A DNA stretch of 64,000 bases, from the NCBI GenBank assembly GCA_964392315.1, contig CAYMOT010000001.1, positions 202,403 to 266,402 on the forward strand. The letters are read 5' to 3'. The DNA is from an uncultured Candidatus Saccharibacteria bacterium (GTDB lineage: Bacteria > Patescibacteriota > 4484-211 > JAGQKX01). Every line of letters begins with the position of its first letter. Positions within the stretch are counted from its first letter, which is position 1. Both the position numbers and the translations under genes were made by a program. The notes beneath the pieces were generated by a model, which saw only the letters and a list, made by a program, of their open reading frames with translations, was not told where the DNA came from and did no database searches. Below, piece after piece: positions 1 to 64,000 of this stretch.

Positions 1-2268
1 TTTGAGAATGTAACAAAGCTTGTAGTGCAAGGGACATATCCTGAAAGCCTCGATTTGAGAATACGATAAATAGTTTATTGCATGCGGTATTGGAGGTTCT
101 GACTCATCCTGGGTATGCTGATGCGTGTCTACCCAATTAAAGAGCGGTAATGTTTTTTCCTGTTCTTCAGGTGCATACACGTACCTTGAGAGATCTTCTC
201 CTAACGCTTCGTATACAAAAGGCGACAGCTTTTTGGGACGTTTTGCATCTCCGTAAAACTTTGCACCAGTCATGTACAACAAATCCTTCGCGCGTGTCAT
301 TCCCACATAGAACAGGCGGCGTTCTTCTTGCTCGTGAATGTCTTTCTCGGGGAGTGGTTCTTTTGCCAAAGCGTCCGGAATAGGGATTTGATCCTTCCGT
401 CGACGAGTGGGAAAACGATCGGTTACTACATTTACCAAAAACACGACAGAAAATTCTAATCCTTTTGCGGAATGCACCGTCAGAATGTTGACCGCGTCAC
501 GGGTAGTCCAGTCAATTTCAGATGCAATGGGGCTTTCCCCCTGATCCCACACAAATTCAAGGTATTCCACCCAGTCATACACCGTTGCATCGGGTTGTTT
601 TAGCTCAAACGCACGTAGTTGGTCAAAAAATTTTGAAATATTCTGCACCTCCCGCTGTTGTTTTTCAGTAGTAACTTTTTGGTAAAGATCCAATAGGCCA
701 GTGTCTTCGAAGAAGTAATACAACAGCTGTCCGGGAGAAACACTCGGCACTCGTTCTATGTGCCTAACTAATATATCTCGCAACTTTATCAGTTTACGTT
801 CGGTCTCTACGTCCCGCCATGCTGGTTTTGTCTCTAATGTATCAATCTGCTCCAAAGCCTCAAAGAGTGACGAGTTGAGTGTGCCGGCCCACGCAACCAG
901 TGCGGCAATGTCACGCCGATCGATTTTAAAAAACTCCTTAGTCAGGAGTCGATACATCGAAACGTCATCTTTGAAGTTCACCAACACGCGGTAAAAAGCA
1001 ATCAAGTCTTTTATTTCTGCTTGCCCATATAGCTTGCCGGGCCCCAAAAATTGGAATGGAATGCCATGGCGAGCAAAGGCTCTGGTATATACATCCGCAT
1101 GGTTGTTTGCGCGTACGAGAATGGCGACATCTTTCCAAGAATAATCAGCTGACTGCTGAACCAACCGTCTTATTTCGCCGGCAACCATATCAGCCTCATC
1201 TTCGCCTCGTTCAGTAAATATAATCCTCGGCTCGGTACCTGGCCCCTTTGCTGCCCGTAACTTCTTTTGAATATTCTCTTTTATTTCTAAACGATCGGGA
1301 TTGTTGTGCGCGACCAACGAATATGAGTGATCGAGAATAGCCTGCGTACTCCGATAATTGTCTGTTAATACGACAACGTGAGCCTCCGGAAACTGCATAC
1401 GAAATGCCATGGCGTTGTATACTGCAGCACCACGAAAGCGATAAATTGACTGGTCGTCATCCAAAAATACCGCAATCCGACGGTGGACACTCGCGAGGAA
1501 ATGCACCATTTCTGTTTGTGGATAATTAGTATCTTGATATTCGTCCACCAAGATGTATTTAAATTGCTCTTGATATTTTTTCAACACATCGGGGCGTTCT
1601 CGGAAAAGCCGTAGTGTATGCGTTATCAGATCACCAAAATCCATCACACCTTCTTCGTGCTTAAGCGTTTCATATATTTCATACGCTTTCGCTAATTCTA
1701 TGAACTTTTCACCCTCTTCCTTTGTAATTGTTTGACTGGCGGTCTTTCCTCTTGTGGCTTGGCTATTCGTGTGTTGCTGTTTTGCCCAGCGAAGATAGCC
1801 TGCTGGATCTACGTCTTCATCTTTGAGTCGAGCGAAGTGATCGATTAGTCCTCGTACAAACTTTGAAGGGTTCCCGCGTGGTTTAAAGTATTTCAAATCA
1901 AACCGATCAAGCCGCTTCTTTAAAAAGAGCTGCGCTTCAGCTTGCGATAGCAGCGTAAACCCCGGATCGAGCCCTATCGCAAGCGCTTCATTTCTCAAGA
2001 TCTGCTCACCAAACGAATGGAACGTCATAATCCACGTCTGCACGTACCCCATGGGGAGTGCGACATCTATTCGCTCTTCCATTTCGCGGGCCGCTTTTTC
2101 GGTAAAGGTGAGCGCCAAAATTTCTGAAGGTTTGGCAAGACCATCAGCTATGATTTTTTTTACGCGTTCGGTGAGAACTGTTGTCTTGCCGGTGCCAGCA
2201 CCCGCCACGACCATAAGCGGTCCATCGAGCGTTTCTATTGCATGTCTCTGGTTGGCATTTAACTGCAT
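1..2268 (-). CDS. UvrD/PcrA-family ATP-dependent DNA helicase. The N-terminus is intact (ATG at 2268) and the C-terminus runs off the window start.
   Basis: The reverse-strand translation begins MQLNANQRHAIETLDGPLMVVAGAGTGKTTVLTER. That is a Walker A motif followed by the typical UvrD N-terminus. I traced the reading frame by hand to position 1 with no stop. The C-terminal part (LSYSQIEAFRICPLHYK) resembles the nuclease-like tail of long UvrD/AddA-type helicases. Confidence 0.85.
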   Translation of the reverse strand, partial: MQLNANQRHAIETLDGPLMVVAGAGTGKTTVLTERVKKIIADGLAKPSEILALTFTEKAAREMEERIDVALPMGYVQTWIMTFHSFGEQILRNEALAIGLDPGFTLLSQAEAQLFLKKRLDRFDLKYFKPRGNPSKFVRGLIDHFARLKDEDVDPAGYLRWAKQQHTNSQATRGKTASQTITKEEGEKFIELAKAYEIYETLKHEEGVMDFGDLITHTLRLFRERPDVLKKYQEQFKYILVDEYQDTNYPQTEMVHFLASVHRRIAVFLDDDQSIYRFRGAAVYNAMAFRMQFPEAHVVVLTDNYRSTQAILDHSYSLVAHNNPDRLEIKENIQKKLRAAKGPGTEPRIIFTERGEDEADMVAGEIRRLVQQSADYSWKDVAILVRANNHADVYTRAFARHGIPFQFLGPGKLYGQAEIKDLIAFYRVLVNFKDDVSMYRLLTKEFFKIDRRDIAALVAWAGTLNSSLFEALEQIDTLETKPAWRDVETERKLIKLRDILVRHIERVPSVSPGQLLYYFFEDTGLLDLYQKVTTEKQQREVQNISKFFDQLRAFELKQPDATVYDWVEYLEFVWDQGESPIASEIDWTTRDAVNILTVHSAKGLEFSVVFLVNVVTDRFPTRRRKDQIPIPDALAKEPLPEKDIHEQEERRLFYVGMTRAKDLLYMTGAKFYGDAKRPKKLSPFVYEALGEDLSRYVYAPEEQEKTLPLFNWVDTHQHTQDESEPPIPHAINYLSYSQIEAFRICPLHYKLCYILK

Positions 2269-2289
2269 GGGGTAACTATATCACTTCAA

Positions 2290-2514
2290 CTACCGTAACG
2301 GTGCTAATTTCTCTTCATACTCCTGAATTATTTCTTCGGTCAGCTTAATTTTCCCTTCCAGCACCTTCCGTTTAAAATACCTGGTCTCTGAAGCGAAATC
2401 TTCATGACGGGGTGTTGCGGGAAAACGCTTGAGGTGGGTGTTGTACTCTTGAACAAGCTGCTCAAGTTCCGCTGTATACTGAGAGATTTTTCCCTGGATT
2501 TGCTTCTTTGTCAT
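2290..2514 (-). CDS. Small hypothetical coiled-coil protein (74 aa).
   Basis: ORF packed tightly between the helicase and RmuC on the same strand. It is charged and helical-looking (EELEQLVQEY..., KIKLTEEIIQEYEEK). No recognisable family. Confidence 0.35.
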   Translation of the reverse strand: MTKKQIQGKISQYTAELEQLVQEYNTHLKRFPATPRHEDFASETRYFKRKVLEGKIKLTEEIIQEYEEKLAPLR

Positions 2515-2532
2515 AAGAAATACGGCTTTGGG

Positions 2533-3594
2533 TTACAGCAGTGTATCTGGGTTTGAATTGGGAGTATCTATAGCAATTGACTCAACTGCCTCCCCGAGTG
2601 TCTGGACCGTTTCTATCTTATTTGATAATTGTGAAAATGCATTCTGCGCGCTGTCTGCTTTTGTCTTGGCATTATTCAAATGCGAAACAAGCACCCGAAA
2701 CTCCTCTCCAAACTTTTTGGTGTCCTGTTGAATACTTCGGAGCGAACGCAAAATAAACTGCGCCTGTTCTTCGATCTTCTTCCCCTCAAGCCCAATCATA
2801 ACAACCTTCAAATAGTGGTTGAATTGGTTCGGAGAGACCACGACGACACGACTTTCATGTGCATAGTCAAGGATTTCTGGCGTATTGACAACAATTTCAT
2901 ACGCGATCGATTCTGACGGAACATACATTAAGGCAAAATCTACCGTGCCTTCCTGGGGGAGAATATATTTACTCGAAATTGACCGAATATGCTTTCGTAC
3001 ATCATTTATAAATAGTTTGCGATATTGATCTTTCTCGTTTTCTTTCTCTGCACTTACCATGTTCCTAAAATTTTCCATTGGAAACTTCGCATCAATGGGA
3101 ATGATGCCCCTGTCAGTTTTAACAATTGCATCAACGATAGTCCCGTCTCTGAAACTATACTGCAGCCCGAAATGATCATGCGGCATAACCTGCTCCAACA
3201 TGTCTTTTAGAATCTGTTCGCCGAGATTTCCACGCAACTTGGGGCTTCGTAAAAACTCTTGTAACCCTTGCATGTGCCGCCCAATTTCGCTCATTTCTCC
3301 TATTGCTTTGTGCACATCCCCCATTGATTTGTTGACGGTGCTGATTACCTTTGCCGCATTATCCAAACGCTCGTTGATACCTCTGTTTGTAACATCTAAC
3401 CGATCCTGCATTTCTTTGCGCGTTTGCCGTGTTTCCTCAAGCATTTGCTGCACCCACTCTTTAAGAAGCTTATTTTGATCCTCGTCAGCTTTTTGCGTAT
3501 GATGTATCTTGGAAATCTGCTGCTGCACAAAAAATACTATTGCTGCTACAGACGCAAGCAGCGCAGCCACGATTATCACTGTTTGTGGTTCCAT
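2533..3594 (-). CDS. rmuC: DNA recombination protein RmuC. The ORF track extends it to 3720 using a TTG start. An ATG at 3594, immediately before a transmembrane segment, is the more likely start (there is also an ATG at 3660).
   Basis: N-terminal transmembrane helix (VIIVAALLASVAAIVFFV), long coiled coil, then RmuC core motifs (GNLGEQILKDMLE, IVDAIVKTDRGIIPIDAKFP). I verified ATG (cat on plus strand) at 3592-3594. Confidence 0.75.
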   Translation of the reverse strand: MEPQTVIIVAALLASVAAIVFFVQQQISKIHHTQKADEDQNKLLKEWVQQMLEETRQTRKEMQDRLDVTNRGINERLDNAAKVISTVNKSMGDVHKAIGEMSEIGRHMQGLQEFLRSPKLRGNLGEQILKDMLEQVMPHDHFGLQYSFRDGTIVDAIVKTDRGIIPIDAKFPMENFRNMVSAEKENEKDQYRKLFINDVRKHIRSISSKYILPQEGTVDFALMYVPSESIAYEIVVNTPEILDYAHESRVVVVSPNQFNHYLKVVMIGLEGKKIEEQAQFILRSLRSIQQDTKKFGEEFRVLVSHLNNAKTKADSAQNAFSQLSNKIETVQTLGEAVESIAIDTPNSNPDTLL

Positions 3595-3645
3595 ATCTGG
3601 TGATTGTAGTATGGCGACTGGTACTACACAAGCCAGACAAATGTT

Positions 3646-4041
3646 ATGCAACGGTACCATCTGCCCATTATTAGCCTCGGTCTTGTATCTACTCTTATTT
3701 GTTATCTGGTGATTACGCAAAAATCTCCCTTTATTATTGACACTGACACACAGGAAGTAGCGCTTAACGTAACCAATCTTGCGTATCTCACAACTGCGTT
3801 ATTTCTGGCACTATTCTCATGGATAAGCATTCTCTGGTACATCTTGGCGCGCCTACGTAAACCCCACTGGCACGCGCGACTTCAAATGCGCACCGGGCTA
3901 AAATTCGGCTTTCTTGTAGGTATTGGTGTTCTAGGAACCGGCGCACTACGTATCAGTCAAACGTTAAATTTTTTTACCGGTATACTTCTCTGGGCCACCC
4001 TTATTGCCATTGCTTGGACTACAAAAAGAAGAGAAGAGTAA
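3646..4041 (+). CDS. Small polytopic membrane protein, hypothetical.
   Basis: 131 aa with three or four hydrophobic helices. It sits in the divergent intergenic space between rmuC and metG. Confidence 0.35.
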   Translation: MQRYHLPIISLGLVSTLICYLVITQKSPFIIDTDTQEVALNVTNLAYLTTALFLALFSWISILWYILARLRKPHWHARLQMRTGLKFGFLVGIGVLGTGALRISQTLNFFTGILLWATLIAIAWTTKRREE

Positions 4042-4112
4042 CCGTGCACATTTAAACCGTCTTTTACGTATTTCTCATTTGCATATTTGTACATTTAGAC
4101 TACAATCCAGCC

Positions 4113-5552
4113 ATGGATAAACAAAAAATTCTCATAACGACCGCTATTGATTACTGCAACGGCGTTATTCACATTGGCCACGCCTATCAAAAAATCCTCG
4201 CAGACGCGCTTGCTCGGCATCTTCGAAAGATATACGGGAAAGACAATGTGTACTTCACCACGGGTACTGACGAATATGGCACGACCAATGAGAAGGCCGC
4301 GCAGGAACGGGGTTTGACACCAAAAGAACACGTTGATGAAATTTCTACGCAGAATAAGGAGCAGTTGGACTCGCTCAATATATCGTATGACCGGTTCATT
4401 CGTACCACTGATCCGGATCATGCACCGTTTGCCCAGGAGTTTTTTACTAAGGCACAGGCTGCAGGAGATGTGTATACAGACAGCTATACTGGCTTTTATT
4501 GTGCCGGATGTGAAGAATACAAGACAAACAGCGAGCTTGATGAAAACAGTCAATGTCCACTCCACCCGACTCGTGAAATTCAAAAGCTGGAAGAAAACAA
4601 TTACTTTTTCTCCTGGTCAAAGCATGCAGATTTCATACGATCATTACTTGAAAAAAAAGAGCTCCTCATCCCGGAAAGCCGCAAAAAAGATATGATCGGG
4701 TTTCTGGACCAAGGACTGGAAGATAAACCAATCAGCAGGCCCAAAGACAAAGTTTCCTGGGGGATCCCCGTACCGGGTGACGACAATCAGGTAATTTATG
4801 TATGGTTTGATGCGTTGGTAAATTACTACACTGCTGCAAAGCCAAACGGTTTTTGGGAAGATGATACTCGCATCATTCACGTATTAGGCAAAGATAACGC
4901 AGTGTTTCATGCGTTGCTCTGGCCGGCGATGCTGCATAGCGTGGGCTACCGCCAGCCTGACACCGTATACGCGCACGGTTTTTTGACTTTAGACGGGCAA
5001 AAAATTAGTAAATCACGCGGTAATATTATACGACCGACTGAATTAGTGGAGAAATACAGTGCGGATGCGGTCAGGTATTATTTTTTAAAGCACGGACCGA
5101 TAGTGGAAGACGTAAACGTCTCAATTGAACATTTCGAAGAGGTCTACACTGCAGATCTAGCAAACGGATTGGGTAATTTAGTTGCTCGGGTTGCAAAGCT
5201 TTTGGAAAAGGCCGGGTATACGATATCTGAGGACACAAAACCAACGTATGAACTTTCCTCTGAACTCCAAAATGCATGGAACCGTTATCGTGTAGACATC
5301 GCGATACAACTCGTCTGGGAACGCATTCGCGCACTCGACAAATACCTTGATGACACAAAGCCATGGGAATTTTTCAAAAGAGAGCCCTTACCAAGCTACG
5401 ACAACATTTGGCAGCATTTGCTTACAGAAATACGCACTATTGGTGTTTTGGTTGAACCATTTATTCCAGAGACTGCACATAAGGTTCAGCAGCAATTCAG
5501 CAAAACGCCTATACATACGTCCGATGTCCTATTCCCACGTCTGCAGCAGTAA
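4113..5552 (+). CDS. metG: Methionyl-tRNA synthetase, short form (479 aa) lacking a C-terminal tRNA-binding domain.
   Basis: Class I HIGH motif (IHIGHAYQ), a zinc-knuckle region (CAGCEEY...QCPLH) and KMSKS (KISKSRGN). Confidence 0.9.
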   Translation: MDKQKILITTAIDYCNGVIHIGHAYQKILADALARHLRKIYGKDNVYFTTGTDEYGTTNEKAAQERGLTPKEHVDEISTQNKEQLDSLNISYDRFIRTTDPDHAPFAQEFFTKAQAAGDVYTDSYTGFYCAGCEEYKTNSELDENSQCPLHPTREIQKLEENNYFFSWSKHADFIRSLLEKKELLIPESRKKDMIGFLDQGLEDKPISRPKDKVSWGIPVPGDDNQVIYVWFDALVNYYTAAKPNGFWEDDTRIIHVLGKDNAVFHALLWPAMLHSVGYRQPDTVYAHGFLTLDGQKISKSRGNIIRPTELVEKYSADAVRYYFLKHGPIVEDVNVSIEHFEEVYTADLANGLGNLVARVAKLLEKAGYTISEDTKPTYELSSELQNAWNRYRVDIAIQLVWERIRALDKYLDDTKPWEFFKREPLPSYDNIWQHLLTEIRTIGVLVEPFIPETAHKVQQQFSKTPIHTSDVLFPRLQQ

Positions 5553-5606
5553 GCATTTTGGCATTACACACTTCTTAATCCTTTCGACTTATCTTAAAAT
5601 ACATAT

Positions 5607-5939
5607 ATGTTCCGATCAAAGCTTTTTGCAACATATTTTACGTTAAGCGCATTTGAGGTTTGTTGTGCATGGTTTTTGTGGTGGTTTAGCCGCGATGCAC
5701 TCCCTGCACGGGTTCCATTTAATTTCCTCGAAAGATGGGGTGAGGGTCAACTCGTCCTTTCATCTACCTTGTGGCAGGTTCCACTGTTTATGACCACTGG
5801 ATTGGGATTGGCATCGCTTTGCGCGTTCTATTATTGGAAAAGAGAAAAGATTTATGGGCAATTTCTTATCACGAGCATTACCTTTGTTAACTTCATTGCG
5901 TTAATGTCGTTTGTGCGAGTAATTGTACGCTTCATCTAA
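5607..5939 (+). CDS. Small membrane protein, possibly DUF1648/SdpI-like.
   Basis: 110 aa with three predicted transmembrane segments. The ORF ends 3 nt before tsaD. Confidence 0.4.
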   Translation: MFRSKLFATYFTLSAFEVCCAWFLWWFSRDALPARVPFNFLERWGEGQLVLSSTLWQVPLFMTTGLGLASLCAFYYWKREKIYGQFLITSITFVNFIALMSFVRVIVRFI

Positions 5940-5942
5940 CCC

Positions 5943-6947
5943 ATGACAATATTAGCAATCGAAACGAGTTGTGACGAAACTGCAGCCGCTCTTGTTAAAG
6001 ACGGTATACATGTTATACGCCAAGCGCTCGCGTCAAGCGCAAAAAAACACCAACTGACTGGTGGCATCGTCCCTGAGGTTGGTGCTCGTCAGCAAGTGCT
6101 CGATATCATTCCCATTCTTCAAGAAACGCTTGCAGATACTTCACCAAACGACCTAGACGCAGTGGCCGTCACCGTAGGTCCAGGTCTGATTGGCTCTCTA
6201 GTGGTAGGGGTTGAAACAGCAAAGGCACTTGCGTGGGCATGGAACAAACCGCTTATTCCCATTGATCACGTCATTGCCCATGCGTATGCACCCTGGATTC
6301 AGGGGACACAACCGACACTTCCCGCACTTTGTCTGATAATTTCGGGAGGGCACACTGAATTTCTCTTCCTAAAAACCCACCGTGACATTGAGTTTTTGGG
6401 TGGCACACGTGATGATGCAGTGGGGGAGGCGTTTGACAAAGTCGCACGTCTTCTGGGCTTACCCTATCCTGGAGGACCAGCAATTGAAACACTTGCCCAT
6501 GCCGGAGATCCTAATGCAATAGATCTTCCCAGACCAATGATAGCCAATGATTCACTCGAGATGTCTTTTTCTGGCTTAAAAACCGCGGTTCGCAATGTGC
6601 TGCCGACATCATCAACCAAGGCAAATATTGCAGCATCATTCCAGCAGGCAGTCATTGACGTTTTGTGCACCAAAACGGCCAAAGCCATTACCAAACACAA
6701 GCCACGCTCACTTATTGTTGCTGGAGGGGTTGCCGCAAATCGCACACTCGCCGAGCAGGTACACAAAGAATTTAGCCAAAAAACCGATGTATATGTCGCC
6801 CCAATTTCATATTCCGTGGATAATGCCGCGGTTATTGGCAGCTGTGCATTTTTTAACTATCAGCCATCACTGGATGTATGTACTGTTGTTGCGGATCCAA
6901 GCTATCATGCAAAACACGTAGGCACCAGTAGATCGCTCTCTTTATAG
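5943..6947 (+). CDS. tsaD: tRNA N6-adenosine threonylcarbamoyltransferase TsaD (Kae1/Gcp family).
   Basis: MTILAIETSCDETAAAL N-terminus, the metal-binding HVIAHAYA motif, and SGGVAAN. Confidence 0.9.
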   Translation: MTILAIETSCDETAAALVKDGIHVIRQALASSAKKHQLTGGIVPEVGARQQVLDIIPILQETLADTSPNDLDAVAVTVGPGLIGSLVVGVETAKALAWAWNKPLIPIDHVIAHAYAPWIQGTQPTLPALCLIISGGHTEFLFLKTHRDIEFLGGTRDDAVGEAFDKVARLLGLPYPGGPAIETLAHAGDPNAIDLPRPMIANDSLEMSFSGLKTAVRNVLPTSSTKANIAASFQQAVIDVLCTKTAKAITKHKPRSLIVAGGVAANRTLAEQVHKEFSQKTDVYVAPISYSVDNAAVIGSCAFFNYQPSLDVCTVVADPSYHAKHVGTSRSLSL

Positions 6948-6949
6948 GT

Positions 6950-8452
6950 ATGTATCGAAGCAGATTCTTTCTTATCTTCCTCTTTTTGTGCAGCTTGGCA
7001 CTTTTTTTATACCCAGACATCGGTACAGACTCGGGTTGGCACCTCAGAGTAGGAGAATATATCGTTACACAGCATAAAATACCCTATACAGACTTTTTGT
7101 CATTCTCCATGGAAGGATATCCGTACGTATACCATAGTTGGTTTACCGAGGTTCTCTTGTTTTTGGCTTATACGGTTGCTGGATTGTGGGGGGTCTCGTT
7201 TTTGTACAGCTTACTGTTCACCTTTGCACTCTACTTTGTGACAAAGACAACACGCCTCTCCTTCAAAAAAGCGTTCATTATTTCACTTGCGTTTGCACCT
7301 GTTATTGTGGGGATTGTCGGTATTCGCACACAAGTAGCCACGTACTTACTTGCAACATTACTTTTACTCATTCTTGAGAGAGCCTCTTCGCTTGAATACC
7401 AAGGCCGTTCTTTTTTTAGATGGCTAACAATTACAAAATTCTGGGCAATCCCCATTATCTTCGTCATCTGGAGCAACGTGCACGGAGGATTTGTGCTCGG
7501 CTTAGTCCTTTTGAGCATATTCTTATTTGCCACAGTTTTTAGTGAATACCTTACTCGTAGAGACCTCAAGGCGGGTTTTTCCCGTTTACCTTTTTACTTC
7601 ACGCTCATTTTCATTTGTATTATCGTGACGGGATTAAACCCATACGGGTTCCGACAACTACAACAAGCTTTTGCGATGCAGACAAACACAACTGCACTTT
7701 CCCAAAACCTAGACTGGCACCCATTATTCCAAGTTCAAACCACTACATTTGCTCATTACTCCATAGATATTCTTGTGGTGGTGCTGGGCATTGCCTCTTT
7801 CATTGGAGCAAGATTGCGAAAAAAATCCCTCAAAGACCAACTTATGCTTGGTGTAATTCTTGTCTTATGCTTTGTAACAACACGATTTGCGCTTCTTCTC
7901 TTGATAGTCGCACTTCCAATCTTAGTCGAAGGGACAGCAAAAATGTTGCAAAGACTCAGAGATAACGGGTTTTTGTATTGGCTCACGCTTGGGTTTACCG
8001 TCACGATCATAAGTGCATCAGCACTTTTTCGTATTGACCAAGCACTCTGTGCAAATAAGTCAGAGTCTTGCTATGCTTGGCTCTCGCGGCTTTCAGCCAT
8101 TTCGGCACACTACCCTTACGATGCAATGGCGTATATGCGCACACATGGCGTGCCATCACGGTTGTTAAATAACTACAACCACGGTGGGTACTTACACTTT
8201 CACTTTCCGGGTCACCAATTCTATATTGATGGCCGTATGGATAATTTTTTTAATGAAGGGAATTCGTTTGTCGAAGAGTATTTACAGCTGATACATGCAA
8301 AAACCGGCTGGGAGGAAATATTTACTCAATATGACTTCAACGCCTACCTGGGAAAGCAATCATGGCTACTTAGTGCAGAACTTGTTAATCGTGGCTGGGT
8401 GCCCGTCGTAAAAGATGACGTAAACGTACTCCTATTGCCGCCTCATCCGTAA
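6950..8452 (+). CDS. Large polytopic membrane protein (500 aa), possibly GT-C-type glycosyltransferase-like. Function unknown.
   Basis: More than ten hydrophobic helices in the first ~330 aa, then a soluble C-terminal domain. The first extracytoplasmic loop has an acidic or His-containing motif (DSGWHLRVGEY). Start is 3 nt after the tsaD stop. Confidence 0.55.
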   Translation: MYRSRFFLIFLFLCSLALFLYPDIGTDSGWHLRVGEYIVTQHKIPYTDFLSFSMEGYPYVYHSWFTEVLLFLAYTVAGLWGVSFLYSLLFTFALYFVTKTTRLSFKKAFIISLAFAPVIVGIVGIRTQVATYLLATLLLLILERASSLEYQGRSFFRWLTITKFWAIPIIFVIWSNVHGGFVLGLVLLSIFLFATVFSEYLTRRDLKAGFSRLPFYFTLIFICIIVTGLNPYGFRQLQQAFAMQTNTTALSQNLDWHPLFQVQTTTFAHYSIDILVVVLGIASFIGARLRKKSLKDQLMLGVILVLCFVTTRFALLLLIVALPILVEGTAKMLQRLRDNGFLYWLTLGFTVTIISASALFRIDQALCANKSESCYAWLSRLSAISAHYPYDAMAYMRTHGVPSRLLNNYNHGGYLHFHFPGHQFYIDGRMDNFFNEGNSFVEEYLQLIHAKTGWEEIFTQYDFNAYLGKQSWLLSAELVNRGWVPVVKDDVNVLLLPPHP

Positions 8453-8465
8453 AGTACATCCAACG

Positions 8466-9347
8466 TTACAGCCCCTGCAGCCAACTTACAATCACGTTGC
8501 CCATCTGCTTTTCTTTTCCTTTGAATGAATGATTGGCTCCTTCAATCCACTCAACTTGTTTTTTCTTAGCGTGAATATTTTCTTCAAACCATTCCACTAA
8601 CTCTAAAACCGGCCGGTCTAGATATTCGTCTTTTTCTCCAAATACTGCAAGGGTTGGAACGGTTACGCTGCGTAATGTTTTTGCCTTCTTACCTGATGCA
8701 TAAGTGAAGATTTCTTCCTTGCTGTTTGGTGTATATAAGCTAAGAAAACGTTGTGCGGATAGAAGTTCCCCAAACAAATCATCTGGTAATAATGTATTCT
8801 TCTTTCCTGATTTAACTAGGAATTTAGCGTAACCTATTTTTTCAGGAAGCTTTGGGTCACCTATTGCAGCAGCGTAGTCACTAAGCGGTGCGAGTAATAG
8901 TACACTTTTTATCTTTGATTGTTTAGGGAGTTGTGAAAGATAGTAAATAGATTTCTGACAGCCAGTAGAGTGACCTATCAAATGAATGTTTTTGACCTTT
9001 AGTTTTTGTAAGTATTGCACAGCAGCATCAATATCAAAAGTACAGTCAGTAAACACCTCAAATGCAGTTCCAATTGACAGGGACACATATCCCTTAGGCT
9101 TTGATTTATCTTCTTTTTTTACTTTATGGATTATGTCAGCTCCTCGTGTATCTATGACGAAAACACCGAATCCTGCACTCGTAAGTACAGGTGCTAGTGC
9201 ATGTATTTGGGTGTTGTTTAGGGCTGAGCCTGTTAGGCCGTGAATATAAATACATACACCTTTCGCATTTTTGGGTACGGTAAGTAAACCGTGCAGTGTT
9301 AATTTATCTTTTGTTTGGAACGAGACTGCCTCGTATCGTACCGCCAT
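8466..9347 (-). CDS. Alpha/beta-fold hydrolase.
   Basis: Nucleophile elbow GHSTG within LIGHSTGCQ. Overall alpha/beta hydrolase architecture (an HGLTGS oxyanion region, and a C-terminal ANHSF containing the catalytic His). Confidence 0.75.
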   Translation of the reverse strand: MAVRYEAVSFQTKDKLTLHGLLTVPKNAKGVCIYIHGLTGSALNNTQIHALAPVLTSAGFGVFVIDTRGADIIHKVKKEDKSKPKGYVSLSIGTAFEVFTDCTFDIDAAVQYLQKLKVKNIHLIGHSTGCQKSIYYLSQLPKQSKIKSVLLLAPLSDYAAAIGDPKLPEKIGYAKFLVKSGKKNTLLPDDLFGELLSAQRFLSLYTPNSKEEIFTYASGKKAKTLRSVTVPTLAVFGEKDEYLDRPVLELVEWFEENIHAKKKQVEWIEGANHSFKGKEKQMGNVIVSWLQGL

Positions 9348-9387
9348 GCACGGATTGTAACATGTGCTAACACGCTATAATTCAATC

Positions 9388-10170
9388 ATGGAAACTAAGC
9401 ATTTTTTGTTAAACGAGAAAAACCAGAAAATTGCTACACTCATTAACTTGCCAGGAGGAATCTTGCAAAGACCGAATGAACTTCCAGCAGTTATCATTGC
9501 CCATGGCCTAAAGGGCTATAAAGAAGAATCTCATCATCAGGATCTGGCTGAAAGACTGTCTCAAAAAGGCTTTGTGGTAGCCAGATTTGATATGCGCGGC
9601 TTTGGAGAAAGCGCGGGAACAATCAAAACCGACTACCGTTTTTCTAACTACCTACTCGACCTAGATGTAGTTTTTTCTTACCTGCTAAACCAGCTTTCTA
9701 TAAAATGCAATCGGGTTGGGCTTTGTGGCACAAGTATGGGGGGAATGGTTGCAATCATTGGTGCAGCAAAACATAGGGAGACCTTTGCACTTGTAAGCAT
9801 TTCTGCCCCAGATAAAGCAACAATAAACGACGATCTCGGTGCACACTTAAGTGAATGGAAAAGAACAGGATTTTTGACCCTACAGGGATCTTTGAAAGGA
9901 AAAATTCGCCTCCCTTATGAATTTGCGAGCGACATCCAACAATACGATATGAAGGAATATATTAAGAAAGTACATATCCCATCACTTTTTATTTGTGGAG
10001 AAATGGATACAACAGTGCCTCCGAAGCTCACGGAGGCAATCTTCAAAGCAGCAAACGAGCCCAAAGAGCTATTCGTTGTAGATACTGCTGACCATTTTTA
10101 TAAAAGAGATACTCAACAAACAGCCCTTATTAATAACAAGGTCGTCGAATTTTTTCTTCAGTATCTATGA
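9388..10170 (+). CDS. Alpha/beta-fold hydrolase. The track start at 9364 is probably an N-terminal over-extension; ATG at 9388.
   Basis: GTSMGG nucleophile elbow, IIAHGL oxyanion region, C-terminal DTADHFY catalytic His. Divergent from the neighbouring hydrolase. Confidence 0.75.
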   Translation: METKHFLLNEKNQKIATLINLPGGILQRPNELPAVIIAHGLKGYKEESHHQDLAERLSQKGFVVARFDMRGFGESAGTIKTDYRFSNYLLDLDVVFSYLLNQLSIKCNRVGLCGTSMGGMVAIIGAAKHRETFALVSISAPDKATINDDLGAHLSEWKRTGFLTLQGSLKGKIRLPYEFASDIQQYDMKEYIKKVHIPSLFICGEMDTTVPPKLTEAIFKAANEPKELFVVDTADHFYKRDTQQTALINNKVVEFFLQYL

Positions 10171-10218
10171 TTCATTGTCATTCAGCCATATATCTCCTAT
10201 AATCCAACCCAGGATATT

Positions 10219-12465
10219 ATGGATAAACGGCCTAACTTTCACGAATACGAAAAAGAACTCTATACCGCATGGGAAGCAGCTGGCGCATTCACACCAGAAA
10301 GAGATCCCAATAAAAAGCCGTATACGATCGTTCTACCACCACCTAACGCCAGCGGAAAAATGCATACCGGCAATGTACTCATGATTGCCATAGAAGATCT
10401 TTTGATTCGCTGGAAACGCATGCAAGGGTATGCTGCATTATGGCTTCCCGGCACTGACCACGCAGGATTTGAGACACAAATAACCTTTGAACGCAAGCTC
10501 AAAGAAGAAGGCAAATCACGCTTCGATTTTGACCGCCAAACGCTCTATCAAAAAATCTGGGATTTCGTGCAGGAAAATAAAGGTCTTATCGAACAACAAA
10601 TACGGGATATGGGAGCAAGTGTTGACTGGACACGCTATACCTTCACTCTTAATCCTCAGGTAATTGCTACGGTGACCAACACATTTAAAAAAATGCACGA
10701 CGAAGGGCTTGTGTACCGCGACAACTACATGGTCAACTACTGCCCCGTGTGTGGAACGACATTCGCGGATTTAGAAGTGGTACACAAAGAACGTATCGAT
10801 CCGTTGTATTACATGAAATACGGACCATTCACCCTTGCAACCGTACGCCCTGAAACAAAGTTTGGCGATACTGCGGTAGCAGTGCACCCGAATGATGAAA
10901 GGTATTTAGAGTGGATTGGCAAAGAAATTAAAGTGGACGGATTAAATGGCCCCTTTACTCTCAAGGTGATCGCTGACGAATACGTTGATCCCCAGTTTGG
11001 AACTGGCGTAGTAAAGATCACACCTGCCCATGATCCCAATGATTACGAGATAGGCAAGCGCCACAATCTAGAAATTCGTTCGGTTATTGATCTAGATGGC
11101 AAGCTCAATGCCCATGCCGGCAAATATGCTGGGCTGACAGTCAAGGAGGCGCGAAAGCGCGTTGTCGCTGACTTAATAGAAAAAGGCTTGATGGAGAAAA
11201 TCGATGAGAATTATACCCACAATGTAGCACTTTGTTACAAAGGAGGCCACGATATCGAACCCATGGTCCTGCCGAACTGGTTTATAAAAGTAGATAGCAT
11301 AAAACAACCGGCCAAAAAGGTCGTTGAGGACGACGAGGTAACTATTTACCCAGATTGGCAAAAAGTTACCTATACAAAGTGGATGGAAGAAATGCACGAC
11401 TGGCCAATCTCTCGACAGGTGGTATGGGGGATTAGAATTCCTGCATGGTACGATGTAAACAAAAACCCAGACCTACAGATTAGCTTTCTTGATCCTAACA
11501 AAGAGGTAGTGTCCGGTAGTATTAGTGAAATTCTGCAAACATACTCGTTTGAAGAGGTCGAAGATGGACTTCAAAATCTGATTGCACCACAACACGCTAC
11601 CTTTACGATCGCTACCGAAAAGCCTGACGGTCAATTTTTACAAGAAACCGATACGTTTGATACGTGGTTTTCCTCTGGTCATTGGCCTCTTGTCACGTTA
11701 GGATATCCGGATTCAGAAGACTTTAACTATTTTTACCCGACGAACGTATTGGAAACAGGGTGGGAGATTATCCGTCTGTGGGTTTCTCGGATGATTATGA
11801 TCGGGATCTATCTTACAGGAAAAGCACCATTTAGTGCTGTATATCTTCATGGACTCGTGCGAGCAATAGACGGACGAAAAATGAGTAAAAGCTTGGGTAA
11901 TGTTATTAATCCCGACGACTATATTGATGAATATGGGGTAGATGCACTGAGAATGGGCCTTATCAGCGGAACGGCAAACGGAAAAGACTTTTCATTTCCT
12001 CATGACAAAATTGTTGGCTACCAACGGTTCGGCAGCAAGATTTGGAACATGACGAGATTTTTGTTATCACAAGCACATAACGAACAAGCAACTATCTCCA
12101 CTTCGCAGATTAACGACCTCCCACTGGCCGAAACCGATAAGGCTATCTTATCCTCGCTCGATACGCTCATTACTACGGTCGACGCCAATCTCGACAAGTA
12201 CCGTTTTGCCGATGCAGGGGAAGCAATCTACCAATTCTTATGGCACGAAATTGCCGACGTATACCTTGAAGCGATCAAAGAACGACCGGATAAAGATATT
12301 GCGCTGAGTGTACTAACACATGTGCTCCTCACATCTTTTAAACTATTACATCCTTTTATGCCGTTTATTACAGAGAAGCTGTATCAAACATTACGGGAGG
12401 AAGGACTCGTAGCCCAAGATGAGCCAGCCTTTATTATGCTCGCAACATGGCCGAGAACACCCTGA
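10219..12465 (+). CDS. valS: Valyl-tRNA synthetase, compact (748 aa).
   Basis: PPPNASGKMHTGN, a ValRS-type PPPN...HxGx signature in which the second His is Asn. KMSKS is present (KMSKSLGN). There is a CP1 editing region and an anticodon-binding C-terminal domain. Confidence 0.85.
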   Translation: MDKRPNFHEYEKELYTAWEAAGAFTPERDPNKKPYTIVLPPPNASGKMHTGNVLMIAIEDLLIRWKRMQGYAALWLPGTDHAGFETQITFERKLKEEGKSRFDFDRQTLYQKIWDFVQENKGLIEQQIRDMGASVDWTRYTFTLNPQVIATVTNTFKKMHDEGLVYRDNYMVNYCPVCGTTFADLEVVHKERIDPLYYMKYGPFTLATVRPETKFGDTAVAVHPNDERYLEWIGKEIKVDGLNGPFTLKVIADEYVDPQFGTGVVKITPAHDPNDYEIGKRHNLEIRSVIDLDGKLNAHAGKYAGLTVKEARKRVVADLIEKGLMEKIDENYTHNVALCYKGGHDIEPMVLPNWFIKVDSIKQPAKKVVEDDEVTIYPDWQKVTYTKWMEEMHDWPISRQVVWGIRIPAWYDVNKNPDLQISFLDPNKEVVSGSISEILQTYSFEEVEDGLQNLIAPQHATFTIATEKPDGQFLQETDTFDTWFSSGHWPLVTLGYPDSEDFNYFYPTNVLETGWEIIRLWVSRMIMIGIYLTGKAPFSAVYLHGLVRAIDGRKMSKSLGNVINPDDYIDEYGVDALRMGLISGTANGKDFSFPHDKIVGYQRFGSKIWNMTRFLLSQAHNEQATISTSQINDLPLAETDKAILSSLDTLITTVDANLDKYRFADAGEAIYQFLWHEIADVYLEAIKERPDKDIALSVLTHVLLTSFKLLHPFMPFITEKLYQTLREEGLVAQDEPAFIMLATWPRTP

Positions 12466-12519
12466 CACTAACCCTATCCCGGTACTTGCCAACAACCGCT
12501 TACATATTGATACAATAAC

Positions 12520-13356
12520 ATGATGAAACTCGACAGAACCCACGCACACCAATTTGCCGTCTCGCTCTTAATTGGGTTTGGGGTAGTAATAATCGTATAT
12601 GCCTCAATTAACCTGTACTCTTCCCTCACACGCTACCAGCTTGAGACAATGGTTATTCGCGCACAGGAAGCACAAAATGCTGGCAACCTGGAAGAGGCCA
12701 TACGCATCCGTACTACTATCTATCAAACCGACCCAGAAAATACAGAGAACACCTACGAGCTTGCAGTGTTGTACGATGAGTTTGGAGACCCTGCCAAGGC
12801 AAAGGAATACGCTTCAGAATATGTAAACAAGACAACTGAGAATACCAAGGGTAACGTGTTATTAGGGAAGATCGCATTACGAGATGGTGACATTGAAACA
12901 GCTACTACTAGATTAAAAAGCGCTTACGACAAAACCCAGCACCCGGAGGCCTCTTACTATCTCGGCCTTATCAGCATGAGCAACAATGAAGATCCAACCA
13001 ACTTTTTACAACCACTGGAGAATGGTGAGGGAAGCATTCCTCAAGCACAATCAGCGCTCGCTGGCTGGCAAAAGGCCCAAGATGAGCAAAATCCAATTTT
13101 CAAAGATGCACTTATTGCATTCCATTTATTGGATGTAGAACAGCCGTATTTGGCAATTACATTATTGGAGCAAGTTGTTCTCGAAGAGCCGGCATATCGT
13201 GACGGACATTATTTGTTGGGAGTCTCATATGCAGAAACGGGGAATTTTGCAAAAGCTCAGGAGGAGCTCAAAAAAGCATTAGAGATTGATCCAGAACATG
13301 AAGCCTCAAAGAATGCACTCACGGTAATTACGGACAAGGTAGGGGACCAAGACTAG
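12520..13356 (+). CDS. Membrane-anchored TPR-repeat protein.
   Basis: N-terminal transmembrane helix (VSLLIGFGVVIIVYASI) followed by repeated TPR-like A-x-x-Y/A patterns (NLEEAIRIRTTIY, GNFAKAQEELKKALEIDPE). Confidence 0.6.
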   Translation: MMKLDRTHAHQFAVSLLIGFGVVIIVYASINLYSSLTRYQLETMVIRAQEAQNAGNLEEAIRIRTTIYQTDPENTENTYELAVLYDEFGDPAKAKEYASEYVNKTTENTKGNVLLGKIALRDGDIETATTRLKSAYDKTQHPEASYYLGLISMSNNEDPTNFLQPLENGEGSIPQAQSALAGWQKAQDEQNPIFKDALIAFHLLDVEQPYLAITLLEQVVLEEPAYRDGHYLLGVSYAETGNFAKAQEELKKALEIDPEHEASKNALTVITDKVGDQD

Positions 13357-13367
13357 CGTTCACTCAG

Positions 13368-14039
13368 TTATTCTTCAATGGTATCCTCTTGTGCGTCTTC
13401 ACCTGGTTGTTCAGCTGCACCATCTTCTCCTTCAGACTCAGCATCTTCTTCAGCAACAGGTTCCTCTTCTTCTTGCTGGCGGACCTCGTCAAGCTTACAT
13501 ACTAATTCCTCGGAATCGTTCTCTATCGTTACATGCTCACTAATGGTAAGGTCACCTATTGTAATCTGGTCTCCAATATTTTCAAGATGAGATACATCAA
13601 CAACAAACTCACTCGGGAGGTTATCAGGAAGTGCCGTCACCTCAATGCTATCAAGAAGCGTAAGTAAAACTGCCTCACCGCTTTTTACTAAAGCTGGCTC
13701 ACCCTCAAATACCAACTCAACTTCGGCGGTGACCTCTTTAGTAAGATCTACTTGCCGGAAATCAACATGCATCACACTATATGTAACCGGGTCTACCTGT
13801 ACCGCACCCAAAAGTACCGGACGAGTCTTTTCTTCGCCTTCGATACGAAGGTCAACAATTTCACTTTCACCAGTATCTCTTAGAAAAGATCGCAAATTAT
13901 GATATGGCACTTGCACCGCGATAGACTCAACACCAGCACCATACACATTCGCTGGGATTAAACCATCTTTTCGAAGAGACTTAACGGCTCTTCCGGTAAT
14001 TGTACGTTGTTGCACCAAAAGGTGTGAGTGCTCTTGCAT
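13368..14039 (-). CDS. rplY: Ribosomal protein L25/general stress protein Ctc with an acidic C-terminal tail. The track start at 14102 is likely over-extended; ATG at 14039.
   Basis: ITGRAVKSLRKDGLIPANVYG is the L25 N-terminal signature. The central beta-barrel and the Glu/Asp-rich tail are typical of Ctc-type L25. Confidence 0.8.
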   Translation of the reverse strand: MQEHSHLLVQQRTITGRAVKSLRKDGLIPANVYGAGVESIAVQVPYHNLRSFLRDTGESEIVDLRIEGEEKTRPVLLGAVQVDPVTYSVMHVDFRQVDLTKEVTAEVELVFEGEPALVKSGEAVLLTLLDSIEVTALPDNLPSEFVVDVSHLENIGDQITIGDLTISEHVTIENDSEELVCKLDEVRQQEEEEPVAEEDAESEGEDGAAEQPGEDAQEDTIEE

Positions 14040-14089
14040 AAACGAAGCGTTTGGTAATTTTGTGCGATACGCTATAATGAAATGCACGT

Positions 14090-14842
14090 ATGGCACAAAC
14101 ACAAATTGACATTTCTGATTATGACCAGTCGGGTTACGATTATAGAGAGTATTGGCAGAATCGTCAATATGACAACCTAATCGAAAACCAAACCTTACAA
14201 AAACTACTGCCTGCGTTTAGCGAACGAATAATCGATATTGGGGGAGGTTTCGGCCGTCTTATAGACTTGTACAAAGACCGCGGGAAGCATATTACCATTC
14301 TTGACTATTCCAAAAGAAATCTCCAAAACGCACAAGCAAAAATTGAGACAATGCATTTGCATCACATTACTACGCAACAAGGAAATGTCTATGAACTGCC
14401 TTTTGCGGATAACCTGTTTGATGTTGCACTCGTAATTCGCGTAATCCATCACCTCGAGCGGCCCAGCCTCGCACTGCATGAAATAAACCGCATCCTCAGA
14501 CCAGGAGGAACATTAATATTACAGTTTAGTAACAAAATTCACCTAAAAAATAGACTCAAAGCACTCTTCTCACGGAAAAACTATTTGGTCGACAAAAAGC
14601 CGCTTAACCTCAGCGAAGACGGCATCTTCTACCAATTTCACCCAACCTACGTACAAGAAAAACTTAAGGAGAATGGTTTTGTCACGCGTACGCACCTATC
14701 CATTGCGCACCTGCGGATGCCTTTTCTTTATCGAATGATCCCTGCGCCTATCTTAGCGTATGCTGAACAGCTAATTGTACGTACCATCGGAAAAGCAAAC
14801 CTCGGCCCATCGGTTTTTATTGTTGCCGAGAAACGGAGATAG
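14090..14842 (+). CDS. Class I SAM-dependent methyltransferase.
   Basis: Motif I (IIDIGGGFGRL), motif post-I (ILDYS), and motif II/III (ALVIRVIHHL, LRPGGTLIL). Confidence 0.75.
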   Translation: MAQTQIDISDYDQSGYDYREYWQNRQYDNLIENQTLQKLLPAFSERIIDIGGGFGRLIDLYKDRGKHITILDYSKRNLQNAQAKIETMHLHHITTQQGNVYELPFADNLFDVALVIRVIHHLERPSLALHEINRILRPGGTLILQFSNKIHLKNRLKALFSRKNYLVDKKPLNLSEDGIFYQFHPTYVQEKLKENGFVTRTHLSIAHLRMPFLYRMIPAPILAYAEQLIVRTIGKANLGPSVFIVAEKRR

Positions 14843-17800
14843 AGAGGCTATTTCTATTACGTAAGGAAGTTACCCAGGAGACAACTTTTTGATCGTTTAT
14901 TTCAACACCAGGCGAAGCCTTCATAAAATCTAAATAGAACGGTAACTGCAAATCAAAACTAAATGGCTCATCAATAAGCCCGGGTTGACCATATACCGAC
15001 AATGAATACGTTGCATCATCGCCGAAAAACGCTGTCGTAGGCAGTTGATAAGTAAGCGAAACCGTGCGCTCAGACGAGAGCGGCACTTCTAGAAGGCCAA
15101 CTACTACCTGCCTGCCAAACTCGCTATATACTTGATACGTATCGGTAAATCCCGTTGCACTATTGACCGTCACCCCATCTGGAAGATACACCCGAAGATA
15201 ATCCTTATACAAGCCGTTAGGCCAAGTTTCAGATACACCTGTATGGGTAAATGTTATATCAAGCTTTGCACGCATTGCTTCATCACGGTCAACAAACACA
15301 GAGTACCTAGTTGCACGTTTCACCCAATGATTAGCTTTATTAATACCAACATTACTTGATACTACGGCGAGACTATCTCCGGGAACCTCGTCAAATACAC
15401 CAGCAAAAGATGCAGAGGCAATATCCGCCTGCCAATCCGGGCGTGTCGCATACATCAGGATTTGGCCAGTACCCAACTCATCAAACAGTGCTCGTGCAAG
15501 AGGAAAAAGCTTATCTTGTGCTACAGGAAAAAGGCGCAACCATAACTGTTGCGCTACTTCACCAATAAAATCCTTTTTCCCGGTTGAGCCAGGCTCAAAA
15601 CCCACCTCGCTTGCAGTTTGTGCCTTTTCAAACAATGTATCTGCAGTAACAAGTTCTTTGGTGACTGGCAGCTCTAGAGGACCAATAACCCGTAACACAT
15701 CTTCTATAGTTGTTAGATTTATTCCTACAATCCAGTCTGGAGTCACACCAGTAGCCTGTGGAAAGAGCTGAGCAAATCTTGATGCGCTGGTAGGAAAATC
15801 ATACCACCAGTTTGTATCACGCAAGGTAAGCTGGCCGCTGTTCAAATAGGTACGCACTCCATCCGGAGCAATATTAGTGGCAGGGTCTACTTTCAACTCA
15901 AGTTGGCCGTCAGGGTTATAGATATCGTCGACTTGTAAGCTACTAATGATCCCGTTCTCCATCGTCAGCAGTGCATAACTGCCAATAAATCCTCCAGTTG
16001 GACGTAGTTCACTGTTGTTTTGAAGCCATATCAACGCGGTACGGGATCCTTCGTATCCGAACCATCCAGGAAGGTATTGCCATGCATCCGCCTCAATATT
16101 TGTAACCTCCGAAAGCTGCCGAATGCGATCAGCATAGGACAGAAGAATTGATTGAGCAACCGGGAAATCTGCTAAAGCAGGTACGTTGGTTAATTCTTCT
16201 GCAATGGCTACATGTTGGCGAAATAGTCTCCACTCAGACTGGCTCTGGGCGATTCGTTCATCAGTCCGATTATCAGAAAATCGCGTTTCATCCTTGCCCG
16301 AAAGCGTAGGCCCCCACCACGGCTGGGTTGTCTCAATAAACGCAATACCATACTCAGATGCTTTTGCGACCTCTTGCCCAAGAACAGCCCAAGATTTTCC
16401 TGCGGCATGCATTTCTTGCTTCCCTAATAAGCCCCAAAACCAGCCTGTTCTCTTCCAGTAAGTACCTGCGTTCTCAAATGAGGTGCTTAACGCACGCATA
16501 TTGTCCTCAGCTTCATTATAGTTACCGGCAGCCAAGGCTGCTTTTGCTGATCGTACTTGCACAGTCCCAGAGAGGGCATAGAATGCTAACCCAACAAGCG
16601 GAACAAGAACATACCACACAAAGAGTACGGTACAGATCGCGATTAGTGCCTGCCGCACCCAATGAGGAGTGCGCTGTATTGCAGGAACAGACCGTGTAGA
16701 CAACGTACTTGCTTTTTGTTTAAGCGAAAGCCACCCACTAGCAGGCTGGACTTGCAACCTAGGTGGCGGACTTTCGAGCGCAGGCACCGTAGCCACCTCC
16801 TGAATGTCTTCTATAATATCGTGGAGGACGTCAGCTTCTACCTGCTCTTGCTCTGTACTCTCAGCCTTGGGAGGAGAAAGAGGTGACTCAAGCGGTGGTG
16901 TATCGATGTGCGTGTCTTTTTTTTTTGAGACATTCTCCTCTACCTCACCAGGCAGGACATGAAGAGTTGTAGCCGCAACGGGTTTTTTATCACTGAGCTT
17001 ATCAAGCGGTTGATGCTTCTTCCCTGACAAGAAATATACCATCGCTTTTTTTATACCTTCTTGCAAGGACACTTTTGCTTCCCAGTACAGCTCATTTCTA
17101 CTACGCGTTATGTCAATCACTGGTGTATGAAAAAGCGGATCCTTCACACGCGGTAAAAACTCTACCGATATGTCGTGTGGTGCATATTCTTTAATGGTTA
17201 AAACAATACTAAGAAGCGATACTGGCTCCTTATTCACGAGATAAAAAATCCCACCTTTAAGGGAGGTATCGTCTTGGACTATGAGCTTTTGAAGCCCATA
17301 CACCACATCTGAGTAAAATGTAGCGAAAATAGTTCTCGAGCCCACGTCATCAAGAATAAGGTTTTTGTTTTCAAGCGCCGCAGCTAATACCTTCGCAATA
17401 ATCGAATCCGCCTCCAAATTCATACGGGGACCATACACATCGGACAGACGCGCAACACGTATATCCATACCGTACAATGAGACGTACTCCTGACACAGCG
17501 CTTCTGCGTAACGCTTTGCTTCTGTAAGGGTCAAGACACCTCGTTGCTCGACGTTTTCATAGTAATGAGACAAATCAGCGTGCGAGGCAAGTCCTTGGTA
17601 TAAGTCAATGGTTGAAGTCAGAACAAAGCGAGATTTTGTTTTGAGGGCTAAATCGAGCAAGTTTTTCACACCAAAGGAGTTGGTCAAAAGCTCGTTGAGT
17701 TCAAGGCGTCGAGTTGCAGAAAACGCTTCTACATTTGCCACATGAACAATGGCGAGCCACTCTTCTTTTGATAAAGCGTCAGGGATTCTTTGGTTTATAT

Positions 17801-17975
17801 TTACCTCGATAAAATCAAACTGGGGGTCATCTAACAGACGCTCAACATTCTCACGTTTTCCGGTTGTCCAATTATCAATGCCAACCACTTTTAATCCTGA
17901 CGTGATAAGCGCTTCAGAAAGGTGTGATCCTAAAAATCCAGCGGCACCCGCTATGAGTACTTTTTTTTGTTTCAT
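14817..17975 (-). CDS. Fusion protein: N-terminal NAD-dependent sugar-nucleotide epimerase/dehydratase (SDR), a Pro/Ser/Glu-rich linker, one transmembrane helix, and a C-terminal extracytoplasmic DUF4012-like domain.
   Basis: N-terminus VLIAGAAGFLGSHL (Rossmann GxxGxxG) and a YxxxK-type SDR core. One transmembrane helix (ALIAICTVLFVWYVLVPLVGLAF). The C-terminal region contains LIWLQNNSELRPTGGFIGSYALL, which matches my recollection of the DUF4012 signature (...QNNAELRxTGG...G). Confidence 0.7.
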   Translation of the reverse strand: MKQKKVLIAGAAGFLGSHLSEALITSGLKVVGIDNWTTGKRENVERLLDDPQFDFIEVNINQRIPDALSKEEWLAIVHVANVEAFSATRRLELNELLTNSFGVKNLLDLALKTKSRFVLTSTIDLYQGLASHADLSHYYENVEQRGVLTLTEAKRYAEALCQEYVSLYGMDIRVARLSDVYGPRMNLEADSIIAKVLAAALENKNLILDDVGSRTIFATFYSDVVYGLQKLIVQDDTSLKGGIFYLVNKEPVSLLSIVLTIKEYAPHDISVEFLPRVKDPLFHTPVIDITRSRNELYWEAKVSLQEGIKKAMVYFLSGKKHQPLDKLSDKKPVAATTLHVLPGEVEENVSKKKDTHIDTPPLESPLSPPKAESTEQEQVEADVLHDIIEDIQEVATVPALESPPPRLQVQPASGWLSLKQKASTLSTRSVPAIQRTPHWVRQALIAICTVLFVWYVLVPLVGLAFYALSGTVQVRSAKAALAAGNYNEAEDNMRALSTSFENAGTYWKRTGWFWGLLGKQEMHAAGKSWAVLGQEVAKASEYGIAFIETTQPWWGPTLSGKDETRFSDNRTDERIAQSQSEWRLFRQHVAIAEELTNVPALADFPVAQSILLSYADRIRQLSEVTNIEADAWQYLPGWFGYEGSRTALIWLQNNSELRPTGGFIGSYALLTMENGIISSLQVDDIYNPDGQLELKVDPATNIAPDGVRTYLNSGQLTLRDTNWWYDFPTSASRFAQLFPQATGVTPDWIVGINLTTIEDVLRVIGPLELPVTKELVTADTLFEKAQTASEVGFEPGSTGKKDFIGEVAQQLWLRLFPVAQDKLFPLARALFDELGTGQILMYATRPDWQADIASASFAGVFDEVPGDSLAVVSSNVGINKANHWVKRATRYSVFVDRDEAMRAKLDITFTHTGVSETWPNGLYKDYLRVYLPDGVTVNSATGFTDTYQVYSEFGRQVVVGLLEVPLSSERTVSLTYQLPTTAFFGDDATYSLSVYGQPGLIDEPFSFDLQLPFYLDFMKASPGVEINDQKVVSWVTSLRNRNSLSISVSRQQ

Positions 17976-18009
17976 GGGCAGTTGCGGAGAGTATGATAGC
18001 TGAGGCTAC

Positions 18010-18633
18010 CTAATCTTCCGTCATGTATTGCTTAATTGCAACGGCTACTATCGCAACAAAGAATCCGACAAAAAGTCCAACCAGTGTATAGAGGAGAATA
18101 GGTGGTTTTTGCAAGATTACGAGCGGTTCGGTATTCACTCGTTTTACGGTTACATTACCGAAATCATGTTCCGCACTGAGCACTTGTTCTTCAACTGCCG
18201 AGAACAACCCCTGCACCACCTCAATGGCGTACACACTATCTGTCGCACGAACCGAAAGATCAACGAGTTGCGGTGCTATCTTTTCTACAGAGGTCTGCTT
18301 GTTAAGTTCTCGAATCTGTGAAATTGCGGAGTCTCTCTCGGTAAGTTCTAGTGCTCTATATGCCACTGTGCTGCTCTCAAAAAGACCCACCACCGTATCG
18401 GTAAATGCTTCTGCCGCCTGTTGGGCATAATATCCATCATAGGTGAAATCACCACTTGTAGGTTGCTCGGGGATTTTTTGCACGTAAATCGTGAGCAGTG
18501 CCTCAAATTTATCTGGTATGCGTTGGCTTACCCCTAACGCTACAGCTCCCCCCAAGACGGTCAAGCCCACCAGGACAACGATATTCTTTTGTAAAACGCG
18601 TAGATACTCTCGAAGTTCCATATTCTTAAACAC
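18010..18633 (-). CDS. Wzz/CpsC-like polysaccharide chain-length determinant (small form).
   Basis: Bitopic topology: N-terminal transmembrane helix (VVLVGLTVLGGAVALGV), an extracytoplasmic helical region, and a C-terminal transmembrane helix (LLYTLVGLFVGFFVAIVAVAI). This matches the YwqC/Wzz family. Confidence 0.5.
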   Translation of the reverse strand: MFKNMELREYLRVLQKNIVVLVGLTVLGGAVALGVSQRIPDKFEALLTIYVQKIPEQPTSGDFTYDGYYAQQAAEAFTDTVVGLFESSTVAYRALELTERDSAISQIRELNKQTSVEKIAPQLVDLSVRATDSVYAIEVVQGLFSAVEEQVLSAEHDFGNVTVKRVNTEPLVILQKPPILLYTLVGLFVGFFVAIVAVAIKQYMTED

Positions 18634-19042
18634 GCATGTGCATATCTAAAGCTTCATTCACTAAACGATCCGCAAGCGCATTTTTTGCACGCGGTATATG
18701 CTTGAATTCTAGCATAGGAGCTTGTACCCTTAAAGCAGATATTGCTTCATATTCTTTTTGGAGAGTGCTGTTCTTAACTCTATAGGCGCCTGCCAACTGT
18801 TTAACCACAAGCTCTGAATCCAAATAACATGTTATCTTCGTAGGACTATATGACAACGCACTAGTAAGTGCAGCCTTCAACGCCATGTATTCCGCCTCGT
18901 TATTTGTTTTACGTTCACCTATGAACGCAGCGTGAGTTTCCAAGGGGGTAGCAAGGTTATCTGCAGAATAAATTACAAAGCCTATTGCAGCCGGACCCGG
19001 ATTGCCACGCGCGCCTCCATCACTATAGGTAAGTATATGCAT
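18626..19042 (-). CDS. rnhA: Ribonuclease HI. Likely start is ATG at 19042; the track extends to 19081.
   Basis: MHILTYSDGGARGNPGPAAIGFVIY is the RNase H N-terminal DxG catalytic region. ...NNEAEYMALKAAL and the C-terminal RAKNALAD are also consistent. Confidence 0.8.
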   Translation of the reverse strand: MHILTYSDGGARGNPGPAAIGFVIYSADNLATPLETHAAFIGERKTNNEAEYMALKAALTSALSYSPTKITCYLDSELVVKQLAGAYRVKNSTLQKEYEAISALRVQAPMLEFKHIPRAKNALADRLVNEALDMHMRV

Positions 19043-19077
19043 AATAAATATTCCTACTACGAGTGTACACGGTAAAA

Positions 19078-20337
19078 TCAATCAGTGCTGGAGGGTAGTA
19101 CGGAAGCTCGTGATGTGTCATGTGCCGCTATTGCACATATGGTGAACCCTACAACAAGCCACACCATACCATTTCCTATAGAAAGGCTCCACCAGTAATG
19201 ATCAAATAGGCTCGTAACACTTATGACAATCCAGATGCCAATAATAAATACCTTCGACATGGAACGAGGCGTGTTCCAGATATCCCTCATCAAGAGCAGC
19301 CATCCACCGAGAAACCATATCCCCGCAACAATGCCTATTTCACTCATGACAAGAAGGGGGACATTGTGCACCGGCTGTAGAAGCAGTCTCTGTTCTGCGG
19401 TTCGGTAGGCCTTGAGCGCAACACTAAAATTACCATTACCGACACCGGTAAGCGGGTGCGTGTTTATGATTTGGATGCTCCTTTGTAGCAACTCTCTGCG
19501 CTCCGTAACAGAAGGGTCATTCGTTGAGAGCGTGAGTATATACGGAATAATTATGAGCAAGCTGAGTACAATACCCCCCAGGAATATTCGTGAGAAAGGA
19601 ATCGTCTTTCGTAATAATACAGCACACCAAAGCCCTGCAATAAAAACACCCAGCCATACAGACCGGGAAAAACTTATGATGACCAAAAGCCAAGATATTC
19701 CAAAACCAAGAAGTACACTACCGTTCTTACCCTTAAGGTATCGCCATGCAAACAGTAGTAGCCACACTGCCGCTACGCCCCCAAGTACATTTGGATGGGG
19801 GAACACAGCATACGGGCGCAAAAAAGTTTTTCCCAAAAAGGTGGCACGTGCAATTGCGGGAGTCACTACTGAGTAATCCCAATTCCCAAGGATCCAAACC
19901 CCTAGAGAGTGTCCAAACAAAACCTCAAATACCGCCAGTACTCCAACCGTGAAGCATCCCACAACCCATGCATACCACCACGTTGTGGTTATTTTGTGCG
20001 TTGTACTATACCAACCTACACACAGGGCAAAGAATGCATATACCGCGAGATTCACCGATCGAACTGTTGCAAGCAAGGGATCGAGTGCCATGACGACAGA
20101 GAGAAAAGAAAATGCAATAAGCCCCAGAATCCACCATAACTTCCACCCTAAACTCTTAACCCAAACGGCAAATTCTTGTCGGTGGTGGAGCAAAACTGCC
20201 ACACAAAACGCAACGACAACGATATCTCGTATATACAAAAAAAACATTTCATAATCGTTGGCATAGAACCGGCGACCCAACGGGATACGTGTTTGTAGAA
20301 AAAACACAAACGGAAGGAGAAAGAATAATTTTCTCAC
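19078..20337 (-). CDS. O-antigen ligase/polymerase (Wzy_C)-like polytopic membrane protein.
   Basis: About twelve transmembrane helices with a larger extracytoplasmic loop near the C-terminal third. Same operon as the Wzz-like and epimerase-DUF4012 genes. Confidence 0.55.
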   Translation of the reverse strand: MRKLFFLLPFVFFLQTRIPLGRRFYANDYEMFFLYIRDIVVVAFCVAVLLHHRQEFAVWVKSLGWKLWWILGLIAFSFLSVVMALDPLLATVRSVNLAVYAFFALCVGWYSTTHKITTTWWYAWVVGCFTVGVLAVFEVLFGHSLGVWILGNWDYSVVTPAIARATFLGKTFLRPYAVFPHPNVLGGVAAVWLLLFAWRYLKGKNGSVLLGFGISWLLVIISFSRSVWLGVFIAGLWCAVLLRKTIPFSRIFLGGIVLSLLIIIPYILTLSTNDPSVTERRELLQRSIQIINTHPLTGVGNGNFSVALKAYRTAEQRLLLQPVHNVPLLVMSEIGIVAGIWFLGGWLLLMRDIWNTPRSMSKVFIIGIWIVISVTSLFDHYWWSLSIGNGMVWLVVGFTICAIAAHDTSRASVLPSSTD

Positions 20338-20804
20338 ACAGGTTTTACCACAACCTTACGCTGATACCCGGACCCAGAAGACTCACTCTCCACTCCCTCT
20401 ATATCCTGAAGTGCAAGGTGTACAATCCTACGATCAGCAGCACTCATCGGACTAAGCGCGATTGGCTCTTTAAGGTACAATACTTTTTCCGCGACACGTT
20501 GCGCAAGCGCTACAAGCTGCTCTTCCCGTCGCTGTCTATATCCATCAATGTCAACCATTACTGGTACCCATTCATCCCGGTTCTTATTTACAATCATGCC
20601 AAGAATCAACTGCAATGACCGCAGTGTCTCGCCATGATATCCGATCAACACGCCACGCTCTTCCTCATCATGTGCATCGTATTTTAGGTTTACCTGCACC
20701 ACGGCAGATTCATCCACCTCTACTACGATTTCTGGAGAGAACCCCAATTTATTTAGAAGCTCTTGGGTTAAATGTTGGATTTCTGTGATCGTTTGCGGAT
20801 CCAT
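20334..20804 (-). CDS. jag: Jag/SpoIIIJ-associated RNA-binding protein (KH + R3H domains).
   Basis: C-terminal R3H-like [40 protein letters not shown]. Conserved position directly downstream of yidC. Overlaps the yidC 3' end by 37 nt. Confidence 0.75.
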   Translation of the reverse strand: [156 protein letters not shown]

Positions 20805-21454
20805 ATCTGCTGCATTATAGCAAAAACTGCGCTTGCTACAAAGTAAATGCCCAAACCACTTGGAGATTGCAACGTGATAACCCCAAGCATTATCGGAAAT
20901 ATTAGTAACATATTCTTTTGCATCGACTGTGCCATATCCTCAGCACCTTTTTGATCTTCCTGAGCCTGAGTACTGGAAGACGAAGAAGCCGCGGGCATCG
21001 TATAGCGGGTCAATAACCACTGGGTAATAACAACCACAACTGGTAATATAAAAAGCCTATCTGGTTCTGCAAGATTCAACCACAAAAAGCGCGCGTCTGT
21101 TACCTGGCCTTTTAACGTAGAGTTAAACACTTGATACAGGGCAATAATAATTGGCAACGACAACAGCATCGTTAAAATTCCTCCAATTGGATTGACTCCA
21201 TGCTGCTTATATAACTCCATTTGTGCAAGTGCCAATGCTTGGGCATCCTTTCCGTGTTTCTTTTTTAACTTATCAAGTTCAGGCTTTAATTCTCGCATCT
21301 TTTCAGACGACTTTAACGAGGGCAAGCGTAAGGGAGTTAAAACGAGCTGGATGATGAAAGTGAGCAAAATAATTGCTACACCAAGACTTCCGGTGATGTC
21401 AGAAAGATATAACAACGACTTCGTGAGCGGTTCTATGAATAATGTATTCCACAT
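20768..21454 (-). CDS. yidC: Membrane protein insertase YidC/Oxa1 (short, Gram-positive-type).
   Basis: Five-transmembrane core with LGIYFVASAVFAIMQQIWIRK, the conserved C-terminal YidC motif. Confidence 0.85.
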   Translation of the reverse strand: MWNTLFIEPLTKSLLYLSDITGSLGVAIILLTFIIQLVLTPLRLPSLKSSEKMRELKPELDKLKKKHGKDAQALALAQMELYKQHGVNPIGGILTMLLSLPIIIALYQVFNSTLKGQVTDARFLWLNLAEPDRLFILPVVVVITQWLLTRYTMPAASSSSSTQAQEDQKGAEDMAQSMQKNMLLIFPIMLGVITLQSPSGLGIYFVASAVFAIMQQIWIRKRSQKSNI

Positions 21455-21495
21455 GGGTATTTTATAAGCAACGCCTTTTCAAATTTGCATATTGC

Positions 21496-21855
21496 TTATT
21501 CGTCTTGCATTCTAGCATATTCTACAAGTTTAGCTTTCTCTAATGCATTGGTAAGTACCGAAGTGACGTCAGTCGTTTGTTTTTGCAATAGATTTACCCG
21601 TGCAATAAGAACGATATCAAAACCACGTGCCACATTCGGCAATACTTCTCGTACCGCTTCTCTTAATACTCGTACTGCGCGATGTCGCTGTACCGCTCCA
21701 CCAACTTTGGCAGATGCAATAAAGCCAAACCGCAGCGAGTTCGCACTATTTGGCATATAGGTCAACACAAAGTACGGTGTATGTACGGTGGCTCCTTGTT
21801 TCTTTAGTTTTCTAAATATGTACTCATCGTGCAGGCGGTACTGTTTGGGAAGCAT
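21496..21855 (-). CDS. rnpA: Ribonuclease P protein component. The track start at 22014 over-extends into rpmH; ATG at 21855.
   Basis: LRFGFIASAKVGGAVQRHRAVRVLREAVRE is the RnpA RNR-motif region. Canonical rpmH-rnpA-yidC-jag order. Confidence 0.85.
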   Translation of the reverse strand: MLPKQYRLHDEYIFRKLKKQGATVHTPYFVLTYMPNSANSLRFGFIASAKVGGAVQRHRAVRVLREAVREVLPNVARGFDIVLIARVNLLQKQTTDVTSVLTNALEKAKLVEYARMQDE

Positions 21856-21961
21856 ATGCTGAAGAGCAATTAAAAGAAACAAATCAATTAAGCAACCACT
21901 TATATATCTTTGTCTCTTGTATGTACTGTAATTGTACGGTGAAACTAACGGGGTGTCACTA

Positions 21962-22114
21962 TTACGAACGTACGGAGACACTGAGCTGCTTTCGCCCTTT
22001 GTTCCTCCGCGCACTAAGAACTCGACGTCCTGCTGCAGAACGCATTCTTTTCAAAAATCCGTGTACTCGTAGTTTTCGTCTATTCTTTTTTCGAGCAAGG
22101 GTTCGTGCTGGCAT
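21962..22114 (-). CDS. rpmH: Ribosomal protein L34 (50 aa). Not in the supplied ORF track.
   Basis: My hand translation of the minus strand gives MPARTLARKKNRRKLRVHGFLKRMRSAAGRRVLSARRNKGRKQLSVSVRS. It has the L34 hallmark (RxHGFxxRM...GRxVLxxRRxKGRKxL). ATG at 22114-22112, TAA at 21964-21962. Confidence 0.8.
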   Translation of the reverse strand: MPARTLARKKNRRKLRVHGFLKRMRSAAGRRVLSARRNKGRKQLSVSVRS

Positions 22115-22174
22115 AACTGCGGCTAAGGATACCAAATTTTTTCATCAACCGCAACTGAAATAGTCTCTACTTTC

Positions 22175-23593
22175 TCAAGCATATAACTCCTTTCTAAAAG
22201 TCGTTACCGTCGATTGCAGTGCTTTGTCGCCTTGATCTATACGACTTCTTACTTGTTCAAATCCATGCATGATGGTTGTGTGATCTCGGCCTCCCAGGAG
22301 GCGTCCGATGTCTACATAACTCATCCCTAGCTCGTCTCTGAGCATGAACATGGCTACTTGCCGAGGGACCACTATTTCCTTTTTGCGCCGTTTACCACAG
22401 AGATCCTTCATCGTAACGCTATATGTATCCATGACCATTCCCAAAATGAGTTCCGGTGAAAGGCGCTTGCGAGACTCCTTTTCTCTTTGCTCAATTTGTC
22501 GCTCTCCCAAAAGGCTCTGCACCAGTTGCAAGTCAACTTCGTGGATATCACGCGCAACAAGTTCAGACTTTATTTTGAGCAATGTTCCTTCTATTTCACG
22601 AATATTGTTTTGAATAAGCTCAGCCATCATTTCAATGGCACGAGATGACATACTCATCCCAAGTTCTTGCGCCTTTGATTGAATAATAGCAAAGCGTGTC
22701 TCATAGTCCGGCTGATTTATATCCACCATAAGGCCGCCTTTAAATCGTGAGGACAGGCGCTCAGCCAGGTTTGCAATGTCATCGGGAAGCGTATCCGAAG
22801 CAAGAATAATCTGCTTTCCGCTTTGATATAAGTGATTAAAGGTATGATAGAACTCCTCTTGAATCCCTTCTTTTCCCCCTAAAAACTGAACATCATCAAC
22901 AAGTATACAATCAGCACTTCGGTATCGATTTCGAAACTCCATCATCTTTTTCTTTTGCACGAGGAATTCAACAAAATCATTCAAGAATCGCTCGCTCGTA
23001 AAATAAATCACCCGCATGTCAGGGTATTTCTCACGCAACCCATTCCCGATCGAATGCATGAGATGGGTTTTTCCAACGCCTGTTCCGCCATATATAAAAA
23101 GTGGATTATATGAGAGGCCGGGATTTTCTATAACCGCTTGTGCTGCTGCATACGCAACTCTATTGCTCGAGCCTACAACATACCGCTCGAGCGTGTATTG
23201 CGTGTTGAGTCGCTCGAGATTGAACGATTGGGAAATTCTTTCATTTAGAGATACTCCCTGTGTAGGAGTAAACGAGGCAACATTCCCTTGTCCAAACAAA
23301 GGTGCCTCTTCTGTCGTATTTACTTTTGGTGGAAGAATATCCCAATTGATACCAATAGTTCGTTTCGTAAGATGAAATAGTATTTGTTTCAGCAACTCTT
23401 CGCTATTCTTTTTTAGAAAATCTCGTGTGTATGTATGCTTACAACCAACAGTTAGGACGTCGTCTTCAATAGAAAGCCCTTCGGTATGTGCAAGCCATGC
23501 TTTTGTTGGGGCAGACTCTGTACGAACATCTACCTCATCTATAACTGCTTTCCACAATGATTTGGGATCAAGCATAGTGTTCATAATGTACAA
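22175..23593 (-). CDS. dnaA: Chromosomal replication initiator DnaA.
   Basis: AAA+ Walker A (GGTGVGKTHLMHSIGN), Walker B (ILVDDVQFL), sensor motifs, and the C-terminal domain IV DNA-binding helix (VVPRQVAMFMLRDELGMSYVDIGRLLGGRDHTTIMHG). Confidence 0.92.
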   Translation of the reverse strand: MYIMNTMLDPKSLWKAVIDEVDVRTESAPTKAWLAHTEGLSIEDDVLTVGCKHTYTRDFLKKNSEELLKQILFHLTKRTIGINWDILPPKVNTTEEAPLFGQGNVASFTPTQGVSLNERISQSFNLERLNTQYTLERYVVGSSNRVAYAAAQAVIENPGLSYNPLFIYGGTGVGKTHLMHSIGNGLREKYPDMRVIYFTSERFLNDFVEFLVQKKKMMEFRNRYRSADCILVDDVQFLGGKEGIQEEFYHTFNHLYQSGKQIILASDTLPDDIANLAERLSSRFKGGLMVDINQPDYETRFAIIQSKAQELGMSMSSRAIEMMAELIQNNIREIEGTLLKIKSELVARDIHEVDLQLVQSLLGERQIEQREKESRKRLSPELILGMVMDTYSVTMKDLCGKRRKKEIVVPRQVAMFMLRDELGMSYVDIGRLLGGRDHTTIMHGFEQVRSRIDQGDKALQSTVTTFRKELYA

Positions 23594-23918
23594 AGCACCT
23601 GCATAACTGTCAACGAATGATTCCTTTGTTCACAACAGCATTCACGTATTAGTGGATAACTTTACCTAGCATGTGTACAACTTATCGTAACGAGAACGTT
23701 AATGTGTATAACTTTTTATTAAATGTGTACTTATTAGTTGTACACATAGTTATGCTCTTTTTATTCTCAAGGAAAGGGGTACTACAAAGCCAAAAATTCC
23801 GCTTATTAACAAATAAACATCACTACTATGTACTGCTACTATTTCATAAAGAAGAGAAAGTAGATAATGTTGTATTCAGAAAATTATGAGTGGTTGTCTG
23901 AGGTGATTTATCTCCCAG
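23594..23918. promoter_or_regulatory. Putative replication origin (oriC): an AT-rich unwinding region with several DnaA-box-like 9-mers between the divergent dnaA and dnaN genes.
   Basis: 8/9 matches to TTATCCACA or its complement at 23650-23658 (aGTGGATAA) and 23703-23711 (TGTGtATAA). Weaker 7/9 matches near 23617, 23738 and 23862. The 23700-23900 stretch is strongly AT-rich. Confidence 0.55.
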
Positions 23919-25094
23919 ATGTTTCCAAAAGATGGTACACTTCATGTCATGAAGTTCATTACGCAGCAACAAAAACTTGAGCAGTTTATTGCATTAGCAC
24001 ATAAAGTAGCACCCTCCAGAACGACCTTACCCATATTGTCAAATGTATATATTGGAAGTGACAATGGGCGGTTAAAGATTGCAAGCACCAATCTGGAGGT
24101 ATCGTTTGCTGCGTGGCTCGGCGCGAGTATAGAGGAGGAAGGAGAAGTTACTGTATCTACAAATTTGCTCCATAATTATATACAAAATCTTGCACCAGAG
24201 AAGTTGACTTTGGCAACACAAGGAACAACGTTCCGTGTTATTGGTTCAACGACTGCTGCTGAATTTTTAACGATGCCCGCTCAAGAATTCCCTGAATTTC
24301 CGAGTGTACGAAGTTCGGTACTTCTTCGTCTTTCTCCGGGTCGATTACAGGAAATATTAAAAAAGGTCCTTTTTGCAGCAGCAACCTCAGATGCCCGGCC
24401 TGTCCTAACGGGTGTTTTGTTTCGGGGAACGCCAGAAGGGGTCATTATTGTAGCAACGGATGGATTTCGGCTTGCAGAAGTGACTGTCGATTGGAAAACA
24501 CTCTCTGCCGAGGCTCCTGAGGAGGCGTTTGAAATGATTATTCCCGCACGGATGCTTAAAGACATTGGCCAGTTTTCTGCAGATGCATCTTCTGACGGTT
24601 TGTGGGATGTGCGCCTTACCGAGGACAATAATCAAGTGGTATTTTCCTCTCCTGACGTGCAATTATTTGCTCGACGGATAGAAGCAGAATTTCCCCAGTA
24701 CGAAAATATCATTCCAAAAGAGCATAGTGTAACCATGACTGTTGAAAAGGAAGCGCTTATTCGCGCAATACGAACTGCTGCGCTTTTTGCACAATCCCAA
24801 AGCCATACCGTGCAACTGCAGATGAATACCGCAGACCAGACGGTTCGTGTTTTTGCAGAGAGTAAGGAATTGGGTAAGCAGGAGTCGACACTTCCAGTAA
24901 GCATGTCTGGTGAAACGATAACTGCGGGATTTAATGCAACATATCTTATTGATGCAGTATCAGCGTTTGATGGGGAGCAAATCGTCTTGCAGATGAAGAC
25001 GCCAGAAGCACCAGCGCTCTTTGTATCTCCTGGCGTAGATACACATATTCGGCAGGTTGTGATGCCTGTTCGCCTCGAACGCTCTACCTCATGA
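23919..25094 (+). CDS. dnaN: DNA polymerase III beta sliding clamp. An alternative ATG at 23949 gives the canonical MKF... N-terminus.
   Basis: Three-domain beta-clamp pattern. N-terminus MKFITQQQKLEQFIALAHKVAPSRTTLPILSNVYI. The C-terminal MPVRL motif is typical of DnaN. Confidence 0.88.
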   Translation: MFPKDGTLHVMKFITQQQKLEQFIALAHKVAPSRTTLPILSNVYIGSDNGRLKIASTNLEVSFAAWLGASIEEEGEVTVSTNLLHNYIQNLAPEKLTLATQGTTFRVIGSTTAAEFLTMPAQEFPEFPSVRSSVLLRLSPGRLQEILKKVLFAAATSDARPVLTGVLFRGTPEGVIIVATDGFRLAEVTVDWKTLSAEAPEEAFEMIIPARMLKDIGQFSADASSDGLWDVRLTEDNNQVVFSSPDVQLFARRIEAEFPQYENIIPKEHSVTMTVEKEALIRAIRTAALFAQSQSHTVQLQMNTADQTVRVFAESKELGKQESTLPVSMSGETITAGFNATYLIDAVSAFDGEQIVLQMKTPEAPALFVSPGVDTHIRQVVMPVRLERSTS

Positions 25095-26674
25095 AGCGCT
25101 TTGTTATAGCAGCAGTTCTAATAATAGGAAGTATTTTAGTTAGCATGAAGGTTGGCGAATTTCGTGAAGTTTTTAGTCAGGGCGCTGTCCGCTTTACCAT
25201 TCATGATGCCCAGACATCTTTGGCACTGTATATAGATAACCAATTTGCTGGAACCTTACCACTTGGTGAGCAAACCTTGTCACCCGGTGTTCATACTTTT
25301 GCTTTGCGAAACGTAAAAGGCGATGAACAGCGCGTTTGGTGGCAAGGGGAACTGGAAGTTAATAAAAATGACGCGCTGGTAATGACGTTGTTTCCGGACA
25401 GTAGCAAAAAGAAATTACAGGGAGTTGTTTTGACACGGTTTTTCTCGAAGAATAGTGACCAGTCTCGCTCTGTCGTTTTTTCATCTGACGGAGCGGATAT
25501 ATATATTAATTCGCAAAAATATACCGAATCACCTATTCTTGTTGAACCATCCCAACACGAAGAAATTACGATACGTACGGAGCACGCGCTATTACCGAAT
25601 ATACAGTATTCATTTGATACGCAGGAGAATACTTTCTTTGCTACGCATATATATCTTCTCTATGATTACCTCAGTAATATAACAGTGCAGGATCTTGTCG
25701 TCGATACAACGCCAGCAGATAATCTAAAGATATTTCGTCGGTGGGAATGGCAACAGGAAGAACAACCACTCCATGTGGACAACTTAAAAGAGAGTGCCTG
25801 GGATCGTCTACAGGTATACAGCCTAATTGTTCCAGAATTTACTTCTCCACAAAAGACCCTTCGCACATTAGAGGAATACTTCGGACAAGTAGCATCTACT
25901 CCTCGAATACCATTCTGTTTTACGGTGGATCCTGCTGGTGATATATGGGAAGGTTTCGGGGTATGGAATTACGATTTTTCAGCATTAGAACCTCTGGATG
26001 GACAGGCTGGCGCTTGCCCAGTTCTTGTCCTCTTAACAGAACAGTCTCAGCAGTTGCCACTACCTGCACTTGAAAATATAGCATGGTTTGTAGGTAGACA
26101 GGCCCCATTATCTGCCGAAATACTCACTTCTCTACAGCAAATAACGCTAACTAATCAAGAACGGACAACGGTTGAAGTAGAAGTACTCAATAGTGGATGG
26201 AGGACGTGGCATACCCAGGAAGGGACAGGCCTTACTGTCAAGACAGCTCCAACAGGACAGTCTGATCTTGTAGATACCGATAATTGGATAGATATGTCAA
26301 CCGTGACACGGAGCACTGATCCGGTAGTGATCCCGGGAGGGCGGACGGTATTACAGATGCCAATACGAGGGTCAATATACCCCATTACTTATACAGAAGA
26401 ACTGTCATTATTTCTCGATAATGAACAGATACCATCGTCAGTTATACGGATTCCCGTTCAAGTACAAGGTATAGGGGAAGCTGTACAAGTGCAAAATACA
26501 CAGACGGGCTTTCTGAATGTTTACGAAACACCATCCAAGGACAGTACGCTATTAATTAGCATTTATCCCAATGAACGATACGCACGGTTAGAGCAACAGG
26601 ATAACTGGTCAAAGATTAGACTTCAAGATGGGCGTGATGGGTGGGTCGAGTCGTCTGCTCTTGTTTCTTTATGA
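25091..26674 (+). CDS. Membrane-anchored or secreted protein with a PEGA-like N-terminal domain and a C-terminal bacterial SH3-like domain. Function unknown.
   Basis: N-terminal transmembrane or signal segment (FVIAAVLIIGSILVSM). PEGA-like VRFTIHDAQTSLALYIDNQFAGTLP...PGVHTFALRN. C-terminal SH3b-like WSKIRLQDGRDGWVESSALV. It overlaps the dnaN stop and the recF start by 4 nt each. Confidence 0.5.
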   Translation: MKRFVIAAVLIIGSILVSMKVGEFREVFSQGAVRFTIHDAQTSLALYIDNQFAGTLPLGEQTLSPGVHTFALRNVKGDEQRVWWQGELEVNKNDALVMTLFPDSSKKKLQGVVLTRFFSKNSDQSRSVVFSSDGADIYINSQKYTESPILVEPSQHEEITIRTEHALLPNIQYSFDTQENTFFATHIYLLYDYLSNITVQDLVVDTTPADNLKIFRRWEWQQEEQPLHVDNLKESAWDRLQVYSLIVPEFTSPQKTLRTLEEYFGQVASTPRIPFCFTVDPAGDIWEGFGVWNYDFSALEPLDGQAGACPVLVLLTEQSQQLPLPALENIAWFVGRQAPLSAEILTSLQQITLTNQERTTVEVEVLNSGWRTWHTQEGTGLTVKTAPTGQSDLVDTDNWIDMSTVTRSTDPVVIPGGRTVLQMPIRGSIYPITYTEELSLFLDNEQIPSSVIRIPVQVQGIGEAVQVQNTQTGFLNVYETPSKDSTLLISIYPNERYARLEQQDNWSKIRLQDGRDGWVESSALVSL

Positions 26675-27762
26675 TCACCAAGATCTCCTTAGAGAGCTTT
26701 AGAAATTTCACTAATTTTTCTGCTGAGTTAGGGCACACTACAGTGGCGCTTGGCCAAAACGCGGTAGGGAAAAGCACTATACTAGAAGCGATTGCGTTGT
26801 TTGGAGGATATCGATTTACCCGGTCGTTATCTGAACTTATTCAATGGGGGAAGCCTTTTGCACGTACAGATCTTGTAATACGTGATAGGGCATATTCTAG
26901 TATGCGCGTTGTCGTACGTCTACGAAACTTGTCTATTGTCGGAGATGATCAACTCATAAGCGTGAATGAAGGAGCAGCTTGTCTACCTATTGTCTACTTC
27001 TCGCCACGAACCGTAACTTTGCTGGAAGATTCGCCGTCATTGCGGAGACGTTTTTTTGATCATGTTTTGTCTACCATATCTCCTGAGTATCGGCATGCGC
27101 TTCGTGTATATCAGCACACGTTGCGGCAACGAAATGCGTCACTAAAACAATCAAGAGCGTCTCAGCATATGGTGTGGGAGGCAGCGCTCGCAGAGCATGG
27201 ATCGTATGTGCAGATTATGAGAAATTGGCTCGCACGAACGTTGAGCCAACAGTTAGAGTTTAATGGTGAACTTGTGTACCACATGAGCCCACAGAGTGGC
27301 CAGCCACTTTTGCCCCAGAGTGGTGATTGGGTAGATAATATTAAAACGCACAGGCAAAAACTACAAGAATTTTTAATTACTAAGTGGTCCGTGTTGCGGG
27401 AACGGGAAATGCACGTTGGATTTACACTGATGGGTGCACAACGTGATGACTGGTGGGTAACTACCGTAGAAGAGGAACGACAGATTAACCTGGGAACTTT
27501 TGGTTCTCGAGGCCAGCAACGTATGGCAATCGTCGCGCTTCAATTTGCGGTGCTTCGACTGTTAGAAGATCTGTTGGAGTATAGACCAATATGGTTATTG
27601 GACGATGTTTTTTCGGAACTAGATACGTTTCATCAAGAAAAAGTTATTGAGCGACTATCGCAGTATCAGACGGTTATCACGTCAGCGCATGAAGAATATC
27701 CGGGGATACACGCAGTTCGAGAGTTATCTGATGTACATACAATCAGGCTTGGAGATCATTGA
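26671..27762 (+). CDS. recF: DNA replication and repair protein RecF. ATG at 26671; the track starts at a GTG at 26641.
   Basis: MITKISLESFRNF N-terminus, Walker A (LGQNAVGKSTILEAI), SMC-like signature (LGTFGSRGQQRMAIVAL), and Walker B (IWLLDDVFSELD). Confidence 0.88.
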   Translation: MITKISLESFRNFTNFSAELGHTTVALGQNAVGKSTILEAIALFGGYRFTRSLSELIQWGKPFARTDLVIRDRAYSSMRVVVRLRNLSIVGDDQLISVNEGAACLPIVYFSPRTVTLLEDSPSLRRRFFDHVLSTISPEYRHALRVYQHTLRQRNASLKQSRASQHMVWEAALAEHGSYVQIMRNWLARTLSQQLEFNGELVYHMSPQSGQPLLPQSGDWVDNIKTHRQKLQEFLITKWSVLREREMHVGFTLMGAQRDDWWVTTVEEERQINLGTFGSRGQQRMAIVALQFAVLRLLEDLLEYRPIWLLDDVFSELDTFHQEKVIERLSQYQTVITSAHEEYPGIHAVRELSDVHTIRLGDH

Positions 27763-29975
27763 TTCGGTGGATCGTTGAGTGGTTGGTCTAGGTCAGGTAT
27801 GTCGCTTGATGCCATCGTATCACTGAGCATATCTGCAGTTAACCCATCAGATGGGCCTTCAGATGGAGCTTGTGCCTCAGCGGTTTCTGACGCCGGAGCG
27901 ATTGGCGCGTCTACAGGTTGGTTCTTGCTTGCTGCGGCAGGCGAAGGTTCAAAAGTTTCTCCTTCAGGGGTAACAGGAACAGTTGCAGGTTCATTTGATG
28001 TGTCCGTTTCTTCTGGCGACTCTGGTACTGTTGTCGCAAAAGTAAACTCTTCATCGTCACCAACTTCCTGTTGCGATATATTCAAGCGTTCGAGTTCTTT
28101 TTGTTGTTTCTCCAACTCCATGGCTTCGAGTTCAGCGGGGTTTGTCGTTACCAGTTGATGTTCATCCTGTGATGCGATTACCTGCATTGCAACATGCGCT
28201 TCTCCGGCAAAAAACAATCCTTCACCAACATTTGCAGATAATAGAAGACCTCGTTCGCCTTCGGACAAGAAAAAGAGCTCAGTTAATTGGTTAATCGCTG
28301 TGGGTGATTGCTTAAATAACACTTGAATAGATGCATTGGTTACAACTGCTTTTCCTTTATCAACGCTCAAAAAGTCTTCAACATCTTGTGTGATAGTAGA
28401 TAGGCCAAGATAATACTTTCTTCCTCTTTTTGCGATACTATGCAAAAAGTTTGCACTATCCGGGTGCTTCATCATAAACCACGCTTCGTCCACGATGAGA
28501 ATCCTCTTTCTGCGATCTCTACGCACGCGCGTCCAAATATAGTCCAGTACCATGAACATACCAAGTGGACGAACACTCTCTTCGAGATCACGTATTCCAA
28601 ACACGGTGAATGTATTATGAATATCGATATTTGTATGACTATCAAAAAGGCCTTTTGCTGAACCTAACACATACGGTTGCAAACGATCGGCAAGCAATTT
28701 TGCTTCAGGGTCTTCCATGCCGAGAAGTGTTTTGTACATGTCTTCAAGAAGCGGCGGTTCCAATTTCTGAGTGTCTGGATCCTGTGTAATTCCTTTTAAC
28801 CGGTATGTCTCGAGGAATGCTCGATCCATGACCGCTTCTTCGCTTGGATTTAACTCGCCCATCATGACTTTGAGCATTGAGTGCAAGGTGAGTACTTTAA
28901 GGCCAAGTTCGTCCTCACCTTCTTCGTACACTTGTGATAGGTCAAATGGGTTAATTTTACTGTCGGAATTAAAATCAAGCGCAATGAACTCTCCGCCGAT
29001 AGACTCAGCCATAGTCCGATACTCATTTTCAGGGTCGATGATAATAATTTCAGTACCGAGCATGAGGGAGCGGAGTGCTTCAAGTTTTACAAAGAAGCTT
29101 TTTCCTGCACCAGATTTAGCAAAAACTACCATATTCGCGTTTGCCAAACTGAACCGGTCGAAAATTATTAAACTGGCATTGTGTTCATTAATTCCGTACA
29201 AAATCCCCGTATCTGATGTGAGACTAGAAGAAGTAAACGGAAAGGTTGTTGCAATAGAGGTTGTATCCATGTTTCGGTACACTTGAACAATATCTTGGAA
29301 GAGCGGTAGGGTAGATCTGAAGCCATCTTCCATTTGAAGGGTAGTTTTACGCGCAACAAGGAGTACCGAACCAAGCACGGATTCTAATTGTTTAGAGATA
29401 AGGTCGAGTTCTTCAAGCGATTCTGCAGGTAGTGTGATATAGAGCGCAAATTGGAAAAATCGTTCACGTTCTGCGACCAACTCTTCTTGCAACGCACGTG
29501 AATCTTGTAAGGCGAGTTGTACGCCAGGATCAAGAATGCGTCCTTGTTGTGCTTCAATATTTAACTCAGTCTCCATTTCGGTAATCTTTCTACGCAAGTT
29601 TTTAAGCACAACTTGGGCATCAACAGGATAATAATAAACCGATATATCGAGAGCGTGTGGAAAATTAATAAGCGGGGATAGCCAGTTTGCGCCTACTTCA
29701 CGAGGATATCCTGCAATGAAGAATGAGCGATAGTACGTATTACCGATCTGGAGATGGTTAAAATCATGCTCAATTCCAGAAGGGGCGATAAGGTCACGTA
29801 TGGTTAAAAGCCCTTGTGCGAATTTTTCTGCTTTCTCTCTTGCTTCTTCAAGCTCTTTTTGTGCAATAGACACCTCGGGATTTGATGCATCTCCTGATGG
29901 CGAGACACTTGTACTGGTTTTTTTACCAGGTCCGGGAAGCAACTTATTGACGAGGGCAGCGACAGGGTTTTTCAT
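27756..29975 (-). CDS. VirB4/TraC/CagE-family type IV secretion/conjugation ATPase, with a long acidic Pro/Ser-rich C-terminal tail.
   Basis: The N-terminal domain is typical of VirB4 (...YYRSFFIAGYPREVGANWLSPLI...). Walker A (VVFAKSGAGKSFFV), Walker B (RILIVDEAWFMM), and the C-terminal RecA-like region. The last ~120 aa are low-complexity (TVPVTPEGETFEPSPAAASKNQPVDAPIAPASETAEAQAPSEG...). Confidence 0.85.
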   Translation of the reverse strand: MKNPVAALVNKLLPGPGKKTSTSVSPSGDASNPEVSIAQKELEEAREKAEKFAQGLLTIRDLIAPSGIEHDFNHLQIGNTYYRSFFIAGYPREVGANWLSPLINFPHALDISVYYYPVDAQVVLKNLRRKITEMETELNIEAQQGRILDPGVQLALQDSRALQEELVAERERFFQFALYITLPAESLEELDLISKQLESVLGSVLLVARKTTLQMEDGFRSTLPLFQDIVQVYRNMDTTSIATTFPFTSSSLTSDTGILYGINEHNASLIIFDRFSLANANMVVFAKSGAGKSFFVKLEALRSLMLGTEIIIIDPENEYRTMAESIGGEFIALDFNSDSKINPFDLSQVYEEGEDELGLKVLTLHSMLKVMMGELNPSEEAVMDRAFLETYRLKGITQDPDTQKLEPPLLEDMYKTLLGMEDPEAKLLADRLQPYVLGSAKGLFDSHTNIDIHNTFTVFGIRDLEESVRPLGMFMVLDYIWTRVRRDRRKRILIVDEAWFMMKHPDSANFLHSIAKRGRKYYLGLSTITQDVEDFLSVDKGKAVVTNASIQVLFKQSPTAINQLTELFFLSEGERGLLLSANVGEGLFFAGEAHVAMQVIASQDEHQLVTTNPAELEAMELEKQQKELERLNISQQEVGDDEEFTFATTVPESPEETDTSNEPATVPVTPEGETFEPSPAAASKNQPVDAPIAPASETAEAQAPSEGPSDGLTADMLSDTMASSDIPDLDQPLNDPPNQ

Positions 29976-29980
29976 AAAAT

Positions 29981-30670
29981 TTAGCCAATGTTTGGCTTAA
30001 CAATTGTACTCGTGTAACCGAGGATATCATTCCGTAATGCGTCATTTTGTCCGCTCTCTGGGTTATAAATTTCGTAGAATAACCGTATAAGTTCTTCTGT
30101 CGTGAGTTGGCGCACACCTACTCCGAGTCTACGAAATTGCCAAAAAAGTTCCTTTGTTCGCTGTCCAAAGACCTGTTGTGCTTTTGCGAGGTCGTCATCG
30201 GAATAGGTAGTAACAACTTTTTCTTTTCCAATAAGCTTAAAAAGCGGATCGAGCAAACCCTGCGAGGCCTGTTCGGTCACCTTTTTTATATGTGGTACGA
30301 CTACATAGAATTTCTTAAAAAGAACCGTGTTTTCTGACACCAGCTCTTGGATAAAGGTAATATAGTTATCCAATTGCTGTCGCAAAATAGAAGTAGGTTG
30401 TAATCTTCGAAAAGACTTAAGATACTCAATATAATTTGTAATATCTACTTGGCGGGTGCGGATAACCACTTGCATAGGAAAGTCAAGCGAGTTGATGAGG
30501 TTCGCATAAGAATAAATAGCTGCGTCTTGCTCGGCTTCAGACAAGAGATCAAAGTTGATTGCCTGTGCTTCAATGACAATGCGAAATTTTCCTCCAGTGA
30601 GAATGAGTACATTGTCTTTTATATCTACGATATCAAGATGGTTTTGTGCCGTTCCAAGGACTCCAGACAT
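29981..30670 (-). CDS. Hypothetical cytoplasmic protein encoded immediately upstream of VirB4; part of the type IV secretion-like cluster.
   Basis: 229 aa with no transmembrane helix. Its stop is 6 nt from the VirB4 start. No family recognised by eye. Confidence 0.35.
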   Translation of the reverse strand: MSGVLGTAQNHLDIVDIKDNVLILTGGKFRIVIEAQAINFDLLSEAEQDAAIYSYANLINSLDFPMQVVIRTRQVDITNYIEYLKSFRRLQPTSILRQQLDNYITFIQELVSENTVLFKKFYVVVPHIKKVTEQASQGLLDPLFKLIGKEKVVTTYSDDDLAKAQQVFGQRTKELFWQFRRLGVGVRQLTTEELIRLFYEIYNPESGQNDALRNDILGYTSTIVKPNIG

Positions 30671-30672
30671 AA

Positions 30673-31932
30673 TTAGTGTGCAGCAATGATTATCGGGCTG
30701 ATGGCCGACCCTTTTAATTCAACAGTTACTGTATCAAAGGCAAGGTTTCCTGATTCTGTCTCAACAAGATAGGTTCCGTTTTCAAGGGGTGTGGTTATGG
30801 AAAATTGCCCCAGTGGGTTAGTTTTTAGAGCACGTAGAGGTTGGCCTTCGCTACTTTTGATAATTACAACGACCCCTTGCAGCAACTTTCCGTTTTGATC
30901 CGTTACAATGCCATTTATTGCATTTGGCGCGTCTGTGATCTTTGGAGTTGTGATTGGGGTAGATTTAGTTGCCTGTTGAGGCATTGCTCCTTGAGTAGTA
31001 GCGACTTGAGGGGTTGTCTGTGTATGCATTGTCACATCTTTCTGTTCCCTCAGAAGCTGATCAAACTTTCGTTTTTGCTCTTGCAGTTGCTGTCGTATTT
31101 GGGTAATGAGATTTTTATCAGCATCGGGTTGTTGCTCCAAATGGCTTAGCTCAGTTTGCGTATTCTGTAGTGCGTGCTCCAAGTTTGAAAGCATGGCTTG
31201 TTTTGCCTTAGCATCTGCTTCCTTTTCGACTTGCGACACATTTGAACTATGTTGACTTGAAAGTTTTTGCTCTTGTTGCAAAACAGCATCACGTAGATCC
31301 GTAATTTTTTGCAAAGAATCGCCGAAATCCATAATAGTTTCTCCTTGTATTGTTGTAAGGCTTTGTTCCAATTGTTGCAAGCTCTTCTCAAGCTTTTGGG
31401 AAGGTGCAGTGGCTGTGGGTTTTGACTGTGGTGACGAGGGCGTGTTCTCAACCACAATGTTGTCTTTCTCAGCAGGCAGCAACTGAGCAACTTCTTTTGC
31501 CGGCTCACTGATGGGATCTAGTCGATCCAGTTCTGCAACTTCCTCTTCGCTCAGAATGGTTGTATTAGCCGAAGTTGATTGCAGATTCTGAATGTCATTT
31601 GCAATGGGGTTTGCGATTGGAGCTGCGTCGAGGTTTGTCTCAGAAACGGCAGGAAGCGGCTCCGTTTCGATTGCTATTGATTCAGCGAGATACTGCTGAG
31701 GTTTTGTTTGCGGTACAAATCGTTTTTGAAGATCTTCAGAAGGCTTTAGTATCTGCTGCTCCCATATTGGAGTTGCTATTGGGTTAATACTAATACGTGA
31801 AAGACGACGGTTTGCGCGCAGGTTAGATCGGCGTTGAAATGCAGTAACCCCAATATTTGACGCCTGTACGATAAGCGGGTTTGTATCGCGACGGCTATGT
31901 GCAAGTTGTCGAAGGGCAGTAGTTTGTTCCAT
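30673..31932 (-). CDS. Gln-rich coiled-coil protein with a C-terminal carboxypeptidase-regulatory-like (CarboxypepD_reg/Cna-B-type) beta-sandwich domain.
   Basis: Long Q/L/E-rich heptad-like central region (LQQLEQSLTTIQGE..., LQNTQTELSHLEQQ...). C-terminal ITDQNGKLLQGVVVIIKSSEGQPLRALKTNPLGQFSITTPLENGTYLVETESGNLAFDTV, a typical CarboxypepD_reg pattern. Confidence 0.45.
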   Translation of the reverse strand: MEQTTALRQLAHSRRDTNPLIVQASNIGVTAFQRRSNLRANRRLSRISINPIATPIWEQQILKPSEDLQKRFVPQTKPQQYLAESIAIETEPLPAVSETNLDAAPIANPIANDIQNLQSTSANTTILSEEEVAELDRLDPISEPAKEVAQLLPAEKDNIVVENTPSSPQSKPTATAPSQKLEKSLQQLEQSLTTIQGETIMDFGDSLQKITDLRDAVLQQEQKLSSQHSSNVSQVEKEADAKAKQAMLSNLEHALQNTQTELSHLEQQPDADKNLITQIRQQLQEQKRKFDQLLREQKDVTMHTQTTPQVATTQGAMPQQATKSTPITTPKITDAPNAINGIVTDQNGKLLQGVVVIIKSSEGQPLRALKTNPLGQFSITTPLENGTYLVETESGNLAFDTVTVELKGSAISPIIIAAH

Positions 31933-31937
31933 ATATG

Positions 31938-32459
31938 TTACTGTTCTGTTGTAGATGTCTTTCGTACTACTGGAGTATCCTTTGGAAGGCTCCGAGATAG
32001 GGAAGAAATCCTCTCAAGAAAGCGCACCTCGTCTTCAGAATAATCTTTTTGATTTTCCTGTGTCCTCCAGAAGTCCAAAAAGTTTTCTAAGTCAGATGCT
32101 TTCTTTGGTGGCGTTTTCAGTCGTATCTTGGGAACTACGTAGGACGGGAGGAGAAAAGTAGGAGGAATCTCTTCCTTTTCCCACACTCTTATCGTTGGTT
32201 TAGAGATTGCCTGAAAGAAATTTAATATCCATACGTCTGTCCTACGTCCATCGAAACTCGCCAGGGCCAATGCAATAAATACTGGTGCAGTAATGGCAGA
32301 CCCTATCCAGCGTATTATATTTGGCAAAGGTATTGAAAATAGGAGTCCTATGGTAACGCCACCGATAGCTAAATAGATAAATTGACGTGGGGTGAAGTTC
32401 CCAATCACCTTACTCTCGTATTCAGTAACATTTTGTGGAATGCGGTGAGTGAATGGCAT
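31938..32459 (-). CDS. VirB3/PrgI-like small membrane protein (putative type IV secretion inner-membrane component).
   Basis: 173 aa with two adjacent N-terminal transmembrane helices (FIYLAIGGVTIGLLFSIPL and ITAPVFIALALASFDG). It is located just upstream of VirB4, as VirB3/ConD-like proteins are in Gram-positive conjugation systems. Confidence 0.4.
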   Translation of the reverse strand: MPFTHRIPQNVTEYESKVIGNFTPRQFIYLAIGGVTIGLLFSIPLPNIIRWIGSAITAPVFIALALASFDGRRTDVWILNFFQAISKPTIRVWEKEEIPPTFLLPSYVVPKIRLKTPPKKASDLENFLDFWRTQENQKDYSEDEVRFLERISSLSRSLPKDTPVVRKTSTTEQ

Positions 32460-32676
32460 GTTAGCTTAACAGTTTTCAAGATAATCACGATCAAATAGAG
32501 CAAATTCTAATTAAAGTATAGAGGAAAATAGGCTGGAATGAAAGGTGTTAGGTAACTCTTATTAGAGAATTATTTCTTTGCATAGTAACCTACGAAACCG
32601 TTACAGCTTTCAAGGGTATAGAAGGGTAGCTCATTATATGAAAAAAAGGCGGGTAGTCGTGCTCATGAGACCGAGA

Positions 32677-33738
32677 TTAGTCCTCCAAAACCAGTGTGTA
32701 GATGTCTCTGTTGTTAAAGGTGACGGTATACTGATTCGATGCACCTGGCGTTTTACGGAAATCTGTCAATAATCCGGTTTGGTTTGAGAAAAATGTAAGC
32801 TTACGTGGGTTATTGGTTGTCGGTAAATTATTGAGATAATAATCTGTATTAACCTGGTATAGTACGACTACTTTATTTGTCGGAGAGAATGTAATCAGAA
32901 AATTGTCTCCGAACACATCAATATTCGATAAATTGGTCATCTCAAGAGATGTCGTATTTAATAGTTGTACTGCTTGACCGTCTAGAAAAAGCAGATGTTC
33001 GAAGGTGCTACTATACTGGGGGAGGTGAAATATTTTTTCCGAAATAAGTATTTTTTCCCATAAATTAGCAGAATTCTTTCTTACCATTGTCAGCATTAGT
33101 TGCTCGTCATATCCTTCAAATTCCTGCACGATGAAGAATTGATCGCTACCATTCCAGAGGAGTTCAAGGGGTCCACTAAAGATCAAGTCGCCTATTTGAG
33201 AAACCGATTTTGTCGCAAGATCGTATATATTTAACGTGGCAGTTCCGGTTGCTGGGCTAACATTACCAAAAAAAGCCATAGCTGTGCCGGAGCTATTCCA
33301 AATATAATTTTCTCCATGAAATGGCAATTCAGTTTGTCCGAGTTTTGCATCAGCTCCCCATGTGCTTAGGTCTAGTACATAGTCTTTTTTCTCTCTCATC
33401 AGGTTTCCTAAGGTGAGAATAGCTTTGTTTTGGTCATACCATGTAAGCTCGTTAACCGTAGTAAATAATGAGCTATTTATATCGTAGGTAATATTATTAT
33501 TTGTTGCTTGCATTGTTCGTGTTGCTGGGTTGCGGTAAATATACTCGGGCTGTGTTGCATCATTAAAAAAATAGGGCATTATTTCTGTAGCTACAACATT
33601 TTTTGTTTGTGAAATTACTTGTGCATCAGTAGGCTGTATTTTGAATTTGTTAAATACAAAATAGGTCAGGAGGGTAGCAAGGCTTACAGTACCAAAAAAT
33701 ATAATGAAATGAATAAGTTTCTTACGTTGGCTTTGCAT
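32677..33738 (-). CDS. Membrane-anchored extracytoplasmic protein, hypothetical. Likely ATG at 33738; the track extends to 33981.
   Basis: N-terminal anchor (LIHFIIFFGTVSLATLLTYFVF) followed by a beta-rich ~330 aa domain with repeated W/Y-containing strands. Part of the type IV secretion-like cluster. Confidence 0.4.
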   Translation of the reverse strand: MQSQRKKLIHFIIFFGTVSLATLLTYFVFNKFKIQPTDAQVISQTKNVVATEIMPYFFNDATQPEYIYRNPATRTMQATNNNITYDINSSLFTTVNELTWYDQNKAILTLGNLMREKKDYVLDLSTWGADAKLGQTELPFHGENYIWNSSGTAMAFFGNVSPATGTATLNIYDLATKSVSQIGDLIFSGPLELLWNGSDQFFIVQEFEGYDEQLMLTMVRKNSANLWEKILISEKIFHLPQYSSTFEHLLFLDGQAVQLLNTTSLEMTNLSNIDVFGDNFLITFSPTNKVVVLYQVNTDYYLNNLPTTNNPRKLTFFSNQTGLLTDFRKTPGASNQYTVTFNNRDIYTLVLED

Positions 33739-33742
33739 AGAT

Positions 33743-36403
33743 CTATTGATTAAGAGCACGAAAACAACCGGCCTTATCAGGATGGTCAGGGTTGCAGCAC
33801 ATTTGTAATGGGCCCGATGCAGGTTGGTACCCCCAATTTGCGAGGACTTCAACCGAACATAGGTCAATAGTGTCAGAATAAAAGTTGCCCGTCGTGCTGG
33901 CTGCAAAGTGGACATGGGGAGCGCCTGAACAGACATTATAATTACTTGGATTGCAACTGCATTCTCCGCCATTTTGTCCATTGCAAGGAGGTTTTCCCGC
34001 TACCCCTCGATTACAGCCTGGAGCTCCGGTTGTGCAATCGCATGGTTTACATGCCGAGCCACTGTGGCTATTTGTTCCTATTCGGTCTCCAGCGGTAACT
34101 GGTCCGGACGCTCTCCCTGCTTCTTCCATATGGGTTGAATAGACAGCTGGTTGGCATGAGTCTGTTGGGTATACCATTACTGCGTATCCTCCCGTACTGT
34201 CATATGGGTATGCTGTTCCGGTAATAGGCGCAAGCGCTTCGACGCCGCGTTTGGCGAATAAGTCAACTGGCCGGTAGCCATCCCAGTGAAAACGATTAAA
34301 CCCTGACTGTCCTACTGGTAGTGGGAATGATGTTGCACTAGAACAACCTATTCCAAGACCGAATGCTCCCACGGGTGGTGGTGTTCCACCACCACCGCCA
34401 TTGCAGCCACCGTTTTGTCCAAATAAGCTTTCCGTAGCCCAGAGCCCTAATAGAATAAATGGATTAATATTTCTCTCTTGTGCTTCCCTTAGGAGGGACA
34501 AGAGTTCCTGTTGGTTTGCGCTGCTCAAATAGAAGTTCATATAATGGACATTCAGGACAGTGGTAAGATGAGTTCTCAAGGCTTCTGGGTCCATTCCAAA
34601 ACTTCCGGCAGCATACCCGTTATTTTGGCCCACGAGGGGGCAATCTACGAGCGCACCACGATAAAAATTGAATGCCGGGTGGCCGGGTTCACGTACAGGG
34701 TCACCTTGTGCAGGACAGGCCATTCCAACATCTCCCGCATATCGTGGGGAATTTCTTATTTCGTCCGCTGAGGGTGGTTGTTCACAAGTCCCGCTCAACG
34801 GAGTTCTGCCACCAGTTGAGCTGGGAGGTAAGTATCTATCAAAAAAGTCCCAAAAATTATAACCAAACGGCATAATATACCCTGAACCATCAGCTCGTGC
34901 GTATGTTTCGTTGTGGCAATAGGGGCCATATGAATCAAACCAATCCCATGTTTCTCGACCTAAGTTTGCATCAATTGTATCTGCGGCACACTCAAGAGAT
35001 GTCGCAAAGTCAATCACTCCGTCTCTAAAGCAATTAAACGGATTGCACGTGCCACCTCCCGGTCCTGTTCCTGGTCCACTGCCACTTCCAGGAGGTGATT
35101 GAGGGCCGCATGCACTTGATCCCGGCGAAGTGTAATGTAGAACAGGGGGGATATCATAATAATTTTCAGTATCTCTATCGAAAACCCTGAATATTGGTTT
35201 TCCTGTCCCATCATCTTGGCCTACGTCTATATCGTTTGGAGCAACAAATCCAGCAGGTTCAAAGGGCTCACAGCTAGTACCGTCGCATGCGCAATATAAC
35301 TGCGGGGTACTGACATTTGCACAGAATGGTGTCCAAGGAGAATACACACACATATCTGCTTCTGGGGGGACTTCTTGGACTCCAAATTCTCCAATATAAA
35401 ATTCTTGAATATTCGAAAGAGCGCCAGAGTCTGCTTGGGTATTTGCGAGAAGAGCCGAAGTTTTTTCTGAATCATTATAATAGTGGGCGGATGCTACATT
35501 AAGTGAGGAGCCTTGGTTGCTGACTATAAAATCTGGTGGACTGCCAGCACCAGGACTATCACCTCTGGTCGTAGGCTGGCTTGCCATTTGTCCGATACCA
35601 ACTCGACTTACTCCTCGAGATCTTATCTCTGAAGCTACGGTTTGTGCCCAATTTGCATAGGCAGATATACACCCAACGACTCCGCCACAATGTGGCTCAT
35701 TGAGTAGTTCAATTGCGTATAATCCAGGATTTCCTGCCAGAGCTTGTGCCATTTCTCGAGCATAGTCAAGGTAAGAGCCGCTATAATTAGGCCCTCCATA
35801 GGTTTGTGTGTAACCAGTTGTATACCATGAAGTTGGATCGATTTGTGTTGATCCGGTTATTCCTAAATCTGCACATCCATTAGCATAGTCACACAAAGCG
35901 ACAATTACTCGCATTCCTTTTGATTGTGCTAAATTCACAATGGCCGTTGTAGCTGCGACTCCTCCGCGATCAGGGAATCCAAATATTCGGATCATATTAA
36001 TGCCACAATCGCTGGATAAATAATTAATAGCATCTTCGGCTGCTCCAGGAACTCGCCCATTTGCTGTTCCGATGCTAGGTATATTGACTCCTAAGAAAGA
36101 GAAGTTTCCCACATTGCTTCTTAAAACACCGCAAATCGGGTCTCCTTTAAAGAAAGAATAGAGATCACTTCCAAACGCAAATTCTTGATCTCTGCTTCCG
36201 GAATACATCCAGTATAATGCTCCATCTACTCCAGCGGCTGCTAGATCAGACAACTCCTGCTGTACCAATGCCGCACGATCTGCAGGTGTTTGCGCAGGTG
36301 TAGTAAGAGATGGTGCAAAGAATAACCCCAAAAGGATGGGTACGCTAAATACAAGAATACTGATTGCTGTCTTGGTATAAGTATTATTTTGAAGCTGAAA
36401 CAT
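33743..36403 (-). CDS. Secreted multidomain hydrolase: signal peptide, glycoside hydrolase family 5 domain, Gly/Pro-rich linkers, a Cys-rich region and a C-terminal M23/LytM-like peptidase domain.
   Basis: Signal peptide (ISILVFSVPILLGLFFAPSLTTPAQT). GH5 catalytic motifs (IELLNEPHCGG with the acid/base Glu in NEP; FYIGEFGVQ with the nucleophile Glu in GEFG). The C-terminus has RIGTNSHSGSA...GAPHVHFAAS, which resembles the M23 IGxxGxTGxSTGPHxHFE signature. Many Cys residues. Confidence 0.7.
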   Translation of the reverse strand: MFQLQNNTYTKTAISILVFSVPILLGLFFAPSLTTPAQTPADRAALVQQELSDLAAAGVDGALYWMYSGSRDQEFAFGSDLYSFFKGDPICGVLRSNVGNFSFLGVNIPSIGTANGRVPGAAEDAINYLSSDCGINMIRIFGFPDRGGVAATTAIVNLAQSKGMRVIVALCDYANGCADLGITGSTQIDPTSWYTTGYTQTYGGPNYSGSYLDYAREMAQALAGNPGLYAIELLNEPHCGGVVGCISAYANWAQTVASEIRSRGVSRVGIGQMASQPTTRGDSPGAGSPPDFIVSNQGSSLNVASAHYYNDSEKTSALLANTQADSGALSNIQEFYIGEFGVQEVPPEADMCVYSPWTPFCANVSTPQLYCACDGTSCEPFEPAGFVAPNDIDVGQDDGTGKPIFRVFDRDTENYYDIPPVLHYTSPGSSACGPQSPPGSGSGPGTGPGGGTCNPFNCFRDGVIDFATSLECAADTIDANLGRETWDWFDSYGPYCHNETYARADGSGYIMPFGYNFWDFFDRYLPPSSTGGRTPLSGTCEQPPSADEIRNSPRYAGDVGMACPAQGDPVREPGHPAFNFYRGALVDCPLVGQNNGYAAGSFGMDPEALRTHLTTVLNVHYMNFYLSSANQQELLSLLREAQERNINPFILLGLWATESLFGQNGGCNGGGGGTPPPVGAFGLGIGCSSATSFPLPVGQSGFNRFHWDGYRPVDLFAKRGVEALAPITGTAYPYDSTGGYAVMVYPTDSCQPAVYSTHMEEAGRASGPVTAGDRIGTNSHSGSACKPCDCTTGAPGCNRGVAGKPPCNGQNGGECSCNPSNYNVCSGAPHVHFAASTTGNFYSDTIDLCSVEVLANWGYQPASGPLQMCCNPDHPDKAGCFRALNQ

Positions 36404-37349
36404 AAACAGTAACGTTCTCGTTCGAGAAGGTGTACATAGGTAGTGTTACATAATCAGCTGACTCTACATTATAGAAAAAATCATTTGCTATATAATAGCC
36501 TAGATTGGAAGAGGAAAATACCGTAGTAGGCGAATAATTGCCAGCTTGTCTTATTATGTCTCGAAGACGGACTCTTTTAGTAGCATCAGCATAATCAATA
36601 ATTTCAACTTGTTCACCTTTAGACAAGTCTATAAATGGATACCACAGTGAAGCACCGACAATATCTCCGTTAGCATGTACCATTACATATTGCTCGAAGG
36701 GCACATATAATTCTGCATTTCCAATTCTTGTGAGGATTTTTATAAACAATCGAGTTTTTTCGCTTATGTATGAAGATTCAGTTACGCTTTCTCCAGTTTC
36801 AGTATATAAAGTAATGTTTTTTTCATCCCATACATAGATTGGGTTATCGAAACCTATCTTTGAAACGAATTCCTTTGCTTTATTAAACGCTTCGGGGAGG
36901 GTAATTGTCTGTGTTGCTTGCGGGTAACCTTCTAGGGGAACAGAGTAAGTTAGTATACCTCCGGTTACATTGATACTTAATGAGTTACCGTTTTCGGTAT
37001 AAACATAGCCTTCATTAGTAAGCTGTGTACTTGCTTTGGAAGTAAAGCCAATATTAGATGCAATGTTTACTATTGCAGCCTGTGAAAATAACTTTTCAGG
37101 AGCCGAATATATTGGATATACTGTCACGGTATCTGGCGTTCTTATGGGATCATCAAATTCAAACTTGACATACTCTTCCTCGGACAATGCAAGTCTAATA
37201 TTTTCACCAACCCGGATAACCGAATTGTTTGAGGAGTCTACTCGTATAAGAATCAATATCACGCCAAGTACTATAACAGCAAGGATAAGTGCAATAATTA
37301 GAATCGTAACTCTTCGATGTAGCTGAAAATAATTTCGTATGGAGTTCAT
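36384..37349 (-). CDS. Bitopic membrane protein (N-terminal transmembrane helix plus a ~280 aa extracytoplasmic domain); possible VirB8-like component.
   Basis: Transmembrane helix (VTILIIALILAVIVLGVILILI). Soluble domain of the right size and topology for a VirB8/ConB analogue. Overlaps the upstream gene by 20 nt. Confidence 0.4.
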   Translation of the reverse strand: MNSIRNYFQLHRRVTILIIALILAVIVLGVILILIRVDSSNNSVIRVGENIRLALSEEEYVKFEFDDPIRTPDTVTVYPIYSAPEKLFSQAAIVNIASNIGFTSKASTQLTNEGYVYTENGNSLSINVTGGILTYSVPLEGYPQATQTITLPEAFNKAKEFVSKIGFDNPIYVWDEKNITLYTETGESVTESSYISEKTRLFIKILTRIGNAELYVPFEQYVMVHANGDIVGASLWYPFIDLSKGEQVEIIDYADATKRVRLRDIIRQAGNYSPTTVFSSSNLGYYIANDFFYNVESADYVTLPMYTFSNENVTVYVSASK

Positions 37350-37351
37350 AG

Positions 37352-39640
37352 TTAAGGGTTAACAAAAAGATTTCCCAAAACAAGTTCAGGATAATATCTA
37401 AATCGTGCAAAAAAGTTACCTTCGCGCAATTCTTGCCCGGGTACTCCAGCAAAACAACTTGATTGATACATATTGTCCGAGCACCGTTCTCTCCCAATAG
37501 CACCATTTGCTCCTGGAGGCACCCCGTCTTCGTTTGCAGACACAATTTCATACTGCAGGTGAGTATCTCCAGGGGAACCGGTATCTCCCATAACCCCGAG
37601 AAGATAATTGCGAGGGACGTACATTGCATATTCAGAACCAAAATCCAATTTCTGGTTGAAAGGGTAGTTAAAAGTATCTACTGCTCCATCACCATCAGTA
37701 TCCATATTGTGTAATTGTTGATGTCGAATATCGAACGTAAGTGAACTTTCTGTTAGATGAGAATAACGGGTAATAACGTCGGGAATATGGTCACGGTTAA
37801 TATCTGACTCTACTTGAACGGTTACCCCTTTATCTGGATAATCCGGGTCTCGGCCTGCAAAAGTTATCCATCCTGAGTGTGTAGTATATACGTTTGGCGG
37901 CTTAACCTGATTAAAGGCACGTTCGATATCTATCGCCGGGTGCAAATAATCACCTGCTCTGGGGCGTCCATCAAGGGGATACGTTTCACCTTCTCCGGGA
38001 CAATACAAATATTCGTCATAGAGGCTTCGTTCTCCTTCAAGCCAGCGCTGTCGTCCAAGTTCTTGTGCATAACTAGTGTTCCCCCAGTTTTCCTGGATTC
38101 TACCAGTTGTTGGCCAACCAAACGGCACTCCTTCGGTATCTACCGGATTGCCTATAGGTAATGAAACATTTAGTACTGTTCTTCCATTCCGGGTTCCTTC
38201 AGTAGTTCCGCCATATTCAAACTGATACGTAATCGGACCGATGATGCTGTTATTAGATGAGGCGTTATAACCGCACCCTCCCATATCTGGAGAAGAAACA
38301 TCGCGGTATTCAAAGAAATAATCTCTAAATTCTTGGACTGTTAGTGGGCGCTCTAAAAGCAAGTACGCATCCTGACCCGAGTAGTTCTCCATGTCAGCCG
38401 GACAGCGCTCTCCTTCTGAACCATCTGCGCCCTGGCAGATAAAATTATAATCACGGGGTATATTTGACCCCGGTCCCATAGGTAACGGTACAGAGGGAAT
38501 TCTATACCGTACAGTGTCAGGATCATATTGAAAATAGTCCCGATGTTCTCCATCAATAGCGGGGGACGCCGGGTCGTCTGGACCTAGGTTATTGCCAACA
38601 GACTCTTTGTGTGCAGGTAATGAATTGCCATGTTTATTTAAGCGGGCAGGCATTCCTGCGGCAGTTGTAAAATTTAGCGCCCCATCACTAATGTCTATGT
38701 TGTGTGGCCATTCTCTTCCATCCTCCGCTTGTCTAAAGACTCTAATCGTATCGCGTTCAAACATAGTATTCCCGTAATTTTGTATATGTAACATCATTAT
38801 GAAGTCATTGCTGTGGTATATCATTGTTTGGAATTCAATGTAGTTCCACCGTTCTTCGGGAACTGGCACAACTACTGGGGTAGGGGGAATTCCTGGAGGT
38901 ACCCAAGGGGGGGGAGGGGTGGGAAGTTCCTCATCGGTACAGGCGATCTTTAGGCATTTGTAGACATATCCGTCCCTTCTGATCATTTTGTTAGGAATTG
39001 CACCTGGTAGAATAAATTCATTTGGTCCTGGCGAATCTGCAGGAGGTCTTGTAACGCCACTTGCGGCTCGAGTAAAATCAGCATTATCCAGATCAGCAGT
39101 GCCGCCACACCAGCCTCTTAATGCGTGCTCTATAGTTGCGTGATATGTGCTATTTTGGTCTCCGCATTGATTACACGCTACAGAACCTCGGTGTGGCCGA
39201 CCAAATTGGTTTAGCTCACAATAATCGCATGCCTCTTGGATAACTACCTCTCCACACGATTCGCAACAACCGTTTTCTATAATATATTCACGATGGATTG
39301 GTCCGAGCGGATCCTCGTCAACTATTGCGTCTGGTTGTATTCCGCGATAGAAAGTGTCCCATTCCACCCAGGCTTTTAAGAATTGTCCTGCTCCCGCAGC
39401 TGGAGGTGTACTTGGGCCTGGAGGTGCAGGTGTTCCCGGTGCGAAAGGAATGACACTTCCACCAAGTTCTACATTTCGCCCTTGAAAAATTGATCGTACT
39501 CGATCTCCAAGGTTTCCAAAAATTCCAGTACTTCCCGAATTAAATCCATCAAATATCCCTGCATCCACAGGGTTTAAAGAAATCAGAAAAAGTAACAAAC
39601 AGAAAGAGAACGTGCTAAGGTTTTTGTATATTTTATCCAT
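37352..39640 (-). CDS. Secreted Cys-rich protein with a C-terminal M23/LytM-family peptidase-like domain (second His of HxH replaced by Gln).
   Basis: Signal peptide (FSFCLLLFLISLNPVDA). HxxxD motif (YLHPAIDIE), a YxHL-like RYSHLTE, and DTGSPGDTHLQYEIV, which aligns to STGPHLHFEV. An N-terminal ~250 aa Cys-rich region (CCESCGE..CDYC..CNQCGD). Confidence 0.6.
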   Translation of the reverse strand: MDKIYKNLSTFSFCLLLFLISLNPVDAGIFDGFNSGSTGIFGNLGDRVRSIFQGRNVELGGSVIPFAPGTPAPPGPSTPPAAGAGQFLKAWVEWDTFYRGIQPDAIVDEDPLGPIHREYIIENGCCESCGEVVIQEACDYCELNQFGRPHRGSVACNQCGDQNSTYHATIEHALRGWCGGTADLDNADFTRAASGVTRPPADSPGPNEFILPGAIPNKMIRRDGYVYKCLKIACTDEELPTPPPPWVPPGIPPTPVVVPVPEERWNYIEFQTMIYHSNDFIMMLHIQNYGNTMFERDTIRVFRQAEDGREWPHNIDISDGALNFTTAAGMPARLNKHGNSLPAHKESVGNNLGPDDPASPAIDGEHRDYFQYDPDTVRYRIPSVPLPMGPGSNIPRDYNFICQGADGSEGERCPADMENYSGQDAYLLLERPLTVQEFRDYFFEYRDVSSPDMGGCGYNASSNNSIIGPITYQFEYGGTTEGTRNGRTVLNVSLPIGNPVDTEGVPFGWPTTGRIQENWGNTSYAQELGRQRWLEGERSLYDEYLYCPGEGETYPLDGRPRAGDYLHPAIDIERAFNQVKPPNVYTTHSGWITFAGRDPDYPDKGVTVQVESDINRDHIPDVITRYSHLTESSLTFDIRHQQLHNMDTDGDGAVDTFNYPFNQKLDFGSEYAMYVPRNYLLGVMGDTGSPGDTHLQYEIVSANEDGVPPGANGAIGRERCSDNMYQSSCFAGVPGQELREGNFFARFRYYPELVLGNLFVNP

Positions 39641-39646
39641 AGGGCA

Positions 39647-42600
39647 TTATGGTGTTCGGCCTCCGCCGCCGCCAGTCCCACCTCCTCCACCAGAAGGAGC
39701 AGCGGGTGTAGGTGTGGCTGCAAAGTCTCTGTTGTATCGAGCACCTTCTTGGTAGAGTTTTTTGAGGCCTTGAATGTCTCTTCTGTCTCGTTGGCCTGGT
39801 AAAGGAGGAAGTGCACCTTGAACGTCAGCCGGATTTTGCTTAAGTGCCAAGGCCATTGCCTCCATATATATCCCGTGTGCATCACCTGGGGCCTTCTTAA
39901 GTTCGCTTGCAGATTTGACACTTCCTAGGCTTGCGTTACCACTTCTTCTACCCAGTTCTGCTAAATATTGGGCGTGTGTACCTCTAAATTCACTCGTACT
40001 AAGCTTGACAGCACCCGCCTTTGTTCCAGCAGGTGCAATTCCGCTGTCAACTTCTCTTTTGCTCCATCGCGCGAGTTTGCCACCTGAGTATTGTGGAAGT
40101 TTTCCAAAATTGATGATCCGATTAGGATCATTTATTGATAGATCAAGACCAGTGTGTATTGCTTTCTGTTGTTGCGCTCCTAGGCCGGTGCGGCCTACGA
40201 TGTCAACGCTTGGGAGAACCTTTTTACGCAATTGCTGTTCAGCTGCTGCGTACTGTTGCCCTCCGTAGAGTCGTTTCAATAGCGGAGCATCAGTTGTGGG
40301 TAGATTGTAATCGAGGTCAGTGCCCGCTTTTATTCCCGCTGCTTCTGCTTTTTTGAGAGAAGCGTCAAATTTACGTTCACGTTTTTCTTTTGCCTCAGCT
40401 ATTCGGCTACCAGCAAAAGGCAACCGTTCGACCAAGGGTCTGACATATGTTTCGCCCCGTTCTTCAGCCTCTCTTTTGAGTCGTGTCTCTCGGCCTCTTT
40501 GCGTAGCAGAGCGTATGTATCCTTTCTCGCGCCGTTCCTCTACTGCATCTAGGCTTGTGTAGTCAGACACACCGGAGGCCATATTTTGTACCTTTCCTCC
40601 CAATCCTTTCCCGATACCTTGTAGCATTCCTAATGCCTGTCCAGCAAGTCCACCACCACCGAGAAATTGCGCGGCAAGACTAGCGCTCTTTGTACTCATA
40701 AAGAGCGTCCCTCCGCCGATCAAGAATACTCCCGCCTGGACAAACAAACTATCAGCCTCTGCTGTTTTGCTGACTAAAAGAATTCCAATGGCGATAAATA
40801 ATGCGGTGATTGTTTGCATGAATGCCAGAGGTAGCAGCGTCTTAATCCATAGGTTTCTCATACTTCTGAACCAAGGAAGCACGGAAAGCGCAAGAAATAG
40901 GGGAGCTACGATAGTAATTACCCAAATAATAAGGTATCTCCCGAGGAATACTGCCAATAACGATACGACTAATCCTAGAATTGCCAAAGCACCGGCCAAC
41001 ACCGCTCCGATAATTGGAATTATTATTGAACCTCCGGTTCCTACAACCGAAGTAAGAAAAGTTGCAACCCCGGTTGAAATTACTGTGCTTAAGAATGATG
41101 TAATTGCAACAATCCCTCCAGCTGCACCCGCTCCTGCAATTGCGTTGGTAGAAATTCCGGTCGTTTGTAATACATCAAAAATAATTGCAAAAATCCAGGC
41201 TGTTAGAATATTATTTACATCCAAAACTCCCTGTACAATCAACACACTGAGATTTGCAAATATAATACCAATCACCAGCTGTGGAAGCATGACATTAGCG
41301 CCCCAACTTTTTATGTCATACCCCAAGGCATGGTTTATCCCGATTAACAGGAGCAGGAATACAAAGATGATGTTCGCAACTCCCCTGATGATGTTCCAGG
41401 TAACAATAACGCCTGTCGAAACGGTTAATGGTTCGAGAATAAGTATGTTTCGAAGGGTTTGAAGCCCTTTGCCTGCGAGTTCTGTGAAACCGTTTGCAAT
41501 TCTGCATCCGAGTACTGGTATCCGAACTGCTTCAAATCCTTTAAAGACGAAGCCAATTCTAATCCCTACATTGTACATATGTTTCTCTGGTTCAGTCCAA
41601 CCGGCAGGTACCAAATTCCGTTGCAACTCGGCCTGATGTTCTGCTTCAAGTCTTTCCTCGAGAATTTGGCAGGGTGGGCGGAAATCAGCAGTCCATGTAT
41701 TTGGTGTCCCAACAGCGACTCCCTGTTCGACATCTGGTCGTGTCACGAAGGTTTCAGACAACACTTTATCGTCGGCCGTGACACTAATAGTGTACGTGTT
41801 TGAGGCCTCGACATTTCTTCTACAGAGTTCTGGTGAAACAAAACTTCCAGTCGGACAAGCTGTGTCTGGGTCTCTCATCTCAAGAGGAAATATTAAGCTC
41901 CACTCACCAGATTTGTCTCTTAACTGGTCTTCACTGACATTATAGAGGTGTTCACCTAAGCTGTTGTGGACTGTCGCTGTTTGATAAGAAGATGCCCCTT
42001 TAAAACGAACAATAATATCAGCAACGGTCGGAGTAGCGGCATAGGCTCTATCAACTCCAGGCATAATAGTGCGTACAGGTATAAACCCTAGTAACTTATA
42101 TCCTGATGGAACAGGAGGGGTGTATTGAGAGAGAGTAACTGCATTTGCTCCGGTAAATTCGACAAGAGCAGAACCGTTGTAGGGTGTTATTATTTCTTTA
42201 GGATTTAATCCAGTACCGTCAATCATAATACGTAATGAAAGCGGGGGATCAATCAACCCACCGGTAATACCTTCAATAGGTACCAATTTGTCATGCGGGA
42301 TATGTATGAAGCACTTGCTATCAGCAGAGAACTTCTCTATATTGTCTGCGTCGATATTTCGAATCTCATTTGGGTCTGCGAGTGAAACGGTCGCATTATA
42401 AGAACGACAATTTCGTTGGGCGTTCAGGCCTGCCGGGACACTTGTATTTTTAATAACTTCAATTAGTATACCTTTTACCGTGGGATCACTTTTAGGTGCG
42501 GTTGCCGTAATGTCGACTTGAAGTGGTCCGTTTGTGCTAATAACTTCTTTGGTTTTTATCGGAGTTTTGTCCCATAGTGGTTCGTTAAGAAACGGGTCGA

Positions 42601-44047
42601 ATGTAGCTCCTCGAGGATTTGTGGAATAACCAACCGTGTCGTCATAAAAAATGTAGGTAGAGAAACTGTTTTGTGTGTAATCTTGTGGGTTAGTACCCGA
42701 CGTTGTGACTATGTCAGTTGCACAATTACCCAAAACAGTTAGAGACACGCGAGGGTACGTGAACGGTTGTCTATTGTCACATTGTGTACCGAGTCGTCCC
42801 CCATCGACCATTCCATATGACTGTGTATTGACCATGCTCACATTTCCTAGATTCGGCCCTGCAAATGCCCTCCCTGATTGTTGGATTACTCGTCCCCAAA
42901 GAATAAGTTTGTTCTGCAGTAATGCAATGTCATTCCTAATAGCTGTTGGTTCAACCAACTTGTACCAATCGTTCCCTAAATCAACTGTTCCATTTATATC
43001 TGTATCACGTGAAACTCGCACGACACCAAAGCCTATTTGTGTTGACTTGATTTTAGTATTGTTGTCCATAAGATCAGATTGATATGTCGTGCCCCCTTCT
43101 CTTCGCCAAATTGTTACGGCGTATACTCCGGGAGGTGCGAAAGCCATAAATATCCGATCGTTTCGCGTATGGTCAGCTGTGTTAGTAATTGCCTCAAGAG
43201 GGTGTGTGGTGCGTCCAGCAACGATAAGGTTGTCACCAGGATACAAGTCTCTACTTCCAGCGTTAATATAATCAAACCACACCCTGCGAGCCACTAGTTC
43301 ATAGGCACTATCATCAGAAAAATTAACACCTCCATACATTTGTACATGTTTAGACGTAATCTTCAGTGTAGTTGTCGGTATGAGCGGGAAGGTATTAATA
43401 TTATTTGCTATATCAACCCTTGTTTCTTGTGTTAAAAAGGATAATCCTAAACGCACTTCTTCCTGTAGCTGGGTGTAGATAGCGGTTAAATTGGAAGCAT
43501 CACCAATGTTGTATGAAAAAACAGAACCAATGCGGTCGGGATCAGGGTTGGTAGTCGAAGGTAGTTGTGGCATTCGAAAAGGCACATCAAGGCCTTGGAT
43601 TGCTGTCGCATCGCAAGGTGCTACTACAAAACTGACACAGTCAGTACGTAGAACCCTGCCCGATCCGACATCGTAGCGGAATGGGAAATAGACGCCGAAT
43701 TTTTGTCCATTAGGAAGACCCTGCGCTTGAAACGATCCATCCGCTCTAACTTGTGTGCGAACCGCAAGGTTGTTGATGATAAATGAAGAGCCTCCCCAAC
43801 TGTCATATGCATACACGTATACAGGAAGACCAGCCATTCGTTGATAGGCAGCGCTGGGGTCATACGCACTTCCTACAAAGGCAGGTATGAATTGTCCAGA
43901 AAACACCGCCGTATTGTTTGCCGACTGCGACGATTGTGCAGAAACTGACGGCGGTGTTAAAACCTGGACAATGGCGATGGTCAAGAGAAGTACGCTTACT
44001 AATCTCACGCATCTTTCCACTAATAAAAGATATCGACTTGGCAGCAT
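39647..44047 (-). CDS. Giant VirB6/TrbL-like polytopic channel protein: signal peptide, a ~840 aa extracellular N-terminal domain, a multi-transmembrane core, and a cytoplasmic C-terminal region ending in a Gly-rich tail.
   Basis: 1466 aa. Signal or anchor (LVSVLLLTIAIVQVLTPPSVSAQS). Residues ~850-1120 contain six to eight hydrophobic helices (IIFVFLLLLIGINHALGYD..., GGIVAITSFLSTVISTGVATFL..., AVLAGALAILGLVVSLLAVFLG...), typical of VirB6/ConG. C-terminus ...PAAPSGGGGGTGGGGGRTP. Confidence 0.6.
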   Translation of the reverse strand: MLPSRYLLLVERCVRLVSVLLLTIAIVQVLTPPSVSAQSSQSANNTAVFSGQFIPAFVGSAYDPSAAYQRMAGLPVYVYAYDSWGGSSFIINNLAVRTQVRADGSFQAQGLPNGQKFGVYFPFRYDVGSGRVLRTDCVSFVVAPCDATAIQGLDVPFRMPQLPSTTNPDPDRIGSVFSYNIGDASNLTAIYTQLQEEVRLGLSFLTQETRVDIANNINTFPLIPTTTLKITSKHVQMYGGVNFSDDSAYELVARRVWFDYINAGSRDLYPGDNLIVAGRTTHPLEAITNTADHTRNDRIFMAFAPPGVYAVTIWRREGGTTYQSDLMDNNTKIKSTQIGFGVVRVSRDTDINGTVDLGNDWYKLVEPTAIRNDIALLQNKLILWGRVIQQSGRAFAGPNLGNVSMVNTQSYGMVDGGRLGTQCDNRQPFTYPRVSLTVLGNCATDIVTTSGTNPQDYTQNSFSTYIFYDDTVGYSTNPRGATFDPFLNEPLWDKTPIKTKEVISTNGPLQVDITATAPKSDPTVKGILIEVIKNTSVPAGLNAQRNCRSYNATVSLADPNEIRNIDADNIEKFSADSKCFIHIPHDKLVPIEGITGGLIDPPLSLRIMIDGTGLNPKEIITPYNGSALVEFTGANAVTLSQYTPPVPSGYKLLGFIPVRTIMPGVDRAYAATPTVADIIVRFKGASSYQTATVHNSLGEHLYNVSEDQLRDKSGEWSLIFPLEMRDPDTACPTGSFVSPELCRRNVEASNTYTISVTADDKVLSETFVTRPDVEQGVAVGTPNTWTADFRPPCQILEERLEAEHQAELQRNLVPAGWTEPEKHMYNVGIRIGFVFKGFEAVRIPVLGCRIANGFTELAGKGLQTLRNILILEPLTVSTGVIVTWNIIRGVANIIFVFLLLLIGINHALGYDIKSWGANVMLPQLVIGIIFANLSVLIVQGVLDVNNILTAWIFAIIFDVLQTTGISTNAIAGAGAAGGIVAITSFLSTVISTGVATFLTSVVGTGGSIIIPIIGAVLAGALAILGLVVSLLAVFLGRYLIIWVITIVAPLFLALSVLPWFRSMRNLWIKTLLPLAFMQTITALFIAIGILLVSKTAEADSLFVQAGVFLIGGGTLFMSTKSASLAAQFLGGGGLAGQALGMLQGIGKGLGGKVQNMASGVSDYTSLDAVEERREKGYIRSATQRGRETRLKREAEERGETYVRPLVERLPFAGSRIAEAKEKRERKFDASLKKAEAAGIKAGTDLDYNLPTTDAPLLKRLYGGQQYAAAEQQLRKKVLPSVDIVGRTGLGAQQQKAIHTGLDLSINDPNRIINFGKLPQYSGGKLARWSKREVDSGIAPAGTKAGAVKLSTSEFRGTHAQYLAELGRRSGNASLGSVKSASELKKAPGDAHGIYMEAMALALKQNPADVQGALPPLPGQRDRRDIQGLKKLYQEGARYNRDFAATPTPAAPSGGGGGTGGGGGRTP

Positions 44048-44080
44048 AGTCTTAATAACTAATGTCCTGGATTAGCTCAT

Positions 44081-44455
44081 TTAAGCTACCCCAACCAGCG
44101 ATTGAAGCCCAGGGATAAGCCCAATAATAAACCTCCAGAGGGCATAAGCTGCTGCTACAATGATAAGTCCGATTACTGCGTTTGTAATACGCTTTCGTGC
44201 TGCTCCTACGTTATCTTCATTGTCACCTGCGGTTAGATAGGTGAATGCACCCCAGAATAAGTAAAGCAATACTGCGACAGCGGCAACAACGAAAACAAGG
44301 TCAATGCCACGTCTGATTAAATCTCCAAAATCAGTAAATCCGGTACTTGGTCGAGAAATACCTGTGAGTAGCTGTGCGTGAACGGGAGCGGCTGTTGCTA
44401 ATGTTGCAATGCCTGTAGAAGCTGTAATCAATGCACTTTTTATTTTATCTGTCAT
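44081..44455 (-). CDS. VirB2/TrbC-like pilin paralog 1 (signal peptide plus two hydrophobic segments).
   Basis: Signal (ALITASTGIATLATAAPVHAQ). Hydrophobic segment 1 (LVFVVAAVAVLLYLFWGAFTYL). Conserved LTAGD motif. Hydrophobic segment 2 (AVIGLIIVAAAYALWRFIIGLIPG). Confidence 0.5.
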   Translation of the reverse strand: MTDKIKSALITASTGIATLATAAPVHAQLLTGISRPSTGFTDFGDLIRRGIDLVFVVAAVAVLLYLFWGAFTYLTAGDNEDNVGAARKRITNAVIGLIIVAAAYALWRFIIGLIPGLQSLVGVA

Positions 44456-44522
44456 GCGGTTCCACCTCCTTTGATACTTAACTCAGAATAGCATACGCTA
44501 TACGGCGTCGCAATAGCTGTGA

Positions 44523-44930
44523 TTAGGTAATGAAATTTTTTAATCCAGGGATCAAATCTAGAATGAGCTTGAAGATAATAAATACGCTGCCTACACCCAC
44601 AAGCCCAACAATAGACCATGTAATGTTACTACGTGCTTTTTCCAGTTTCTCAGTACTATCCCCAGCGGTTAGATAATCAAACGCTGCCTTAAAGAAGTTA
44701 AAGAGCAATATTATGGCCCCAAACCCAAGGGCGCCCGTTACCATAGTGGTAATGAGTTGACCTAAGACTAACAATGTGCAATGAGGCCACGACAGGATTT
44801 CGCCATCAGGTAAGCCGTCACAGCTAGGAAGAGTCCCTCCGCCTTGAGCATACGCGTTATGAGAGTGAACCGTAAACGTAAGAAACAAGACAAATACTAT
44901 TGGTAAGAATAGAAGCAGGTTTTTCTTCAT
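44523..44930 (-). CDS. VirB2/TrbC-like pilin paralog 2.
   Basis: Signal (LLLFLPIVFVLFLTFTVHSHNAYAQ). Same architecture with YLTAGDSTEKLEKARSNITWSIVGLVGVGSVFIIFKLILDLIPG. Confidence 0.5.
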   Translation of the reverse strand: MKKNLLLFLPIVFVLFLTFTVHSHNAYAQGGGTLPSCDGLPDGEILSWPHCTLLVLGQLITTMVTGALGFGAIILLFNFFKAAFDYLTAGDSTEKLEKARSNITWSIVGLVGVGSVFIIFKLILDLIPGLKNFIT

Positions 44931-44934
44931 TGTA

Positions 44935-45330
44935 TTAAGATCCTGTAATTACAATCTTCCATGAGTCAGGAAGGATGGACTCAAATGCCCTAATAAAAAC
45001 ATATCCACCAACTACTATAACAAGCCCCACCATAGACTGGGTGAGTGCCTCGCGGCCGTTTTGCAATCTTTGCGGGTCTCCTTGAGCAGTAATAAACATA
45101 AAAAATCCGGCGGTAGCTCTATATATAGAGACTAAAACGCCAATTAAGATCATTAAGTCAAGCATAAAATTTGCAAAATCTTCGACATTGACACAACTAT
45201 CGGTGATCGCGACGTAGGTGGCATCGTTAGGACAATTAACGTTTGGCGTGGGGCGCTGGGCGTATACGGTATTCAGGGAAGCTAGAATGAGGAAAAGAGC
45301 GACACATCCTGGAATTAATATTCTCTTCAT
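44935..45330 (-). CDS. VirB2/TrbC-like pilin paralog 3. ATG at 45330 gives a canonical signal peptide; the track start at 45399 is over-extended.
   Basis: MKRILIPGCVALFLILASLNTVYAQ signal. FITAQGDPQRLQNGREALTQSMVGLVIVVGGYVFIRAFESILPD matches the other two paralogs. Confidence 0.5.
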   Translation of the reverse strand: MKRILIPGCVALFLILASLNTVYAQRPTPNVNCPNDATYVAITDSCVNVEDFANFMLDLMILIGVLVSIYRATAGFFMFITAQGDPQRLQNGREALTQSMVGLVIVVGGYVFIRAFESILPDSWKIVITGS

Positions 45331-45395
45331 ATAGGTATCATACCAACACAAACATAAATGTGAAATGTACACATTTGTGTAAATGTACCGAAGTG

Positions 45396-47624
45396 TCACT
45401 GTACTTTAACTAAAATACTTTCTCCTTGCTCAAATACATGAGTCCCTTGGGAGAGGAGAAGGTCGGTCTGAATATCTGGATATTTGTCTCTTTCAAGTTT
45501 TGAGATGTAGATGTATGAAACATTATACTTCCTTAATAACTCTGCTCTTTTTGTCTGGTCCGTCGTTGTATAGATCACACGTACATCTTCAACCCGTTGA
45601 GCGACCGTATCTGAGCCGAATGTCTCTAACACACGTGATGGAGGTTCCACTGGTTCTGCATACGAGCCTCTCCATAACCATTCGTGTACTGGCCACCCCA
45701 TAACCGTGGGGAGTCCAGTATTTGATGCGATTCGGGCATAGTCTGTATAGCTGTCTCCGACTGCTTCAACAATAACTGGCTGTCCTGTAATATTTTTGTT
45801 TATCCAATCAATCGCCGCGGCATCATGTTTAAGTGTTTTCGTTACGTATGCAGTGCCATTGAGGCCTTTATATTCGCTGAATGCGTCGGTTACGGTTTTT
45901 ATTGCCATGTAAGGATACAGTAACGTAGAACCGATGAGCAGATAAGACAGCAACACATCGAGTCGCCAGAGAACTTGGAGTGATTCTTTTTTTATGGTGT
46001 AGAGCATCCGAATAAATGCGTATGCGCTTGCAATAGATAACAAAATCCACGCTGCATAATAGAGTTTGAACATCGTATTGGCACGATAGTAATCAGGTAC
46101 GTAAATATCTTTGACGTATATGATTTCTGGTGCTATTAAGAGTGCAATTCCTAATCCGATTAGTAAAAGAGCGAATGTATCGCTCGAATTCCTCGTTGCT
46201 TGTTCTGGCGTGTTGCCGTCAGAAGGTTCGTTCTTAACGGAGATTGATACTTTGAGCGCCCCTGCAATTTTTTGTACGATTCGTTCTTTCATGTTTCTTA
46301 TGTGCAGAAAGCGTGCCAGTGTTTGACGCAACGCAAAAATAACGAAACTGACCGCGATAAACAGATACATTCCCCAAAGTATGAGGAATTCTTTGAGCGG
46401 AGAGAGGGTCGTTACTTTTCCGATGCCATCAGAAATTGGCTTTACGGTGAGCCAAAATGGCGCAAACAGTCCAACACTTCCTATGAGCAAAGGTATCGCA
46501 AACAGGGCGGCAGTCTCTAACGCTTCCCACCAGGCCAAAAGCCTGCTACGTGTAGAGTGTGCAATAGTGTGATACGCAAGGTACACAAACACACAGCCAC
46601 TGAGTACAAGGTATATAGGAAAATCCCAAGAGTTAGTGGCATAGCTTGTTCCTACCATAAGCGCGAGGATAGCAAGAGACAAAAGTAGGCGTTTGTTCTT
46701 GAGGCTGTGTGCACTAATGCTCAGGTTGTCCCGTGAAATAAAGAGATTACACAATATTCCAAGAGCTACGAGAACAAATGGAATATTGCTCACGTGTGCA
46801 TGCAAATCCGCCACGATAAAACTGTATACCGGGAATTCGTTGATAGTGAAAGGAATCAACCTGCTCGCTGTAGCGTACCAGTAGGTGTCTAAGGAGGAGA
46901 TATGAAGTACTGTATGAAGATTTCCGGTCAGTGCCGTAAGGATACCTCCCAGAATACCCCCAATAAATATAATAATTTTGTGAATATGCGGGAATACATT
47001 TCTGAGTAGTGTCGCGGTGATGCTGAAACTTCCCATGAATGATATTGCAAACAGGTACGCAATCTGTAGGTTATAAGTAAAATTAGGAGGTAGGTGTGAA
47101 ATCTGCGTAATTACCGCTGCGACGTAGTGTCCAAAGTAGTAATAATTAATTGGTTCGCTTGCAAAAAAATGGTCTACTGGTGGGAAATACTCAGCACGCA
47201 AGATTGAGAGCATAAACCCGTAGTCCATAAATTTTTCCAAACCATGAATGTCTGGGTTGTATGCACGGACTATGCTCCAAAAAACAAGAAGGCACAAGAA
47301 TAATACCTCACTAATGATGACTACCTTCCATGGTATTGCAGAAATAGTTGATTTTATAGATCTGGAGTGAAAAATCTGTACGCTCCAAATGAGTACCGAA
47401 ATAAGAACGGCAATAAGGATGGTGTGTAGTGGAGAGAAGCGTAGTACTCTTGTAATAGCGAGGAGCCATACAATATATGAGACTATCCCAATGCCTACCA
47501 CTTTGCTGAGGATCCATCCCTTATCAACAAATCGAGGGAGTATCGTCTTGCTCAACGGCCAGAAGCCAACTCCGAGCGCAAAGATTGCGGTATAAAATTG
47601 TAGAAATGCATAAGGATCAGACAT
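45396..47624 (-). CDS. Large polytopic membrane protein (742 aa) with a soluble C-terminal domain; GT-C-type glycosyltransferase-like (family unassigned).
   Basis: About fourteen to sixteen transmembrane helices through residue ~560, then a ~180 aa extracytoplasmic C-terminal domain. It overlaps the pilin gene by 4 nt and is the first gene of the block upstream of the type IV secretion-like genes. Confidence 0.5.
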   Translation of the reverse strand: MSDPYAFLQFYTAIFALGVGFWPLSKTILPRFVDKGWILSKVVGIGIVSYIVWLLAITRVLRFSPLHTILIAVLISVLIWSVQIFHSRSIKSTISAIPWKVVIISEVLFLCLLVFWSIVRAYNPDIHGLEKFMDYGFMLSILRAEYFPPVDHFFASEPINYYYFGHYVAAVITQISHLPPNFTYNLQIAYLFAISFMGSFSITATLLRNVFPHIHKIIIFIGGILGGILTALTGNLHTVLHISSLDTYWYATASRLIPFTINEFPVYSFIVADLHAHVSNIPFVLVALGILCNLFISRDNLSISAHSLKNKRLLLSLAILALMVGTSYATNSWDFPIYLVLSGCVFVYLAYHTIAHSTRSRLLAWWEALETAALFAIPLLIGSVGLFAPFWLTVKPISDGIGKVTTLSPLKEFLILWGMYLFIAVSFVIFALRQTLARFLHIRNMKERIVQKIAGALKVSISVKNEPSDGNTPEQATRNSSDTFALLLIGLGIALLIAPEIIYVKDIYVPDYYRANTMFKLYYAAWILLSIASAYAFIRMLYTIKKESLQVLWRLDVLLSYLLIGSTLLYPYMAIKTVTDAFSEYKGLNGTAYVTKTLKHDAAAIDWINKNITGQPVIVEAVGDSYTDYARIASNTGLPTVMGWPVHEWLWRGSYAEPVEPPSRVLETFGSDTVAQRVEDVRVIYTTTDQTKRAELLRKYNVSYIYISKLERDKYPDIQTDLLLSQGTHVFEQGESILVKVQ

Positions 47625-47632
47625 CGTTTTGG

Positions 47633-49327
47633 TTATCGAAGCTTATTATAGAGTAATGGTTGTATATTTGTAGCGTCAAATGCTGTTTTTTTAAATATCT
47701 GTACTCGTGGATGGTCATATACAGTAAAACTTTCATCGGCTTGTTGGTCGTTTCTGGAGAAACCGAAAAGATTGGGATAGGAAGTAATTTCTTTGACTTT
47801 TGAGAATCCTAACGTGCCGTCAAAAAGCAACTTGTAGTATTCAATTGTCGCGGGGTATTGGTCGGGTAGATTGGGGATAGAGTCATATAGTCGGTTGCTT
47901 GCGATAATAATATATTCAACGTGATCGAGTGTCTGAACCAACTGGGTTATCTTTGCTGGTGAATCGGGGATATATAACTCTAACGATTTGTGCTGATAGT
48001 ATTCGGAATCATAAAGTGGCAAGCTTCGATCCCAGTGCTCTACACCGAGTGTAGCGTTTCCCGGAATGTTAGAGTGAATCCACTCGCTTGCTTGAATCCA
48101 GGTGTGTGGTTTTGTGTAAATGGATATGAATGCGATTGTCCACCACATACTCGGAATGACTATTAGTAGTGTAAGAGCTGTTTGTAGCATCAGAGAACGT
48201 ATGTGGAGTATATGTACCCCGACATACGCAGCACTCATGGCAAGAAGTGGATAGAGCGGTAAGTAATATCGCATGAACTTCACCGCAGAACTGCCGAGCG
48301 ATAAAAAAAGGACACTAAAAAACAGCACGAACCACACAGAAGCCTCGAAGCGCTTGGTTTTAGAAGTCTTGATTATAGATGAATACGTAAGCGCAATCAT
48401 TCCAGTGATACCAAGAAATGTAAATGAAGGACCAAGCCCCCATCTGAATATCTGTACGACAGGATACAAGAAGGGTACTGTGTCGATATATTGAATAGTG
48501 TAGGGGAAAACAGTAGCATCCGAACGCATATCCAGTTGTGAGCCAATCTGATTGGAAAAGGTGTCAAAATCTATATACGCATAGGGTTGTAAGACAAAAT
48601 TTGTGATTAGGAATAGAGCTGCTGCCGTTATAAATAGTTCCTTAGCCTGTAGAGCAGTAAACGTATTTTCTTTCATATTACGCGAAATAAGGTAGCGGTA
48701 TACGATACTCGAAACTAAGAACGGGATGAGGATAACAGCTGTAAATTTTGTAGCAACTGCCATGCTCGTTGTGACACTAGCCCAGAGTAGATATTTTTTC
48801 TTTCCGTCCTCAGTATAGTGCAATATAAGAAGCAGCGTACCCATCATCCAAAACACCATTTGTCCATCGACGGTATAAAAGTGGGCATTTTGTATGGGGA
48901 ATACTGATAGTGCATAGACTGCCATAGCAAGTACACCTAGCAAGGTGGAACGAAAAATTTTTCGTGACAAAAATAAAAGCAGTATCAACGTGCCAATATC
49001 AAATAAGGCTGAAAGCGGGCGGCCAACCTTATAGAGGTTTCCATATTCAACAATATTTGGATCAATAACCCCCATAAGGTACGCAAGACCTTTTAGGAGA
49101 TACAACGGAAAGGAGCCATAGGCGAAAAACTTGGGATTAAGTGGACTCTCGGCGGTAAAGAAAGTCGAAAAATTTAGAGGCAACTCGAGTTGAAAAACCA
49201 TATTATAAATATGTGCTTCATCCGGATGGGGGTAGTAGCCACCATCCCAATTCAGGGGGAATGCGCGAAGCAGAAATGCCCCAAAAATAATGAAAGCCAA
49301 TATAACGGAGCGGTAGTTGTCTTTCAT
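47633..49327 (-). CDS. PMT/ArnT-family (GT39/GT83-like) membrane glycosyltransferase, paralog A.
   Basis: DE motif in the first extracytoplasmic loop (GGYYPHPDEAHIYN) as in protein O-mannosyltransferases/ArnT. About twelve transmembrane helices. C-terminal extracytoplasmic domain. Confidence 0.65.
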   Translation of the reverse strand: MKDNYRSVILAFIIFGAFLLRAFPLNWDGGYYPHPDEAHIYNMVFQLELPLNFSTFFTAESPLNPKFFAYGSFPLYLLKGLAYLMGVIDPNIVEYGNLYKVGRPLSALFDIGTLILLLFLSRKIFRSTLLGVLAMAVYALSVFPIQNAHFYTVDGQMVFWMMGTLLLILHYTEDGKKKYLLWASVTTSMAVATKFTAVILIPFLVSSIVYRYLISRNMKENTFTALQAKELFITAAALFLITNFVLQPYAYIDFDTFSNQIGSQLDMRSDATVFPYTIQYIDTVPFLYPVVQIFRWGLGPSFTFLGITGMIALTYSSIIKTSKTKRFEASVWFVLFFSVLFLSLGSSAVKFMRYYLPLYPLLAMSAAYVGVHILHIRSLMLQTALTLLIVIPSMWWTIAFISIYTKPHTWIQASEWIHSNIPGNATLGVEHWDRSLPLYDSEYYQHKSLELYIPDSPAKITQLVQTLDHVEYIIIASNRLYDSIPNLPDQYPATIEYYKLLFDGTLGFSKVKEITSYPNLFGFSRNDQQADESFTVYDHPRVQIFKKTAFDATNIQPLLYNKLR

Positions 49328-51090
49328 GTGTTATTACCCCCTTTTAGAAGGTTTTCATATGTATTGGTATCTAAGGGGTCATTTTTTTTGAAGATGTGTA
49401 CGGTCGGATGATCAAATACGTAAAACGTTCCTTCACTGGAATGTATGTTTGTCGGGCAAAGAAGTACCTCAACCGCATTTGGCAATCGTTTGCTTATGTG
49501 TTCGGGAATGATACATGCACGTGGTGCTGTTTCATACACGTGGGTAAAGCCCAAATCACCCGCAAAGAGCGCAGTGTAATAGTTAGCGGCAATAGGGTAC
49601 CTATGTGGTAGTCGTAGTGCAGCGGATGAAACTCGATCACTCGGTAATAGGATATAGTCAGTTGTTTCTAGTGTACGTGCAAGTCGTGAATAGCTGGTTT
49701 CCGACTCATCTAATTCATACATATCTATTAAAGTAATCTGAACTCCAAGGGAAGCATTAAATGGGATAATGTTCGGGTCAAGTGCTTCTGACAGAATTGC
49801 TTGATGTGGAGAAATATTCTCCGTAAGCCATTGTGCCGCTCGTTGACGGGAGTCAGGCTGTGTGTAAATCGTGAAAAACGAAACACCGCGGAATACAACC
49901 TCTGCAATTAATACCATCACGATCACGATGACCCCTGTTTTCAGGTATTGCTTTGACAGTATGAGGTACAGTTTTGAGGCGACATATATGACGGCGATGA
50001 CGAGGAGCACTAGTGCAGGTATCATATATCGCGACCATTTTACGAACATGGACATATGAAAAGCCGTGTATCCCAGAAACACATACAAAAACAAAACTAA
50101 CGCCGGATTACGACGAATGGTTCTGACTCCATAGAGTGCAATAGCGGTCACGGCTACTGTGCCAATACCAACAAATATGTATCCACTCAAGAAGGGTAAG
50201 ACGTGCCGTAATTGGTAAACAAATGGCACCGTTTCATTAAAATTTCTCGTGTAAAACACAGGCAATGTACCGGTAGCAACCCCGCGTTCGTAGTTGAGGG
50301 AGTTAACAAATGATGCATAGTCCAGCGCAACAAAAGGGTTTGTTATAAAAAAGGTACACACTATTGCCAGCATGCATCCGGCAAGATTGTTTATGAGGGA
50401 TCGAGGAAGGTGAAACATCGAGAGAATATCTTTAAATACGAGTTTTTCTCCTTTGGAAATATTCTGCAGGAATAGTATGCCAATAGGTAGTCCAATGAGG
50501 TAGAGGCTGACAATTTTTGTGCCAATAGTGAGACCAATAATGATTCCTAGCAGGAGGAAAGAACGGAAAGTAGATTTAGCATAGGCATTGATGGCAGCCA
50601 TGTAGGTGAGTACATAAAAACACGTGAGGAATGTTTCGAATGTGGCAAAGTGTGCAAATTGTATATTGCCGATTAAAAACGTATATAAGGTTGCTCCGGT
50701 GAGTGCAAACCCGCGTGATGCCCCAAGCAAACAAGATGCATAATAGATAAGGGGAATGAGAATAATTGAGGTAAGCGCAGACAGATGCCGTCCTATGGTG
50801 AGTGCTTGCTCAACCGACACAAACCATACATCCACCGCACCCTTGAATATGTTTTGGAGGACCCCAGCTGCATAGGTCACATAGATAGGAAAAGACCCAT
50901 ACGCAAAAAACTCCGGATTGGCGTTATCGGGTACATGGATGTTGCTTACTGCGTACCCGATGTTTAGTTCATCGGGATGGACGAACGAATCAGCCCAGTT
51001 TAGATTGTACAAACGGAGGACAGAACCAACGAGGACGAAGAGGAAAAGTATAATTCTATAAAAATCCTTTGTGACAAGTGGTTTAATCAT
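49324..51090 (-). CDS. PMT/ArnT-family membrane glycosyltransferase, paralog B.
   Basis: SFVHPDELNIGYAV and FAYGSFPIYV, compared with FAYGSFPLYL in paralog A. Same topology. 4 nt overlap with paralog A. Confidence 0.65.
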   Translation of the reverse strand: MIKPLVTKDFYRIILFLFVLVGSVLRLYNLNWADSFVHPDELNIGYAVSNIHVPDNANPEFFAYGSFPIYVTYAAGVLQNIFKGAVDVWFVSVEQALTIGRHLSALTSIILIPLIYYASCLLGASRGFALTGATLYTFLIGNIQFAHFATFETFLTCFYVLTYMAAINAYAKSTFRSFLLLGIIIGLTIGTKIVSLYLIGLPIGILFLQNISKGEKLVFKDILSMFHLPRSLINNLAGCMLAIVCTFFITNPFVALDYASFVNSLNYERGVATGTLPVFYTRNFNETVPFVYQLRHVLPFLSGYIFVGIGTVAVTAIALYGVRTIRRNPALVLFLYVFLGYTAFHMSMFVKWSRYMIPALVLLVIAVIYVASKLYLILSKQYLKTGVIVIVMVLIAEVVFRGVSFFTIYTQPDSRQRAAQWLTENISPHQAILSEALDPNIIPFNASLGVQITLIDMYELDESETSYSRLARTLETTDYILLPSDRVSSAALRLPHRYPIAANYYTALFAGDLGFTHVYETAPRACIIPEHISKRLPNAVEVLLCPTNIHSSEGTFYVFDHPTVHIFKKNDPLDTNTYENLLKGGNNT

Positions 51091-51098
51091 AGGGTAAC

Positions 51099-52550
51099 TT
51101 ACAGTACCTTCTTAAGTGCTGGTAAGATGATTATTCGATGGGGCCAATAAAAAGTGAAGAAAGCAGCAATTAATTGTAGTATCCCGGCCATCAAATTATA
51201 TTCCTTTACTGGCAACGTAAGGTTGGCAGCTTGTATCAGTAAATACCACACGAATAAAGAGATAAAGAAATTAAGGTAGGTCAGTCGAATGATGCCAGAA
51301 ATTGCATTGTTTGAAAGAACGACAAAGAGAGGAAGCAGCCACATAAAGTACCAATGGTTAAAAAGTTGCAAAAAGTAGAGCAAAAAGACAAGTATTAGGA
51401 TAATAATAGCGTGGAGATAGCCCTGTATTGGCTCAAATCTCTCCGTTTTTGAGATGAATGTGAGAGTGTACATAACGGTGATAACTAACCATCCACCCAT
51501 ACCTATGTATGCAACATAGAGTGCGATCTGTTCATTACCCGATAATGCAAGAATTGCACTTGAGATTGAAAAACCTAAGAGAAGTGCCTGGTTTGCTATT
51601 CCGTTGAGGATATCTGCCTTAATAACAAGATAAATGCCTGTAGCTCCTATTATTAGGACCCAAGGGAGAATAAGTGTAACAAAACGTTTTTTGCTCACGT
51701 TTTGCCATATCCAATACAGAATAATCGGTACAATAATCACCGATATGTATTTTGTGAAAATGCTCATAGTAAGCCAAAACAGTGTTTGTGCGTAACGTTG
51801 TCTGACCATCGAATATACACTTAGCGCAAAAAAGAGAATAAACAGAATATCGTTATGAATGGCACCAACGAAGGAATAGAGTATCAGAGGGCTCATGAAG
51901 ATGGCAACAATTGCTGAGGATCTTTGGGGGGCAAGCGCCTTGGATATTTTTATGACTACAAGCATGGATAGTAGGGTTAAGAGGTACGAGATTCCCTTGT
52001 AAATGAGTGTTATGGTTACGATGGGCAATGTCCGAACAGGAATGTAAATAGCAGTATGGAGCAGCAGCCATACTGGTCCATACGGGAGGTAGGGTGATTC
52101 TGGTGTTGGTGCTAGATCAGTCTGCGGATATTGGCGCGTTGGCGAATAAATTTCGGAGTAAGGATTCTCTTGATATACCCCAAGACGCTCGGAATACCAT
52201 AAGTTTGCATAGTAATCGAGTGCATCGAGCGGGTACATAAATAAAAAAGGGATTGCAGTAATGCTAACAAATGCTATCGCAGATTTTGTGCTAATGCTTG
52301 TATATGCTTTGACAAATTTTTCAAGCAATATACAAACCAAGATTAAGCAAAAACCGATAAGGATAACTTCAGTAAATGTTAACAACTCGGGAATTCTGTA
52401 TACGCGTATTCGATCCAAAATTCCTATGGGAATCAAGTATGGAAAAAGCGCCGTGTATATTACCAGGAGTATCAGTGGTGTATACCAGGGCTTAGCGAGT
52501 ATTTTGTGCCATAGCCAGTTGTGCGACGTCCTCGCCCAGTTTAACTGCAT
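51099..52550 (-). CDS. Polytopic membrane protein (483 aa), possibly GT-C-like. Function unknown.
   Basis: About twelve transmembrane helices and no large soluble domain. The track start overlaps the upstream FAD-oxidoreductase gene by 59 nt, so the true start may be an internal or alternative codon. Confidence 0.45.
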   Translation of the reverse strand: MQLNWARTSHNWLWHKILAKPWYTPLILLVIYTALFPYLIPIGILDRIRVYRIPELLTFTEVILIGFCLILVCILLEKFVKAYTSISTKSAIAFVSITAIPFLFMYPLDALDYYANLWYSERLGVYQENPYSEIYSPTRQYPQTDLAPTPESPYLPYGPVWLLLHTAIYIPVRTLPIVTITLIYKGISYLLTLLSMLVVIKISKALAPQRSSAIVAIFMSPLILYSFVGAIHNDILFILFFALSVYSMVRQRYAQTLFWLTMSIFTKYISVIIVPIILYWIWQNVSKKRFVTLILPWVLIIGATGIYLVIKADILNGIANQALLLGFSISSAILALSGNEQIALYVAYIGMGGWLVITVMYTLTFISKTERFEPIQGYLHAIIILILVFLLYFLQLFNHWYFMWLLPLFVVLSNNAISGIIRLTYLNFFISLFVWYLLIQAANLTLPVKEYNLMAGILQLIAAFFTFYWPHRIIILPALKKVL

Positions 52551-53805
52551 AGTTTGTTCCTCTATCCCATGGATATACCTGACTCATGGATGCAAGGTAT
52601 ACATGAGAGAGTGGCGTGGTGAGTGGAGGGATTTTCTTTGAGTGATCTAATCCTACAATTGGTTGTGCATAGGGTACACGCCATAGCCAGCTTTGTTTTA
52701 TATGATGCATTGAAAAATTAGGATTAATGCGTGTTAAGTAAGGAAGAGAAGTGTTTATAAGTTCCTCTTTGGAAAGCTGCATAAGGCTATGCTCCTTGGC
52801 CAGATAATTTCCTACATACACAATGTGGTTGCCTCCGTAATGCGCTCTATCAATAAAATTGGTGTGTTCTGCGACGACCAAAAACGGCCATGAAGGATCA
52901 TGAATATTGAGCCAGTAGGTGTCATCGGTAAAGAATGGTTTTTCCAGGGAGAGTATGAGTGTTTGTGCACCGATGCCCGTAAGGCCGCTATACTGGTGAA
53001 TGTATTCAGCGGGCAGGTGGGGGAAGAGCCTCATAAAGACGGGAGGCGGTGTTGTAACAATAACAGAATCAAAGTCTAGGGGGTCCATTTTGTCTGTGTG
53101 TATGGTCCATGACGAATCTGTTTGTTCGATCCTATCGATGGTGGTGTTTGTAAAAATAGCCCCATCGTTATTGCTGATGCTGTTGGCAATTAATTCCGCG
53201 AGTGCCTGAAATCCACCTTCAAAGTATGCAAGTTTTGGGGTTCGTTTATATACACGTGCCCAGAACCAGGCTAGGTTAATTTCTGTATAGTAGTCCGCAA
53301 ACTTTCCTTCCATAAGCGGTTCCCAAAGTATATGATATGCTTGACTGCCCATAAGTTTAGGGAGTACTTCATGGGCTTTCCATCGCTCCAGAAATGTCCC
53401 ATTGTGTAGTAGGTACTTGAATATTCCCAATATGAGGCCAGTGCGTAATCGTTCAGTGAAAGGAAGTGGGGCGAACTGTAATAATGCAGCGGGCGAATCG
53501 ATCTGGTAGATTTTTTCGTTATACAGACTTGACGTTTTTGGGGAAAGAATCTGAATTTTTTCTGCTGCACCTAACTCTTCTATCAGCTTGAAGATATCAT
53601 GGTCATTGGTAAACCAGTGATGATAATACCTCTCCAGATCCCATTCCCAAGATAATGGATAGTTGTCCACAAAGTGCTTAAACCCAGCTCCAAGGCCTCC
53701 TACGTAGTTCTCTTTTTCGATGATAGAAACAAGATGGCCGTTTTTGGCTAATCGGTATCCAGCGGCAAGGCCGGTAAATCCTGCTCCAATAATTGCGACG
53801 CGCAT
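52492..53805 (-). CDS. FAD/NAD(P)-binding oxidoreductase of the amine-oxidase/UDP-galactopyranose-mutase-like superfamily. ATG at 53805.
   Basis: MRVAIIGAGFTGLAAGYRLAKNGHLVSIIEKENYVGG is a dinucleotide-binding GxGxxG followed by the conserved E...GG. HHWFTNDHDIF resembles the FHTND region of UDP-galactopyranose mutases, but the assignment is tentative. Confidence 0.7.
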   Translation of the reverse strand: MRVAIIGAGFTGLAAGYRLAKNGHLVSIIEKENYVGGLGAGFKHFVDNYPLSWEWDLERYYHHWFTNDHDIFKLIEELGAAEKIQILSPKTSSLYNEKIYQIDSPAALLQFAPLPFTERLRTGLILGIFKYLLHNGTFLERWKAHEVLPKLMGSQAYHILWEPLMEGKFADYYTEINLAWFWARVYKRTPKLAYFEGGFQALAELIANSISNNDGAIFTNTTIDRIEQTDSSWTIHTDKMDPLDFDSVIVTTPPPVFMRLFPHLPAEYIHQYSGLTGIGAQTLILSLEKPFFTDDTYWLNIHDPSWPFLVVAEHTNFIDRAHYGGNHIVYVGNYLAKEHSLMQLSKEELINTSLPYLTRINPNFSMHHIKQSWLWRVPYAQPIVGLDHSKKIPPLTTPLSHVYLASMSQVYPWDRGTNYAVKLGEDVAQLAMAQNTR

Positions 53806-53846
53806 ACGGGCATTGTATAACAAATACAATAAGCAAATATACAAAT

Positions 53847-55730
53847 ATGCAAATAAACTTTTATCTAAAAAAACGGATAAGCAAATGGGTGCTGGTGCTT
53901 GGTGTCCTTTCTTTGTTAGTTACTAACAGCGTGTACCCTGGATTGATACATGGTGACGAGTTAGAGGATCTAGAAAATGATCTTCAGAATACCAGAAACC
54001 AAATTCAGGAGTATGAGAAGCAACTTAATTCTACAAAGGCTGCAGTTGAGGCGGCTAAAAAACAGGCAGTGGGATACCAAGGTGCATTACGATCCTATTC
54101 CGGCCAACTTGAATACGCCAAAGCGCAGTTAATACAGACTACTCTTGAGCTTGACCAAAAGCAAATTGAACTCGATAGCACTGCGGCAAAAGTAAAAGAG
54201 GCTACTCTTTCGGCTCAATATCATGAAGGGGTTCTAAAGGATGTGGTACGAGATTTCTATAAAAAAACATTCAATGATGAGGTATCCTATTTGCTTGTGG
54301 GTCAAACGGCAGGTGACGTTGCTCGTACATTTGTCTACAGAGAGCGTGTTTCGGACGGTCTCCGTGCTCAATTTTTTGAAATAGTCGATATGCTTCAAGG
54401 GCTTCTCGTGCAGCAAGAAAAACTCGCAATAGATAAACAAGGCTTTGAGAAACAGCGAGAAGAGCTTCTTGCACAGCAGGCACATTTAGAACGGCAGATT
54501 GTAGCAACAAGTGCTAATTTAGCAACTGCTCAGGGGCAAGAAACGCAGTTATCACAAACCAGGAGGTCGCTAGAAGAACAAATAGGAGAATTGACTCAAA
54601 AAGAACAACAGCTATTGTCGGCAAAGTCTGCTATAACCAATTCTACCAATACTGTTGGTGAAATTGAGACGGGCTTACAGAAGGTGTCGGCCCCGTCAGC
54701 AGCAAACCTCTATTCTGTTTGGACGTATGGACATCCACATCAGGTAGGCATGAGCCAATATGGTGCATATGGTAGAGCCTTAGCGGGACAAAACTATTCG
54801 CAGATTCTCCTTGCATATTTTTCTAATGTGACTATTGAAAAATTTTGGAATGATGAAGATGTTATACCTGTCCAAGGTATGGGAGATATGAGTATGAAGG
54901 AATACCTATATCGTTTAGGAGAAATGCCAGAAGGTTGGGGAAATACTGGCGGATATGAGGCGCTGAAGGCTCAGGCGATTGCTGCACGTACCTTTGCACT
55001 CAACTACATCTACTACGCATGGAATGGGTTGGCACTCGTTGATAAATCGCCAACTCCTATTTGCACGACGCAAAGTTGCCAAGTTATTGGCAACCCCAAA
55101 ACCGGAAAATGGAAACAGGCAGTTGATGAAACAGAGGGAATGGTTATCCTTTATAGTGGAAAACCAATTACCGCATGGTATTCCGCATCAGCAGGCGGAT
55201 TCGTTTTGAGTTCAGAGGAACAGTGGGGAGGGGCTCGACCATGGGCTCAGGGTAAAAATGACTTCGATCCCCAGGGCTTTGCCTATGATGGAGGCAAGTA
55301 TATAAATCCTCCAAGCGGCTCACCCTACTACCCATGGATCGCAAATGGTAACGATGCTTCTAATCAGTGGTTGGGAAGTGACATCATGGAAGATATTTTT
55401 AATGCTACATTATTGCCGGAATCCTATAAATCTAAATTGTATAACCCCGAGTATGATTATAAGAAGTGTACGCCTCCAGGTGGGACTGCTGATGGGTTAA
55501 CTACAAACGTAATTAGGGAAATCTTGATAAGTGAAGGGATTCAGCCAGTGTCCGGCTTGATCGATATACAGAATGTTGGACAAAATTCCAAACAAACCCA
55601 ACTGCTTAAAATAACCGATCAGTTTGGTGTACGGGATATTAATGCACAGTTATTTAGAGATGCCTTCAGAAGGCGAGCTCCAGGGTGTTATGATATTCCA
55701 ACAAAACGCTTCGAAATTACTAAAAGCTAG
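53847..55730 (+). CDS. SpoIID/LytB-domain protein with an N-terminal signal or anchor and a coiled-coil region. ATG at 53847.
   Basis: N-terminal WVLVLGVLSLLVTNSVYP. A ~250 aa coiled coil. Then a SpoIID-like core (VWTYGHPHQVGMSQYGAYGRALAGQNYSQILLAYF, ...ARTFALNYIYYAWN...). Confidence 0.75.
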   Translation: MQINFYLKKRISKWVLVLGVLSLLVTNSVYPGLIHGDELEDLENDLQNTRNQIQEYEKQLNSTKAAVEAAKKQAVGYQGALRSYSGQLEYAKAQLIQTTLELDQKQIELDSTAAKVKEATLSAQYHEGVLKDVVRDFYKKTFNDEVSYLLVGQTAGDVARTFVYRERVSDGLRAQFFEIVDMLQGLLVQQEKLAIDKQGFEKQREELLAQQAHLERQIVATSANLATAQGQETQLSQTRRSLEEQIGELTQKEQQLLSAKSAITNSTNTVGEIETGLQKVSAPSAANLYSVWTYGHPHQVGMSQYGAYGRALAGQNYSQILLAYFSNVTIEKFWNDEDVIPVQGMGDMSMKEYLYRLGEMPEGWGNTGGYEALKAQAIAARTFALNYIYYAWNGLALVDKSPTPICTTQSCQVIGNPKTGKWKQAVDETEGMVILYSGKPITAWYSASAGGFVLSSEEQWGGARPWAQGKNDFDPQGFAYDGGKYINPPSGSPYYPWIANGNDASNQWLGSDIMEDIFNATLLPESYKSKLYNPEYDYKKCTPPGGTADGLTTNVIREILISEGIQPVSGLIDIQNVGQNSKQTQLLKITDQFGVRDINAQLFRDAFRRRAPGCYDIPTKRFEITKS

Positions 55731-55756
55731 GCATATTTGCATGCTAGAATGAATGT

Positions 55757-56329
55757 ATGAAGACACGCTCGATGAATCCATTCACCGCTCTCGCGGTGTC
55801 TCCGCTAAACGTATCCTTAGAGGTTCAGGAAGAGGAAGAGAGAATTGAGCTGGTCATACGAAGGCATATCATTACAAATGTGCAGTGGCTCTTCATTGCA
55901 GTGGTTTTTGGTCTTATCCCTGTGTTTATCTACTCAAGCCTCGGGCAGAATATTCTGCAAACACAACACTTTATAAATGTCATTTCTTTAAAAGGCCAAA
56001 TGGTTTTTCTAGTCCTGTGGTATGTGGTTATTAGTTTGTATGTATTACAAAACATTATAGTATGGTTTTTTAATGTACTTATTGTTACCGATAAACGAGT
56101 AATAGATCTGGATGTCTCTTGGCCATTTCATAGAGCAGTAACAGAGGCACGGTTGACGCAAGTGGAGGACGTTAGTTTTCGGCAAACAGGTTTTTTTGCA
56201 AATATTTTTAATTACGGAAACGTAAATATTCAAACTGCAGGCATTAAGCAGGACATTGAAATAGAACGTATCCCGGACCCGGCGTTCGTCCACGATAAGG
56301 TTACAGATTTTTTGCATTCAGAACCGTAA
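55757..56329 (+). CDS. Membrane protein with a bacterial PH (bPH_2/YdbS-like) domain.
   Basis: Two transmembrane helices followed by VLIVTDKRVIDLDVSWPFHRAVTEARLTQVEDVSFRQTGFFANIFNYGNVNIQTAG. That is the bPH_2 pattern. Confidence 0.5.
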   Translation: MKTRSMNPFTALAVSPLNVSLEVQEEEERIELVIRRHIITNVQWLFIAVVFGLIPVFIYSSLGQNILQTQHFINVISLKGQMVFLVLWYVVISLYVLQNIIVWFFNVLIVTDKRVIDLDVSWPFHRAVTEARLTQVEDVSFRQTGFFANIFNYGNVNIQTAGIKQDIEIERIPDPAFVHDKVTDFLHSEP

Positions 56330-56338
56330 GCTTGATTT

Positions 56339-56575
56339 ATGCTAAACCTACCAATTTTTGACATTATGAAAGATGTGGACGTGGCTCTTTGGATAGAGAG
56401 GATATTTGTTGCTGGGATAGTGATTTTGGTTATACCTTTTAGCTTATTACTTTTGACACAAATTCGTCTGTTGAATAGATTTTTCAAGACACCTGCTGCA
56501 AGTTTGTGGAGCAGTATTACACTATTGCTTCTAATAATAACTGTAGGAGCAACGGTGTGGTATGTTTTGGGATAG
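56339..56575 (+). CDS. Small two-transmembrane membrane protein, hypothetical.
   Basis: 78 aa with two hydrophobic helices. Tightly spaced between flanking genes. Confidence 0.3.
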   Translation: MLNLPIFDIMKDVDVALWIERIFVAGIVILVIPFSLLLLTQIRLLNRFFKTPAASLWSSITLLLLIITVGATVWYVLG

Positions 56576-56581
56576 AACTCT

Positions 56582-58495
56582 ATGGATAAACGACTATCGA
56601 TACGTCCGTATACTATTGTAGGAACCGCAGGGAGCAATGATGCGTTCTCGCGTGTGTTTGTTTATCAACCGGGAGATGCGCAAATGCTTGCAACGCATGG
56701 AGAGCTCTATGTTGTTTTTTCGGCAACAATACCAGGGCTTACGGTCGACTGGGAGCGAATAGCCGTAGAGTCGTTCGACCAGCTTAAGTCAGAATATTAC
56801 GCACAGCAAAGTGGTAGTGTTATGCATAATTTGGAGCAAGCGTTGATTGGGGCACGGCATACGTTTGCCCAAAAGGTACAAGACCTAACAGCTGGTAGCA
56901 CGTTGCCGCCTACTGATTTGCATCTTGGGGCCTTGGTTGTTTGGGGAGGTAGTTTTGTATATTTTGCTTCAGGAAAAGTATATTTTGCCCTAGCCAGAAA
57001 TGGTGAACTAATCAATATGTCGAGTGATCGATTTGCCCAAGAGAGTCTCAAAGATCACGACGCCTTTGTCTTGGGAACTACGATATTCGGCGAGCGTATT
57101 GATGTAGCATTAGTACAACAAATCTTACAAAGTGAGTTAAGTGATGATTGGCAAAAGGCTCTGAGAGATCAAGTTAAAGATGCCGAAGAAGGGGCGCTTT
57201 TGTCTGGTGTAGTGTTAAGTGTTCACACAGAGGAAATCCCTGATGCAGAAGATGTTATTGAATTACACATGCCCGCGCAGGCTGAAGAGGGATTACAGAA
57301 GGGAAGTCTATGGGATAAGTTCTCGGTACTGGGCACGGTGGTAGTGCGGGTGAAGAGTGTTTTTTCGGCTGCCGTGATTGGTGCAATATCACGGCTTCCT
57401 CGAAAAATGTCAGATGAAGTGTACGTTAAGGCAACAACACCAACACGTTTTCCGCGAAAATGGGTACTTGTATTGCTTCTCGGCGGGTTGCTGTTTATCA
57501 GTGTGTATGTTACCTACCGTATGAACACAAAGAAGGAAACAACGCTTCAGCACGCTGCGCGGGAAACTGATTTGCTAGCGAGTATTGACCGCGCGCGGGA
57601 ATTACAACGCATAGATCCAGTGCAGTCTGAACAAGCACTCTCGTTAATTCAGGAAAACATAGGGCAAGTGCAGGGGGTATCTGATTTGGTTACGTCAAAA
57701 TTGCATGAGGCATACGATGCACTGTATGCCACGATTGCCTTGTCATGGTCGAGATATCCTATACAAGAGTTAGCGCCCACCGTTATTGTTACCCCCTATA
57801 ATGACACGGTTATTGCGGTACATACAGAAACGGGGAATGTGTACGGTCTACAACGCGATGGGAGTATTGAACCATTTGGTCAAGTTGCTGAATTTATAGG
57901 AGCACAATTTGTCACAGCGGGATCTGGTGGGATATATGGGTATCATCCGCAAAGTGGGTTGTGGTTTTATACCCTTGCGAACGCAAGCATTGAACGCATC
58001 CTGACGCAAGAAGGGCAGTGGGGTGCTGTTCATGGATTGTCTAAGTATCAAGATAATGTATATGTACTTGCTCCAGAAAAAAACAATATCTGGAAATATA
58101 TTGGTATAGGTGGAGGCAACCTGAGCCGTGGGTCCACATATTTCGTTGATCCTGTCGATATCTCCAGTGTGCGAGGGTTTGCTATTGATGGACATGTCTA
58201 TGTATTGTCATCATCCGGGGAGGTGAAAAAATTCTTGGGAGGGCGGCGTACGGATTTCTCGCTTCATGGTATTTATCCAGACTTACAAAATCCACAACAG
58301 ATAGATACTGGCGTTGACTTTGCACATATATACATAAGAGATGGCGAGTCAATTCTAGCTTTTGACACTGACGGCTTATATATTCGGCGATTCAGCGCTC
58401 CGGAAGGCGCTATGCAGCATTTTTCTATAAGTTCAGATGAATCCTATGTAGTGGTTGTAACTGACAGAGGAGTATTCTCTTCCCCAATCAAGTAA
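56582..58495 (+). CDS. Large hypothetical protein with a central transmembrane helix (637 aa).
   Basis: The N-terminal ~270 aa are soluble, then a single transmembrane helix (WVLVLLLGGLLFISVYVTY), then a C-terminal ~330 aa beta-rich region. No family recognised by eye. Confidence 0.4.
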   Translation: MDKRLSIRPYTIVGTAGSNDAFSRVFVYQPGDAQMLATHGELYVVFSATIPGLTVDWERIAVESFDQLKSEYYAQQSGSVMHNLEQALIGARHTFAQKVQDLTAGSTLPPTDLHLGALVVWGGSFVYFASGKVYFALARNGELINMSSDRFAQESLKDHDAFVLGTTIFGERIDVALVQQILQSELSDDWQKALRDQVKDAEEGALLSGVVLSVHTEEIPDAEDVIELHMPAQAEEGLQKGSLWDKFSVLGTVVVRVKSVFSAAVIGAISRLPRKMSDEVYVKATTPTRFPRKWVLVLLLGGLLFISVYVTYRMNTKKETTLQHAARETDLLASIDRARELQRIDPVQSEQALSLIQENIGQVQGVSDLVTSKLHEAYDALYATIALSWSRYPIQELAPTVIVTPYNDTVIAVHTETGNVYGLQRDGSIEPFGQVAEFIGAQFVTAGSGGIYGYHPQSGLWFYTLANASIERILTQEGQWGAVHGLSKYQDNVYVLAPEKNNIWKYIGIGGGNLSRGSTYFVDPVDISSVRGFAIDGHVYVLSSSGEVKKFLGGRRTDFSLHGIYPDLQNPQQIDTGVDFAHIYIRDGESILAFDTDGLYIRRFSAPEGAMQHFSISSDESYVVVVTDRGVFSSPIK

Positions 58496-58505
58496 AATAA
58501 TAGAC

Positions 58506-58952
58506 ATGCCAACACTACATCAGAATAAAGACGTGTTTTTCAAATTTGACCTTAAGGAGAGGTATGAAGCTGGAATGGAGCTGGCTGGTTGGGAAGTGCA
58601 GTCGATCAAACATGGAAACATCCAATTACAGGGAAGCTATGTACGGATACTGGGTGATGAGTTGTATCTGGTGAATGCACATGTGTCAGTACCGCAAGTG
58701 GTCGCTGGCGATCTTGATCCAACGAGAAGTAGGCGATTACTCCTAAAAAGGTCGGAGATTACACAAATTCAACTGGAAATGCAGAAAAAAGGGTTAACCC
58801 TTGTTCCGGTGAGGCTGTTTGTAACGCGCGGGCTGATTAAGTTAGAGATAGCCCTTGCGAAAGGCAAGAAGCGCTTTGAACAGGCACTTGCCAAAAAACG
58901 CAAAACCCAAGAAAAGTCCCTCCGGAGAGAAATGAAAGACCTAGGATATTAA
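58506..58952 (+). CDS. smpB: SsrA-binding protein SmpB.
   Basis: KDVFFKFDLKERYEAGMELAGWEVQSIK...LYLVNAHVS...RRLLLKRSEITQI matches the SmpB family throughout. Basic C-terminal tail. The tmRNA gene follows. Confidence 0.9.
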   Translation: MPTLHQNKDVFFKFDLKERYEAGMELAGWEVQSIKHGNIQLQGSYVRILGDELYLVNAHVSVPQVVAGDLDPTRSRRLLLKRSEITQIQLEMQKKGLTLVPVRLFVTRGLIKLEIALAKGKKRFEQALAKKRKTQEKSLRREMKDLGY

Positions 58953-58987
58953 CGCCTTTTCCGTTGAACACTAATTGTATACATTAC

Positions 58988-59016
58988 TTGCACTTTCTGT
59001 TGCTATGCGCTATAAT
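58988..59016 (+). promoter_or_regulatory. Sigma70-type promoter for ssrA (TTGCAC, 17 nt spacer, TATAAT).
   Basis: TTGCAC at 58988-58993. A 17-nt spacer. TATAAT at 59011-59016. The mature tmRNA 5' GGGG begins 21 nt downstream. Confidence 0.5.
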
Positions 59017-59036
59017 GATCCGCGTATATGTTACAT

Positions 59037-59447
59037 GGGGATGTAGTAGATTCGACGGAAAAGCACGTTTACATCTGGCAAGCCAGGAGTGGTTTCCTGC
59101 CCTTCATTGAAGGGGAATAACCAAAAACCTTAAACGGCAATATTAAAAATGCCATCGCACAGGCGTTTGACAACGTAGCAGCAGCATTTATGACTCCTGC
59201 ACTTGCGTAACACTTTGTGTGACATCCACTTGTGTTAGTCCTCGTAGATACAAGCCGGGTGCCATACGTACGAGGCGCGACGGAAGCGTTGATTGGCCAG
59301 CTTCTGTTGCAGTATCGGCCAATCCGTGGATTTATCACGTTCCTTCTTTAGAAGGATTAATCTCCCTGCTTTTTGCAGGAAAAGCTTGTATATCTAGATG
59401 TGTTCTGATTTTACCGGACGCGGGTGCGACCCCCGCCATCTCCACCA
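59037..59447 (+). ncRNA. ssrA: Transfer-messenger RNA (tmRNA, SsrA).
   Basis: 5' end GGGGATGTAGTAGATTCGACGG (tRNA-like acceptor and D-analogue). 3' end GGACGCGGGTGCGACCCCCGCCATCTCCACCA (T-arm, acceptor, CCA). The internal tag reading frame ...AIAQAFDNVAAAFMTPALA ends in TAA at 59208-59210. Located directly downstream of smpB. Confidence 0.85.
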
Positions 59448-59452
59448 AAAGG

Positions 59453-59477
59453 ACCCGACTTACCGTCGGGTTTTTTT
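59453..59477 (+). terminator. Rho-independent terminator after ssrA.
   Basis: ACCCGAC-TTACC-GTCGGGT hairpin followed by TTTTTTT. Confidence 0.6.
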
Positions 59478-59529
59478 GTGTCATGTTTCGAATCCTTTTC
59501 GGCAATGTAAATATTGTTAGAATCTGTTA

Positions 59530-61104
59530 ATGCGAAAGTATATTGTTTGGATATTCCTTGGAACTGCAGTGCTATATACAGCACACGAATTATTCTATCA
59601 GTCCTATTTTGTTGACGATGCGTTTATATCTTTTCGTTATGCACATAATTTTTCTGAAGGATTTGGCTTACGTTTTAATCCATCTGCCCTGCCCGTAGAG
59701 GGGTATACGAACTTTTTGTGGACACTAATAATTGCCTTACTTCATTTTGTACCTGTACCTTTATTTTTTACTCTCCGGATTGTAACGTTCTCTCTCTATA
59801 TTTTAATACTACCCTTAACCTATCGTTTGGCACGAGATTTGGGTCTTGATAATAGAACTCGTACTGTCCTTGTGCTGTTGGTGGCGCTGAACCCTTCTAT
59901 ACGTTTTGCTGTTTCTTCAGGGCTCGAAACAATTTTCGTACTGTTTCAAGTAGTGCTCGTAAGTATTCTACTGCTACCAAAAAACGAAGGGGGTGTAAAA
60001 ACGAGGATGTTCCCGCTTGCTGGAGGATTTTGTGCATCATTATTGTTGACGAGGATCGATACGATTTTGCTCTTTGTATCATTCATTGTTATTGCGCTGA
60101 TACGTAAACGTATGGCATTAAAACAGCAATTAATGATACATCTTGTATGGATAATCCCTCTGTTAGCGTTAATTGTATTGTCTGTATTTAGGTATTTATA
60201 TTATTCCTCTCTTGTCCCAAATACATTTTATGTAAAAGCGGTATCAGGAACTTCATTCTTGTATGGAATCGTGTATGTATACATATTTATGTTTACCTAT
60301 CTGTTCCCACTGAGTATCCCACTCATATTAAAGCCTCTTATAAAAATAGTGCGTTCATCCACAGCAGTAATTGCGTTCGCGCTTACCATATGTCTTTGGG
60401 TTATGTATGTAGTGTATATTGGCGGGGATTATATTGAATTCCGCTTTTTAGTACCCATTATCCCTTTTGTATATTGCCTCTTTTTTATCGCTTATGAAAA
60501 TTTACAAAATAGATATTGGCGGGTTGTGGTGATATTGTTATTGTTTATTGGCACAGTAGTACAGCCTGTTTTTTTCTTCCACATTCCCGAGCGGCAAAAA
60601 CAAAAAATAGGAACCGATTTTGAACTTGAACAGCTCACAAGGGAGTTTTCGTATATAGGAAGGGGCTTAAAACATCTGTTTGGCAATAGTGATATAACGA
60701 TTGCGGTTACCGCGGCTGGAGCTATTCCGTATTATTCACAGTTGAAAACGATTGATATGCTTGGCTTAAATGATGCCTATGTTGCAAAACATGGTATTCG
60801 GTTTTCGACCATGCCCGGACACCAGCGGATGGCACAAATCCAGTACCTGCAAGATCAGCATGTGCATATAATTCTCTACTACCCGTCACTAGTCTCCAAA
60901 GATGAGTATATGTTCCAACGGTATCAGGAATGGAGTAGGTACTTTACATTTCAGAGCTTTGAGACACAAAGGGATCGGGAAGTCCTTATCAGAATAGGTA
61001 CTGGTCAATATGTTTTTGCGTATTACTTAACTGATCATCCTGCAGTAGATGAGCTTATAGCGAAAGGTGCTATTGTACAAATAGACAAAGTCTTGCATCA
61101 TTAG
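59530..61104 (+). CDS. Polytopic membrane glycosyltransferase-like protein (GT-C-like); paralog of 61991-63496.
   Basis: FYQSYFVDDAFISFRYAHNFSEGFGLRFNPSALPVEGYTNFLWTL shares motifs with FRHWIYDDAFITFRYAQNFIQGHGFVYNIGERTEGYTSFLWLL in the paralog. About eleven transmembrane helices plus a ~170 aa C-terminal soluble domain. Confidence 0.55.
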   Translation: MRKYIVWIFLGTAVLYTAHELFYQSYFVDDAFISFRYAHNFSEGFGLRFNPSALPVEGYTNFLWTLIIALLHFVPVPLFFTLRIVTFSLYILILPLTYRLARDLGLDNRTRTVLVLLVALNPSIRFAVSSGLETIFVLFQVVLVSILLLPKNEGGVKTRMFPLAGGFCASLLLTRIDTILLFVSFIVIALIRKRMALKQQLMIHLVWIIPLLALIVLSVFRYLYYSSLVPNTFYVKAVSGTSFLYGIVYVYIFMFTYLFPLSIPLILKPLIKIVRSSTAVIAFALTICLWVMYVVYIGGDYIEFRFLVPIIPFVYCLFFIAYENLQNRYWRVVVILLLFIGTVVQPVFFFHIPERQKQKIGTDFELEQLTREFSYIGRGLKHLFGNSDITIAVTAAGAIPYYSQLKTIDMLGLNDAYVAKHGIRFSTMPGHQRMAQIQYLQDQHVHIILYYPSLVSKDEYMFQRYQEWSRYFTFQSFETQRDREVLIRIGTGQYVFAYYLTDHPAVDELIAKGAIVQIDKVLHH

Positions 61105-61107
61105 GGC

Positions 61108-61809
61108 ATGTGGTTTGAGAGACTACTATTTCCTCGTAATTGTGTAGGCTGCCGACGGCGCTGGGGCTCCTACCTTTGCAGCGAATGCTTTAACAGGATT
61201 GCTTTTTGCACAACACAGTATTGCCCCAACCCAAATTGTAATAAGCCTGCGGTAAACGCAATGACCCATCCTCGTTGTGACAGTAAGTATTGCCTAGATG
61301 GGCATATAAGTATCACGCGCTACGAAGGGGTTATAAAAGAAGTACTTGAATTCTATAAACGCAGAGGTGTTTTTAAATTAGAGGCGCATATTAAAGAGAT
61401 ATTACAGACGTATTTTTTTGAGCTACGAGAAACAATTTTTGATACCGTGCCTAAACCACTTATTACCTGTGTTCCCCTCTTTAAGTATGATCGGATATTT
61501 CGTGCCTACAGCGTGGCTGAACGATTAGCAGATTTGTTGGCCGAGACAGTTGAATGCACGTTTAATCCGTCAATATTGGAGAAGCGTCTCCCTACAATGC
61601 CACAGAAAAATCTTACTCGAGCAGAGCGCCTATCGAATCTAGCAGGGGCATTTTCAGTAATAGAAAAAGATGTGTGGAGTTTTCCTAATATTGTTCTGGT
61701 TGATGATGTGTGGACTACAGGTGCTACATTACGTGAGTGTGCCAAGACGCTCAAAAAAGCAGGTGTAAAAACTGTTTGGGCGGTAACATTGTGTAGAGGG
61801 AGCACATAA
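61108..61809 (+). CDS. comF: ComF-family protein (phosphoribosyltransferase-like, ComFC).
   Basis: N-terminal Cys cluster (CVGCRRRWGSYLCSECFN...C..C). C-terminal PRTase motif (IVLVDDVWTTGATLRECAK). Confidence 0.75.
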   Translation: MWFERLLFPRNCVGCRRRWGSYLCSECFNRIAFCTTQYCPNPNCNKPAVNAMTHPRCDSKYCLDGHISITRYEGVIKEVLEFYKRRGVFKLEAHIKEILQTYFFELRETIFDTVPKPLITCVPLFKYDRIFRAYSVAERLADLLAETVECTFNPSILEKRLPTMPQKNLTRAERLSNLAGAFSVIEKDVWSFPNIVLVDDVWTTGATLRECAKTLKKAGVKTVWAVTLCRGST

Positions 61810-61881
61810 CATAATGGATTTGCAGCAGCAGTATCCTTGCCGGTAGTTCCCACAGTATAATACAGAGTGTTTAGAGTTGTT

Positions 61882-61972
61882 GGAGGGGTCGCATAGTCTG
61901 GTCTAGTGCGCCTGTCTCGAAAACAGGTACCCCGTTCGGGGTACGAGGGTTCGAATCCCTCCCCCTCCGCCA
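61882..61972 (+). tRNA. tRNA-Ser (anticodon CGA), class II with a long variable arm. The 3' CCA is encoded.
   Basis: Acceptor stem GGAGGGG/CCCCTCC. Anticodon stem-loop CCTGT-CTCGAAA-ACAGG with anticodon CGA. Variable arm TACCCCGTTCGGGGTAC. T-arm GAGGG-TTCGAAT-CCCTC. Discriminator G. TATAAT at 61856-61861 lies upstream. Confidence 0.9.
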
Positions 61973-61990
61973 GTTATGAGTAGTTATCTT

Positions 61991-63496
61991 TTAGGAAGCG
62001 TTCCTCCAATACGCGGTAAATAATTTTCCTGACGGAAGTTGAATTTGTTTAAGTGTGTACTGGTTATGGAATTCAGGATTTTGGTAGAGCTCTATGTCTC
62101 CCTTAAAATATGGTAATGCTGAACCTGTTGCCGCAGCAAAAATGACAATATCAGGTTTTCGGGATAATACATAATTCCCATCTCCAATTTCGTGGCCTAC
62201 ATAGCCTGATCCTTTCCACGTTTCTTCTTGGGGAAGGTGTGCAAGGTAGGTGTCGTTTAATCCAAGCATGTCGATTGCATGGCGCTGGGCATAATATACT
62301 GTTGAGCCAGCGGTATTTACGGCAATGACCGTACTCTCTGGAGTATTCTTCTGGATCCACAAGCCAACTTCCTTTCCATCCGATGCAACGGTATCGTAAT
62401 ATAAACCTGTCGAAAACCTGGGTTCCAATAAAAAGATGGTGAAATGAAACAAAAGAGTAGAGCTGATTACAAGGAAAAGTTGTCTATTGTCTCGAATTTT
62501 GTGTGTGAAGATATGAGCAGTTATCAATCCCAAGATTGGTACCAATGGAGCGAAGAACCGGAATGAGTGCATATAATCTCCACCTACAATAACGACGTAC
62601 AAAGTCCAGATTAAGCAGAGAGTTGTACTCAAGGTAAAGAATGTGTTTCGGGTCGGTGCTCGTAATTTTTGTAATAGGTGAGTAGCGACTACAATGAACC
62701 AGGGTATAAAATACAGGGTGAAATTGAGCGTATAGATCAGTCCAAATGTAAGTTGGCTTAACCTAGTTCCAACTTTTGCATAGAAAGTATTGGGAAATAA
62801 GTACCCGTAATACATATATCTCCATTCAAAATACATTCCGTAAATCAAAAGAAATGGTACAAGTAATGCGATTAAAGACTTCATGTCTTTCTTCTTAATG
62901 CCCAGGAATAATATTACCGTGCCGGTGATGATGAGTCCCTCAGGTCTGGTCATGCTCAAAAGTGCGAATAGTATTCCTGCAGTGCAGTACAATTTGCTAC
63001 TATCACGTTTCATTGCAAAACTAAAAAAACCGATTGACGTGATAAGTAAACAAGTAAAAAAGGTTGTTTCGATCCCACTGATAGGCCAAGGGTTAAACAC
63101 ACCATTGACCGTAGTGAGTAATGTCGCAACTGCGGCGGTTTTTCCGTTTATTTCTTGAATTAATATTGGCGATAGTAAGAGTAAGCACATCACAAGCACT
63201 GCAAACCCGATGCCCAAGACTTGTGAAAAAATTGCTGGTTGCCCTAGGTATTCACCAATCGCTACAAGCAATAACCAAAGAAACGAGGTGTATCCTTCCG
63301 TTCGTTCACCAATGTTATAAACAAAACCGTGTCCCTGAATGAAATTTTGAGCGTATCGAAAGGTGATAAATGCATCGTCATAAATCCAATGGCGGAAGAT
63401 ATAACTATATAGCAGTAAAAAGCCGATACTAATAACAAAGCTGATAGTAAGTGGTGTTCTATTTGCGTGAATGTAATTTGATAAGCTTTTTTGCAT
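61991..63496 (-). CDS. Polytopic membrane glycosyltransferase-like protein (GT-C-like); paralog of 59530-61104.
   Basis: See the paralog entry. About eleven transmembrane helices. C-terminal soluble domain (…VGHEIGDGNYVLSRKPDIVIF…). Confidence 0.55.
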   Translation of the reverse strand: MQKSLSNYIHANRTPLTISFVISIGFLLLYSYIFRHWIYDDAFITFRYAQNFIQGHGFVYNIGERTEGYTSFLWLLLVAIGEYLGQPAIFSQVLGIGFAVLVMCLLLLSPILIQEINGKTAAVATLLTTVNGVFNPWPISGIETTFFTCLLITSIGFFSFAMKRDSSKLYCTAGILFALLSMTRPEGLIITGTVILFLGIKKKDMKSLIALLVPFLLIYGMYFEWRYMYYGYLFPNTFYAKVGTRLSQLTFGLIYTLNFTLYFIPWFIVVATHLLQKLRAPTRNTFFTLSTTLCLIWTLYVVIVGGDYMHSFRFFAPLVPILGLITAHIFTHKIRDNRQLFLVISSTLLFHFTIFLLEPRFSTGLYYDTVASDGKEVGLWIQKNTPESTVIAVNTAGSTVYYAQRHAIDMLGLNDTYLAHLPQEETWKGSGYVGHEIGDGNYVLSRKPDIVIFAAATGSALPYFKGDIELYQNPEFHNQYTLKQIQLPSGKLFTAYWRNAS

Positions 63497-63744
63497 TATT
63501 GAATTCGTGCAGATGGTTATATGTCTTTTGGTAGTAAGGTTGCGGGGTTAAGTCAGTATATGACCTATCCACACATATCTTCATACAGTATTACTTAAAG
63601 ATTTCTTTATCATATTTTTGTTTTCACCACTGCCAACACAAAATATACTTCAATAACTCGTAGTCAGGTATATCGTATCCCTAGAATACTTACCCTTATG
63701 ACAAAAAAATAGTACTATGGCAATGAAGTTTGTAAATTATTTCC

Positions 63745-64000
63745 ATGATAGATGACCTTAAAAGCTACCTCTTTAACCTCAGGCCTTATGTTTTCCTGAC
63801 TATTACAGTAAATTGCGCTCTGTTTCTGGTTTTTACAATAAATTCAATTGATCCGGTACGAGATGATGCATATAGTTATCTATTGCCGAATATCGTCTTG
63901 CAAGGGGAAACGTTATTTGAATCGCACCAACTGCCTTTTATCAATTATTATCAACTATTAGGTTCACCGTTACTTCCTCAAGGCCACACTGGTGTGTTGT
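63745..64000 (+). CDS. 5' fragment of a membrane protein gene running off the window end; hypothetical.
   Basis: ATG at 63745. The frame is open to 64000. The N-terminus has a transmembrane helix (YVFLTITVNCALFLVFTI) and a DDAYSY motif that loosely resembles the DDAFI(S/T)FRYA motif of the neighbouring paralogs. Confidence 0.35.
   Translation, partial: MIDDLKSYLFNLRPYVFLTITVNCALFLVFTINSIDPVRDDAYSYLLPNIVLQGETLFESHQLPFINYYQLLGSPLLPQGHTGVL

Follow-up and report, generated by a model that had tools for sequence, protein, structure and literature searches.

A probable VirB6-type protein of a Patescibacterial T4SS with a large predicted N-terminal chain of immunoglobulin-like domains

What kind of protein is encoded by the ORF at positions 39647..44047 (minus strand) of the window, the 64,000-nucleotide stretch analysed here, and what could its large N-terminal domain be doing in front of a membrane core? 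The ORF of 1466 aa with an ATG start, taken from the ORF list, is real: all 25 full-length homologues (1330-1720 aa) align starting at Met1, and about 40 cluster representatives, 1270-2040 aa long when complete, all run from N-module through TM core to tail. In this small family the labels are mostly WWE3 or Saccharibacteria, and the system belongs to a Patescibacterium, most likely of the WWE3 lineage. No Pfam or NCBIfam model matched the protein, and Pfam returned no match at E<=1. Our answer is that the protein is a VirB6-type membrane-channel subunit of a chromosomal T4SS in an ultra-small bacterium of the candidate phyla, fused to a surface chain of immunoglobulin-like domains of about 800 residues; it is an unusual form of a known T4SS part and no new kind of machine.

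The operon and the polytopic core

The gaps flanking the ORF are 33 nt and 6 nt. Three genes for VirB2-like T4SS pilins lie directly upstream on the minus strand (44935-45399, 44523-44930 and 44081-44455, together spanning 44081..45399; PF18895 T4SS_pilin, E 1.9e-9, 1.1e-6 and 1.3e-3), and just upstream of this region there are glycosyltransferase-like genes. Six nucleotides past the stop codon begins the gene of a 762-aa secreted protein (37352..39640, minus strand), a candidate VirB1-like wall hydrolase by a weak, below-threshold M23 peptidase match (PF01551, E 0.016). Its homologues are found downstream in the related loci L005, L006, L008, L014 and L016, and neighbouring genes in L005 carry Amidase_2 and Peptidase_M23. 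On the same strand follow a PrgI (VirB3-like) membrane protein (31938..32459; PF12666, E 2.2e-11) and, at the operon end, a VirB4-like ATPase (27756..29975; P-loop_TraG 1.4e-24, CagE_TrbE_VirB 9.5e-5) abutting recF-dnaN-dnaA, with dnaA, dnaN and the RecF-like gene at 22175-27762. Alongside the three T4SS pilins, the wall hydrolases, PrgI and VirB4, this operon encodes a single polytopic protein, the one of 1466 aa, and no second VirB6 candidate was found in it. The arrangement recurs elsewhere: a pilin gene directly precedes the homologue in nine of ten related loci, and in L008 the entire operon recurs. P0125 and P0062, two relatives with TrbL_3, display the order pilins, TrbL_3, PrgI, TraC-like, VirB4 and then recF (beside P0125 also dnaN); the precomputed TrbL_3 match of P0125 was not reproduced in the local Pfam scan.

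The polytopic core (residues 885-1118; 40694..41395, minus strand) is supported by hydropathy, AF2, Foldseek, hhalign and charge bias. Its resemblance to VirB6/TrbL, originally proposed from the sequence, stands by way of intermediate families, fold and synteny, but fails in direct alignment to a TrbL/VirB6 model: besides the empty Pfam search, hhalign of the target family against a TrwI profile falls short of significance (probability 1%, E 0.047). The same family matches Patescibacterial TrbL-type relatives with probability 100 and E 1.7e-45 over 288 columns, and these relatives match the R388 TrwI/PF04610 profile with probability 70 and E 4e-5. At E<=1e-3 a profile search with the core gave 24,077 cluster representatives, of which 12,676 reach E<=1e-10, and Pfam TrbL was matched by 16 of 45 sampled relatives from the core profile (best E 3e-6). 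Among the 356 ORFs of pCW3, pCF10 and R388, only two stood out with the superfamily HMM: TrwI with 17.5 bits and, as the top match, a Tn916 Orf15-like membrane protein with 20.1 bits; the next ORF reached 7.5 bits. TcpH and PrgH, named for comparison in the original prediction, gave nothing significant.

The AF2 model of the core (pLDDT 85.5, pTM 0.78) places TrwI/VirB6 chains from the R388 TrwJ/VirB5-TrwI/VirB6 stalk entries, each of 260-272 residues, at ranks 1-5 of 350,542 PDB chains in Foldseek; the best match has probability 1.00 and TM 0.41/0.44 over 298 columns, and the E-values are weak (0.026 at best). Column counts define a signature segment, R-x11-AP-x8-P-x8-W (residues 1037-1067; 40847..40939, minus strand), in which R1037, P1049 and P1058 never vary and 81 of 83 sequences keep W1067. 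It aligns with GPLFI..WQPT.RFF..W of TrwI, and this segment is chosen in every comparison with VirB6-type proteins. The evidence supporting membership of the core in the TrbL/VirB6 superfamily is of three kinds, profile-profile, fold and gene context, and we regard the VirB6 homology and role of the protein as very probable.

Topology and the C-terminal tail

The protein begins with a predicted Sec-type signal peptide or signal anchor (residues 1-37; 43937..44047, minus strand), where the hydrophobic region LVSVLLLTIAIVQVL is followed by TPPSVSA|QS. Hydropathy is raised over residues ~13-37, peaking at 2.27 at residues 13-31, and the VSA|QS that follows suggests signal peptide cleavage after the V-S-A pattern; the N-terminus is likewise hydrophobic in 83-93% of relatives. 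The next hydrophobic segment appears only at ~868, in a dense hydrophobic block spanning ~868-1119. For the core we propose helices at 885-908, 921-942, 976-999, 1006-1036, 1038-1060, 1070-1092 and 1101-1118. The charge bias across 83 relatives alternates in a way that fits seven membrane helices with the N-terminus outside and the tail inside, and the predicted topology is supported in this form, although the helix count is uncertain because it needs a turn at R1037, where AF2 draws residues 1009-1054 as a single continuous helix. The signal-like start, the charge pattern and the cysteine pairs agree with the original prediction of an extracellular N-terminal domain, and we consider its location outside the cell highly likely; hydropathy and charge bias likewise bear out the predicted cytoplasmic placement of the tail.

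By composition, identity and charge, the predicted cytoplasmic tail (residues 1119-1466; 39650..40693, minus strand) is basic, poorly conserved and of low complexity. Residues 1131-1466 are hydrophilic (G 14.6%, A 12.2%, R 8.3%, K 7.4%), in keeping with the basic Gly-rich tail of the original description. Pairwise identity is 15% in this region, the net charge is positive in nearly all relatives, and against PDB sequences the tail finds only compositional matches, to huntingtin and SNF5. A regular-expression search locates a terminal GGGGGTGGGGG tract at residues 1453-1463 (39659..39691, minus strand), which read SGGGGGTGGGGGRTP; about 8 of 25 homologues have comparable P-rich/GGGG/TP endings.

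The ectodomain and its possible roles

The AF2 model of residues 38-845 (pLDDT 77.7) is all-beta, with strand making up 40% and helix 8% of residues 38-790, and takes the form of a chain of CnaB/Ig/CarboxypepD_reg-like beta-sandwiches with conserved cysteine pairs. The domain had been described as some 840 aa of beta-rich sequence without a recognisable family, rich in Asn, Thr and Gly. It is beta-rich, but the beta part ends at ~790 and ~792-884 are long helices; Thr (9.3%) and Gly (7.7%) are enriched, whereas Asn (6.2%) is not notable. The absence of a recognisable family is true at the sequence level, and the fold search then suggested yields a generic CnaB/Ig-like sandwich chain.

Three parts can be distinguished in the ectodomain (residues 38-884). 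The N-module, a putative distal 'head' (residues 38-330; 43058..43936, minus strand), was recognised from identity, invariant columns and the model (pLDDT mostly 75-92). It opens with a CarboxypepD_reg/CnaB-like sandwich, and CarboxypepD_reg has sub-threshold matches in 3 of 25 family members. Three motifs, FIPAF.G.AYDP, DGSFQAQGLP and NNINTFPLVP, are invariant in the module, where the cysteine pair C137/C145 also lies; these first ~290 residues of the ectodomain have a mean pairwise identity of 47%, the highest of all regions (35% in the core), and the module is confined to the close family and absent from other relatives. The putative stalk (residues 331-790; 41678..43057, minus strand), assigned from identity, model, Foldseek and cysteine conservation, is variable, with pairwise identity of 15-21% and cysteine pairs 423/442 and 731/742. 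In Foldseek it matches pilins of Gram-positive bacteria, Cna B repeats, the TIE protein of B. anthracis, the S-layer complex SlaA/SlaB and viral Ig-like chains. Before the first membrane helix come long, predicted extracytoplasmic helices (residues 791-884; 41396..41677, minus strand), delimited from models, charge and cysteine counts (ectodomain-model positions 755-774 and 783-805, core-model positions 8-35), with net negative charge across 83 sequences and a conserved cysteine pair C793/C848, of which C848 is invariant. This distribution of conservation is compatible with a stalk topped by a conserved head.

How could such a protein work? We propose that it serves as the inner-membrane subunit of VirB6 type in a T4SS that is chromosomal, derived from conjugation and equipped with pili. 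Sec would insert it with the N-terminus out, seven membrane helices and the basic disordered tail in the cytoplasm, where the tail would be available for contact with VirB4 or another partner in the cytoplasm. If R388 is a guide, oligomers of the core would form a membrane platform that serves both for extracting the VirB2-like pilins and for the passage of substrate. The disulfide-stapled sandwich chain of ~750 residues may form a semi-rigid stalk that passes through the wall and the surface layers and presents the conserved N-module 38-330 at or near the cell surface, and the head might there bind a conserved partner, which could be the pilus/pilins or else a conserved structure of the host surface. 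For a monoderm system that has pili but no VirB5 or VirB7-10, the ectodomain would be the best candidate for an extracellular stalk or pilus collar. The stalk/collar mechanism itself is tentative; the whole explanation, of an N-out VirB6-type subunit with a stalk/collar ectodomain in a Patescibacterial T4SS, we consider probable.

Another possibility, in line with the host-contact role originally suggested, is that the ectodomain is mainly a host-cell adhesin, whose head binds a receptor on the host bacterium and docks the channel on the host envelope. This would be consistent with the fold matches to Gram-positive adhesin/pilin stalks and with the 'stalk plus head' conservation; moreover, a PrgB-type adhesin was not detected in Patescibacterial T4SS loci (PMC12102498), and Southlakia needs its T4SS for epibiotic growth (PMC10633639). 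Against it, type IV pili are the implicated adhesion organelle in Saccharibacteria (PMC12102498), and Pfam scans of the protein and its homologues detected no lectin, CBM or known ligand-binding family. The head is also the most conserved region, more so than the core. The tips of host-range adhesins usually diversify, and we regard this explanation as unlikely.

Far less credible is a reading outside the T4SS, in which the protein belongs to the surface or S-layer type, has an unrelated polytopic anchor and only happens to adjoin T4SS genes. The absence of a direct match to any VirB6/TrbL model, the SlaA/SlaB complex among the fold matches and the glycosyltransferase-like genes nearby would agree with it, but it is contradicted by the homology of the core (probability 100) to VirB6-slot proteins of other Patescibacterial T4SS loci, by VirB6 as the best PDB fold match, by the retained pilin adjacency and by an operon that would otherwise have no VirB6 candidate. 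An assembly or annotation artefact fusing a secreted-protein gene with a TrbL gene is suggested by the much shorter N-extensions of relatives outside the close family (median 310 aa) and by a 341-aa gene directly upstream of the TrbL_3 gene in one related locus. Yet the identical protein occurs on four contigs, at least 25 homologues from independent assemblies keep the uninterrupted architecture and length, and the conserved 793/848 cysteine pair bridges the junction, making such a fusion exceedingly improbable.

Relation to known systems

The ectodomain shares its tandem CnaB/Ig-like fold with Gram-positive pilins and MSCRAMM stalks (Spy0128 T-antigen, BcpA, RrgB, Cna B repeats; Foldseek E 1.5e-8 to 1e-5, probability up to 1.0), with low TM-scores of about 0.1-0.25 because only the repeated domains superpose. 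There is no sequence similarity (7-10% identity), and unlike those proteins it has no LPXTG sorting signal and is anchored by its own polytopic core.

The polytopic helical core is similar in size to that of R388 TrwI and A. tumefaciens VirB6 (PF04610), TrwI being the best PDB fold match, and shares with them a P-x17-W segment in the same helix-loop. VirB6 has a periplasmic N-terminus and a cytoplasmic C-terminus, in agreement with the proposed N-out/C-in arrangement; it has five helices, and seven are proposed here, so the counts may differ. TrwI, in contrast, has 342 aa without a large ectodomain or long tail, and works with VirB5 and an outer-membrane core, neither of which is evident among the operon neighbours having family matches here.

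Extended VirB6 proteins (Rickettsiales paralogues, TcpH, Tn916 Orf15) also combine a VirB6-type core with large hydrophilic additions, and the cytoplasmic C-terminal extension of TcpH has a counterpart here. These precedents, invoked originally, are not close analogues, because the described extensions are central or C-proximal (PMC12857230) and in Anaplasma reach 4,322 aa at the C-terminus (PMC7648143), whereas the main extension here is N-terminal, Sec-led and, as predicted, extracytoplasmic.

Close counterparts are the VirB6/TrbL-type proteins of Patescibacterial T4SSs (Quinonero-Coronel et al. 2025, PMC12102498; Wang et al. 2023, PMC10633639). These systems are of monoderm type, lie near dnaA, have pilins and mostly lack a relaxase, and in one tested species are essential for epibiotic growth (PMC12102498, PMC10633639, PMC12857230). 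In common with the 1466-aa protein are the slot between VirB2-like pilins and PrgI/VirB4, the recF-dnaN-dnaA neighbourhood, a homologous core and the layout, in which a hydrophobic N-terminus is followed by ectodomain, core and tail. The present family differs in its ectodomain of about 800-1000 aa, set against the median of 310 aa, in beginning with its own conserved N-module, and in a core too diverged for detection by Pfam TrbL. VirB6 has been described as 'scarce or absent' in some classes owing to extreme divergence (PMC12102498), a picture into which this core fits.

The gene, its operon and its homologues

The gene under study begins with an ATG codon and encodes a protein of 1466 aa on the minus strand (39647-44047). 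Its overall layout in the original prediction agrees with both the ORF list and a Kyte-Doolittle scan: a single N-terminal hydrophobic stretch (residues ~13-37) precedes TPPSVSA/QS, no hydrophobic segment is found between ~37 and ~868, a dense hydrophobic block occupies ~868-1119, and the hydrophilic tail (1131-1466), in which Gly, Ala, Arg and Lys are abundant, ends in SGGGGGTGGGGGRTP. The enrichment ascribed to the N-terminal domain holds for Thr (9.3%) and Gly (7.7%) and fails for Asn (6.2%).

The gene lies within a tight minus-strand operon that runs from pilins to VirB4. Three small pilins (44081-45399; Pfam PF18895, T4SS_pilin) stand on its upstream side. Downstream come first a secreted protein of 762 aa that weakly matches M23 peptidases (37352-39640), then a single-pass protein of 321 aa, a GH5 (cellulase-like) protein of 886 aa (33743-36403) and, between the latter and PrgI, a 434-aa protein (32677-33981). 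PrgI (173 aa, PF12666) and, 5 nt after it, a 419-aa protein that ends in a CarboxypepD_reg domain share 30673-32459; a 229-aa cytoplasmic protein with no Pfam match (29981-30670) sits just upstream of the VirB4-type ATPase, the last gene of the operon. The VirB4 gene is bordered by dnaA (minus strand) and by dnaN with a RecF-like gene (plus strand), which together occupy 22175-27762, so that the operon adjoins the likely replication origin. No other protein from the pilins to VirB4 has more than three hydrophobic segments, which leaves our protein, encoded together with virB4 and other T4SS genes, as the sole one that could fill the polytopic VirB6 role. The Pfam scan of ORFs across the window found neither a relaxase nor a VirD4/FtsK-type coupling domain, and the other large ORFs with a Pfam family are housekeeping genes; several ORFs match no Pfam family. 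The combination of VirB4, PrgI/VirB3, VirB2-like pilins, nearby dnaA and dnaN and no relaxase or coupling protein identifies a Patescibacterial T4SS of monoderm type. Promoter and terminator scans remained at chance level.

Several neighbouring genes deserve separate mention. The stretch directly upstream of the pilins (45396-52550, minus strand) encodes a DUF2298/chlor_Arch_YYY membrane protein, two glycosyltransferases of PMT_2-like type and another membrane protein, of 483 aa. A 4-nt overlap joins the DUF2298 gene to the first pilin gene, an adjacency that recurs in two homologue loci (L006 and L008), and the pilins or the Thr-rich ectodomain may be glycosylated by these enzymes. The M23-like gene is found again in five related loci and the GH5 gene in L008; their products are candidate wall-degrading (VirB1-like) or host-envelope-degrading enzymes. 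As listed, the 434-aa ORF shares 239 nt with the GH5 ORF; translation probably starts at a Met farther downstream, and the N-terminal 'hydrophobic segments' of this ORF may accordingly be unreal. The 419-aa protein lacks a signal peptide and has a Gln/Glu-rich middle part. Since a single 639-aa product in another homologue locus (L005, 15481-15960) matches both PrgI and CarboxypepD_reg, the window's PrgI and 419-aa genes appear to encode a single protein of this kind in two pieces. In loci L017 and L018, the place of the 229-aa gene is taken by a gene for a TraC-like protein (PF26593). Elsewhere on the minus strand (14817-17975), a 1052-aa protein combining an NAD-dependent epimerase/dehydratase with DUF4012 adjoins Wzz-like and O-antigen-ligase-like (Wzy_C) genes in a surface-polysaccharide cluster, and the plus strand carries a tmRNA gene, with the tag peptide GNIKNAIAQAFDNVAAAFMTPALA, and a tRNA-Ser(CGA) gene (59037-59447 and 61882-61972).

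A search of 5.8 billion sequences yielded 25 close homologues, and among 185,579 GTDB genomes 11 species representatives hold a relative. The homologues are labelled as candidate division WWE3 or as automated 'uncultured Candidatus Saccharibacteria' MAGs, with the exception of one on a short contig labelled Bryobacterales. A pilin gene lies immediately upstream in nine of the ten loci, and in L008 the entire operon is repeated, the upstream DUF2298 gene included.

Relationship of the membrane core to VirB6

Does the polytopic core belong with TrbL/VirB6, as the original prediction held? Direct alignment gave no support. The protein matches no Pfam family at E<=1, and even within the close family the TrbL/VirB6 model PF04610 (curated gathering threshold 25.9 bits) is matched at E<0.1 by 2 of 25 members only, with a best value of 0.0048. 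The whole protein has no meaningful match in NCBIfam. In sequence searches of the PDB, the core profile and the full-length profile brought up nothing beyond noise or low-complexity tail matches; a tblastn search of 72,556 plasmids with the core as query produced zero matches. Alignment of the family core by hhalign to a profile of TrwI (the PF04610-type VirB6 of plasmid R388) was not significant (probability 1.1%, E 0.047, 91 columns). The proposed likeness to TcpH and PrgH fared no better: hhalign to the single sequences was not significant, despite picking an R..AP..P segment in each, and neither protein was recovered by HMM searches.

A probable relationship emerges through intermediates. 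When 22 sequences of the core (residues 835-1140) were made into a profile and searched among 1.84 billion proteins, 24,077 cluster representatives matched at E<=1e-3, which makes the core a common domain, and 12,676 of them at E<=1e-10. Among 45 sampled relatives, matching the core at E about 1e-28 to 1e-35, 16 match Pfam TrbL (best E 3e-6); these matches are collinear with the core and mostly sub-threshold, and more distant relatives score 14-20 bits. The target family aligns by hhalign with its Patescibacterial relatives over 288 columns (probability 100, E 1.7e-45), and the relatives in turn with the TrwI profile over 53 columns (probability 70, E 4e-5). When a combined-superfamily HMM was run on all 356 ORFs of pCW3, pCF10 (its first 50 kb, the Tn916-like insert included) and R388, two rose above noise, a Tn916 Orf15-like membrane protein (20.1 bits) and TrwI itself (17.5 bits), the next best reaching 7.5 bits. 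Three relatives, P0125, P0062 and P0097, carry a precomputed TrbL_3 (PF19590) annotation, and the genes around P0125 and P0062 run pilins, TrbL_3, PrgI, TraC-like, VirB4, recF, with dnaN also beside P0125. As a side note, P0125 (L017, 10001-12139) bears the TrbL_3 annotation, yet our Pfam-A hmmscan assigns it no family at E<=0.1; the mismatch may reflect a difference between Pfam releases.

Structural comparison points in the same direction. The AF2 model of the core (83 sequences; pLDDT 85.5, pTM 0.78) was compared by Foldseek with 350,542 PDB chains, and ranks 1-5 all came from the R388 TrwJ/VirB5-TrwI/VirB6 stalk entries, the best with probability 1.00, TM 0.41/0.44 and E 0.026 over 298 columns. 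The modelled lengths of these chains (260-272) exceed the 226 aa of TrwJ/VirB5 and thus identify them as TrwI/VirB6, so that the membrane core is VirB6-like in fold. One and the same segment aligns in every comparison with VirB6-type proteins: R1037-x11-A-P1049-x8-P1058-x8-W1067 corresponds to K..GPLFI..WQPT.RFF..W of TrwI with identical P-to-W spacing, and across the 83 sequences R1037, P1049 and P1058 are invariant and W1067 nearly so. This evidence is indirect but consistent and comes from independent directions, and on its strength we regard the core as a probable, diverged member of the TrbL/VirB6 superfamily that lies below the curated Pfam threshold.

Topology, ectodomain and tail

Seven or eight hydrophobic segments are discernible in the protein. 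In the AF2 model residues 1009-1054 form one continuous helix that merges two of them, so that the exact helix count is provisional. The net charge of the loops alternates over the 83 aligned sequences: negative before the first membrane helix, positive at 909-920, negative at 943-975, positive at 1059-1070, negative at 1093-1100 and positive beyond 1119. This K/R bias fits a predicted arrangement in which seven membrane helices separate an outer N-terminal domain from an inner basic tail. Taken with the hydropathy and the AF2 helices, it indicates at least five helices in the N-out, C-in orientation of VirB6. The N-terminal domain has conserved cysteine pairs (137/145, 423/442, 731/742 and 793/848, with C848 invariant), which together with the signal-peptide-like N-terminus and the loop charges support the extracytoplasmic location originally assigned to it.

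The beta-rich character of this domain was likewise anticipated correctly, its extent of ~840 aa less so. Residues 38-845, modelled by AF2 from 25 sequences (pLDDT 77.7, pTM 0.75), are beta almost throughout up to ~790, where two long helices begin and run into the membrane. The fold search proposed for this region was informative, as Foldseek matched it in the PDB to multi-domain CnaB/Ig-like chains (E 1.5e-8 to 1e-5), namely the Streptococcus T-antigen (Spy0128), BcpA, RrgB, Cna B repeats, the TIE protein of B. anthracis and the S-layer complex SlaA/SlaB; global TM is low because only the repeated domains superpose. CarboxypepD_reg is detectable at sub-threshold level in 3 of 25 family members, and Ig-like or CarboxypepD_reg-like chains of a similar kind also occur among viral proteins.

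Conservation along the family is strikingly uneven. Mean pairwise identity is highest, at 47%, in the N-terminal module (38-330), falls to 15-21% in the mid-ectodomain and pre-membrane helices (331-845), rises to 35% in the membrane core (846-1130) and is 15% in the tail (1131-1466). The N-terminal module, carried by about 40 cluster representatives, was found by HMM search in 42 of 160 compared proteins, all of the close family; the other core relatives lack it and have shorter N-terminal extensions (median 310 aa). The tail is basic, Gly/Ala-rich and poorly conserved; it carries a net positive charge in almost every homologue, and its sequence matches in the PDB are compositional only. Despite the ~15% identity, about 8 of 25 tails share a similar proline-rich/GGGG/TP ending (residues ~1445-1466, 39650-39700 in the window), PPAGGGGTP and SGGGTSGGNRTP being examples from homologues.

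Possible mechanism and comparison with known systems

What could a protein of this build do in the secretion machine? Homology, operon position and the N-out/C-in topology are supported by the data; the further mechanism is an inference from R388 and from Gram-positive stalk proteins. By that analogy, the core would probably oligomerise into a membrane platform handling the VirB2-like pilins and the substrate, and the tail would face the VirB4 side. The beta-sandwich chain would form a stalk taking the conserved head (38-330) through the wall, where the head may bind either the pilus of the organism itself or some conserved structure of the host. The notion that the ectodomain is purely a host adhesin is possible but doubtful, as the high conservation of the head argues against a rapidly diversifying receptor-binding tip. 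Unlikely in our estimation, too, is the most far-reaching proposal, in which a WWE3-type VirB6 subunit took over the extracellular part of the machine. The VirB6-core oligomer would then bear a bundle of ~750-residue Ig-like arms. For a monoderm conjugative-type pilus these would make up a stalk or collar that spans the wall, in the role that VirB5 and the outer-membrane core play in diderms, and the conserved N-terminal heads would make contact and couple the channel to the host cell. Were this true, the envelope would be crossed by one polypeptide, and host engagement by Patescibacterial T4SSs would become directly accessible to study. We also considered, and rejected, an assembly-fusion artefact and an unrelated surface-protein anchor.

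Irrespective of these possibilities, a diverged VirB6 at this locus bears on the HMM surveys in which VirB6 appears scarce or absent in some classes: the core's divergence below Pfam thresholds would explain a 'missing' VirB6 in a divergent lineage, and the core alignment could serve as a profile for recovering such genes from candidate-phyla genomes. It also appears that a protein in the VirB6 slot can bear a very large domain exposed at the surface, its head strongly conserved, and this head is a concrete, expressible module, testable in binding, antibody or in-situ labelling and structural work.

Patescibacterial T4SSs and their VirB6 homologues are already known (PMC7427843, PMC10633639, PMC12102498). 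The systems are widespread and lie beside the replication origin (PMC10633639, PMC12102498), and in Southlakia epibionticum, the one species tested, the T4SS is essential for epibiotic growth (PMC10633639). They have been described as monoderm-type, pilin-bearing, mostly without relaxase and near dnaA (PMC12102498, PMC12857230), a layout that the window's operon matches. Likeness to Gram-positive sortase-anchored pilins and MSCRAMMs, which carry LPXTG together with a CnaA/CnaB domain that holds an intramolecular isopeptide bond, is confined to the fold: no LPXTG-type motif is present at the C-terminus, the only loose match being an internal LPFAG at residue 1209, in the tail, and we rejected a sortase-type pilin on this ground. 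Extended VirB6 proteins, in the definition of Alvarez-Martinez and Christie cited in PMC12857230, combine the core with at least one large central or C-proximal hydrophilic domain, and known examples have their extensions in these positions (PMC12857230, PMC7648143). As to the kinship with them suggested in the original prediction, a C-proximal hydrophilic tail of ~340 aa is present, and the far larger extension is N-terminal, a position on which the definition is silent. Our limited literature search found no description of a VirB6 with a Sec-led N-terminal Ig-like ectodomain of ~800 residues and a conserved head. The protein is an elaboration of a known component; it does not define a new type of system and leaves the established picture of T4SSs unchanged.

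Follow-up and report, generated by a model that had tools for sequence, protein, structure and literature searches.

The locus considered here raises the question of whether three tandem, divergent pilin-like genes at the head of a type IV secretion system (T4SS) cluster encode major and minor components that work together in a single structure or instead stand in for one another. The genes lie on the minus strand of the window, by which we mean the whole 64,000-nucleotide stretch of DNA that was analyzed, and comprise pilC (44935..45330, 131 aa from its ATG), pilB (44523..44930, 135 aa, with its start codon 4 nt past the pilC stop), and pilA (44081..44455, 124 aa), the latter being the candidate major subunit. 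The first-pass annotation had described three consecutive small genes of common architecture, with a signal peptide, two hydrophobic helices, a TAGD-like loop, and LIPG or ILPD ends, and the open reading frames occupy exactly these positions, with every one of the features found. Each protein starts with a basic segment followed by a hydrophobic or Ala/Thr-rich h-region and a signal-peptidase-like site of the form V/A-x-A followed by Q, at which cleavage would occur after PVHA27 in pilA, NAYA28 in pilB, and TVYA25 in pilC. Between the two hydrophobic helices all three carry an (L/I)TA(G/Q)(D/G) loop that is charged (YLTAGDNED..ARKR in pilA, YLTAGDSTE..KAR in pilB, and FITAQGDPQ..GRE in pilC), and their C-terminal ends read GLIPGL, DLIPGL, and SILPDS, respectively. 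A 154-aa form of pilC initiated at GTG 45399 was rejected, as its 23 extra residues would precede a normal signal peptide; gene callers, moreover, pick ATG 45330 (131 aa), and a conserved -10-like block falls within the extension. The array HMM detected no further pilin copies in the window beyond these three.

Short two-helix proteins invite the objection that they are unrelated small hydrophobic proteins whose likeness to pilins is compositional, the more so as short two-TM proteins draw weak spurious HMM matches (here to DUF7937, hydrogenase 4, and Cyt_bd_oxida_II) and as the fold search was non-discriminating: Foldseek against the PDB gave no significant match, with the Aeropyrum conjugation pilus 8dfu as the best pilin at E 2.5 and the helical hairpin being too simple to discriminate, and solved structures searched with the 83-member family profile returned no pilin (best E 0.04, to a TM segment of a viral glycoprotein). 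This objection is countered by composition-adjusted BLASTP, which is significant for all three pairs (E 2e-15 for pilA/pilB, 4e-7 for pilA/pilC, and 7e-6 for pilB/pilC) at a pairwise identity of 25-29%, by the TAG(D/G), AR..IT, and GL motifs, which are kept across 83 relatives, and by the consistent placement of such arrays beside VirB4, TrsD, or PrgI in independent lineages. The resemblance among the three proteins goes beyond chance and, on the evidence of their sequences, identifies them as paralogs; the compositional reading is effectively refuted by the family matches, the array context, and the composition-adjusted BLASTP, and its probability is negligible.

With regard to family membership, pilA (37.9 bits, E 1.9e-9) and pilB (29.1 bits, E 1.1e-6) score over the 26.6-bit gathering cut-off of PF18895 (T4SS_pilin), a family matched by all 83 aligned relatives, whereas pilC stays under it (19.9 bits, E 8.1e-4). 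Despite this subthreshold score pilC is considered related to pilA and pilB because of the BLASTP results, the precomputed PF18895 match of its ortholog P0026, and its AlphaFold2 (AF2) hairpin. Structure prediction by AF2 gives helical hairpins for both pilA (mean pLDDT 82.1, 95-97 over the hairpin; helices 43-75 and 80-113) and pilC (mean pLDDT 83.3, about 93-96 over the helices; helices 49-80 and 86-119), the pilC model having an extra beta-hairpin at residues 37-48; for pilB, hydropathy and motifs point to a two-helix hairpin. The name of divergent VirB2-like pilin paralogs is thus one on which BLASTP, Pfam T4SS_pilin, the AlphaFold hairpins, and the co-directional T4SS cluster agree. The tie of the three to TrbC/VirB2, as judged from profile scores, is at the superfamily level only: against PF04956 (gathering cut-off 27.9 bits) pilB reaches 13.4 bits (E 0.089), under the cut-off, and pilA and pilC give no match, with 19 of the 83 relatives matching at E <= 0.01 (best E 4.6e-7). 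The Mbov_0395 pilin-like family NF045849 is matched by 62 of the 83 relatives at E <= 1e-3, and pilA residues 53-114 align to positions 19-80 of this 80-residue model, covering both helices; the three pilins score 25.4, 24.5, and 17.1 bits, all under the 40-bit equivalog cut-off, and are relatives, not members, of that family.

The triad heads a 17.5-kb T4SS cluster (PrgI/VirB3, TrsD, VirB4) whose genes are all co-directional on the minus strand. Directly downstream of pilA lies a 1466-aa signal-peptide multi-TM surface/membrane protein (39647..44047), which has no match in Pfam or NCBIfam and is a candidate extended VirB6-like or adhesin component; it is syntenic in L007, L021, L022, and L024 and hypervariable between strains, being only 54% identical in L002 compared with 100% for pilA. 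It is followed by two conserved genes of 762 aa and 321 aa (36384..39640), with syntenic orthologs in L007, L021, and L024, and by an 886-aa protein (33743..36403, ortholog in L007) with a GH5 cellulase-like domain (PF00150, E 8.7e-10), possibly a wall or host-polysaccharide hydrolase; the 762-, 321-, and 434-aa cluster proteins show no known family in Pfam or NCBIfam. Further along are a PrgI-family (VirB3-like) T4SS membrane protein (31938..32459; PF12666, 44.5 bits, over cut-off), a TrsD-like protein resembling the VirB4 N-terminal region (29981..30670; NCBIfam TrsD E 1.6e-7, its TrsD and VirB4 N-terminal matches all being under curated cut-offs), homologs of which adjoin VirB4 in L012, L017, and L019, and a VirB4 ATPase of the monoderm (CD1110 / MPF-FATA-like) type (27756..29975; NF045971, 391 bits against a cut-off of 325 bits; also PF19044, PF12846, and PF03135). 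Counting downstream from pilA along the same strand, the latter is the ninth ORF, and the TrsD-like and PrgI genes come in between. Directly upstream of the triad is a DUF2298 GT-C-type membrane protein (45396..47624, minus strand; PF10060, 359 bits), with which a glycosyltransferase block ends, and this adjacency recurs in L007, L021, and L022; a general link of DUF2298/PMT genes with pilin arrays was rejected, none being present within 10 kb of distant arrays. The origin genes dnaA (22175-23593), dnaN (23919-25094), and recF (26641-27762) and the cumulative GC-skew minimum at about 24 kb lie 4 kb from the T4SS cluster. A scan of 26 window proteins gave no family match to a relaxase or coupling protein (VirD4), Pfam and NCBIfam revealed neither a VirB5-like tip protein nor a cyclising/processing peptidase in the cluster, and no rRNA is located within the window. 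The nearest loci come from MAGs labelled as Ca. Saccharibacteria (59% identity) or as candidate division WWE3 (54%), with the remaining related loci from Paceibacterota, Microgenomates, and Woesebacteria; the host itself belongs to the Patescibacteria (CPR) and is a relative of the WWE3/Saccharibacteria MAGs.

Arrays of 2-11 divergent VirB2-like pilins with a mean identity of 25% have been described in 383 Patescibacteria assemblies (Quinonero-Coronel et al. 2025, PMC12102498), located within 20 CDS of virB4 together with monoderm-type components (TrsD, PrgI/VirB3); they are chromosomal, often by dnaA/oriC, and their clusters contain neither a relaxase nor a coupling protein (PMC12102498). In Southlakia epibionticum the pilin array, which belongs to the ML1 cluster SEML1_0006-0019, is essential (Wang et al. 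2023, PMC10633639) and contains six pilin copies (PMC12857230). The present locus resembles these systems in its three tandem PF18895 genes at 25-29% identity, in its chromosomal VirB4/TrsD/PrgI cluster beside dnaA, in the Patescibacteria host, and in that no relaxase was found nearby. It differs from them in having three copies only, compared with six in Southlakia and up to 11 in related loci, and in that a GT-C glycosyltransferase block comes before the triad, itself a fixed C-B-A cassette, and the hypervariable 1466-aa protein comes after it. The suggestion in the first-pass annotation that tandem pilins are a rarity does not hold in Patescibacteria, for which arrays of 2-11 pilins are on record (PMC12102498, PMC10633639); a related-locus search seeded with a four-sequence pilA-type alignment found tandem pilin HMM matches, in 3-11 copies, in 12 of 14 related loci, where the arrays adjoin VirB4, TrsD, or PrgI in independent lineages and where, in some relatives, the pilin hairpin is fused to ectodomains of several hundred residues. 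The tandem array is an ordinary new example of a published Patescibacteria hallmark, and the reading of pilC-pilB-pilA as a VirB2-like pilin cassette opening a chromosomal, origin-proximal T4SS cluster of a Patescibacteria bacterium is one to which we assign a probability of roughly 80%.

What three paralogs might be for is a question with precedent, as Bartonella and Anaplasma phagocytophilum also carry several tandem divergent virB2 copies, there in a host-interaction, effector-type T4SS, and these arrays have been read as antigenic or host-range variation (cited in PMC12102498). Interchangeable major pilins serving such variation had been offered in the annotation alongside major and minor pilins, and the former idea, also raised for Patescibacteria (PMC12102498), could draw on the low identity within the array, on the N-terminal length, which varies among pilC-type orthologs, and on pilC being the most diverged pilin between strains, with 81.5% identity in L003 compared with 97.6% for the neighboring DUF2298 protein. 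The pattern of descent, however, speaks against it. The database homologs sort into three ortholog groups, with pilA orthologs in P0002, P0012-P0018, and L007_3 (54-66% identity), pilB orthologs in L007_2 and P0019-P0024, all retaining the Cys pair described below, and 1:1 orthologs of pilC in L007_1, P0011, P0022, P0025, P0026, and P0033; reciprocal best scores against L007 are 289, 242, and 323, non-orthologous pairs scoring <=146. Each paralog has its own ortholog even in genomes whose neighboring proteins are about 48% identical, and therefore the split is ancient and each copy has been retained. The C-B-A order followed by a gene of ~1450 aa recurs in L007, L021, L022, and L024, and the cassette, with its 1:1 orthologs in relatives, is both old and syntenic.

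The substitutions between strains tell against interchangeable variants as well. Between-strain change is synonymous only in pilA (13 and 16 synonymous and 0 non-synonymous changes compared with L002 and L003) and in pilB (14 and 0 compared with L002), such non-synonymous differences as are found in pilB falling mostly within the signal peptide, and for pilC compared with L003 dS is saturated at a dN of 0.14. Elevated non-synonymous change was not seen, dN/dS being 0 for pilA in two strains and for pilB in L002. All three genes are under purifying selection, which is strict for pilA and pilB, and what is hypervariable at the strain level is the downstream protein of 1466 aa rather than the pilins. 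Thus, in distinction to the Bartonella and Anaplasma arrays, the copies here are old, maintained as orthologs, and subject to purifying selection, and of the two functional ideas the one of major and minor pilins is favored, the one of antigenic variation being contradicted by the distant 1:1 orthology and a dN/dS of about 0 and deemed very unlikely.

Candidate expression signals bear on which of the three would be the major subunit. The pilB-pilA spacer contains a promoter-like element (44485..44513, minus strand) made up of TTGCGA (44513-44508), 17 nt, and TGc-TATTCT (-10 at 44490-44485), which is kept in L003, L021, and L024 and partly in L007 and L022; with 8 of 12 matches it goes uncalled by a consensus scan, and it may function as a promoter. 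It is followed by a strong Shine-Dalgarno region, AAGGAGGTGGA (44461..44471, minus strand), upstream of the pilA ATG, and AAGG(A/G)GGTGGA is kept in six of six aligned spacers with one A/G-variable position. Upstream of pilC a second promoter-like element (45337..45364, minus strand; TTCACA, 16 nt, TGg-TATGAT) matches the consensus at 10 of 12 positions and has the TG, the total count of promoter-like sites in the region being equal to the shuffled expectation, and the block TTGGTATGATA upstream of pilC is kept in L003 and L021. With 6 nt between the end of the -10 and the ATG, the pilC mRNA may be leaderless. Both elements are putative promoters, proposed from consensus resemblance and conservation only.

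In the model that we propose, by analogy with VirB2 and TraA, Sec would insert each prepilin, which would be cut after (H/Y)A, and the mature pilin would reside in the membrane, its two termini exposed outside and its charged loop on the inner side, from where a VirB4-driven machine would extract the pilins into an extracellular filament or a conduit toward the host cell. The major subunit would be pilA, whose protein is invariant and carries no decoration and whose gene has a conserved promoter-like element to itself along with the strongest ribosome-binding site, and pilB and pilC would be non-redundant minor subunits. The latter two differ from pilA, which has no Cys, in that pilB has a conserved Cys37-x13-Cys51 ahead of its first helix and pilC has Cys33 and Cys46 flanking the predicted beta-hairpin as a disulfide-candidate pair; either pair may form a disulfide, and the Cys-bracketed N-terminal segments would face the filament exterior. 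One major and two non-redundant minor subunits, an assignment we infer, are favored over antigenic variation because of the ancient 1:1 cassette, the purifying selection, the pilA expression signals, and the pilB/pilC Cys pair. A more specific version, which we regard as tentative and on the whole unlikely, holds that the filament is heteropolymeric, with a pilA shaft and host-contacting, disulfide-stapled pilB and pilC, and that the family is nearer to Mycoplasma ICE pilins than to diderm VirB2; pilB and pilC would then be obligatory minor subunits with surface-displayed N-terminal hairpins, enlarged to big ectodomains in relatives. In that version, the N-terminal segments of pilB and pilC may also be O-glycosylated by the adjacent GT-C enzymes.

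The alternative with which the proposed filament has to be compared is a pilus-less monoderm T4SS, in which the pilins would form a membrane- or wall-spanning channel, a short stalk, or a conduit, each paralog occupying a distinct position. Such fixed structural roles would suit the strict 1:1 orthology and the purifying selection, the window VirB4 is of the monoderm CD1110 type, and most of the family resembles the pilin-like protein of Mycoplasma ICEs; no pilus is known from Mycoplasma ICE conjugation systems. Furthermore, no T4SS pilus or filament has been observed in Patescibacteria so far, and monoderm T4SSs are generally without pili (PMC12102498, PMC12857230). On the other hand, the architecture matches polymerising VirB2-type pilins, the up to 11 copies and the ectodomain fusions in relatives better suit a surface-exposed polymer, and the pilA expression signals are as expected for a high-copy subunit. 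We consider the channel possible, though improbable.

The triad shares with TrbC/VirB2 proteins (Agrobacterium VirB2, RP4 TrbC, F TraA) the signal peptide, the two hydrophobic helices, the short charged loop, and the genetic linkage to VirB4 and VirB3, and differs from the diderm systems in its monoderm host, in having three genes instead of one, in the Cys-bracketed N-terminal segment of pilB and pilC, and in a cluster without an identified VirB5-like tip protein or cyclising/processing peptidase. With the Mbov_0395 family it shares the alignment of both helices and the match of the window VirB4 and TrsD-like proteins to the Mycoplasma ICE VirB4 model; the Mycoplasma proteins, however, belong to a mobile conjugative element, whereas the cluster here is chromosomal and no relaxase was found. 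On the pilin-like proteins of Mycoplasma ICEs the literature yielded a general T4SS review only.

The Patescibacteria T4SS is the sole T4SS reported to be essential for the growth of its owner, and the pilin array is its main anomaly for a monoderm system. The present locus leaves that picture unchanged and adds to it the A, B, and C ortholog classes, the purifying selection, the pilA promoter-like element with its strong ribosome-binding site, and the pilB/pilC Cys pair. As a minimal three-gene array with clear ortholog classes, one of them an invariant gene with a putative promoter of its own and the others two translationally linked Cys-pair genes, it offers a simple test case for whether such pilins serve as major and minor components of a single structure or as substitutes for one another. 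The match to the Mycoplasma ICE family bears on the question, posed in the 2025 survey, of whether the pilins arrived together with the monoderm machinery or were taken over from diderms (PMC12102498): if the pilin family is nearer to the Mycoplasma ICE proteins, VirB2-type subunits would be ancestral to monoderm MPF-FATA systems and not loans from diderms.

Three small ORFs, here called pilC (44935-45330, 131 aa counted from the ATG), pilB (44523-44930, 135 aa), and pilA (44081-44455, 124 aa), form a head-to-tail series on the minus strand and coincide exactly with the position at which the first-pass annotation had placed three tandem, divergent VirB2-like pilin paralogs (44081-45330). The architecture it had described is found in all three sequences: a basic N-terminus is followed by a hydrophobic or Ala/Thr-rich segment leading to a V/A-x-A|Q signal-peptidase-like site (PVHA|Q, NAYA|Q, and TVYA|Q), and then by two hydrophobic helices, the second ending in GLIPGL, DLIPGL, or SILPDS. 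The charged loop between the helices ends with Arg and starts with (L/I)TA(G/Q)(D/G), a motif common to all three proteins. The paralogs are clearly diverged (25-29% pairwise identity), and a compositional origin of their similarity is ruled out by composition-adjusted BLASTP, which is significant for all pairs (E of 2e-15 for A/B, 4e-7 for A/C, and 7e-6 for B/C). Since clusters of basic residues occur only in the loops, the sequences fit, by the positive-inside rule, a membrane topology with the loop inside and both ends outside.

The Pfam T4SS_pilin model (PF18895, cut-off 26.6 bits) is matched by pilA (37.9 bits) and pilB (29.1 bits), with pilC scoring below the cut-off (19.9 bits). A profile search of a large protein collection returned 109 relatives, nearly all with PF18895. 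The nearest relatives are MAGs of uncultured Patescibacteria whose labels read Saccharibacteria (59% identity to pilA) and WWE3 (54%). In the alignment of 83 relatives, PF18895 is matched by all 83, TrbC/VirB2 (PF04956) by 19 (best E 4.6e-7), and NCBIfam NF045849 by 62 of these CPR pilins; the last is the “Mbov_0395 family pilin-like conjugal transfer protein” of Mycoplasma ICEs. All three window pilins fall under the curated cut-offs of PF04956 and NF045849 and are thus relatives of both families, not members. VirB2-like pilins were treated as absent from monoderm MPF-FATA systems in the survey of Quinonero-Coronel et al. 2025 (PMC12102498), whereas the matches to NF045849 suggest that they are not. 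The predicted structure of pilA is a long helical hairpin (helices 43-75 and 80-113, pLDDT about 95-97 there), and that of pilC is the same hairpin (helices 49-80 and 86-119) preceded by a small β-hairpin (37-40 and 45-48) between Cys33 and Cys46. No solved pilin was found by sequence with the family profile, and Foldseek gave no significant match in the PDB, the two-helix hairpin being too simple a fold for such a test; an archaeal conjugation pilin (8dfu) ranked second, with an E of 2.5.

The triad opens an uninterrupted minus-strand cluster running down to VirB4. It is followed by a 1466-aa signal-peptide, multi-TM protein (39647-44047) for which Pfam and NCBIfam searches returned no family, proteins of 762 aa (37352-39640) and 321 aa (36384-37349) of unknown function, an 886-aa GH5-like protein with a cellulase-like domain (33743-36403), a 434-aa protein of unknown function (32677-33981), PrgI/VirB3 (31938-32459), a 419-aa protein (30673-31932), a TrsD-like protein (29981-30670), and a VirB4 of the CD1110 type (27756-29975; 391 bits against a cut-off of 325). 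The GH5-like ORF overlaps the next one by 239 nt; either the downstream ORF has been given a wrong start or the overlap is an unusual one. Together with the T4SS_pilin matches and the tie to PF04956, linkage to this T4SS cluster supports the VirB2-like assignment. Directly after VirB4 come recF, dnaN, and dnaA (22175-27762; dnaA on the minus, dnaN and recF on the plus strand), and the cumulative GC skew reaches its lowest point near 24 kb, marking the replication origin, so that the T4SS cluster is chromosomal and adjoins oriC. As the minus strand carries the whole cluster (27756-45330) as well as the glycosyltransferase genes, which extend to about 53.8 kb, their transcription is head-on to replication on that replichore. 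The 26 window proteins scanned yielded neither a relaxase nor a coupling protein. Rfam matched just two features of the window, a tmRNA gene (59037-59447, plus strand, 79.7 bits) and a tRNA gene (61882-61969, plus strand).

The notion that one VirB2 gene is the usual state is right for classical systems and wrong for this lineage, and the implied rarity of the locus falls with it, although the tandem VirB2-like pilins themselves are supported. An HMM built from the paralogs and run over all ORFs of 14 related genome loci detected tandem hits on one strand in 12 of them, in runs of between 3 and 11; the counts include 11 in L018, nine in L010 and L020, eight in L011, L012, and L014, seven in L008, L009, and L015, and three in L007 and L013. 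VirB4, TrsD, or PrgI lies near several of these arrays, and tandem multiplication is the norm in this family. The arrays of 7-9 pilins in L009, L010, and L014 come from contigs that carry the labels candidate division TM6 (a complete genome) and “uncultured Gammaproteobacteria” (MAGs); either the MAG labels are mistaken or the range of the family is wider than Patescibacteria. Using the same Pfam models on 3,035 Patescibacteria genomes, the 2025 survey (PMC12102498) found 441 VirB2 arrays in 383 assemblies, with 2-11 pilin genes each and a within-array identity of 25% on average (maximum 54%), and described MPF-FATA-like VirB4, TrsD, and PrgI, no relaxases, and dnaA proximity for Patescibacteria T4SS. 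The triad resembles these arrays in both copy number and low identity; its recognition was correct, and, given such published arrays, the locus is of a known kind.

In the related locus L007, flanking proteins share only about 47-49% identity with those of the window, and one-to-one orthologs of all three pilins occur in unchanged order (scores of 289, 242, and 323 for orthologous pairs and at most 146 for non-orthologous ones). In L021, L022, and L024 the C-B-A order is again present, and the next gene encodes about 1450 aa. Database homologs split into three clear classes: A-type (P0002, P0012-P0018), B-type (P0019-P0024) with a strictly conserved Cys-x13-Cys, and C-type (P0011, P0022, P0025, P0026, P0033) with a Cys pair and N-terminal extensions of varying length. 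The triad is thus an old and fixed cassette made up of three conserved, non-interchangeable classes. Compared with two other strains, L002 and L003, pilA shows 13 and 16 synonymous and no non-synonymous differences; pilB shows 14 and none against L002, and its changes against L003 lie mostly within the signal peptide. The pilC allele of L003 is deeply diverged (dS saturated, dN 0.14), with helices and loop nearly unchanged from Ser68 on and residues 68-108 identical. Selection on the triad, as judged from these substitutions, is purifying. The suggestion that the paralogs reflect antigenic variation is therefore disfavoured, both by the age and one-to-one orthology of the cassette and by the purifying selection.

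Strain-level hypervariability sits instead in the 1466-aa protein after pilA: its identity is 54% in L002 and 86% in L003, compared with 82-100% for the pilins (all three 100% in L002) and 98-99% for the upstream DUF2298 protein, and divergence sets in abruptly at the stop codon of pilA. Host specificity may be determined by this protein and not by the pilins. At loci further removed, the hairpin forms the extreme C-terminal end of 387-506-aa proteins, behind a large N-terminal region (L011 8459-9634, L018 15-2677, and L020 1083-3868), and is N-terminal or central in proteins of L015, L016, and L019. The former may be fusions of an adhesin with a pilin, or tip subunits, and the pilin N-terminal end, presumably exposed, is a site of elaboration.

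Expression signals appear to differ among the three genes. The pilB-pilA spacer (44456-44522, minus strand; 67 nt) contains TTGCGA, 17 nt, and TGc-TATTCT, followed by AAGGAGGTGGA; the orthologous spacers of L003, L007, L021, L022, and L024 (67-128 nt; consensus TTGCGR, 17 nt, TGcTATTCT) conserve these blocks, with the promoter-like part kept only partly in L007 and L022, and the ribosome-binding block before the pilA-type gene reads AAGG(A/G)GGTGGA, varying at the single A/G position. Unlike this long spacer, the C-to-B junction measures 1-14 nt or overlaps, and pilB starts 4 nt past the pilC stop without a ribosome-binding site comparable to that of pilA. An extended -10-like TGgTATGAT (element 45337-45364, minus strand), conserved in L003 and L021, ends 6 nt ahead of the pilC ATG, so the pilC transcript may be leaderless or near-leaderless; its position argues against a longer pilC ORF from a GTG at 45399. 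By consensus resemblance and conservation, the elements before pilA and pilC are putative promoters. Directly upstream of the pilins (45396-52550, minus strand) lie GT-C-type membrane glycosyltransferases, namely DUF2298, two PMT-like (PMT_2 and PMT), and an MptA_B-like protein, an adjacency shared by L007, L021, and L022, which are close relatives, and absent at distant arrays. The C-type orthologs P0022 and P0025 have Pro/Gly/Thr-rich N-terminal extensions, and O-glycosylation of a pilin or surface protein by the adjacent enzymes is conceivable.

The sequences thus establish paralogous two-helix T4SS_pilin-family proteins, with predicted secretion signals, that are linked genetically to a monoderm-type VirB4/TrsD/PrgI machine. 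By analogy with VirB2/TraA, we infer that Sec would insert the prepilin, which signal peptidase would cleave, and that the mature pilin would be held as a membrane pool until it is extracted and polymerised in a VirB4-dependent way, the loop then facing the lumen and both termini lying outside; pilA would be the shaft subunit, and pilB and pilC low-copy specialised subunits exposing a disulfide-stapled segment. In the main rival reading, the pilins may instead build a short wall-spanning conduit and not a true pilus. A 2025 review (PMC12857230) raises the pilus/conduit idea and counts six divergent VirB2-like pilins in Southlakia epibionticum; the pilin series of its T4SS cluster was essential for epibiotic growth by Tn-seq (Wang et al. 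2023, PMC10633639). A major/minor architecture in a minimal three-gene array would be one modest lead, and the link of the family to the pilin-like proteins of Mycoplasma ICEs is another.

Follow-up and report, generated by a model that had tools for sequence, protein, structure and literature searches.

Four different GT-C-fold glycosyltransferases (P1–P4), preceded by a cytoplasmic FAD-dependent oxidoreductase, are encoded directly upstream of a type IV secretion system (T4SS) pilin array in the window, the 64,000-nucleotide stretch of DNA analysed here. The FAD enzyme, one or two PMT-like proteins, and the DUF2298 protein (P1) constitute an ancient and widespread envelope-glycosylation module, of which the window holds one copy, and this module is older than its T4SS adjacency. 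We lean towards a pathway that glycosylates the envelope in general and draws on polyprenyl-phosphate sugars, in which the pilins are possible acceptors but which is not specific to them.

Gene content of the glycosyltransferase run

The host is an uncultivated ultrasmall (CPR) bacterium. P1–P4 lie co-directionally on the minus strand at positions 45396–52550, and all four products are polytopic according to hydropathy and AlphaFold models, the topology that an earlier note on this DNA had proposed to check. The gaps between P1 and P2 and between P3 and P4 are both 8 nt, and P3 and P2 overlap by 4 nt (ATGA, 49324–49327), an overlap that recurs in the relatives L002, L003, and L005. The earlier note had described a tight run of four GT-C-type genes ending at pilin genes and including two PMT/ArnT-like paralogs with a DE motif; this description is borne out by family models for P1–P4, structure matches for P1 and P2, an invariant HPDE in P2 and P3, and the assignment of the three downstream genes to PF18895.

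P1 (45396–47624, 742 aa), the last gene before the pilins, belongs to the DUF2298/Chlor_Arch_YYY family (PF10060, 359 bits; TIGR03662, 566 bits with a cutoff of 300), for which no experimental work was found in the literature searched. Its AF2 model (pLDDT 90, pTM 0.92) has a GT-C fold and an AglB-like architecture: every Foldseek match in the PDB at E ≤ 0.001 is a GT-C enzyme, including AglB (6.5e-8), DPY19, and AftA, with ArnT next (1.4e-3) and ALG9 also among the GT-C matches, and the C-terminal domain resembles the globular domain of AglB (3vu0). The motifs GLEKxMD (residues 128–134), INYYYFGH (159–166), TIxEFP..DLHxH (260–277), and HEWLWR (647–652) are invariant.

P2 (47633–49327, 564 aa) and P3 (49324–51090, 588 aa) are PMT/ArnT-like paralogs sharing 27% identity over their full length (E 2e-48), and are matched by Pfam PMT_2 (P2, 28.6 bits, cutoff 26.1) and PMT (P3, 29.4 bits, cutoff 22.7). 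The first outer loop carries H34-P35-D36-E37 in P2 and the corresponding HPDE in P3, both invariant in 41 homologs; P3 orthologs are present at about 50 loci. P2 bears a conserved C-terminal extracytoplasmic alpha/beta domain, and its AF2 model (pLDDT 92, pTM 0.91) retrieves STT3 (4e-10), PglB, ALG12, Pmt4 (3e-6), ArnT (6.5e-6), and EmbB by Foldseek.

P4 (51099–52550) is a GT87/MptA-MptB-like GT-C protein with an uncertain start, having 439 aa in the gene caller's version and 483 aa if it begins like its 97%-identical homolog P0241 and the L003 ortholog (482 aa in the L002 ortholog). A direct Pfam match to P4 is absent from the local library; a precomputed PF26314 (MptA_B_family) match covers P4 and all its homologs, and Pfam GT87 is matched by 20 of 40 aligned relatives. 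Relatives number 752 at E < 1e-3, only five of them below 1e-30, and P4 itself is confined to the closest relatives, being absent from L086–L089 and the Levybacteria-like loci. Across the homologs of the GT-C genes, PF02366/PF13231 and PF26314 matches are found throughout.

The first module gene (52492–53805, minus strand, 437 aa) encodes a cytoplasmic FAD-dependent oxidoreductase of the PRK07233 family with an amine-oxidase/PPOX/CrtI fold (NCBIfam NF005560, 421 bits, cutoff 252; Pfam Amino_oxidase, 4e-22). A profile of 34 orthologs best matches an uncharacterized P. furiosus protein (PF1083, 3nrn; 2e-17), followed by amine and L-amino-acid oxidases, with protoporphyrinogen oxidase and phytoene desaturase also matching. 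The gene had been correctly recognized directly upstream of the run, but its supposed likeness to UDP-galactopyranose mutase is limited to Rossmann residues 2–54 and is rejected.

GT-C-like proteins are indeed unusually numerous here, with six confirmed and up to four further candidates within about 35 kb. Two of the additional paralogs suspected earlier are AftB-like GT-C proteins: G5 (59530–61104, plus strand; AftB/LA_3751-like; NCBIfam NF047440, 1.3e-6; NF041481, 6.8e-6), with the motif FVDDAFISFRYA after TM1, and G6 (61991–63496, minus strand; NF041481, 9e-16), with IYDDAFITFRYA after TM1 and residues 18–269 matching the solved AftB structure 9dlf (E 5.8e-14). G5 and G6 share 31% identity (E 4e-35). 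The other two are polytopic but lack a family assignment: the ORF at 6950–8452 matches no family model, and a 738-aa candidate GT-C protein with RDDAYSY after TM1, whose start lies at 63745–64000 (plus strand), has no Pfam or NCBIfam match. The full gene of the latter was recovered on L090, where two more polytopic genes, of 538 and 553 aa, come next.

Pilins and the T4SS cluster

Three VirB2-like T4SS pilin genes follow P1 on the minus strand, pilin 1 (44935–45330; 131 aa by the gene caller; PF18895, 1.3e-3; clade HMM, 8e-38), pilin 2 (44523–44930; PF18895, 29.1 bits, cutoff 26.6), and pilin 3 (44081–44455; PF18895, 37.9 bits). The called start of pilin 1 is an ATG near 45330, about 66 nt past the mechanical GTG and just before the signal peptide (MKRILIPG...). 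An overlap of P1 with pilin 1 at 45396–45399, read earlier from the ORF list, needs that GTG start and is not retained, whereas the P3/P2 overlap is real and kept in relatives. The mature N-terminus of pilin 1 is Pro/Thr/Ser-rich (QRPTPNVNCPNDAT), as would suit the Ser/Thr-rich target that the earlier note proposed to look for, and its glycosylation is plausible. The 66 nt separating P1 from pilin 1 contain a sigma-70-like promoter match (45337–45364, minus strand; TTCACA, 16-nt spacer, TATGAT), which agrees at 10 of 12 positions, has a TG-extended -10 element, and is the best minus-strand match in 43900–54200, a region in which the total of such matches is not above the shuffled expectation.

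The pilin array is followed throughout the clade by a 1466-aa secreted or membrane protein (39647–44047, minus strand) without a Pfam match, whose orthologs occupy the same place in L002, L003, L007, L086, L087, and L089 (E 1e-70 to 1e-276) and which may be a VirB6-like component. The T4SS core (27756–32459, minus strand; P-loop_TraG, 1.4e-24; CagE_TrbE_VirB; PrgI, 2.2e-11) comprises a VirB4-like ATPase (27756–29975), two conserved partner genes (29981–31932), and a PrgI/VirB3-like protein (31938–32459). The T4SS of Patescibacteria is related to monoderm conjugation machinery (MPF-FATA class) and has VirB2-like pilin arrays near dnaA (PMC12102498); the window cluster, with VirB4, PrgI/VirB3, and three divergent PF18895 pilins beside recF-dnaN-dnaA, fits this type. 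Since the main text of that study mentions neither glycosylation nor PMT, and its supplementary text lacks the terms glycosyltransferase, DUF2298, and PMT, the adjacency of GT-C genes to the T4SS appears to be unreported there.

The module across genomes

The FAD/PMT-like/DUF2298 module is kept in most of the sampled Microgenomates species. Of the 52 loci from non-close species that extend at least 8 kb beyond DUF2298 on its upstream side, 44 have an FAD ortholog (E 1e-64 to 1e-124), 43 have PMT-like genes, and 36 have both; the FAD gene is on the DUF2298 strand in 42 of the 44. About 60 Levybacteria-like species genomes carry the module with no T4SS gene within reach; its neighbors there are a downstream LCP ligase, TIM, UvrD, and FemAB, often with PilN/PilO, an SDR, or UbiA nearby. 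Across 63 loci, LCP is a downstream neighbor 36 times, TIM 29 times, and UvrD 10 times. An iterated pilin HMM found a pilin next to DUF2298 in none of L008–L085 except L031, L008 and L009 ending too close to tell. Between Levybacteria-like and WWE3-like genomes, the module persists despite full replacement of its flanks, and in two Clostridia-labelled loci (L045, L074) the FAD ortholog and DUF2298 are linked with a PgfS/ArnC-like GT2 and GtrA.

The content of the module varies: genes for GT4, for methyltransferases, for DUF362, and for additional PMT_2 proteins are present in some loci and absent from others. In six loci, a UbiA protein inside the module is best matched by decaprenyl-phosphate phosphoribosyltransferase models (182–228 bits, one above the cutoff), as against about 50–60 bits for models of unrelated UbiA-type enzymes, and at least 22 loci have an SDR epimerase between PMT and DUF2298. 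This composition is that of described pentofuranose systems (PMC11127046). GT2, UbiA, flippase, phosphatase, and SDR genes are all missing from the window copy, and the window by itself does not suffice to reconstruct the pathway. The 80 genome loci span a narrow phylogenetic range and housekeeping neighbors (TIM, UvrD, S20, MurJ) are conserved about as often as the module genes, so that synteny counts in this set carry little functional weight.

Alternative explanations

The earlier note had proposed a dedicated pathway that glycosylates pilins or other products of the cluster, or makes a surface glycan linked to the apparatus. In a form of this explanation framed for the WWE3-like lineage, the GT-C run, or at least DUF2298, would modify VirB2-like pilins or other surface parts of the T4SS and be co-transcribed with them. 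In that lineage, the DUF2298-to-pilin junction is kept in nine of nine loci, with P4, UbiA, DUF362, and FAD-gene orientation varying around it, and the order DUF2298, T4SS_pilin, giant-protein ortholog is found in L001, L002/L006, L003, L007, L086, L087, L088, and L089/L008 even as P1 identity falls to 38% and the glycosyltransferase side is remodelled. The gap between P1 and pilin 1 is 5–40 nt in L002, L003, and L007, and a further DUF2298-pilin junction, of independent origin, occurs in L031, a locus that the P1 tree places within the Levybacteria-like sequences. The junction kept in nine loci together with that of L031 argues for a closer T4SS link than "general envelope" implies. The mature N-termini of pilin-1-type proteins are rich in Pro, Thr, Ser, and Asp (e.g., RPTP, STPTPEPTP), P1 and P2 find their top structural matches among GT-Cs that modify proteins (AglB, DPY19, STT3, PglB), and TfpW, described below, offers a precedent. 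We nevertheless consider a dedicated pathway rather unlikely. The some 60 species that carry the same module with no adjoining T4SS gene speak against it, as do the Clostridia-labelled genomes, in which the FAD enzyme and DUF2298 are paired with GT2 and GtrA. SpoIID is also conserved upstream in the WWE3 clade, and the junction may thus reflect vertical synteny only; in the window, a promoter-like site lies between P1 and the first pilin gene, the gap before the called pilin genes is about 400 nt in L086, L087, and L089, and unrelated genes often abut in compact CPR genomes. To our knowledge, no glycosylated VirB2-type pilin has been described, which also counts against this explanation.

It is improbable that the four GT-C proteins are independent envelope enzymes gathered by genome compaction (e.g., a protein O-glycosyltransferase, a lipoglycan mannosyltransferase, and a DUF2298 protein of unrelated function), with the FAD enzyme and T4SS functionally unconnected. 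The comparable conservation of the housekeeping neighbors, the restriction of P4 to the closest relatives, and the variable module content would fit such an origin. However, the linkage of the FAD gene and DUF2298 crosses phyla and outlasts flank replacement, the 4-nt start/stop overlap of the PMT-like pair, suggestive of translational coupling, is kept from the window to Levybacteria, and the recurrent donor-pathway genes (DPPRS-like UbiA, SDR, GT2, GtrA) point to one pathway.

A last alternative, the outcome by which the earlier note would have had its reading refuted, takes the polytopic proteins for transporters or for membrane proteins other than glycosyltransferases. The missing direct Pfam match of P4, the partial PMT_2/PMT coverage of P2 and P3 at a few bits over threshold, and the modest TM-scores to GT-C structures (0.3–0.5) might suggest this. 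It is very improbable and largely refuted, since all confident Foldseek matches of P1 and P2 (probability 1.00) are GT-C with transporters appearing only at probability ≤ 0.2, the acidic loop motifs are invariant, PF02366/PF13231 and PF26314 recur among the homologs, and P4 relatives match GT87.

Proposed role in envelope glycosylation

GT-C enzymes as a class transfer sugar from a polyprenyl-phosphate carrier on the outer side of the membrane to an extracellular acceptor by means of acidic outer-loop residues. In the general envelope pathway that we favor, the acidic motifs for transfer would be HPDE in P2 and P3 and GLEKxMD in P1, all of them invariant. The analysis establishes families and folds, conserved motifs, and the statistics of synteny, whereas the donor type, the role of the FAD enzyme, the acceptors, and the joint action of the four enzymes in one pathway are inferred. 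Such a pathway would decorate the cell envelope stepwise, its acceptors being exported surface proteins rich in Ser, Thr, and Pro and/or a glycopolymer linked to the wall. The FAD enzyme, judging from its gene neighborhood and by analogy, probably takes the lipid-linked sugar donor as its substrate in the cytoplasm, and may catalyze the oxidative half of an epimerization, as DprE1 does with DprE2, though its fold differs. None of the genes for donor synthesis (a GT2 or DPPR-synthase-like UbiA, plus a flippase) is present in this window. In the WWE3-like lineage, the T4SS pilin array follows immediately downstream of the module, and the two may be co-expressed. Plausible acceptors include the pilins and other surface proteins of the T4SS because the junction is kept in nine loci and arose again in L031, and because pilin 1 is Pro/Thr/Ser-rich.

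Comparison with known systems

P1, and also P2, share with the oligosaccharyltransferases AglB/STT3/PglB (GT66) a many-helix membrane domain followed by a C-terminal globular domain, and AglB structures are the top PDB matches of P1. The invariant T-I-x-E in the long outer loop of P1 may correspond to the TIXE motif of PglB and AglB. P1 has no sequence-level match to any oligosaccharyltransferase, carries HEWLWR in place of WWDYG, appears to have three extra N-terminal helices, and reaches TM-scores of only 0.34–0.38.

P2 and P3 resemble the Pmt enzymes (GT39) of bacterial protein O-mannosylation in Actinobacteria in their PMT/PMT_2 model matches, the first outer loop with its Asp-Glu motif, the polytopic GT-C fold, and the candidate acceptors with Pro/Thr-rich disordered regions encoded nearby. 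In contrast to Pmt, they score only marginally and over just part of the PMT model, with no PMT_4TMC domain detected; they have an additional alpha/beta domain, conserved at the C-terminus and bearing the invariant motifs EHWD and DESFxVYDHP; STT3 and PglB rank above Pmt4 in the fold search of P2, and no polyprenyl-phosphate-mannose synthase is encoded within the window.

In the three-component systems of extracytoplasmic pentofuranose glycosylation and in the mycobacterial DPA/arabinan pathway, UbiA/DPPRS, a phosphatase, and DprE1/DprE2 precede GT-C Aft/Emb enzymes (Kelly et al., 2024; PMC11127046). Common features are the presumed action of GT-C enzymes outside the membrane on lipid-phosphate sugars, the DPPR-synthase-like UbiA and SDR epimerase in the module of related loci, the AftB-like GT-C proteins 7–10 kb away in the window, and the LCP ligase adjoining the module in Levybacteria-like genomes, comparable to Lcp1, which serves arabinogalactan (PMC4981717). 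The window copy differs in lacking UbiA, phosphatase, SDR, and flippase; its flavoenzyme has an amine-oxidase fold rather than the VAO fold of DprE1, and its GT-C proteins belong to the PMT-like, GT87-like, and DUF2298 groups, not to GT136, Emb, or Aft.

With regard to gene arrangement, the window may be likened to TfpW of the P. aeruginosa group IV type IV pili, a GT-C encoded beside pilA that arabinosylates the type IV pilin from a lipid-linked donor (bioRxiv 10.1101/2020.04.19.049825). While that system involves type IV pilins and one GT-C, and the present one VirB2-like T4SS pilins and four, both place a GT-C gene directly beside a pilin gene and involve, presumably here too, a lipid-linked sugar pathway with an SDR epimerase, its flavoenzyme partner, and a GtrA-like protein.

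Gene layout upstream of the pilin genes

Four ORFs occupy the minus strand at the positions proposed in an earlier note, namely P1 (45396-47624), P2 (47633-49327), P3 (49324-51090) and P4 (51099-52550), spaced by 8-nt gaps or a 4-nt overlap. The overlap between P3 and P2 (ATGA, 49324-49327) is real and recurs in the related loci L002, L003 and L005. A second 4-nt overlap, claimed between P1 and the first pilin gene (pilin 1) at 45396-45399, requires a GTG start, which is probably wrong. In the gene caller's prediction, pilin 1 begins roughly 66 nt further downstream, at an ATG near 45330, ahead of the signal peptide. Within the gap between P1 and pilin 1 lies the region's best promoter-like match, and the corresponding gap in relatives spans 5-40 nt.

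GT-C identity of the four membrane proteins

All four proteins are polytopic according to the transmembrane check, and their proposed identity as GT-C glycosyltransferases was borne out by family models, acidic loop motifs and the folds of P1 and P2. The GT-C fold was found in the models of P1 and P2 and is assigned to P3 as a full-length paralog of P2. The acidic residues of P1-P4 are predicted to lie in the first extracytoplasmic loop, with the membrane side taken from the models.

P1 belongs over its full length to DUF2298/TIGR03662 (Chlor_Arch_YYY) and far exceeds the curated cutoffs, with 359.1 bits against 27.8 for PF10060 and 566.3 bits against 300.25 for TIGR03662 over residues 7-740. 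The motifs GLEKxMD, INYYYFGH, TIxEFP..DLHxH and HEWLWR are invariant across 50 orthologs, and the second of them, I159-N-Y-Y-Y-F-G-H166, contains the YYYxG signature. E130 and D134, likewise invariant in the 50 sequences, are located in a predicted first outer loop with two short helices. The structure prediction, built on the 50 orthologs (pLDDT 90, pTM 0.92), matched the archaeal oligosaccharyltransferase AglB (6.5e-8), followed by DPY19, AftA and ArnT, all with a probability of 1.00. The confident PDB matches were GT-C enzymes only (AglB, the C-mannosyltransferase DPY19, AftA, ArnT and ALG9), and in the model comparison the C-terminal globular domain is weakly similar to its AglB counterpart. 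Sequence and profile searches of all PDB sequences detected no solved relative of P1, nor any usable match for the P2 sequence or the P4 profile; P1 and P2 are linked to solved GT-C enzymes by fold comparison alone. A pattern search based on two of the invariant motifs of P1 detected a DUF2298 relative in at least 586 species-representative genomes. No functional study of DUF2298/Chlor_Arch_YYY was found in the searchable literature, and the gene set described here provides the family with a first functional context and, from the model, a confident GT-C fold assignment.

P2 and P3 are paralogs sharing 27% amino acid identity over the full length of P3 (E 2e-48). The DE motif noted earlier in both proteins is present as an invariant His-Pro-Asp-Glu just past the first helix, its Asp-Glu being D36-E37 in an alignment of 41 sequences. 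P2 narrowly passes PMT_2 (28.6 bits vs. 26.1), and P3 matches PMT at 29.4 bits vs. 22.7, a marginal score covering only profile positions 86-200 of 245. The P2 model (pLDDT 92) best matched STT3 (4e-10) among solved structures, then PglB, ALG12, Pmt4, ArnT and EmbB. Neither PMT_4TMC nor MIR domains were found in P2 or P3 at E<=0.01, and the C-terminus is instead a different conserved alpha/beta domain; the two proteins are therefore assigned to PMT/ArnT-like GT-C enzymes rather than to GT39. This extracytoplasmic C-terminal domain (P2 residues 416-564) carries invariant polar residues in 41 sequences (EHWD, SNR, DESFxVYDHP), more than expected of a passive binding module, and could thus form another catalytic or metal site.

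P4 gave no direct match in the local Pfam library and scored 18 bits on TIGR03459 (MptA) against a cutoff of 439. A precomputed match to PF26314 (MptA_B_family) exists for P4 and for all five homologs found by word-index search. As that search returned just 5 relatives, a full HMMER scan was needed, which detected 752, only 5 of them close. GT87 is matched by 20 of 40 aligned P4 relatives, and D68 is invariant in 40 sequences.

The adjacent flavoenzyme

The FAD enzyme encoded immediately upstream (52492-53805, minus strand) had been suggested to resemble UDP-galactopyranose mutase. Its best family is NF005560 (PRK07233, 421 bits), accompanied by a match to Amino_oxidase, and it has the amine-oxidase fold. 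No GLF domain was detected in it at E<=0.01. The profile of its orthologs matched the UDP-galactopyranose mutase structure 4dsg solely over residues 2-54, corresponding to the Rossmann motif, while alignments to monoamine oxidase B and phytoene desaturase spanned nearly the entire length and those to PF1083 and PPOX at least the N-terminal half. Family score and alignment span thus rule out a UDP-galactopyranose mutase (Glf). The flavoenzyme would modify a lipid-linked sugar donor.

A conserved module across genomes

The four GT-C enzymes and the PRK07233 flavoenzyme form a conserved module that is older and wider than its adjacency to the type IV secretion system (T4SS). From the at least 586 genomes with a relative, 80 DUF2298 loci were retrieved. 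Among the 52 non-close loci with enough upstream sequence, 44 contain a clear ortholog of the FAD enzyme and 43 contain PMT-like genes. The order is nearly always FAD enzyme, PMT-like, PMT-like and DUF2298 on one strand. The usual insert between the PMT-like genes and DUF2298 consists of an SDR epimerase gene (in at least 22 loci) and a gene of about 180 aa; PMT_2, GT4 and methyltransferase genes occur there occasionally. Downstream of DUF2298, the commonest neighbors are a convergent LCP (LytR_cpsA_psr) gene, in 36 of 63 loci, TIM and UvrD. Conservation is as frequent for housekeeping genes as for module genes, which indicates that the sample is phylogenetically narrow and that synteny alone is of little weight. 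Comparisons over larger phylogenetic distances carry more. WWE3-like genomes keep the FAD enzyme, PMT-like and DUF2298 genes while all flanking genes differ. In Clostridia-labelled MAGs, the most divergent group of the midpoint-rooted P1 tree, the FAD ortholog is accompanied by a PgfS/ArnC-like GT2, GtrA and a large unassigned protein, in divergent orientation from DUF2298.

A UbiA gene is located inside the module in six loci (L086, L087, L057, L065, L069 and L056). Its best match in each is decaprenyl-phosphate phosphoribosyltransferase (NF008977 or NF008978, 182-228 bits, one above the cutoff), well ahead of the other named UbiA-type enzymes in NCBIfam. These genes suggest lipid-linked pentofuranose donors in CPR bacteria. 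In the window, phmmer searches with the L086 and L087 UbiA proteins found no UbiA/DPPRS-like gene, and the window copy of the module contains no SDR, GtrA or MATE gene; the sole SDR-like match in the window is the N-terminus of a 1052-aa protein (14817-17975). The DPPRS-like UbiA, GT2 and GtrA genes of related modules indirectly support polyprenyl-phosphate sugars as the GT-C donors, which would be made by genes outside the window. Literature searches on DUF2298, on CPR with GT-C and on CPR with arabinan found no study of the module.

In many loci, genes for S20, PilN, PilO, a 98-aa protein and a Big_13 protein are located upstream; in L004, L005 and about 30 other Levybacteria-like loci, the type IV pilus assembly genes pilN and pilO, the 98-aa gene and the Big_13 gene directly precede the FAD enzyme and PMT-like genes. 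The Big_13 surface protein has a stalk rich in Thr and Pro and an LPPTG-like anchor at the C-terminus; it is a candidate substrate for O-glycosylation. The gene of about 180 aa was considered as a HAD phosphatase in Levybacteria-like loci and rejected, the only sign being an FDLD...DDD motif seen by eye, with no HMM match.

Origin region and T4SS cluster

The Logan contig ERR2586215_187955 encodes an identical P2, and among named relatives, MAGs of 'candidate division WWE3' are the nearest. The window includes the chromosomal origin region (21496-27762), which carries rnpA, yidC, a KH/R3H Jag-like gene, dnaA (22175-23593) and dnaN (23919-25094), followed by an SH3-domain protein gene and recF. 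While rnpA, yidC and dnaA are minus-strand genes, dnaN and recF are encoded on the plus strand; dnaA and dnaN diverge across 325 nt, and the cumulative GC skew is lowest around 22-24 kb of the window. Directly beside recF begins the T4SS cluster on the minus strand, which encodes a VirB4-like ATPase (27756-29975; P-loop_TraG and CagE_TrbE_VirB), a PrgI/VirB3-like protein (31938-32459; PrgI), three VirB2-like pilins (44081-45330; PF18895), a 1466-aa protein and several large proteins without a family match. The clustering of VirB4, PrgI/VirB3 and VirB2-like pilins identifies it as a Patescibacteria MPF-FATA-like T4SS. An 886-aa protein of the cluster (33743-36403, minus strand) combines a cellulase-like domain of the GH5 type (Pfam Cellulase, 8.7e-10) with a Pro/Ser-rich stretch, and could be the wall or glycan cutter of the T4SS in place of a VirB1-type hydrolase.

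According to an iterated pilin HMM, pilins adjoin DUF2298 solely in the close relatives of the window and in L031. As L031 falls within the Levybacteria-like sequences of the P1 tree, its junction is independent. In four more distant relatives (38-42% P1 identity), T4SS_pilin genes directly follow DUF2298, and an ortholog of the 1466-aa protein comes next in three of them (L086, L087 and L089). The glycosyltransferase side is remodelled in these four, with UbiA, DUF362 and TPR genes inserted, P4 absent and the FAD gene inverted in one. The DUF2298-pilin junction is the most stable junction of this class-level clade.

Proteins of the pilin 1 type have mature N-termini rich in Pro, Thr, Ser and Asp. 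Pro/Thr/Ser-rich regions of this kind resemble the O-glycosylation sites of actinobacterial Pmt substrates, an analogy that is suggestive only. When Ser/Thr content and N-x-S/T sequons were counted in T4SS and housekeeping proteins, some T4SS proteins (434 aa and 321 aa) were sequon-rich and several had Pro/Ser/Thr stretches, while the pilins were not Ser/Thr-rich overall; these counts are non-diagnostic.

Two relatives show unusual pilin neighborhoods. In L087, a gene with 23S_rRNA_IVP and bAvd-like matches (11872-12237) lies between T4SS pilin genes; proteins of this kind are the accessory type of diversity-generating retroelements, and the gene could point to targeted hypervariation of a pilin or an adjacent gene. 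In the WWE3 MAG locus L088, two pilin-domain proteins of 456 and 254 aa (8753-10123 and 14618-15382) carry long fused extensions at the N- or C-terminus, one with a CarboxypepD_reg-like domain, and a sortase gene lies between them, suggesting elaborated and possibly wall-anchored pilin variants.

Other GT-C-like and glycan genes in the window

Two further glycosyltransferase-like genes listed in the earlier note, G5 (59530-61104, plus strand) and G6 (61991-63496, minus strand), proved to encode AftB-like GT-C enzymes. They are mutual paralogs with a DDAF motif after TM1, and G6 matched solved AftB at 5.8e-14. Two more ORFs proposed with them, one starting at 63745 and the other at 6950-8452, are polytopic but matched no family model and count only as possible GT-C enzymes; the former has an acidic motif after the first helix. 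The impression of a GT-C expansion was fair, with six enzymes confirmed and up to four more possible. On L090, a contig that extends past the right end of the window, the ORF starting at 63745 is complete as a 738-aa protein and is followed by polytopic proteins of 538 and 553 aa (4110-9752 for the three). Their acidic motifs after the first helix are RDDAYSY, PLNDGGMF and LDDPYIH, none matches Pfam or NCBIfam, and they may be further unclassified GT-C-like enzymes.

Between G5 and G6, starting 3 nt past G5, lies a ComF-like gene (61108-61809) with a double zinc ribbon and a phosphoribosyltransferase domain; in view of the PRPP-derived lipid-pentofuranose route, it is curious to find a PRPP-binding fold beside arabinofuranosyltransferase-like enzymes. 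A second envelope-glycan cluster (14817-20337, minus strand) encodes the 1052-aa protein, which is a fusion of NAD-dependent epimerase/dehydratase and DUF4012, a Wzz-like chain-length protein, an RNase H-like gene product and an O-antigen-ligase/Wzy_C-like polytopic protein.

Possible roles of the module

CPR/Patescibacteria live attached to host cells, and surface chemistry and T4SS are central to this lifestyle. To our knowledge, almost nothing is known of their envelope glycans. The locus defines a conserved module of an amine-oxidase-fold flavoenzyme, PMT-like GT-C enzymes and DUF2298, for which a general role in envelope glycosylation is on balance probable. The acceptors would be envelope proteins and/or a wall polymer. 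The value of the locus lies mainly in the fold and genomic context provided for DUF2298 and in an idea on CPR surface glycosylation.

A glycosylation role directed at the T4SS in this lineage is rather unlikely. It has TfpW of Pseudomonas aeruginosa as its nearest precedent, and it would fit a junction that stays stable while the glycosyltransferase side is remodelled and that arose independently in L031. However, SpoIID is also conserved upstream in most WWE3-like loci, so that a gene order passed on vertically is still enough to explain the junction, and the module predates and extends beyond the T4SS adjacency. The fixation of the module beside a T4SS pilin array in one class-level lineage makes pilin glycosylation a concrete hypothesis. 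In its most specific form, the WWE3-like DUF2298 protein would be a hitherto unrecognized AglB/STT3-like transferase that, with the PMT-like GT-C enzymes, glycosylates VirB2-like pilins or other T4SS surface parts from a lipid-linked, possibly pentofuranose donor, the amine-oxidase-fold flavoenzyme non-orthologously replacing DprE1 in epimerization. This full scheme is improbable; if true, it would give the first glycosylated T4SS pilus, as we know of no earlier one, and a function for a family present in at least 586 species genomes.

A purely historical adjacency of unrelated enzymes has a similarly small chance of being correct, and would still leave a useful, though ordinary, annotation. 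That P1-P4 are not glycosyltransferases at all is hardly credible, transporters having been rejected on the HMM, motif and fold evidence.

Comparison with known systems

Patescibacteria T4SS have been described as akin to the conjugation machinery of monoderms (MPF-FATA), equipped with pilin arrays and located near dnaA, in many genomes right after recF (PMC12102498), and the window cluster agrees with this description. Glycosyltransferases are absent from the main text of that study, and none of the present families occurs in its searched text-form supplementary files. The closest precedent for a T4SS-directed role, TfpW (bioRxiv 10.1101/2020.04.19.049825), shares only the position of a GT-C gene beside a pilin gene.

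Pentofuranose systems combine a DPPRS-like enzyme, an epimerase and GT-C enzymes (Kelly et al., PMC11127046). The module in related loci has a composition like that of these systems and of the mycobacterial DPA pathway. In contrast to their DprE1, which is of the VAO type, the module flavoenzyme has the amine-oxidase fold. The module hints that a lipid-pentofuranose route of the DPA-like kind, using a different flavoenzyme, exists outside Actinobacteria. Since the window copy lacks UbiA, it may work in a similar way and is not itself classified as a pentofuranose or DPA system. The system is a new form of known GT-C glycosylation pathways.
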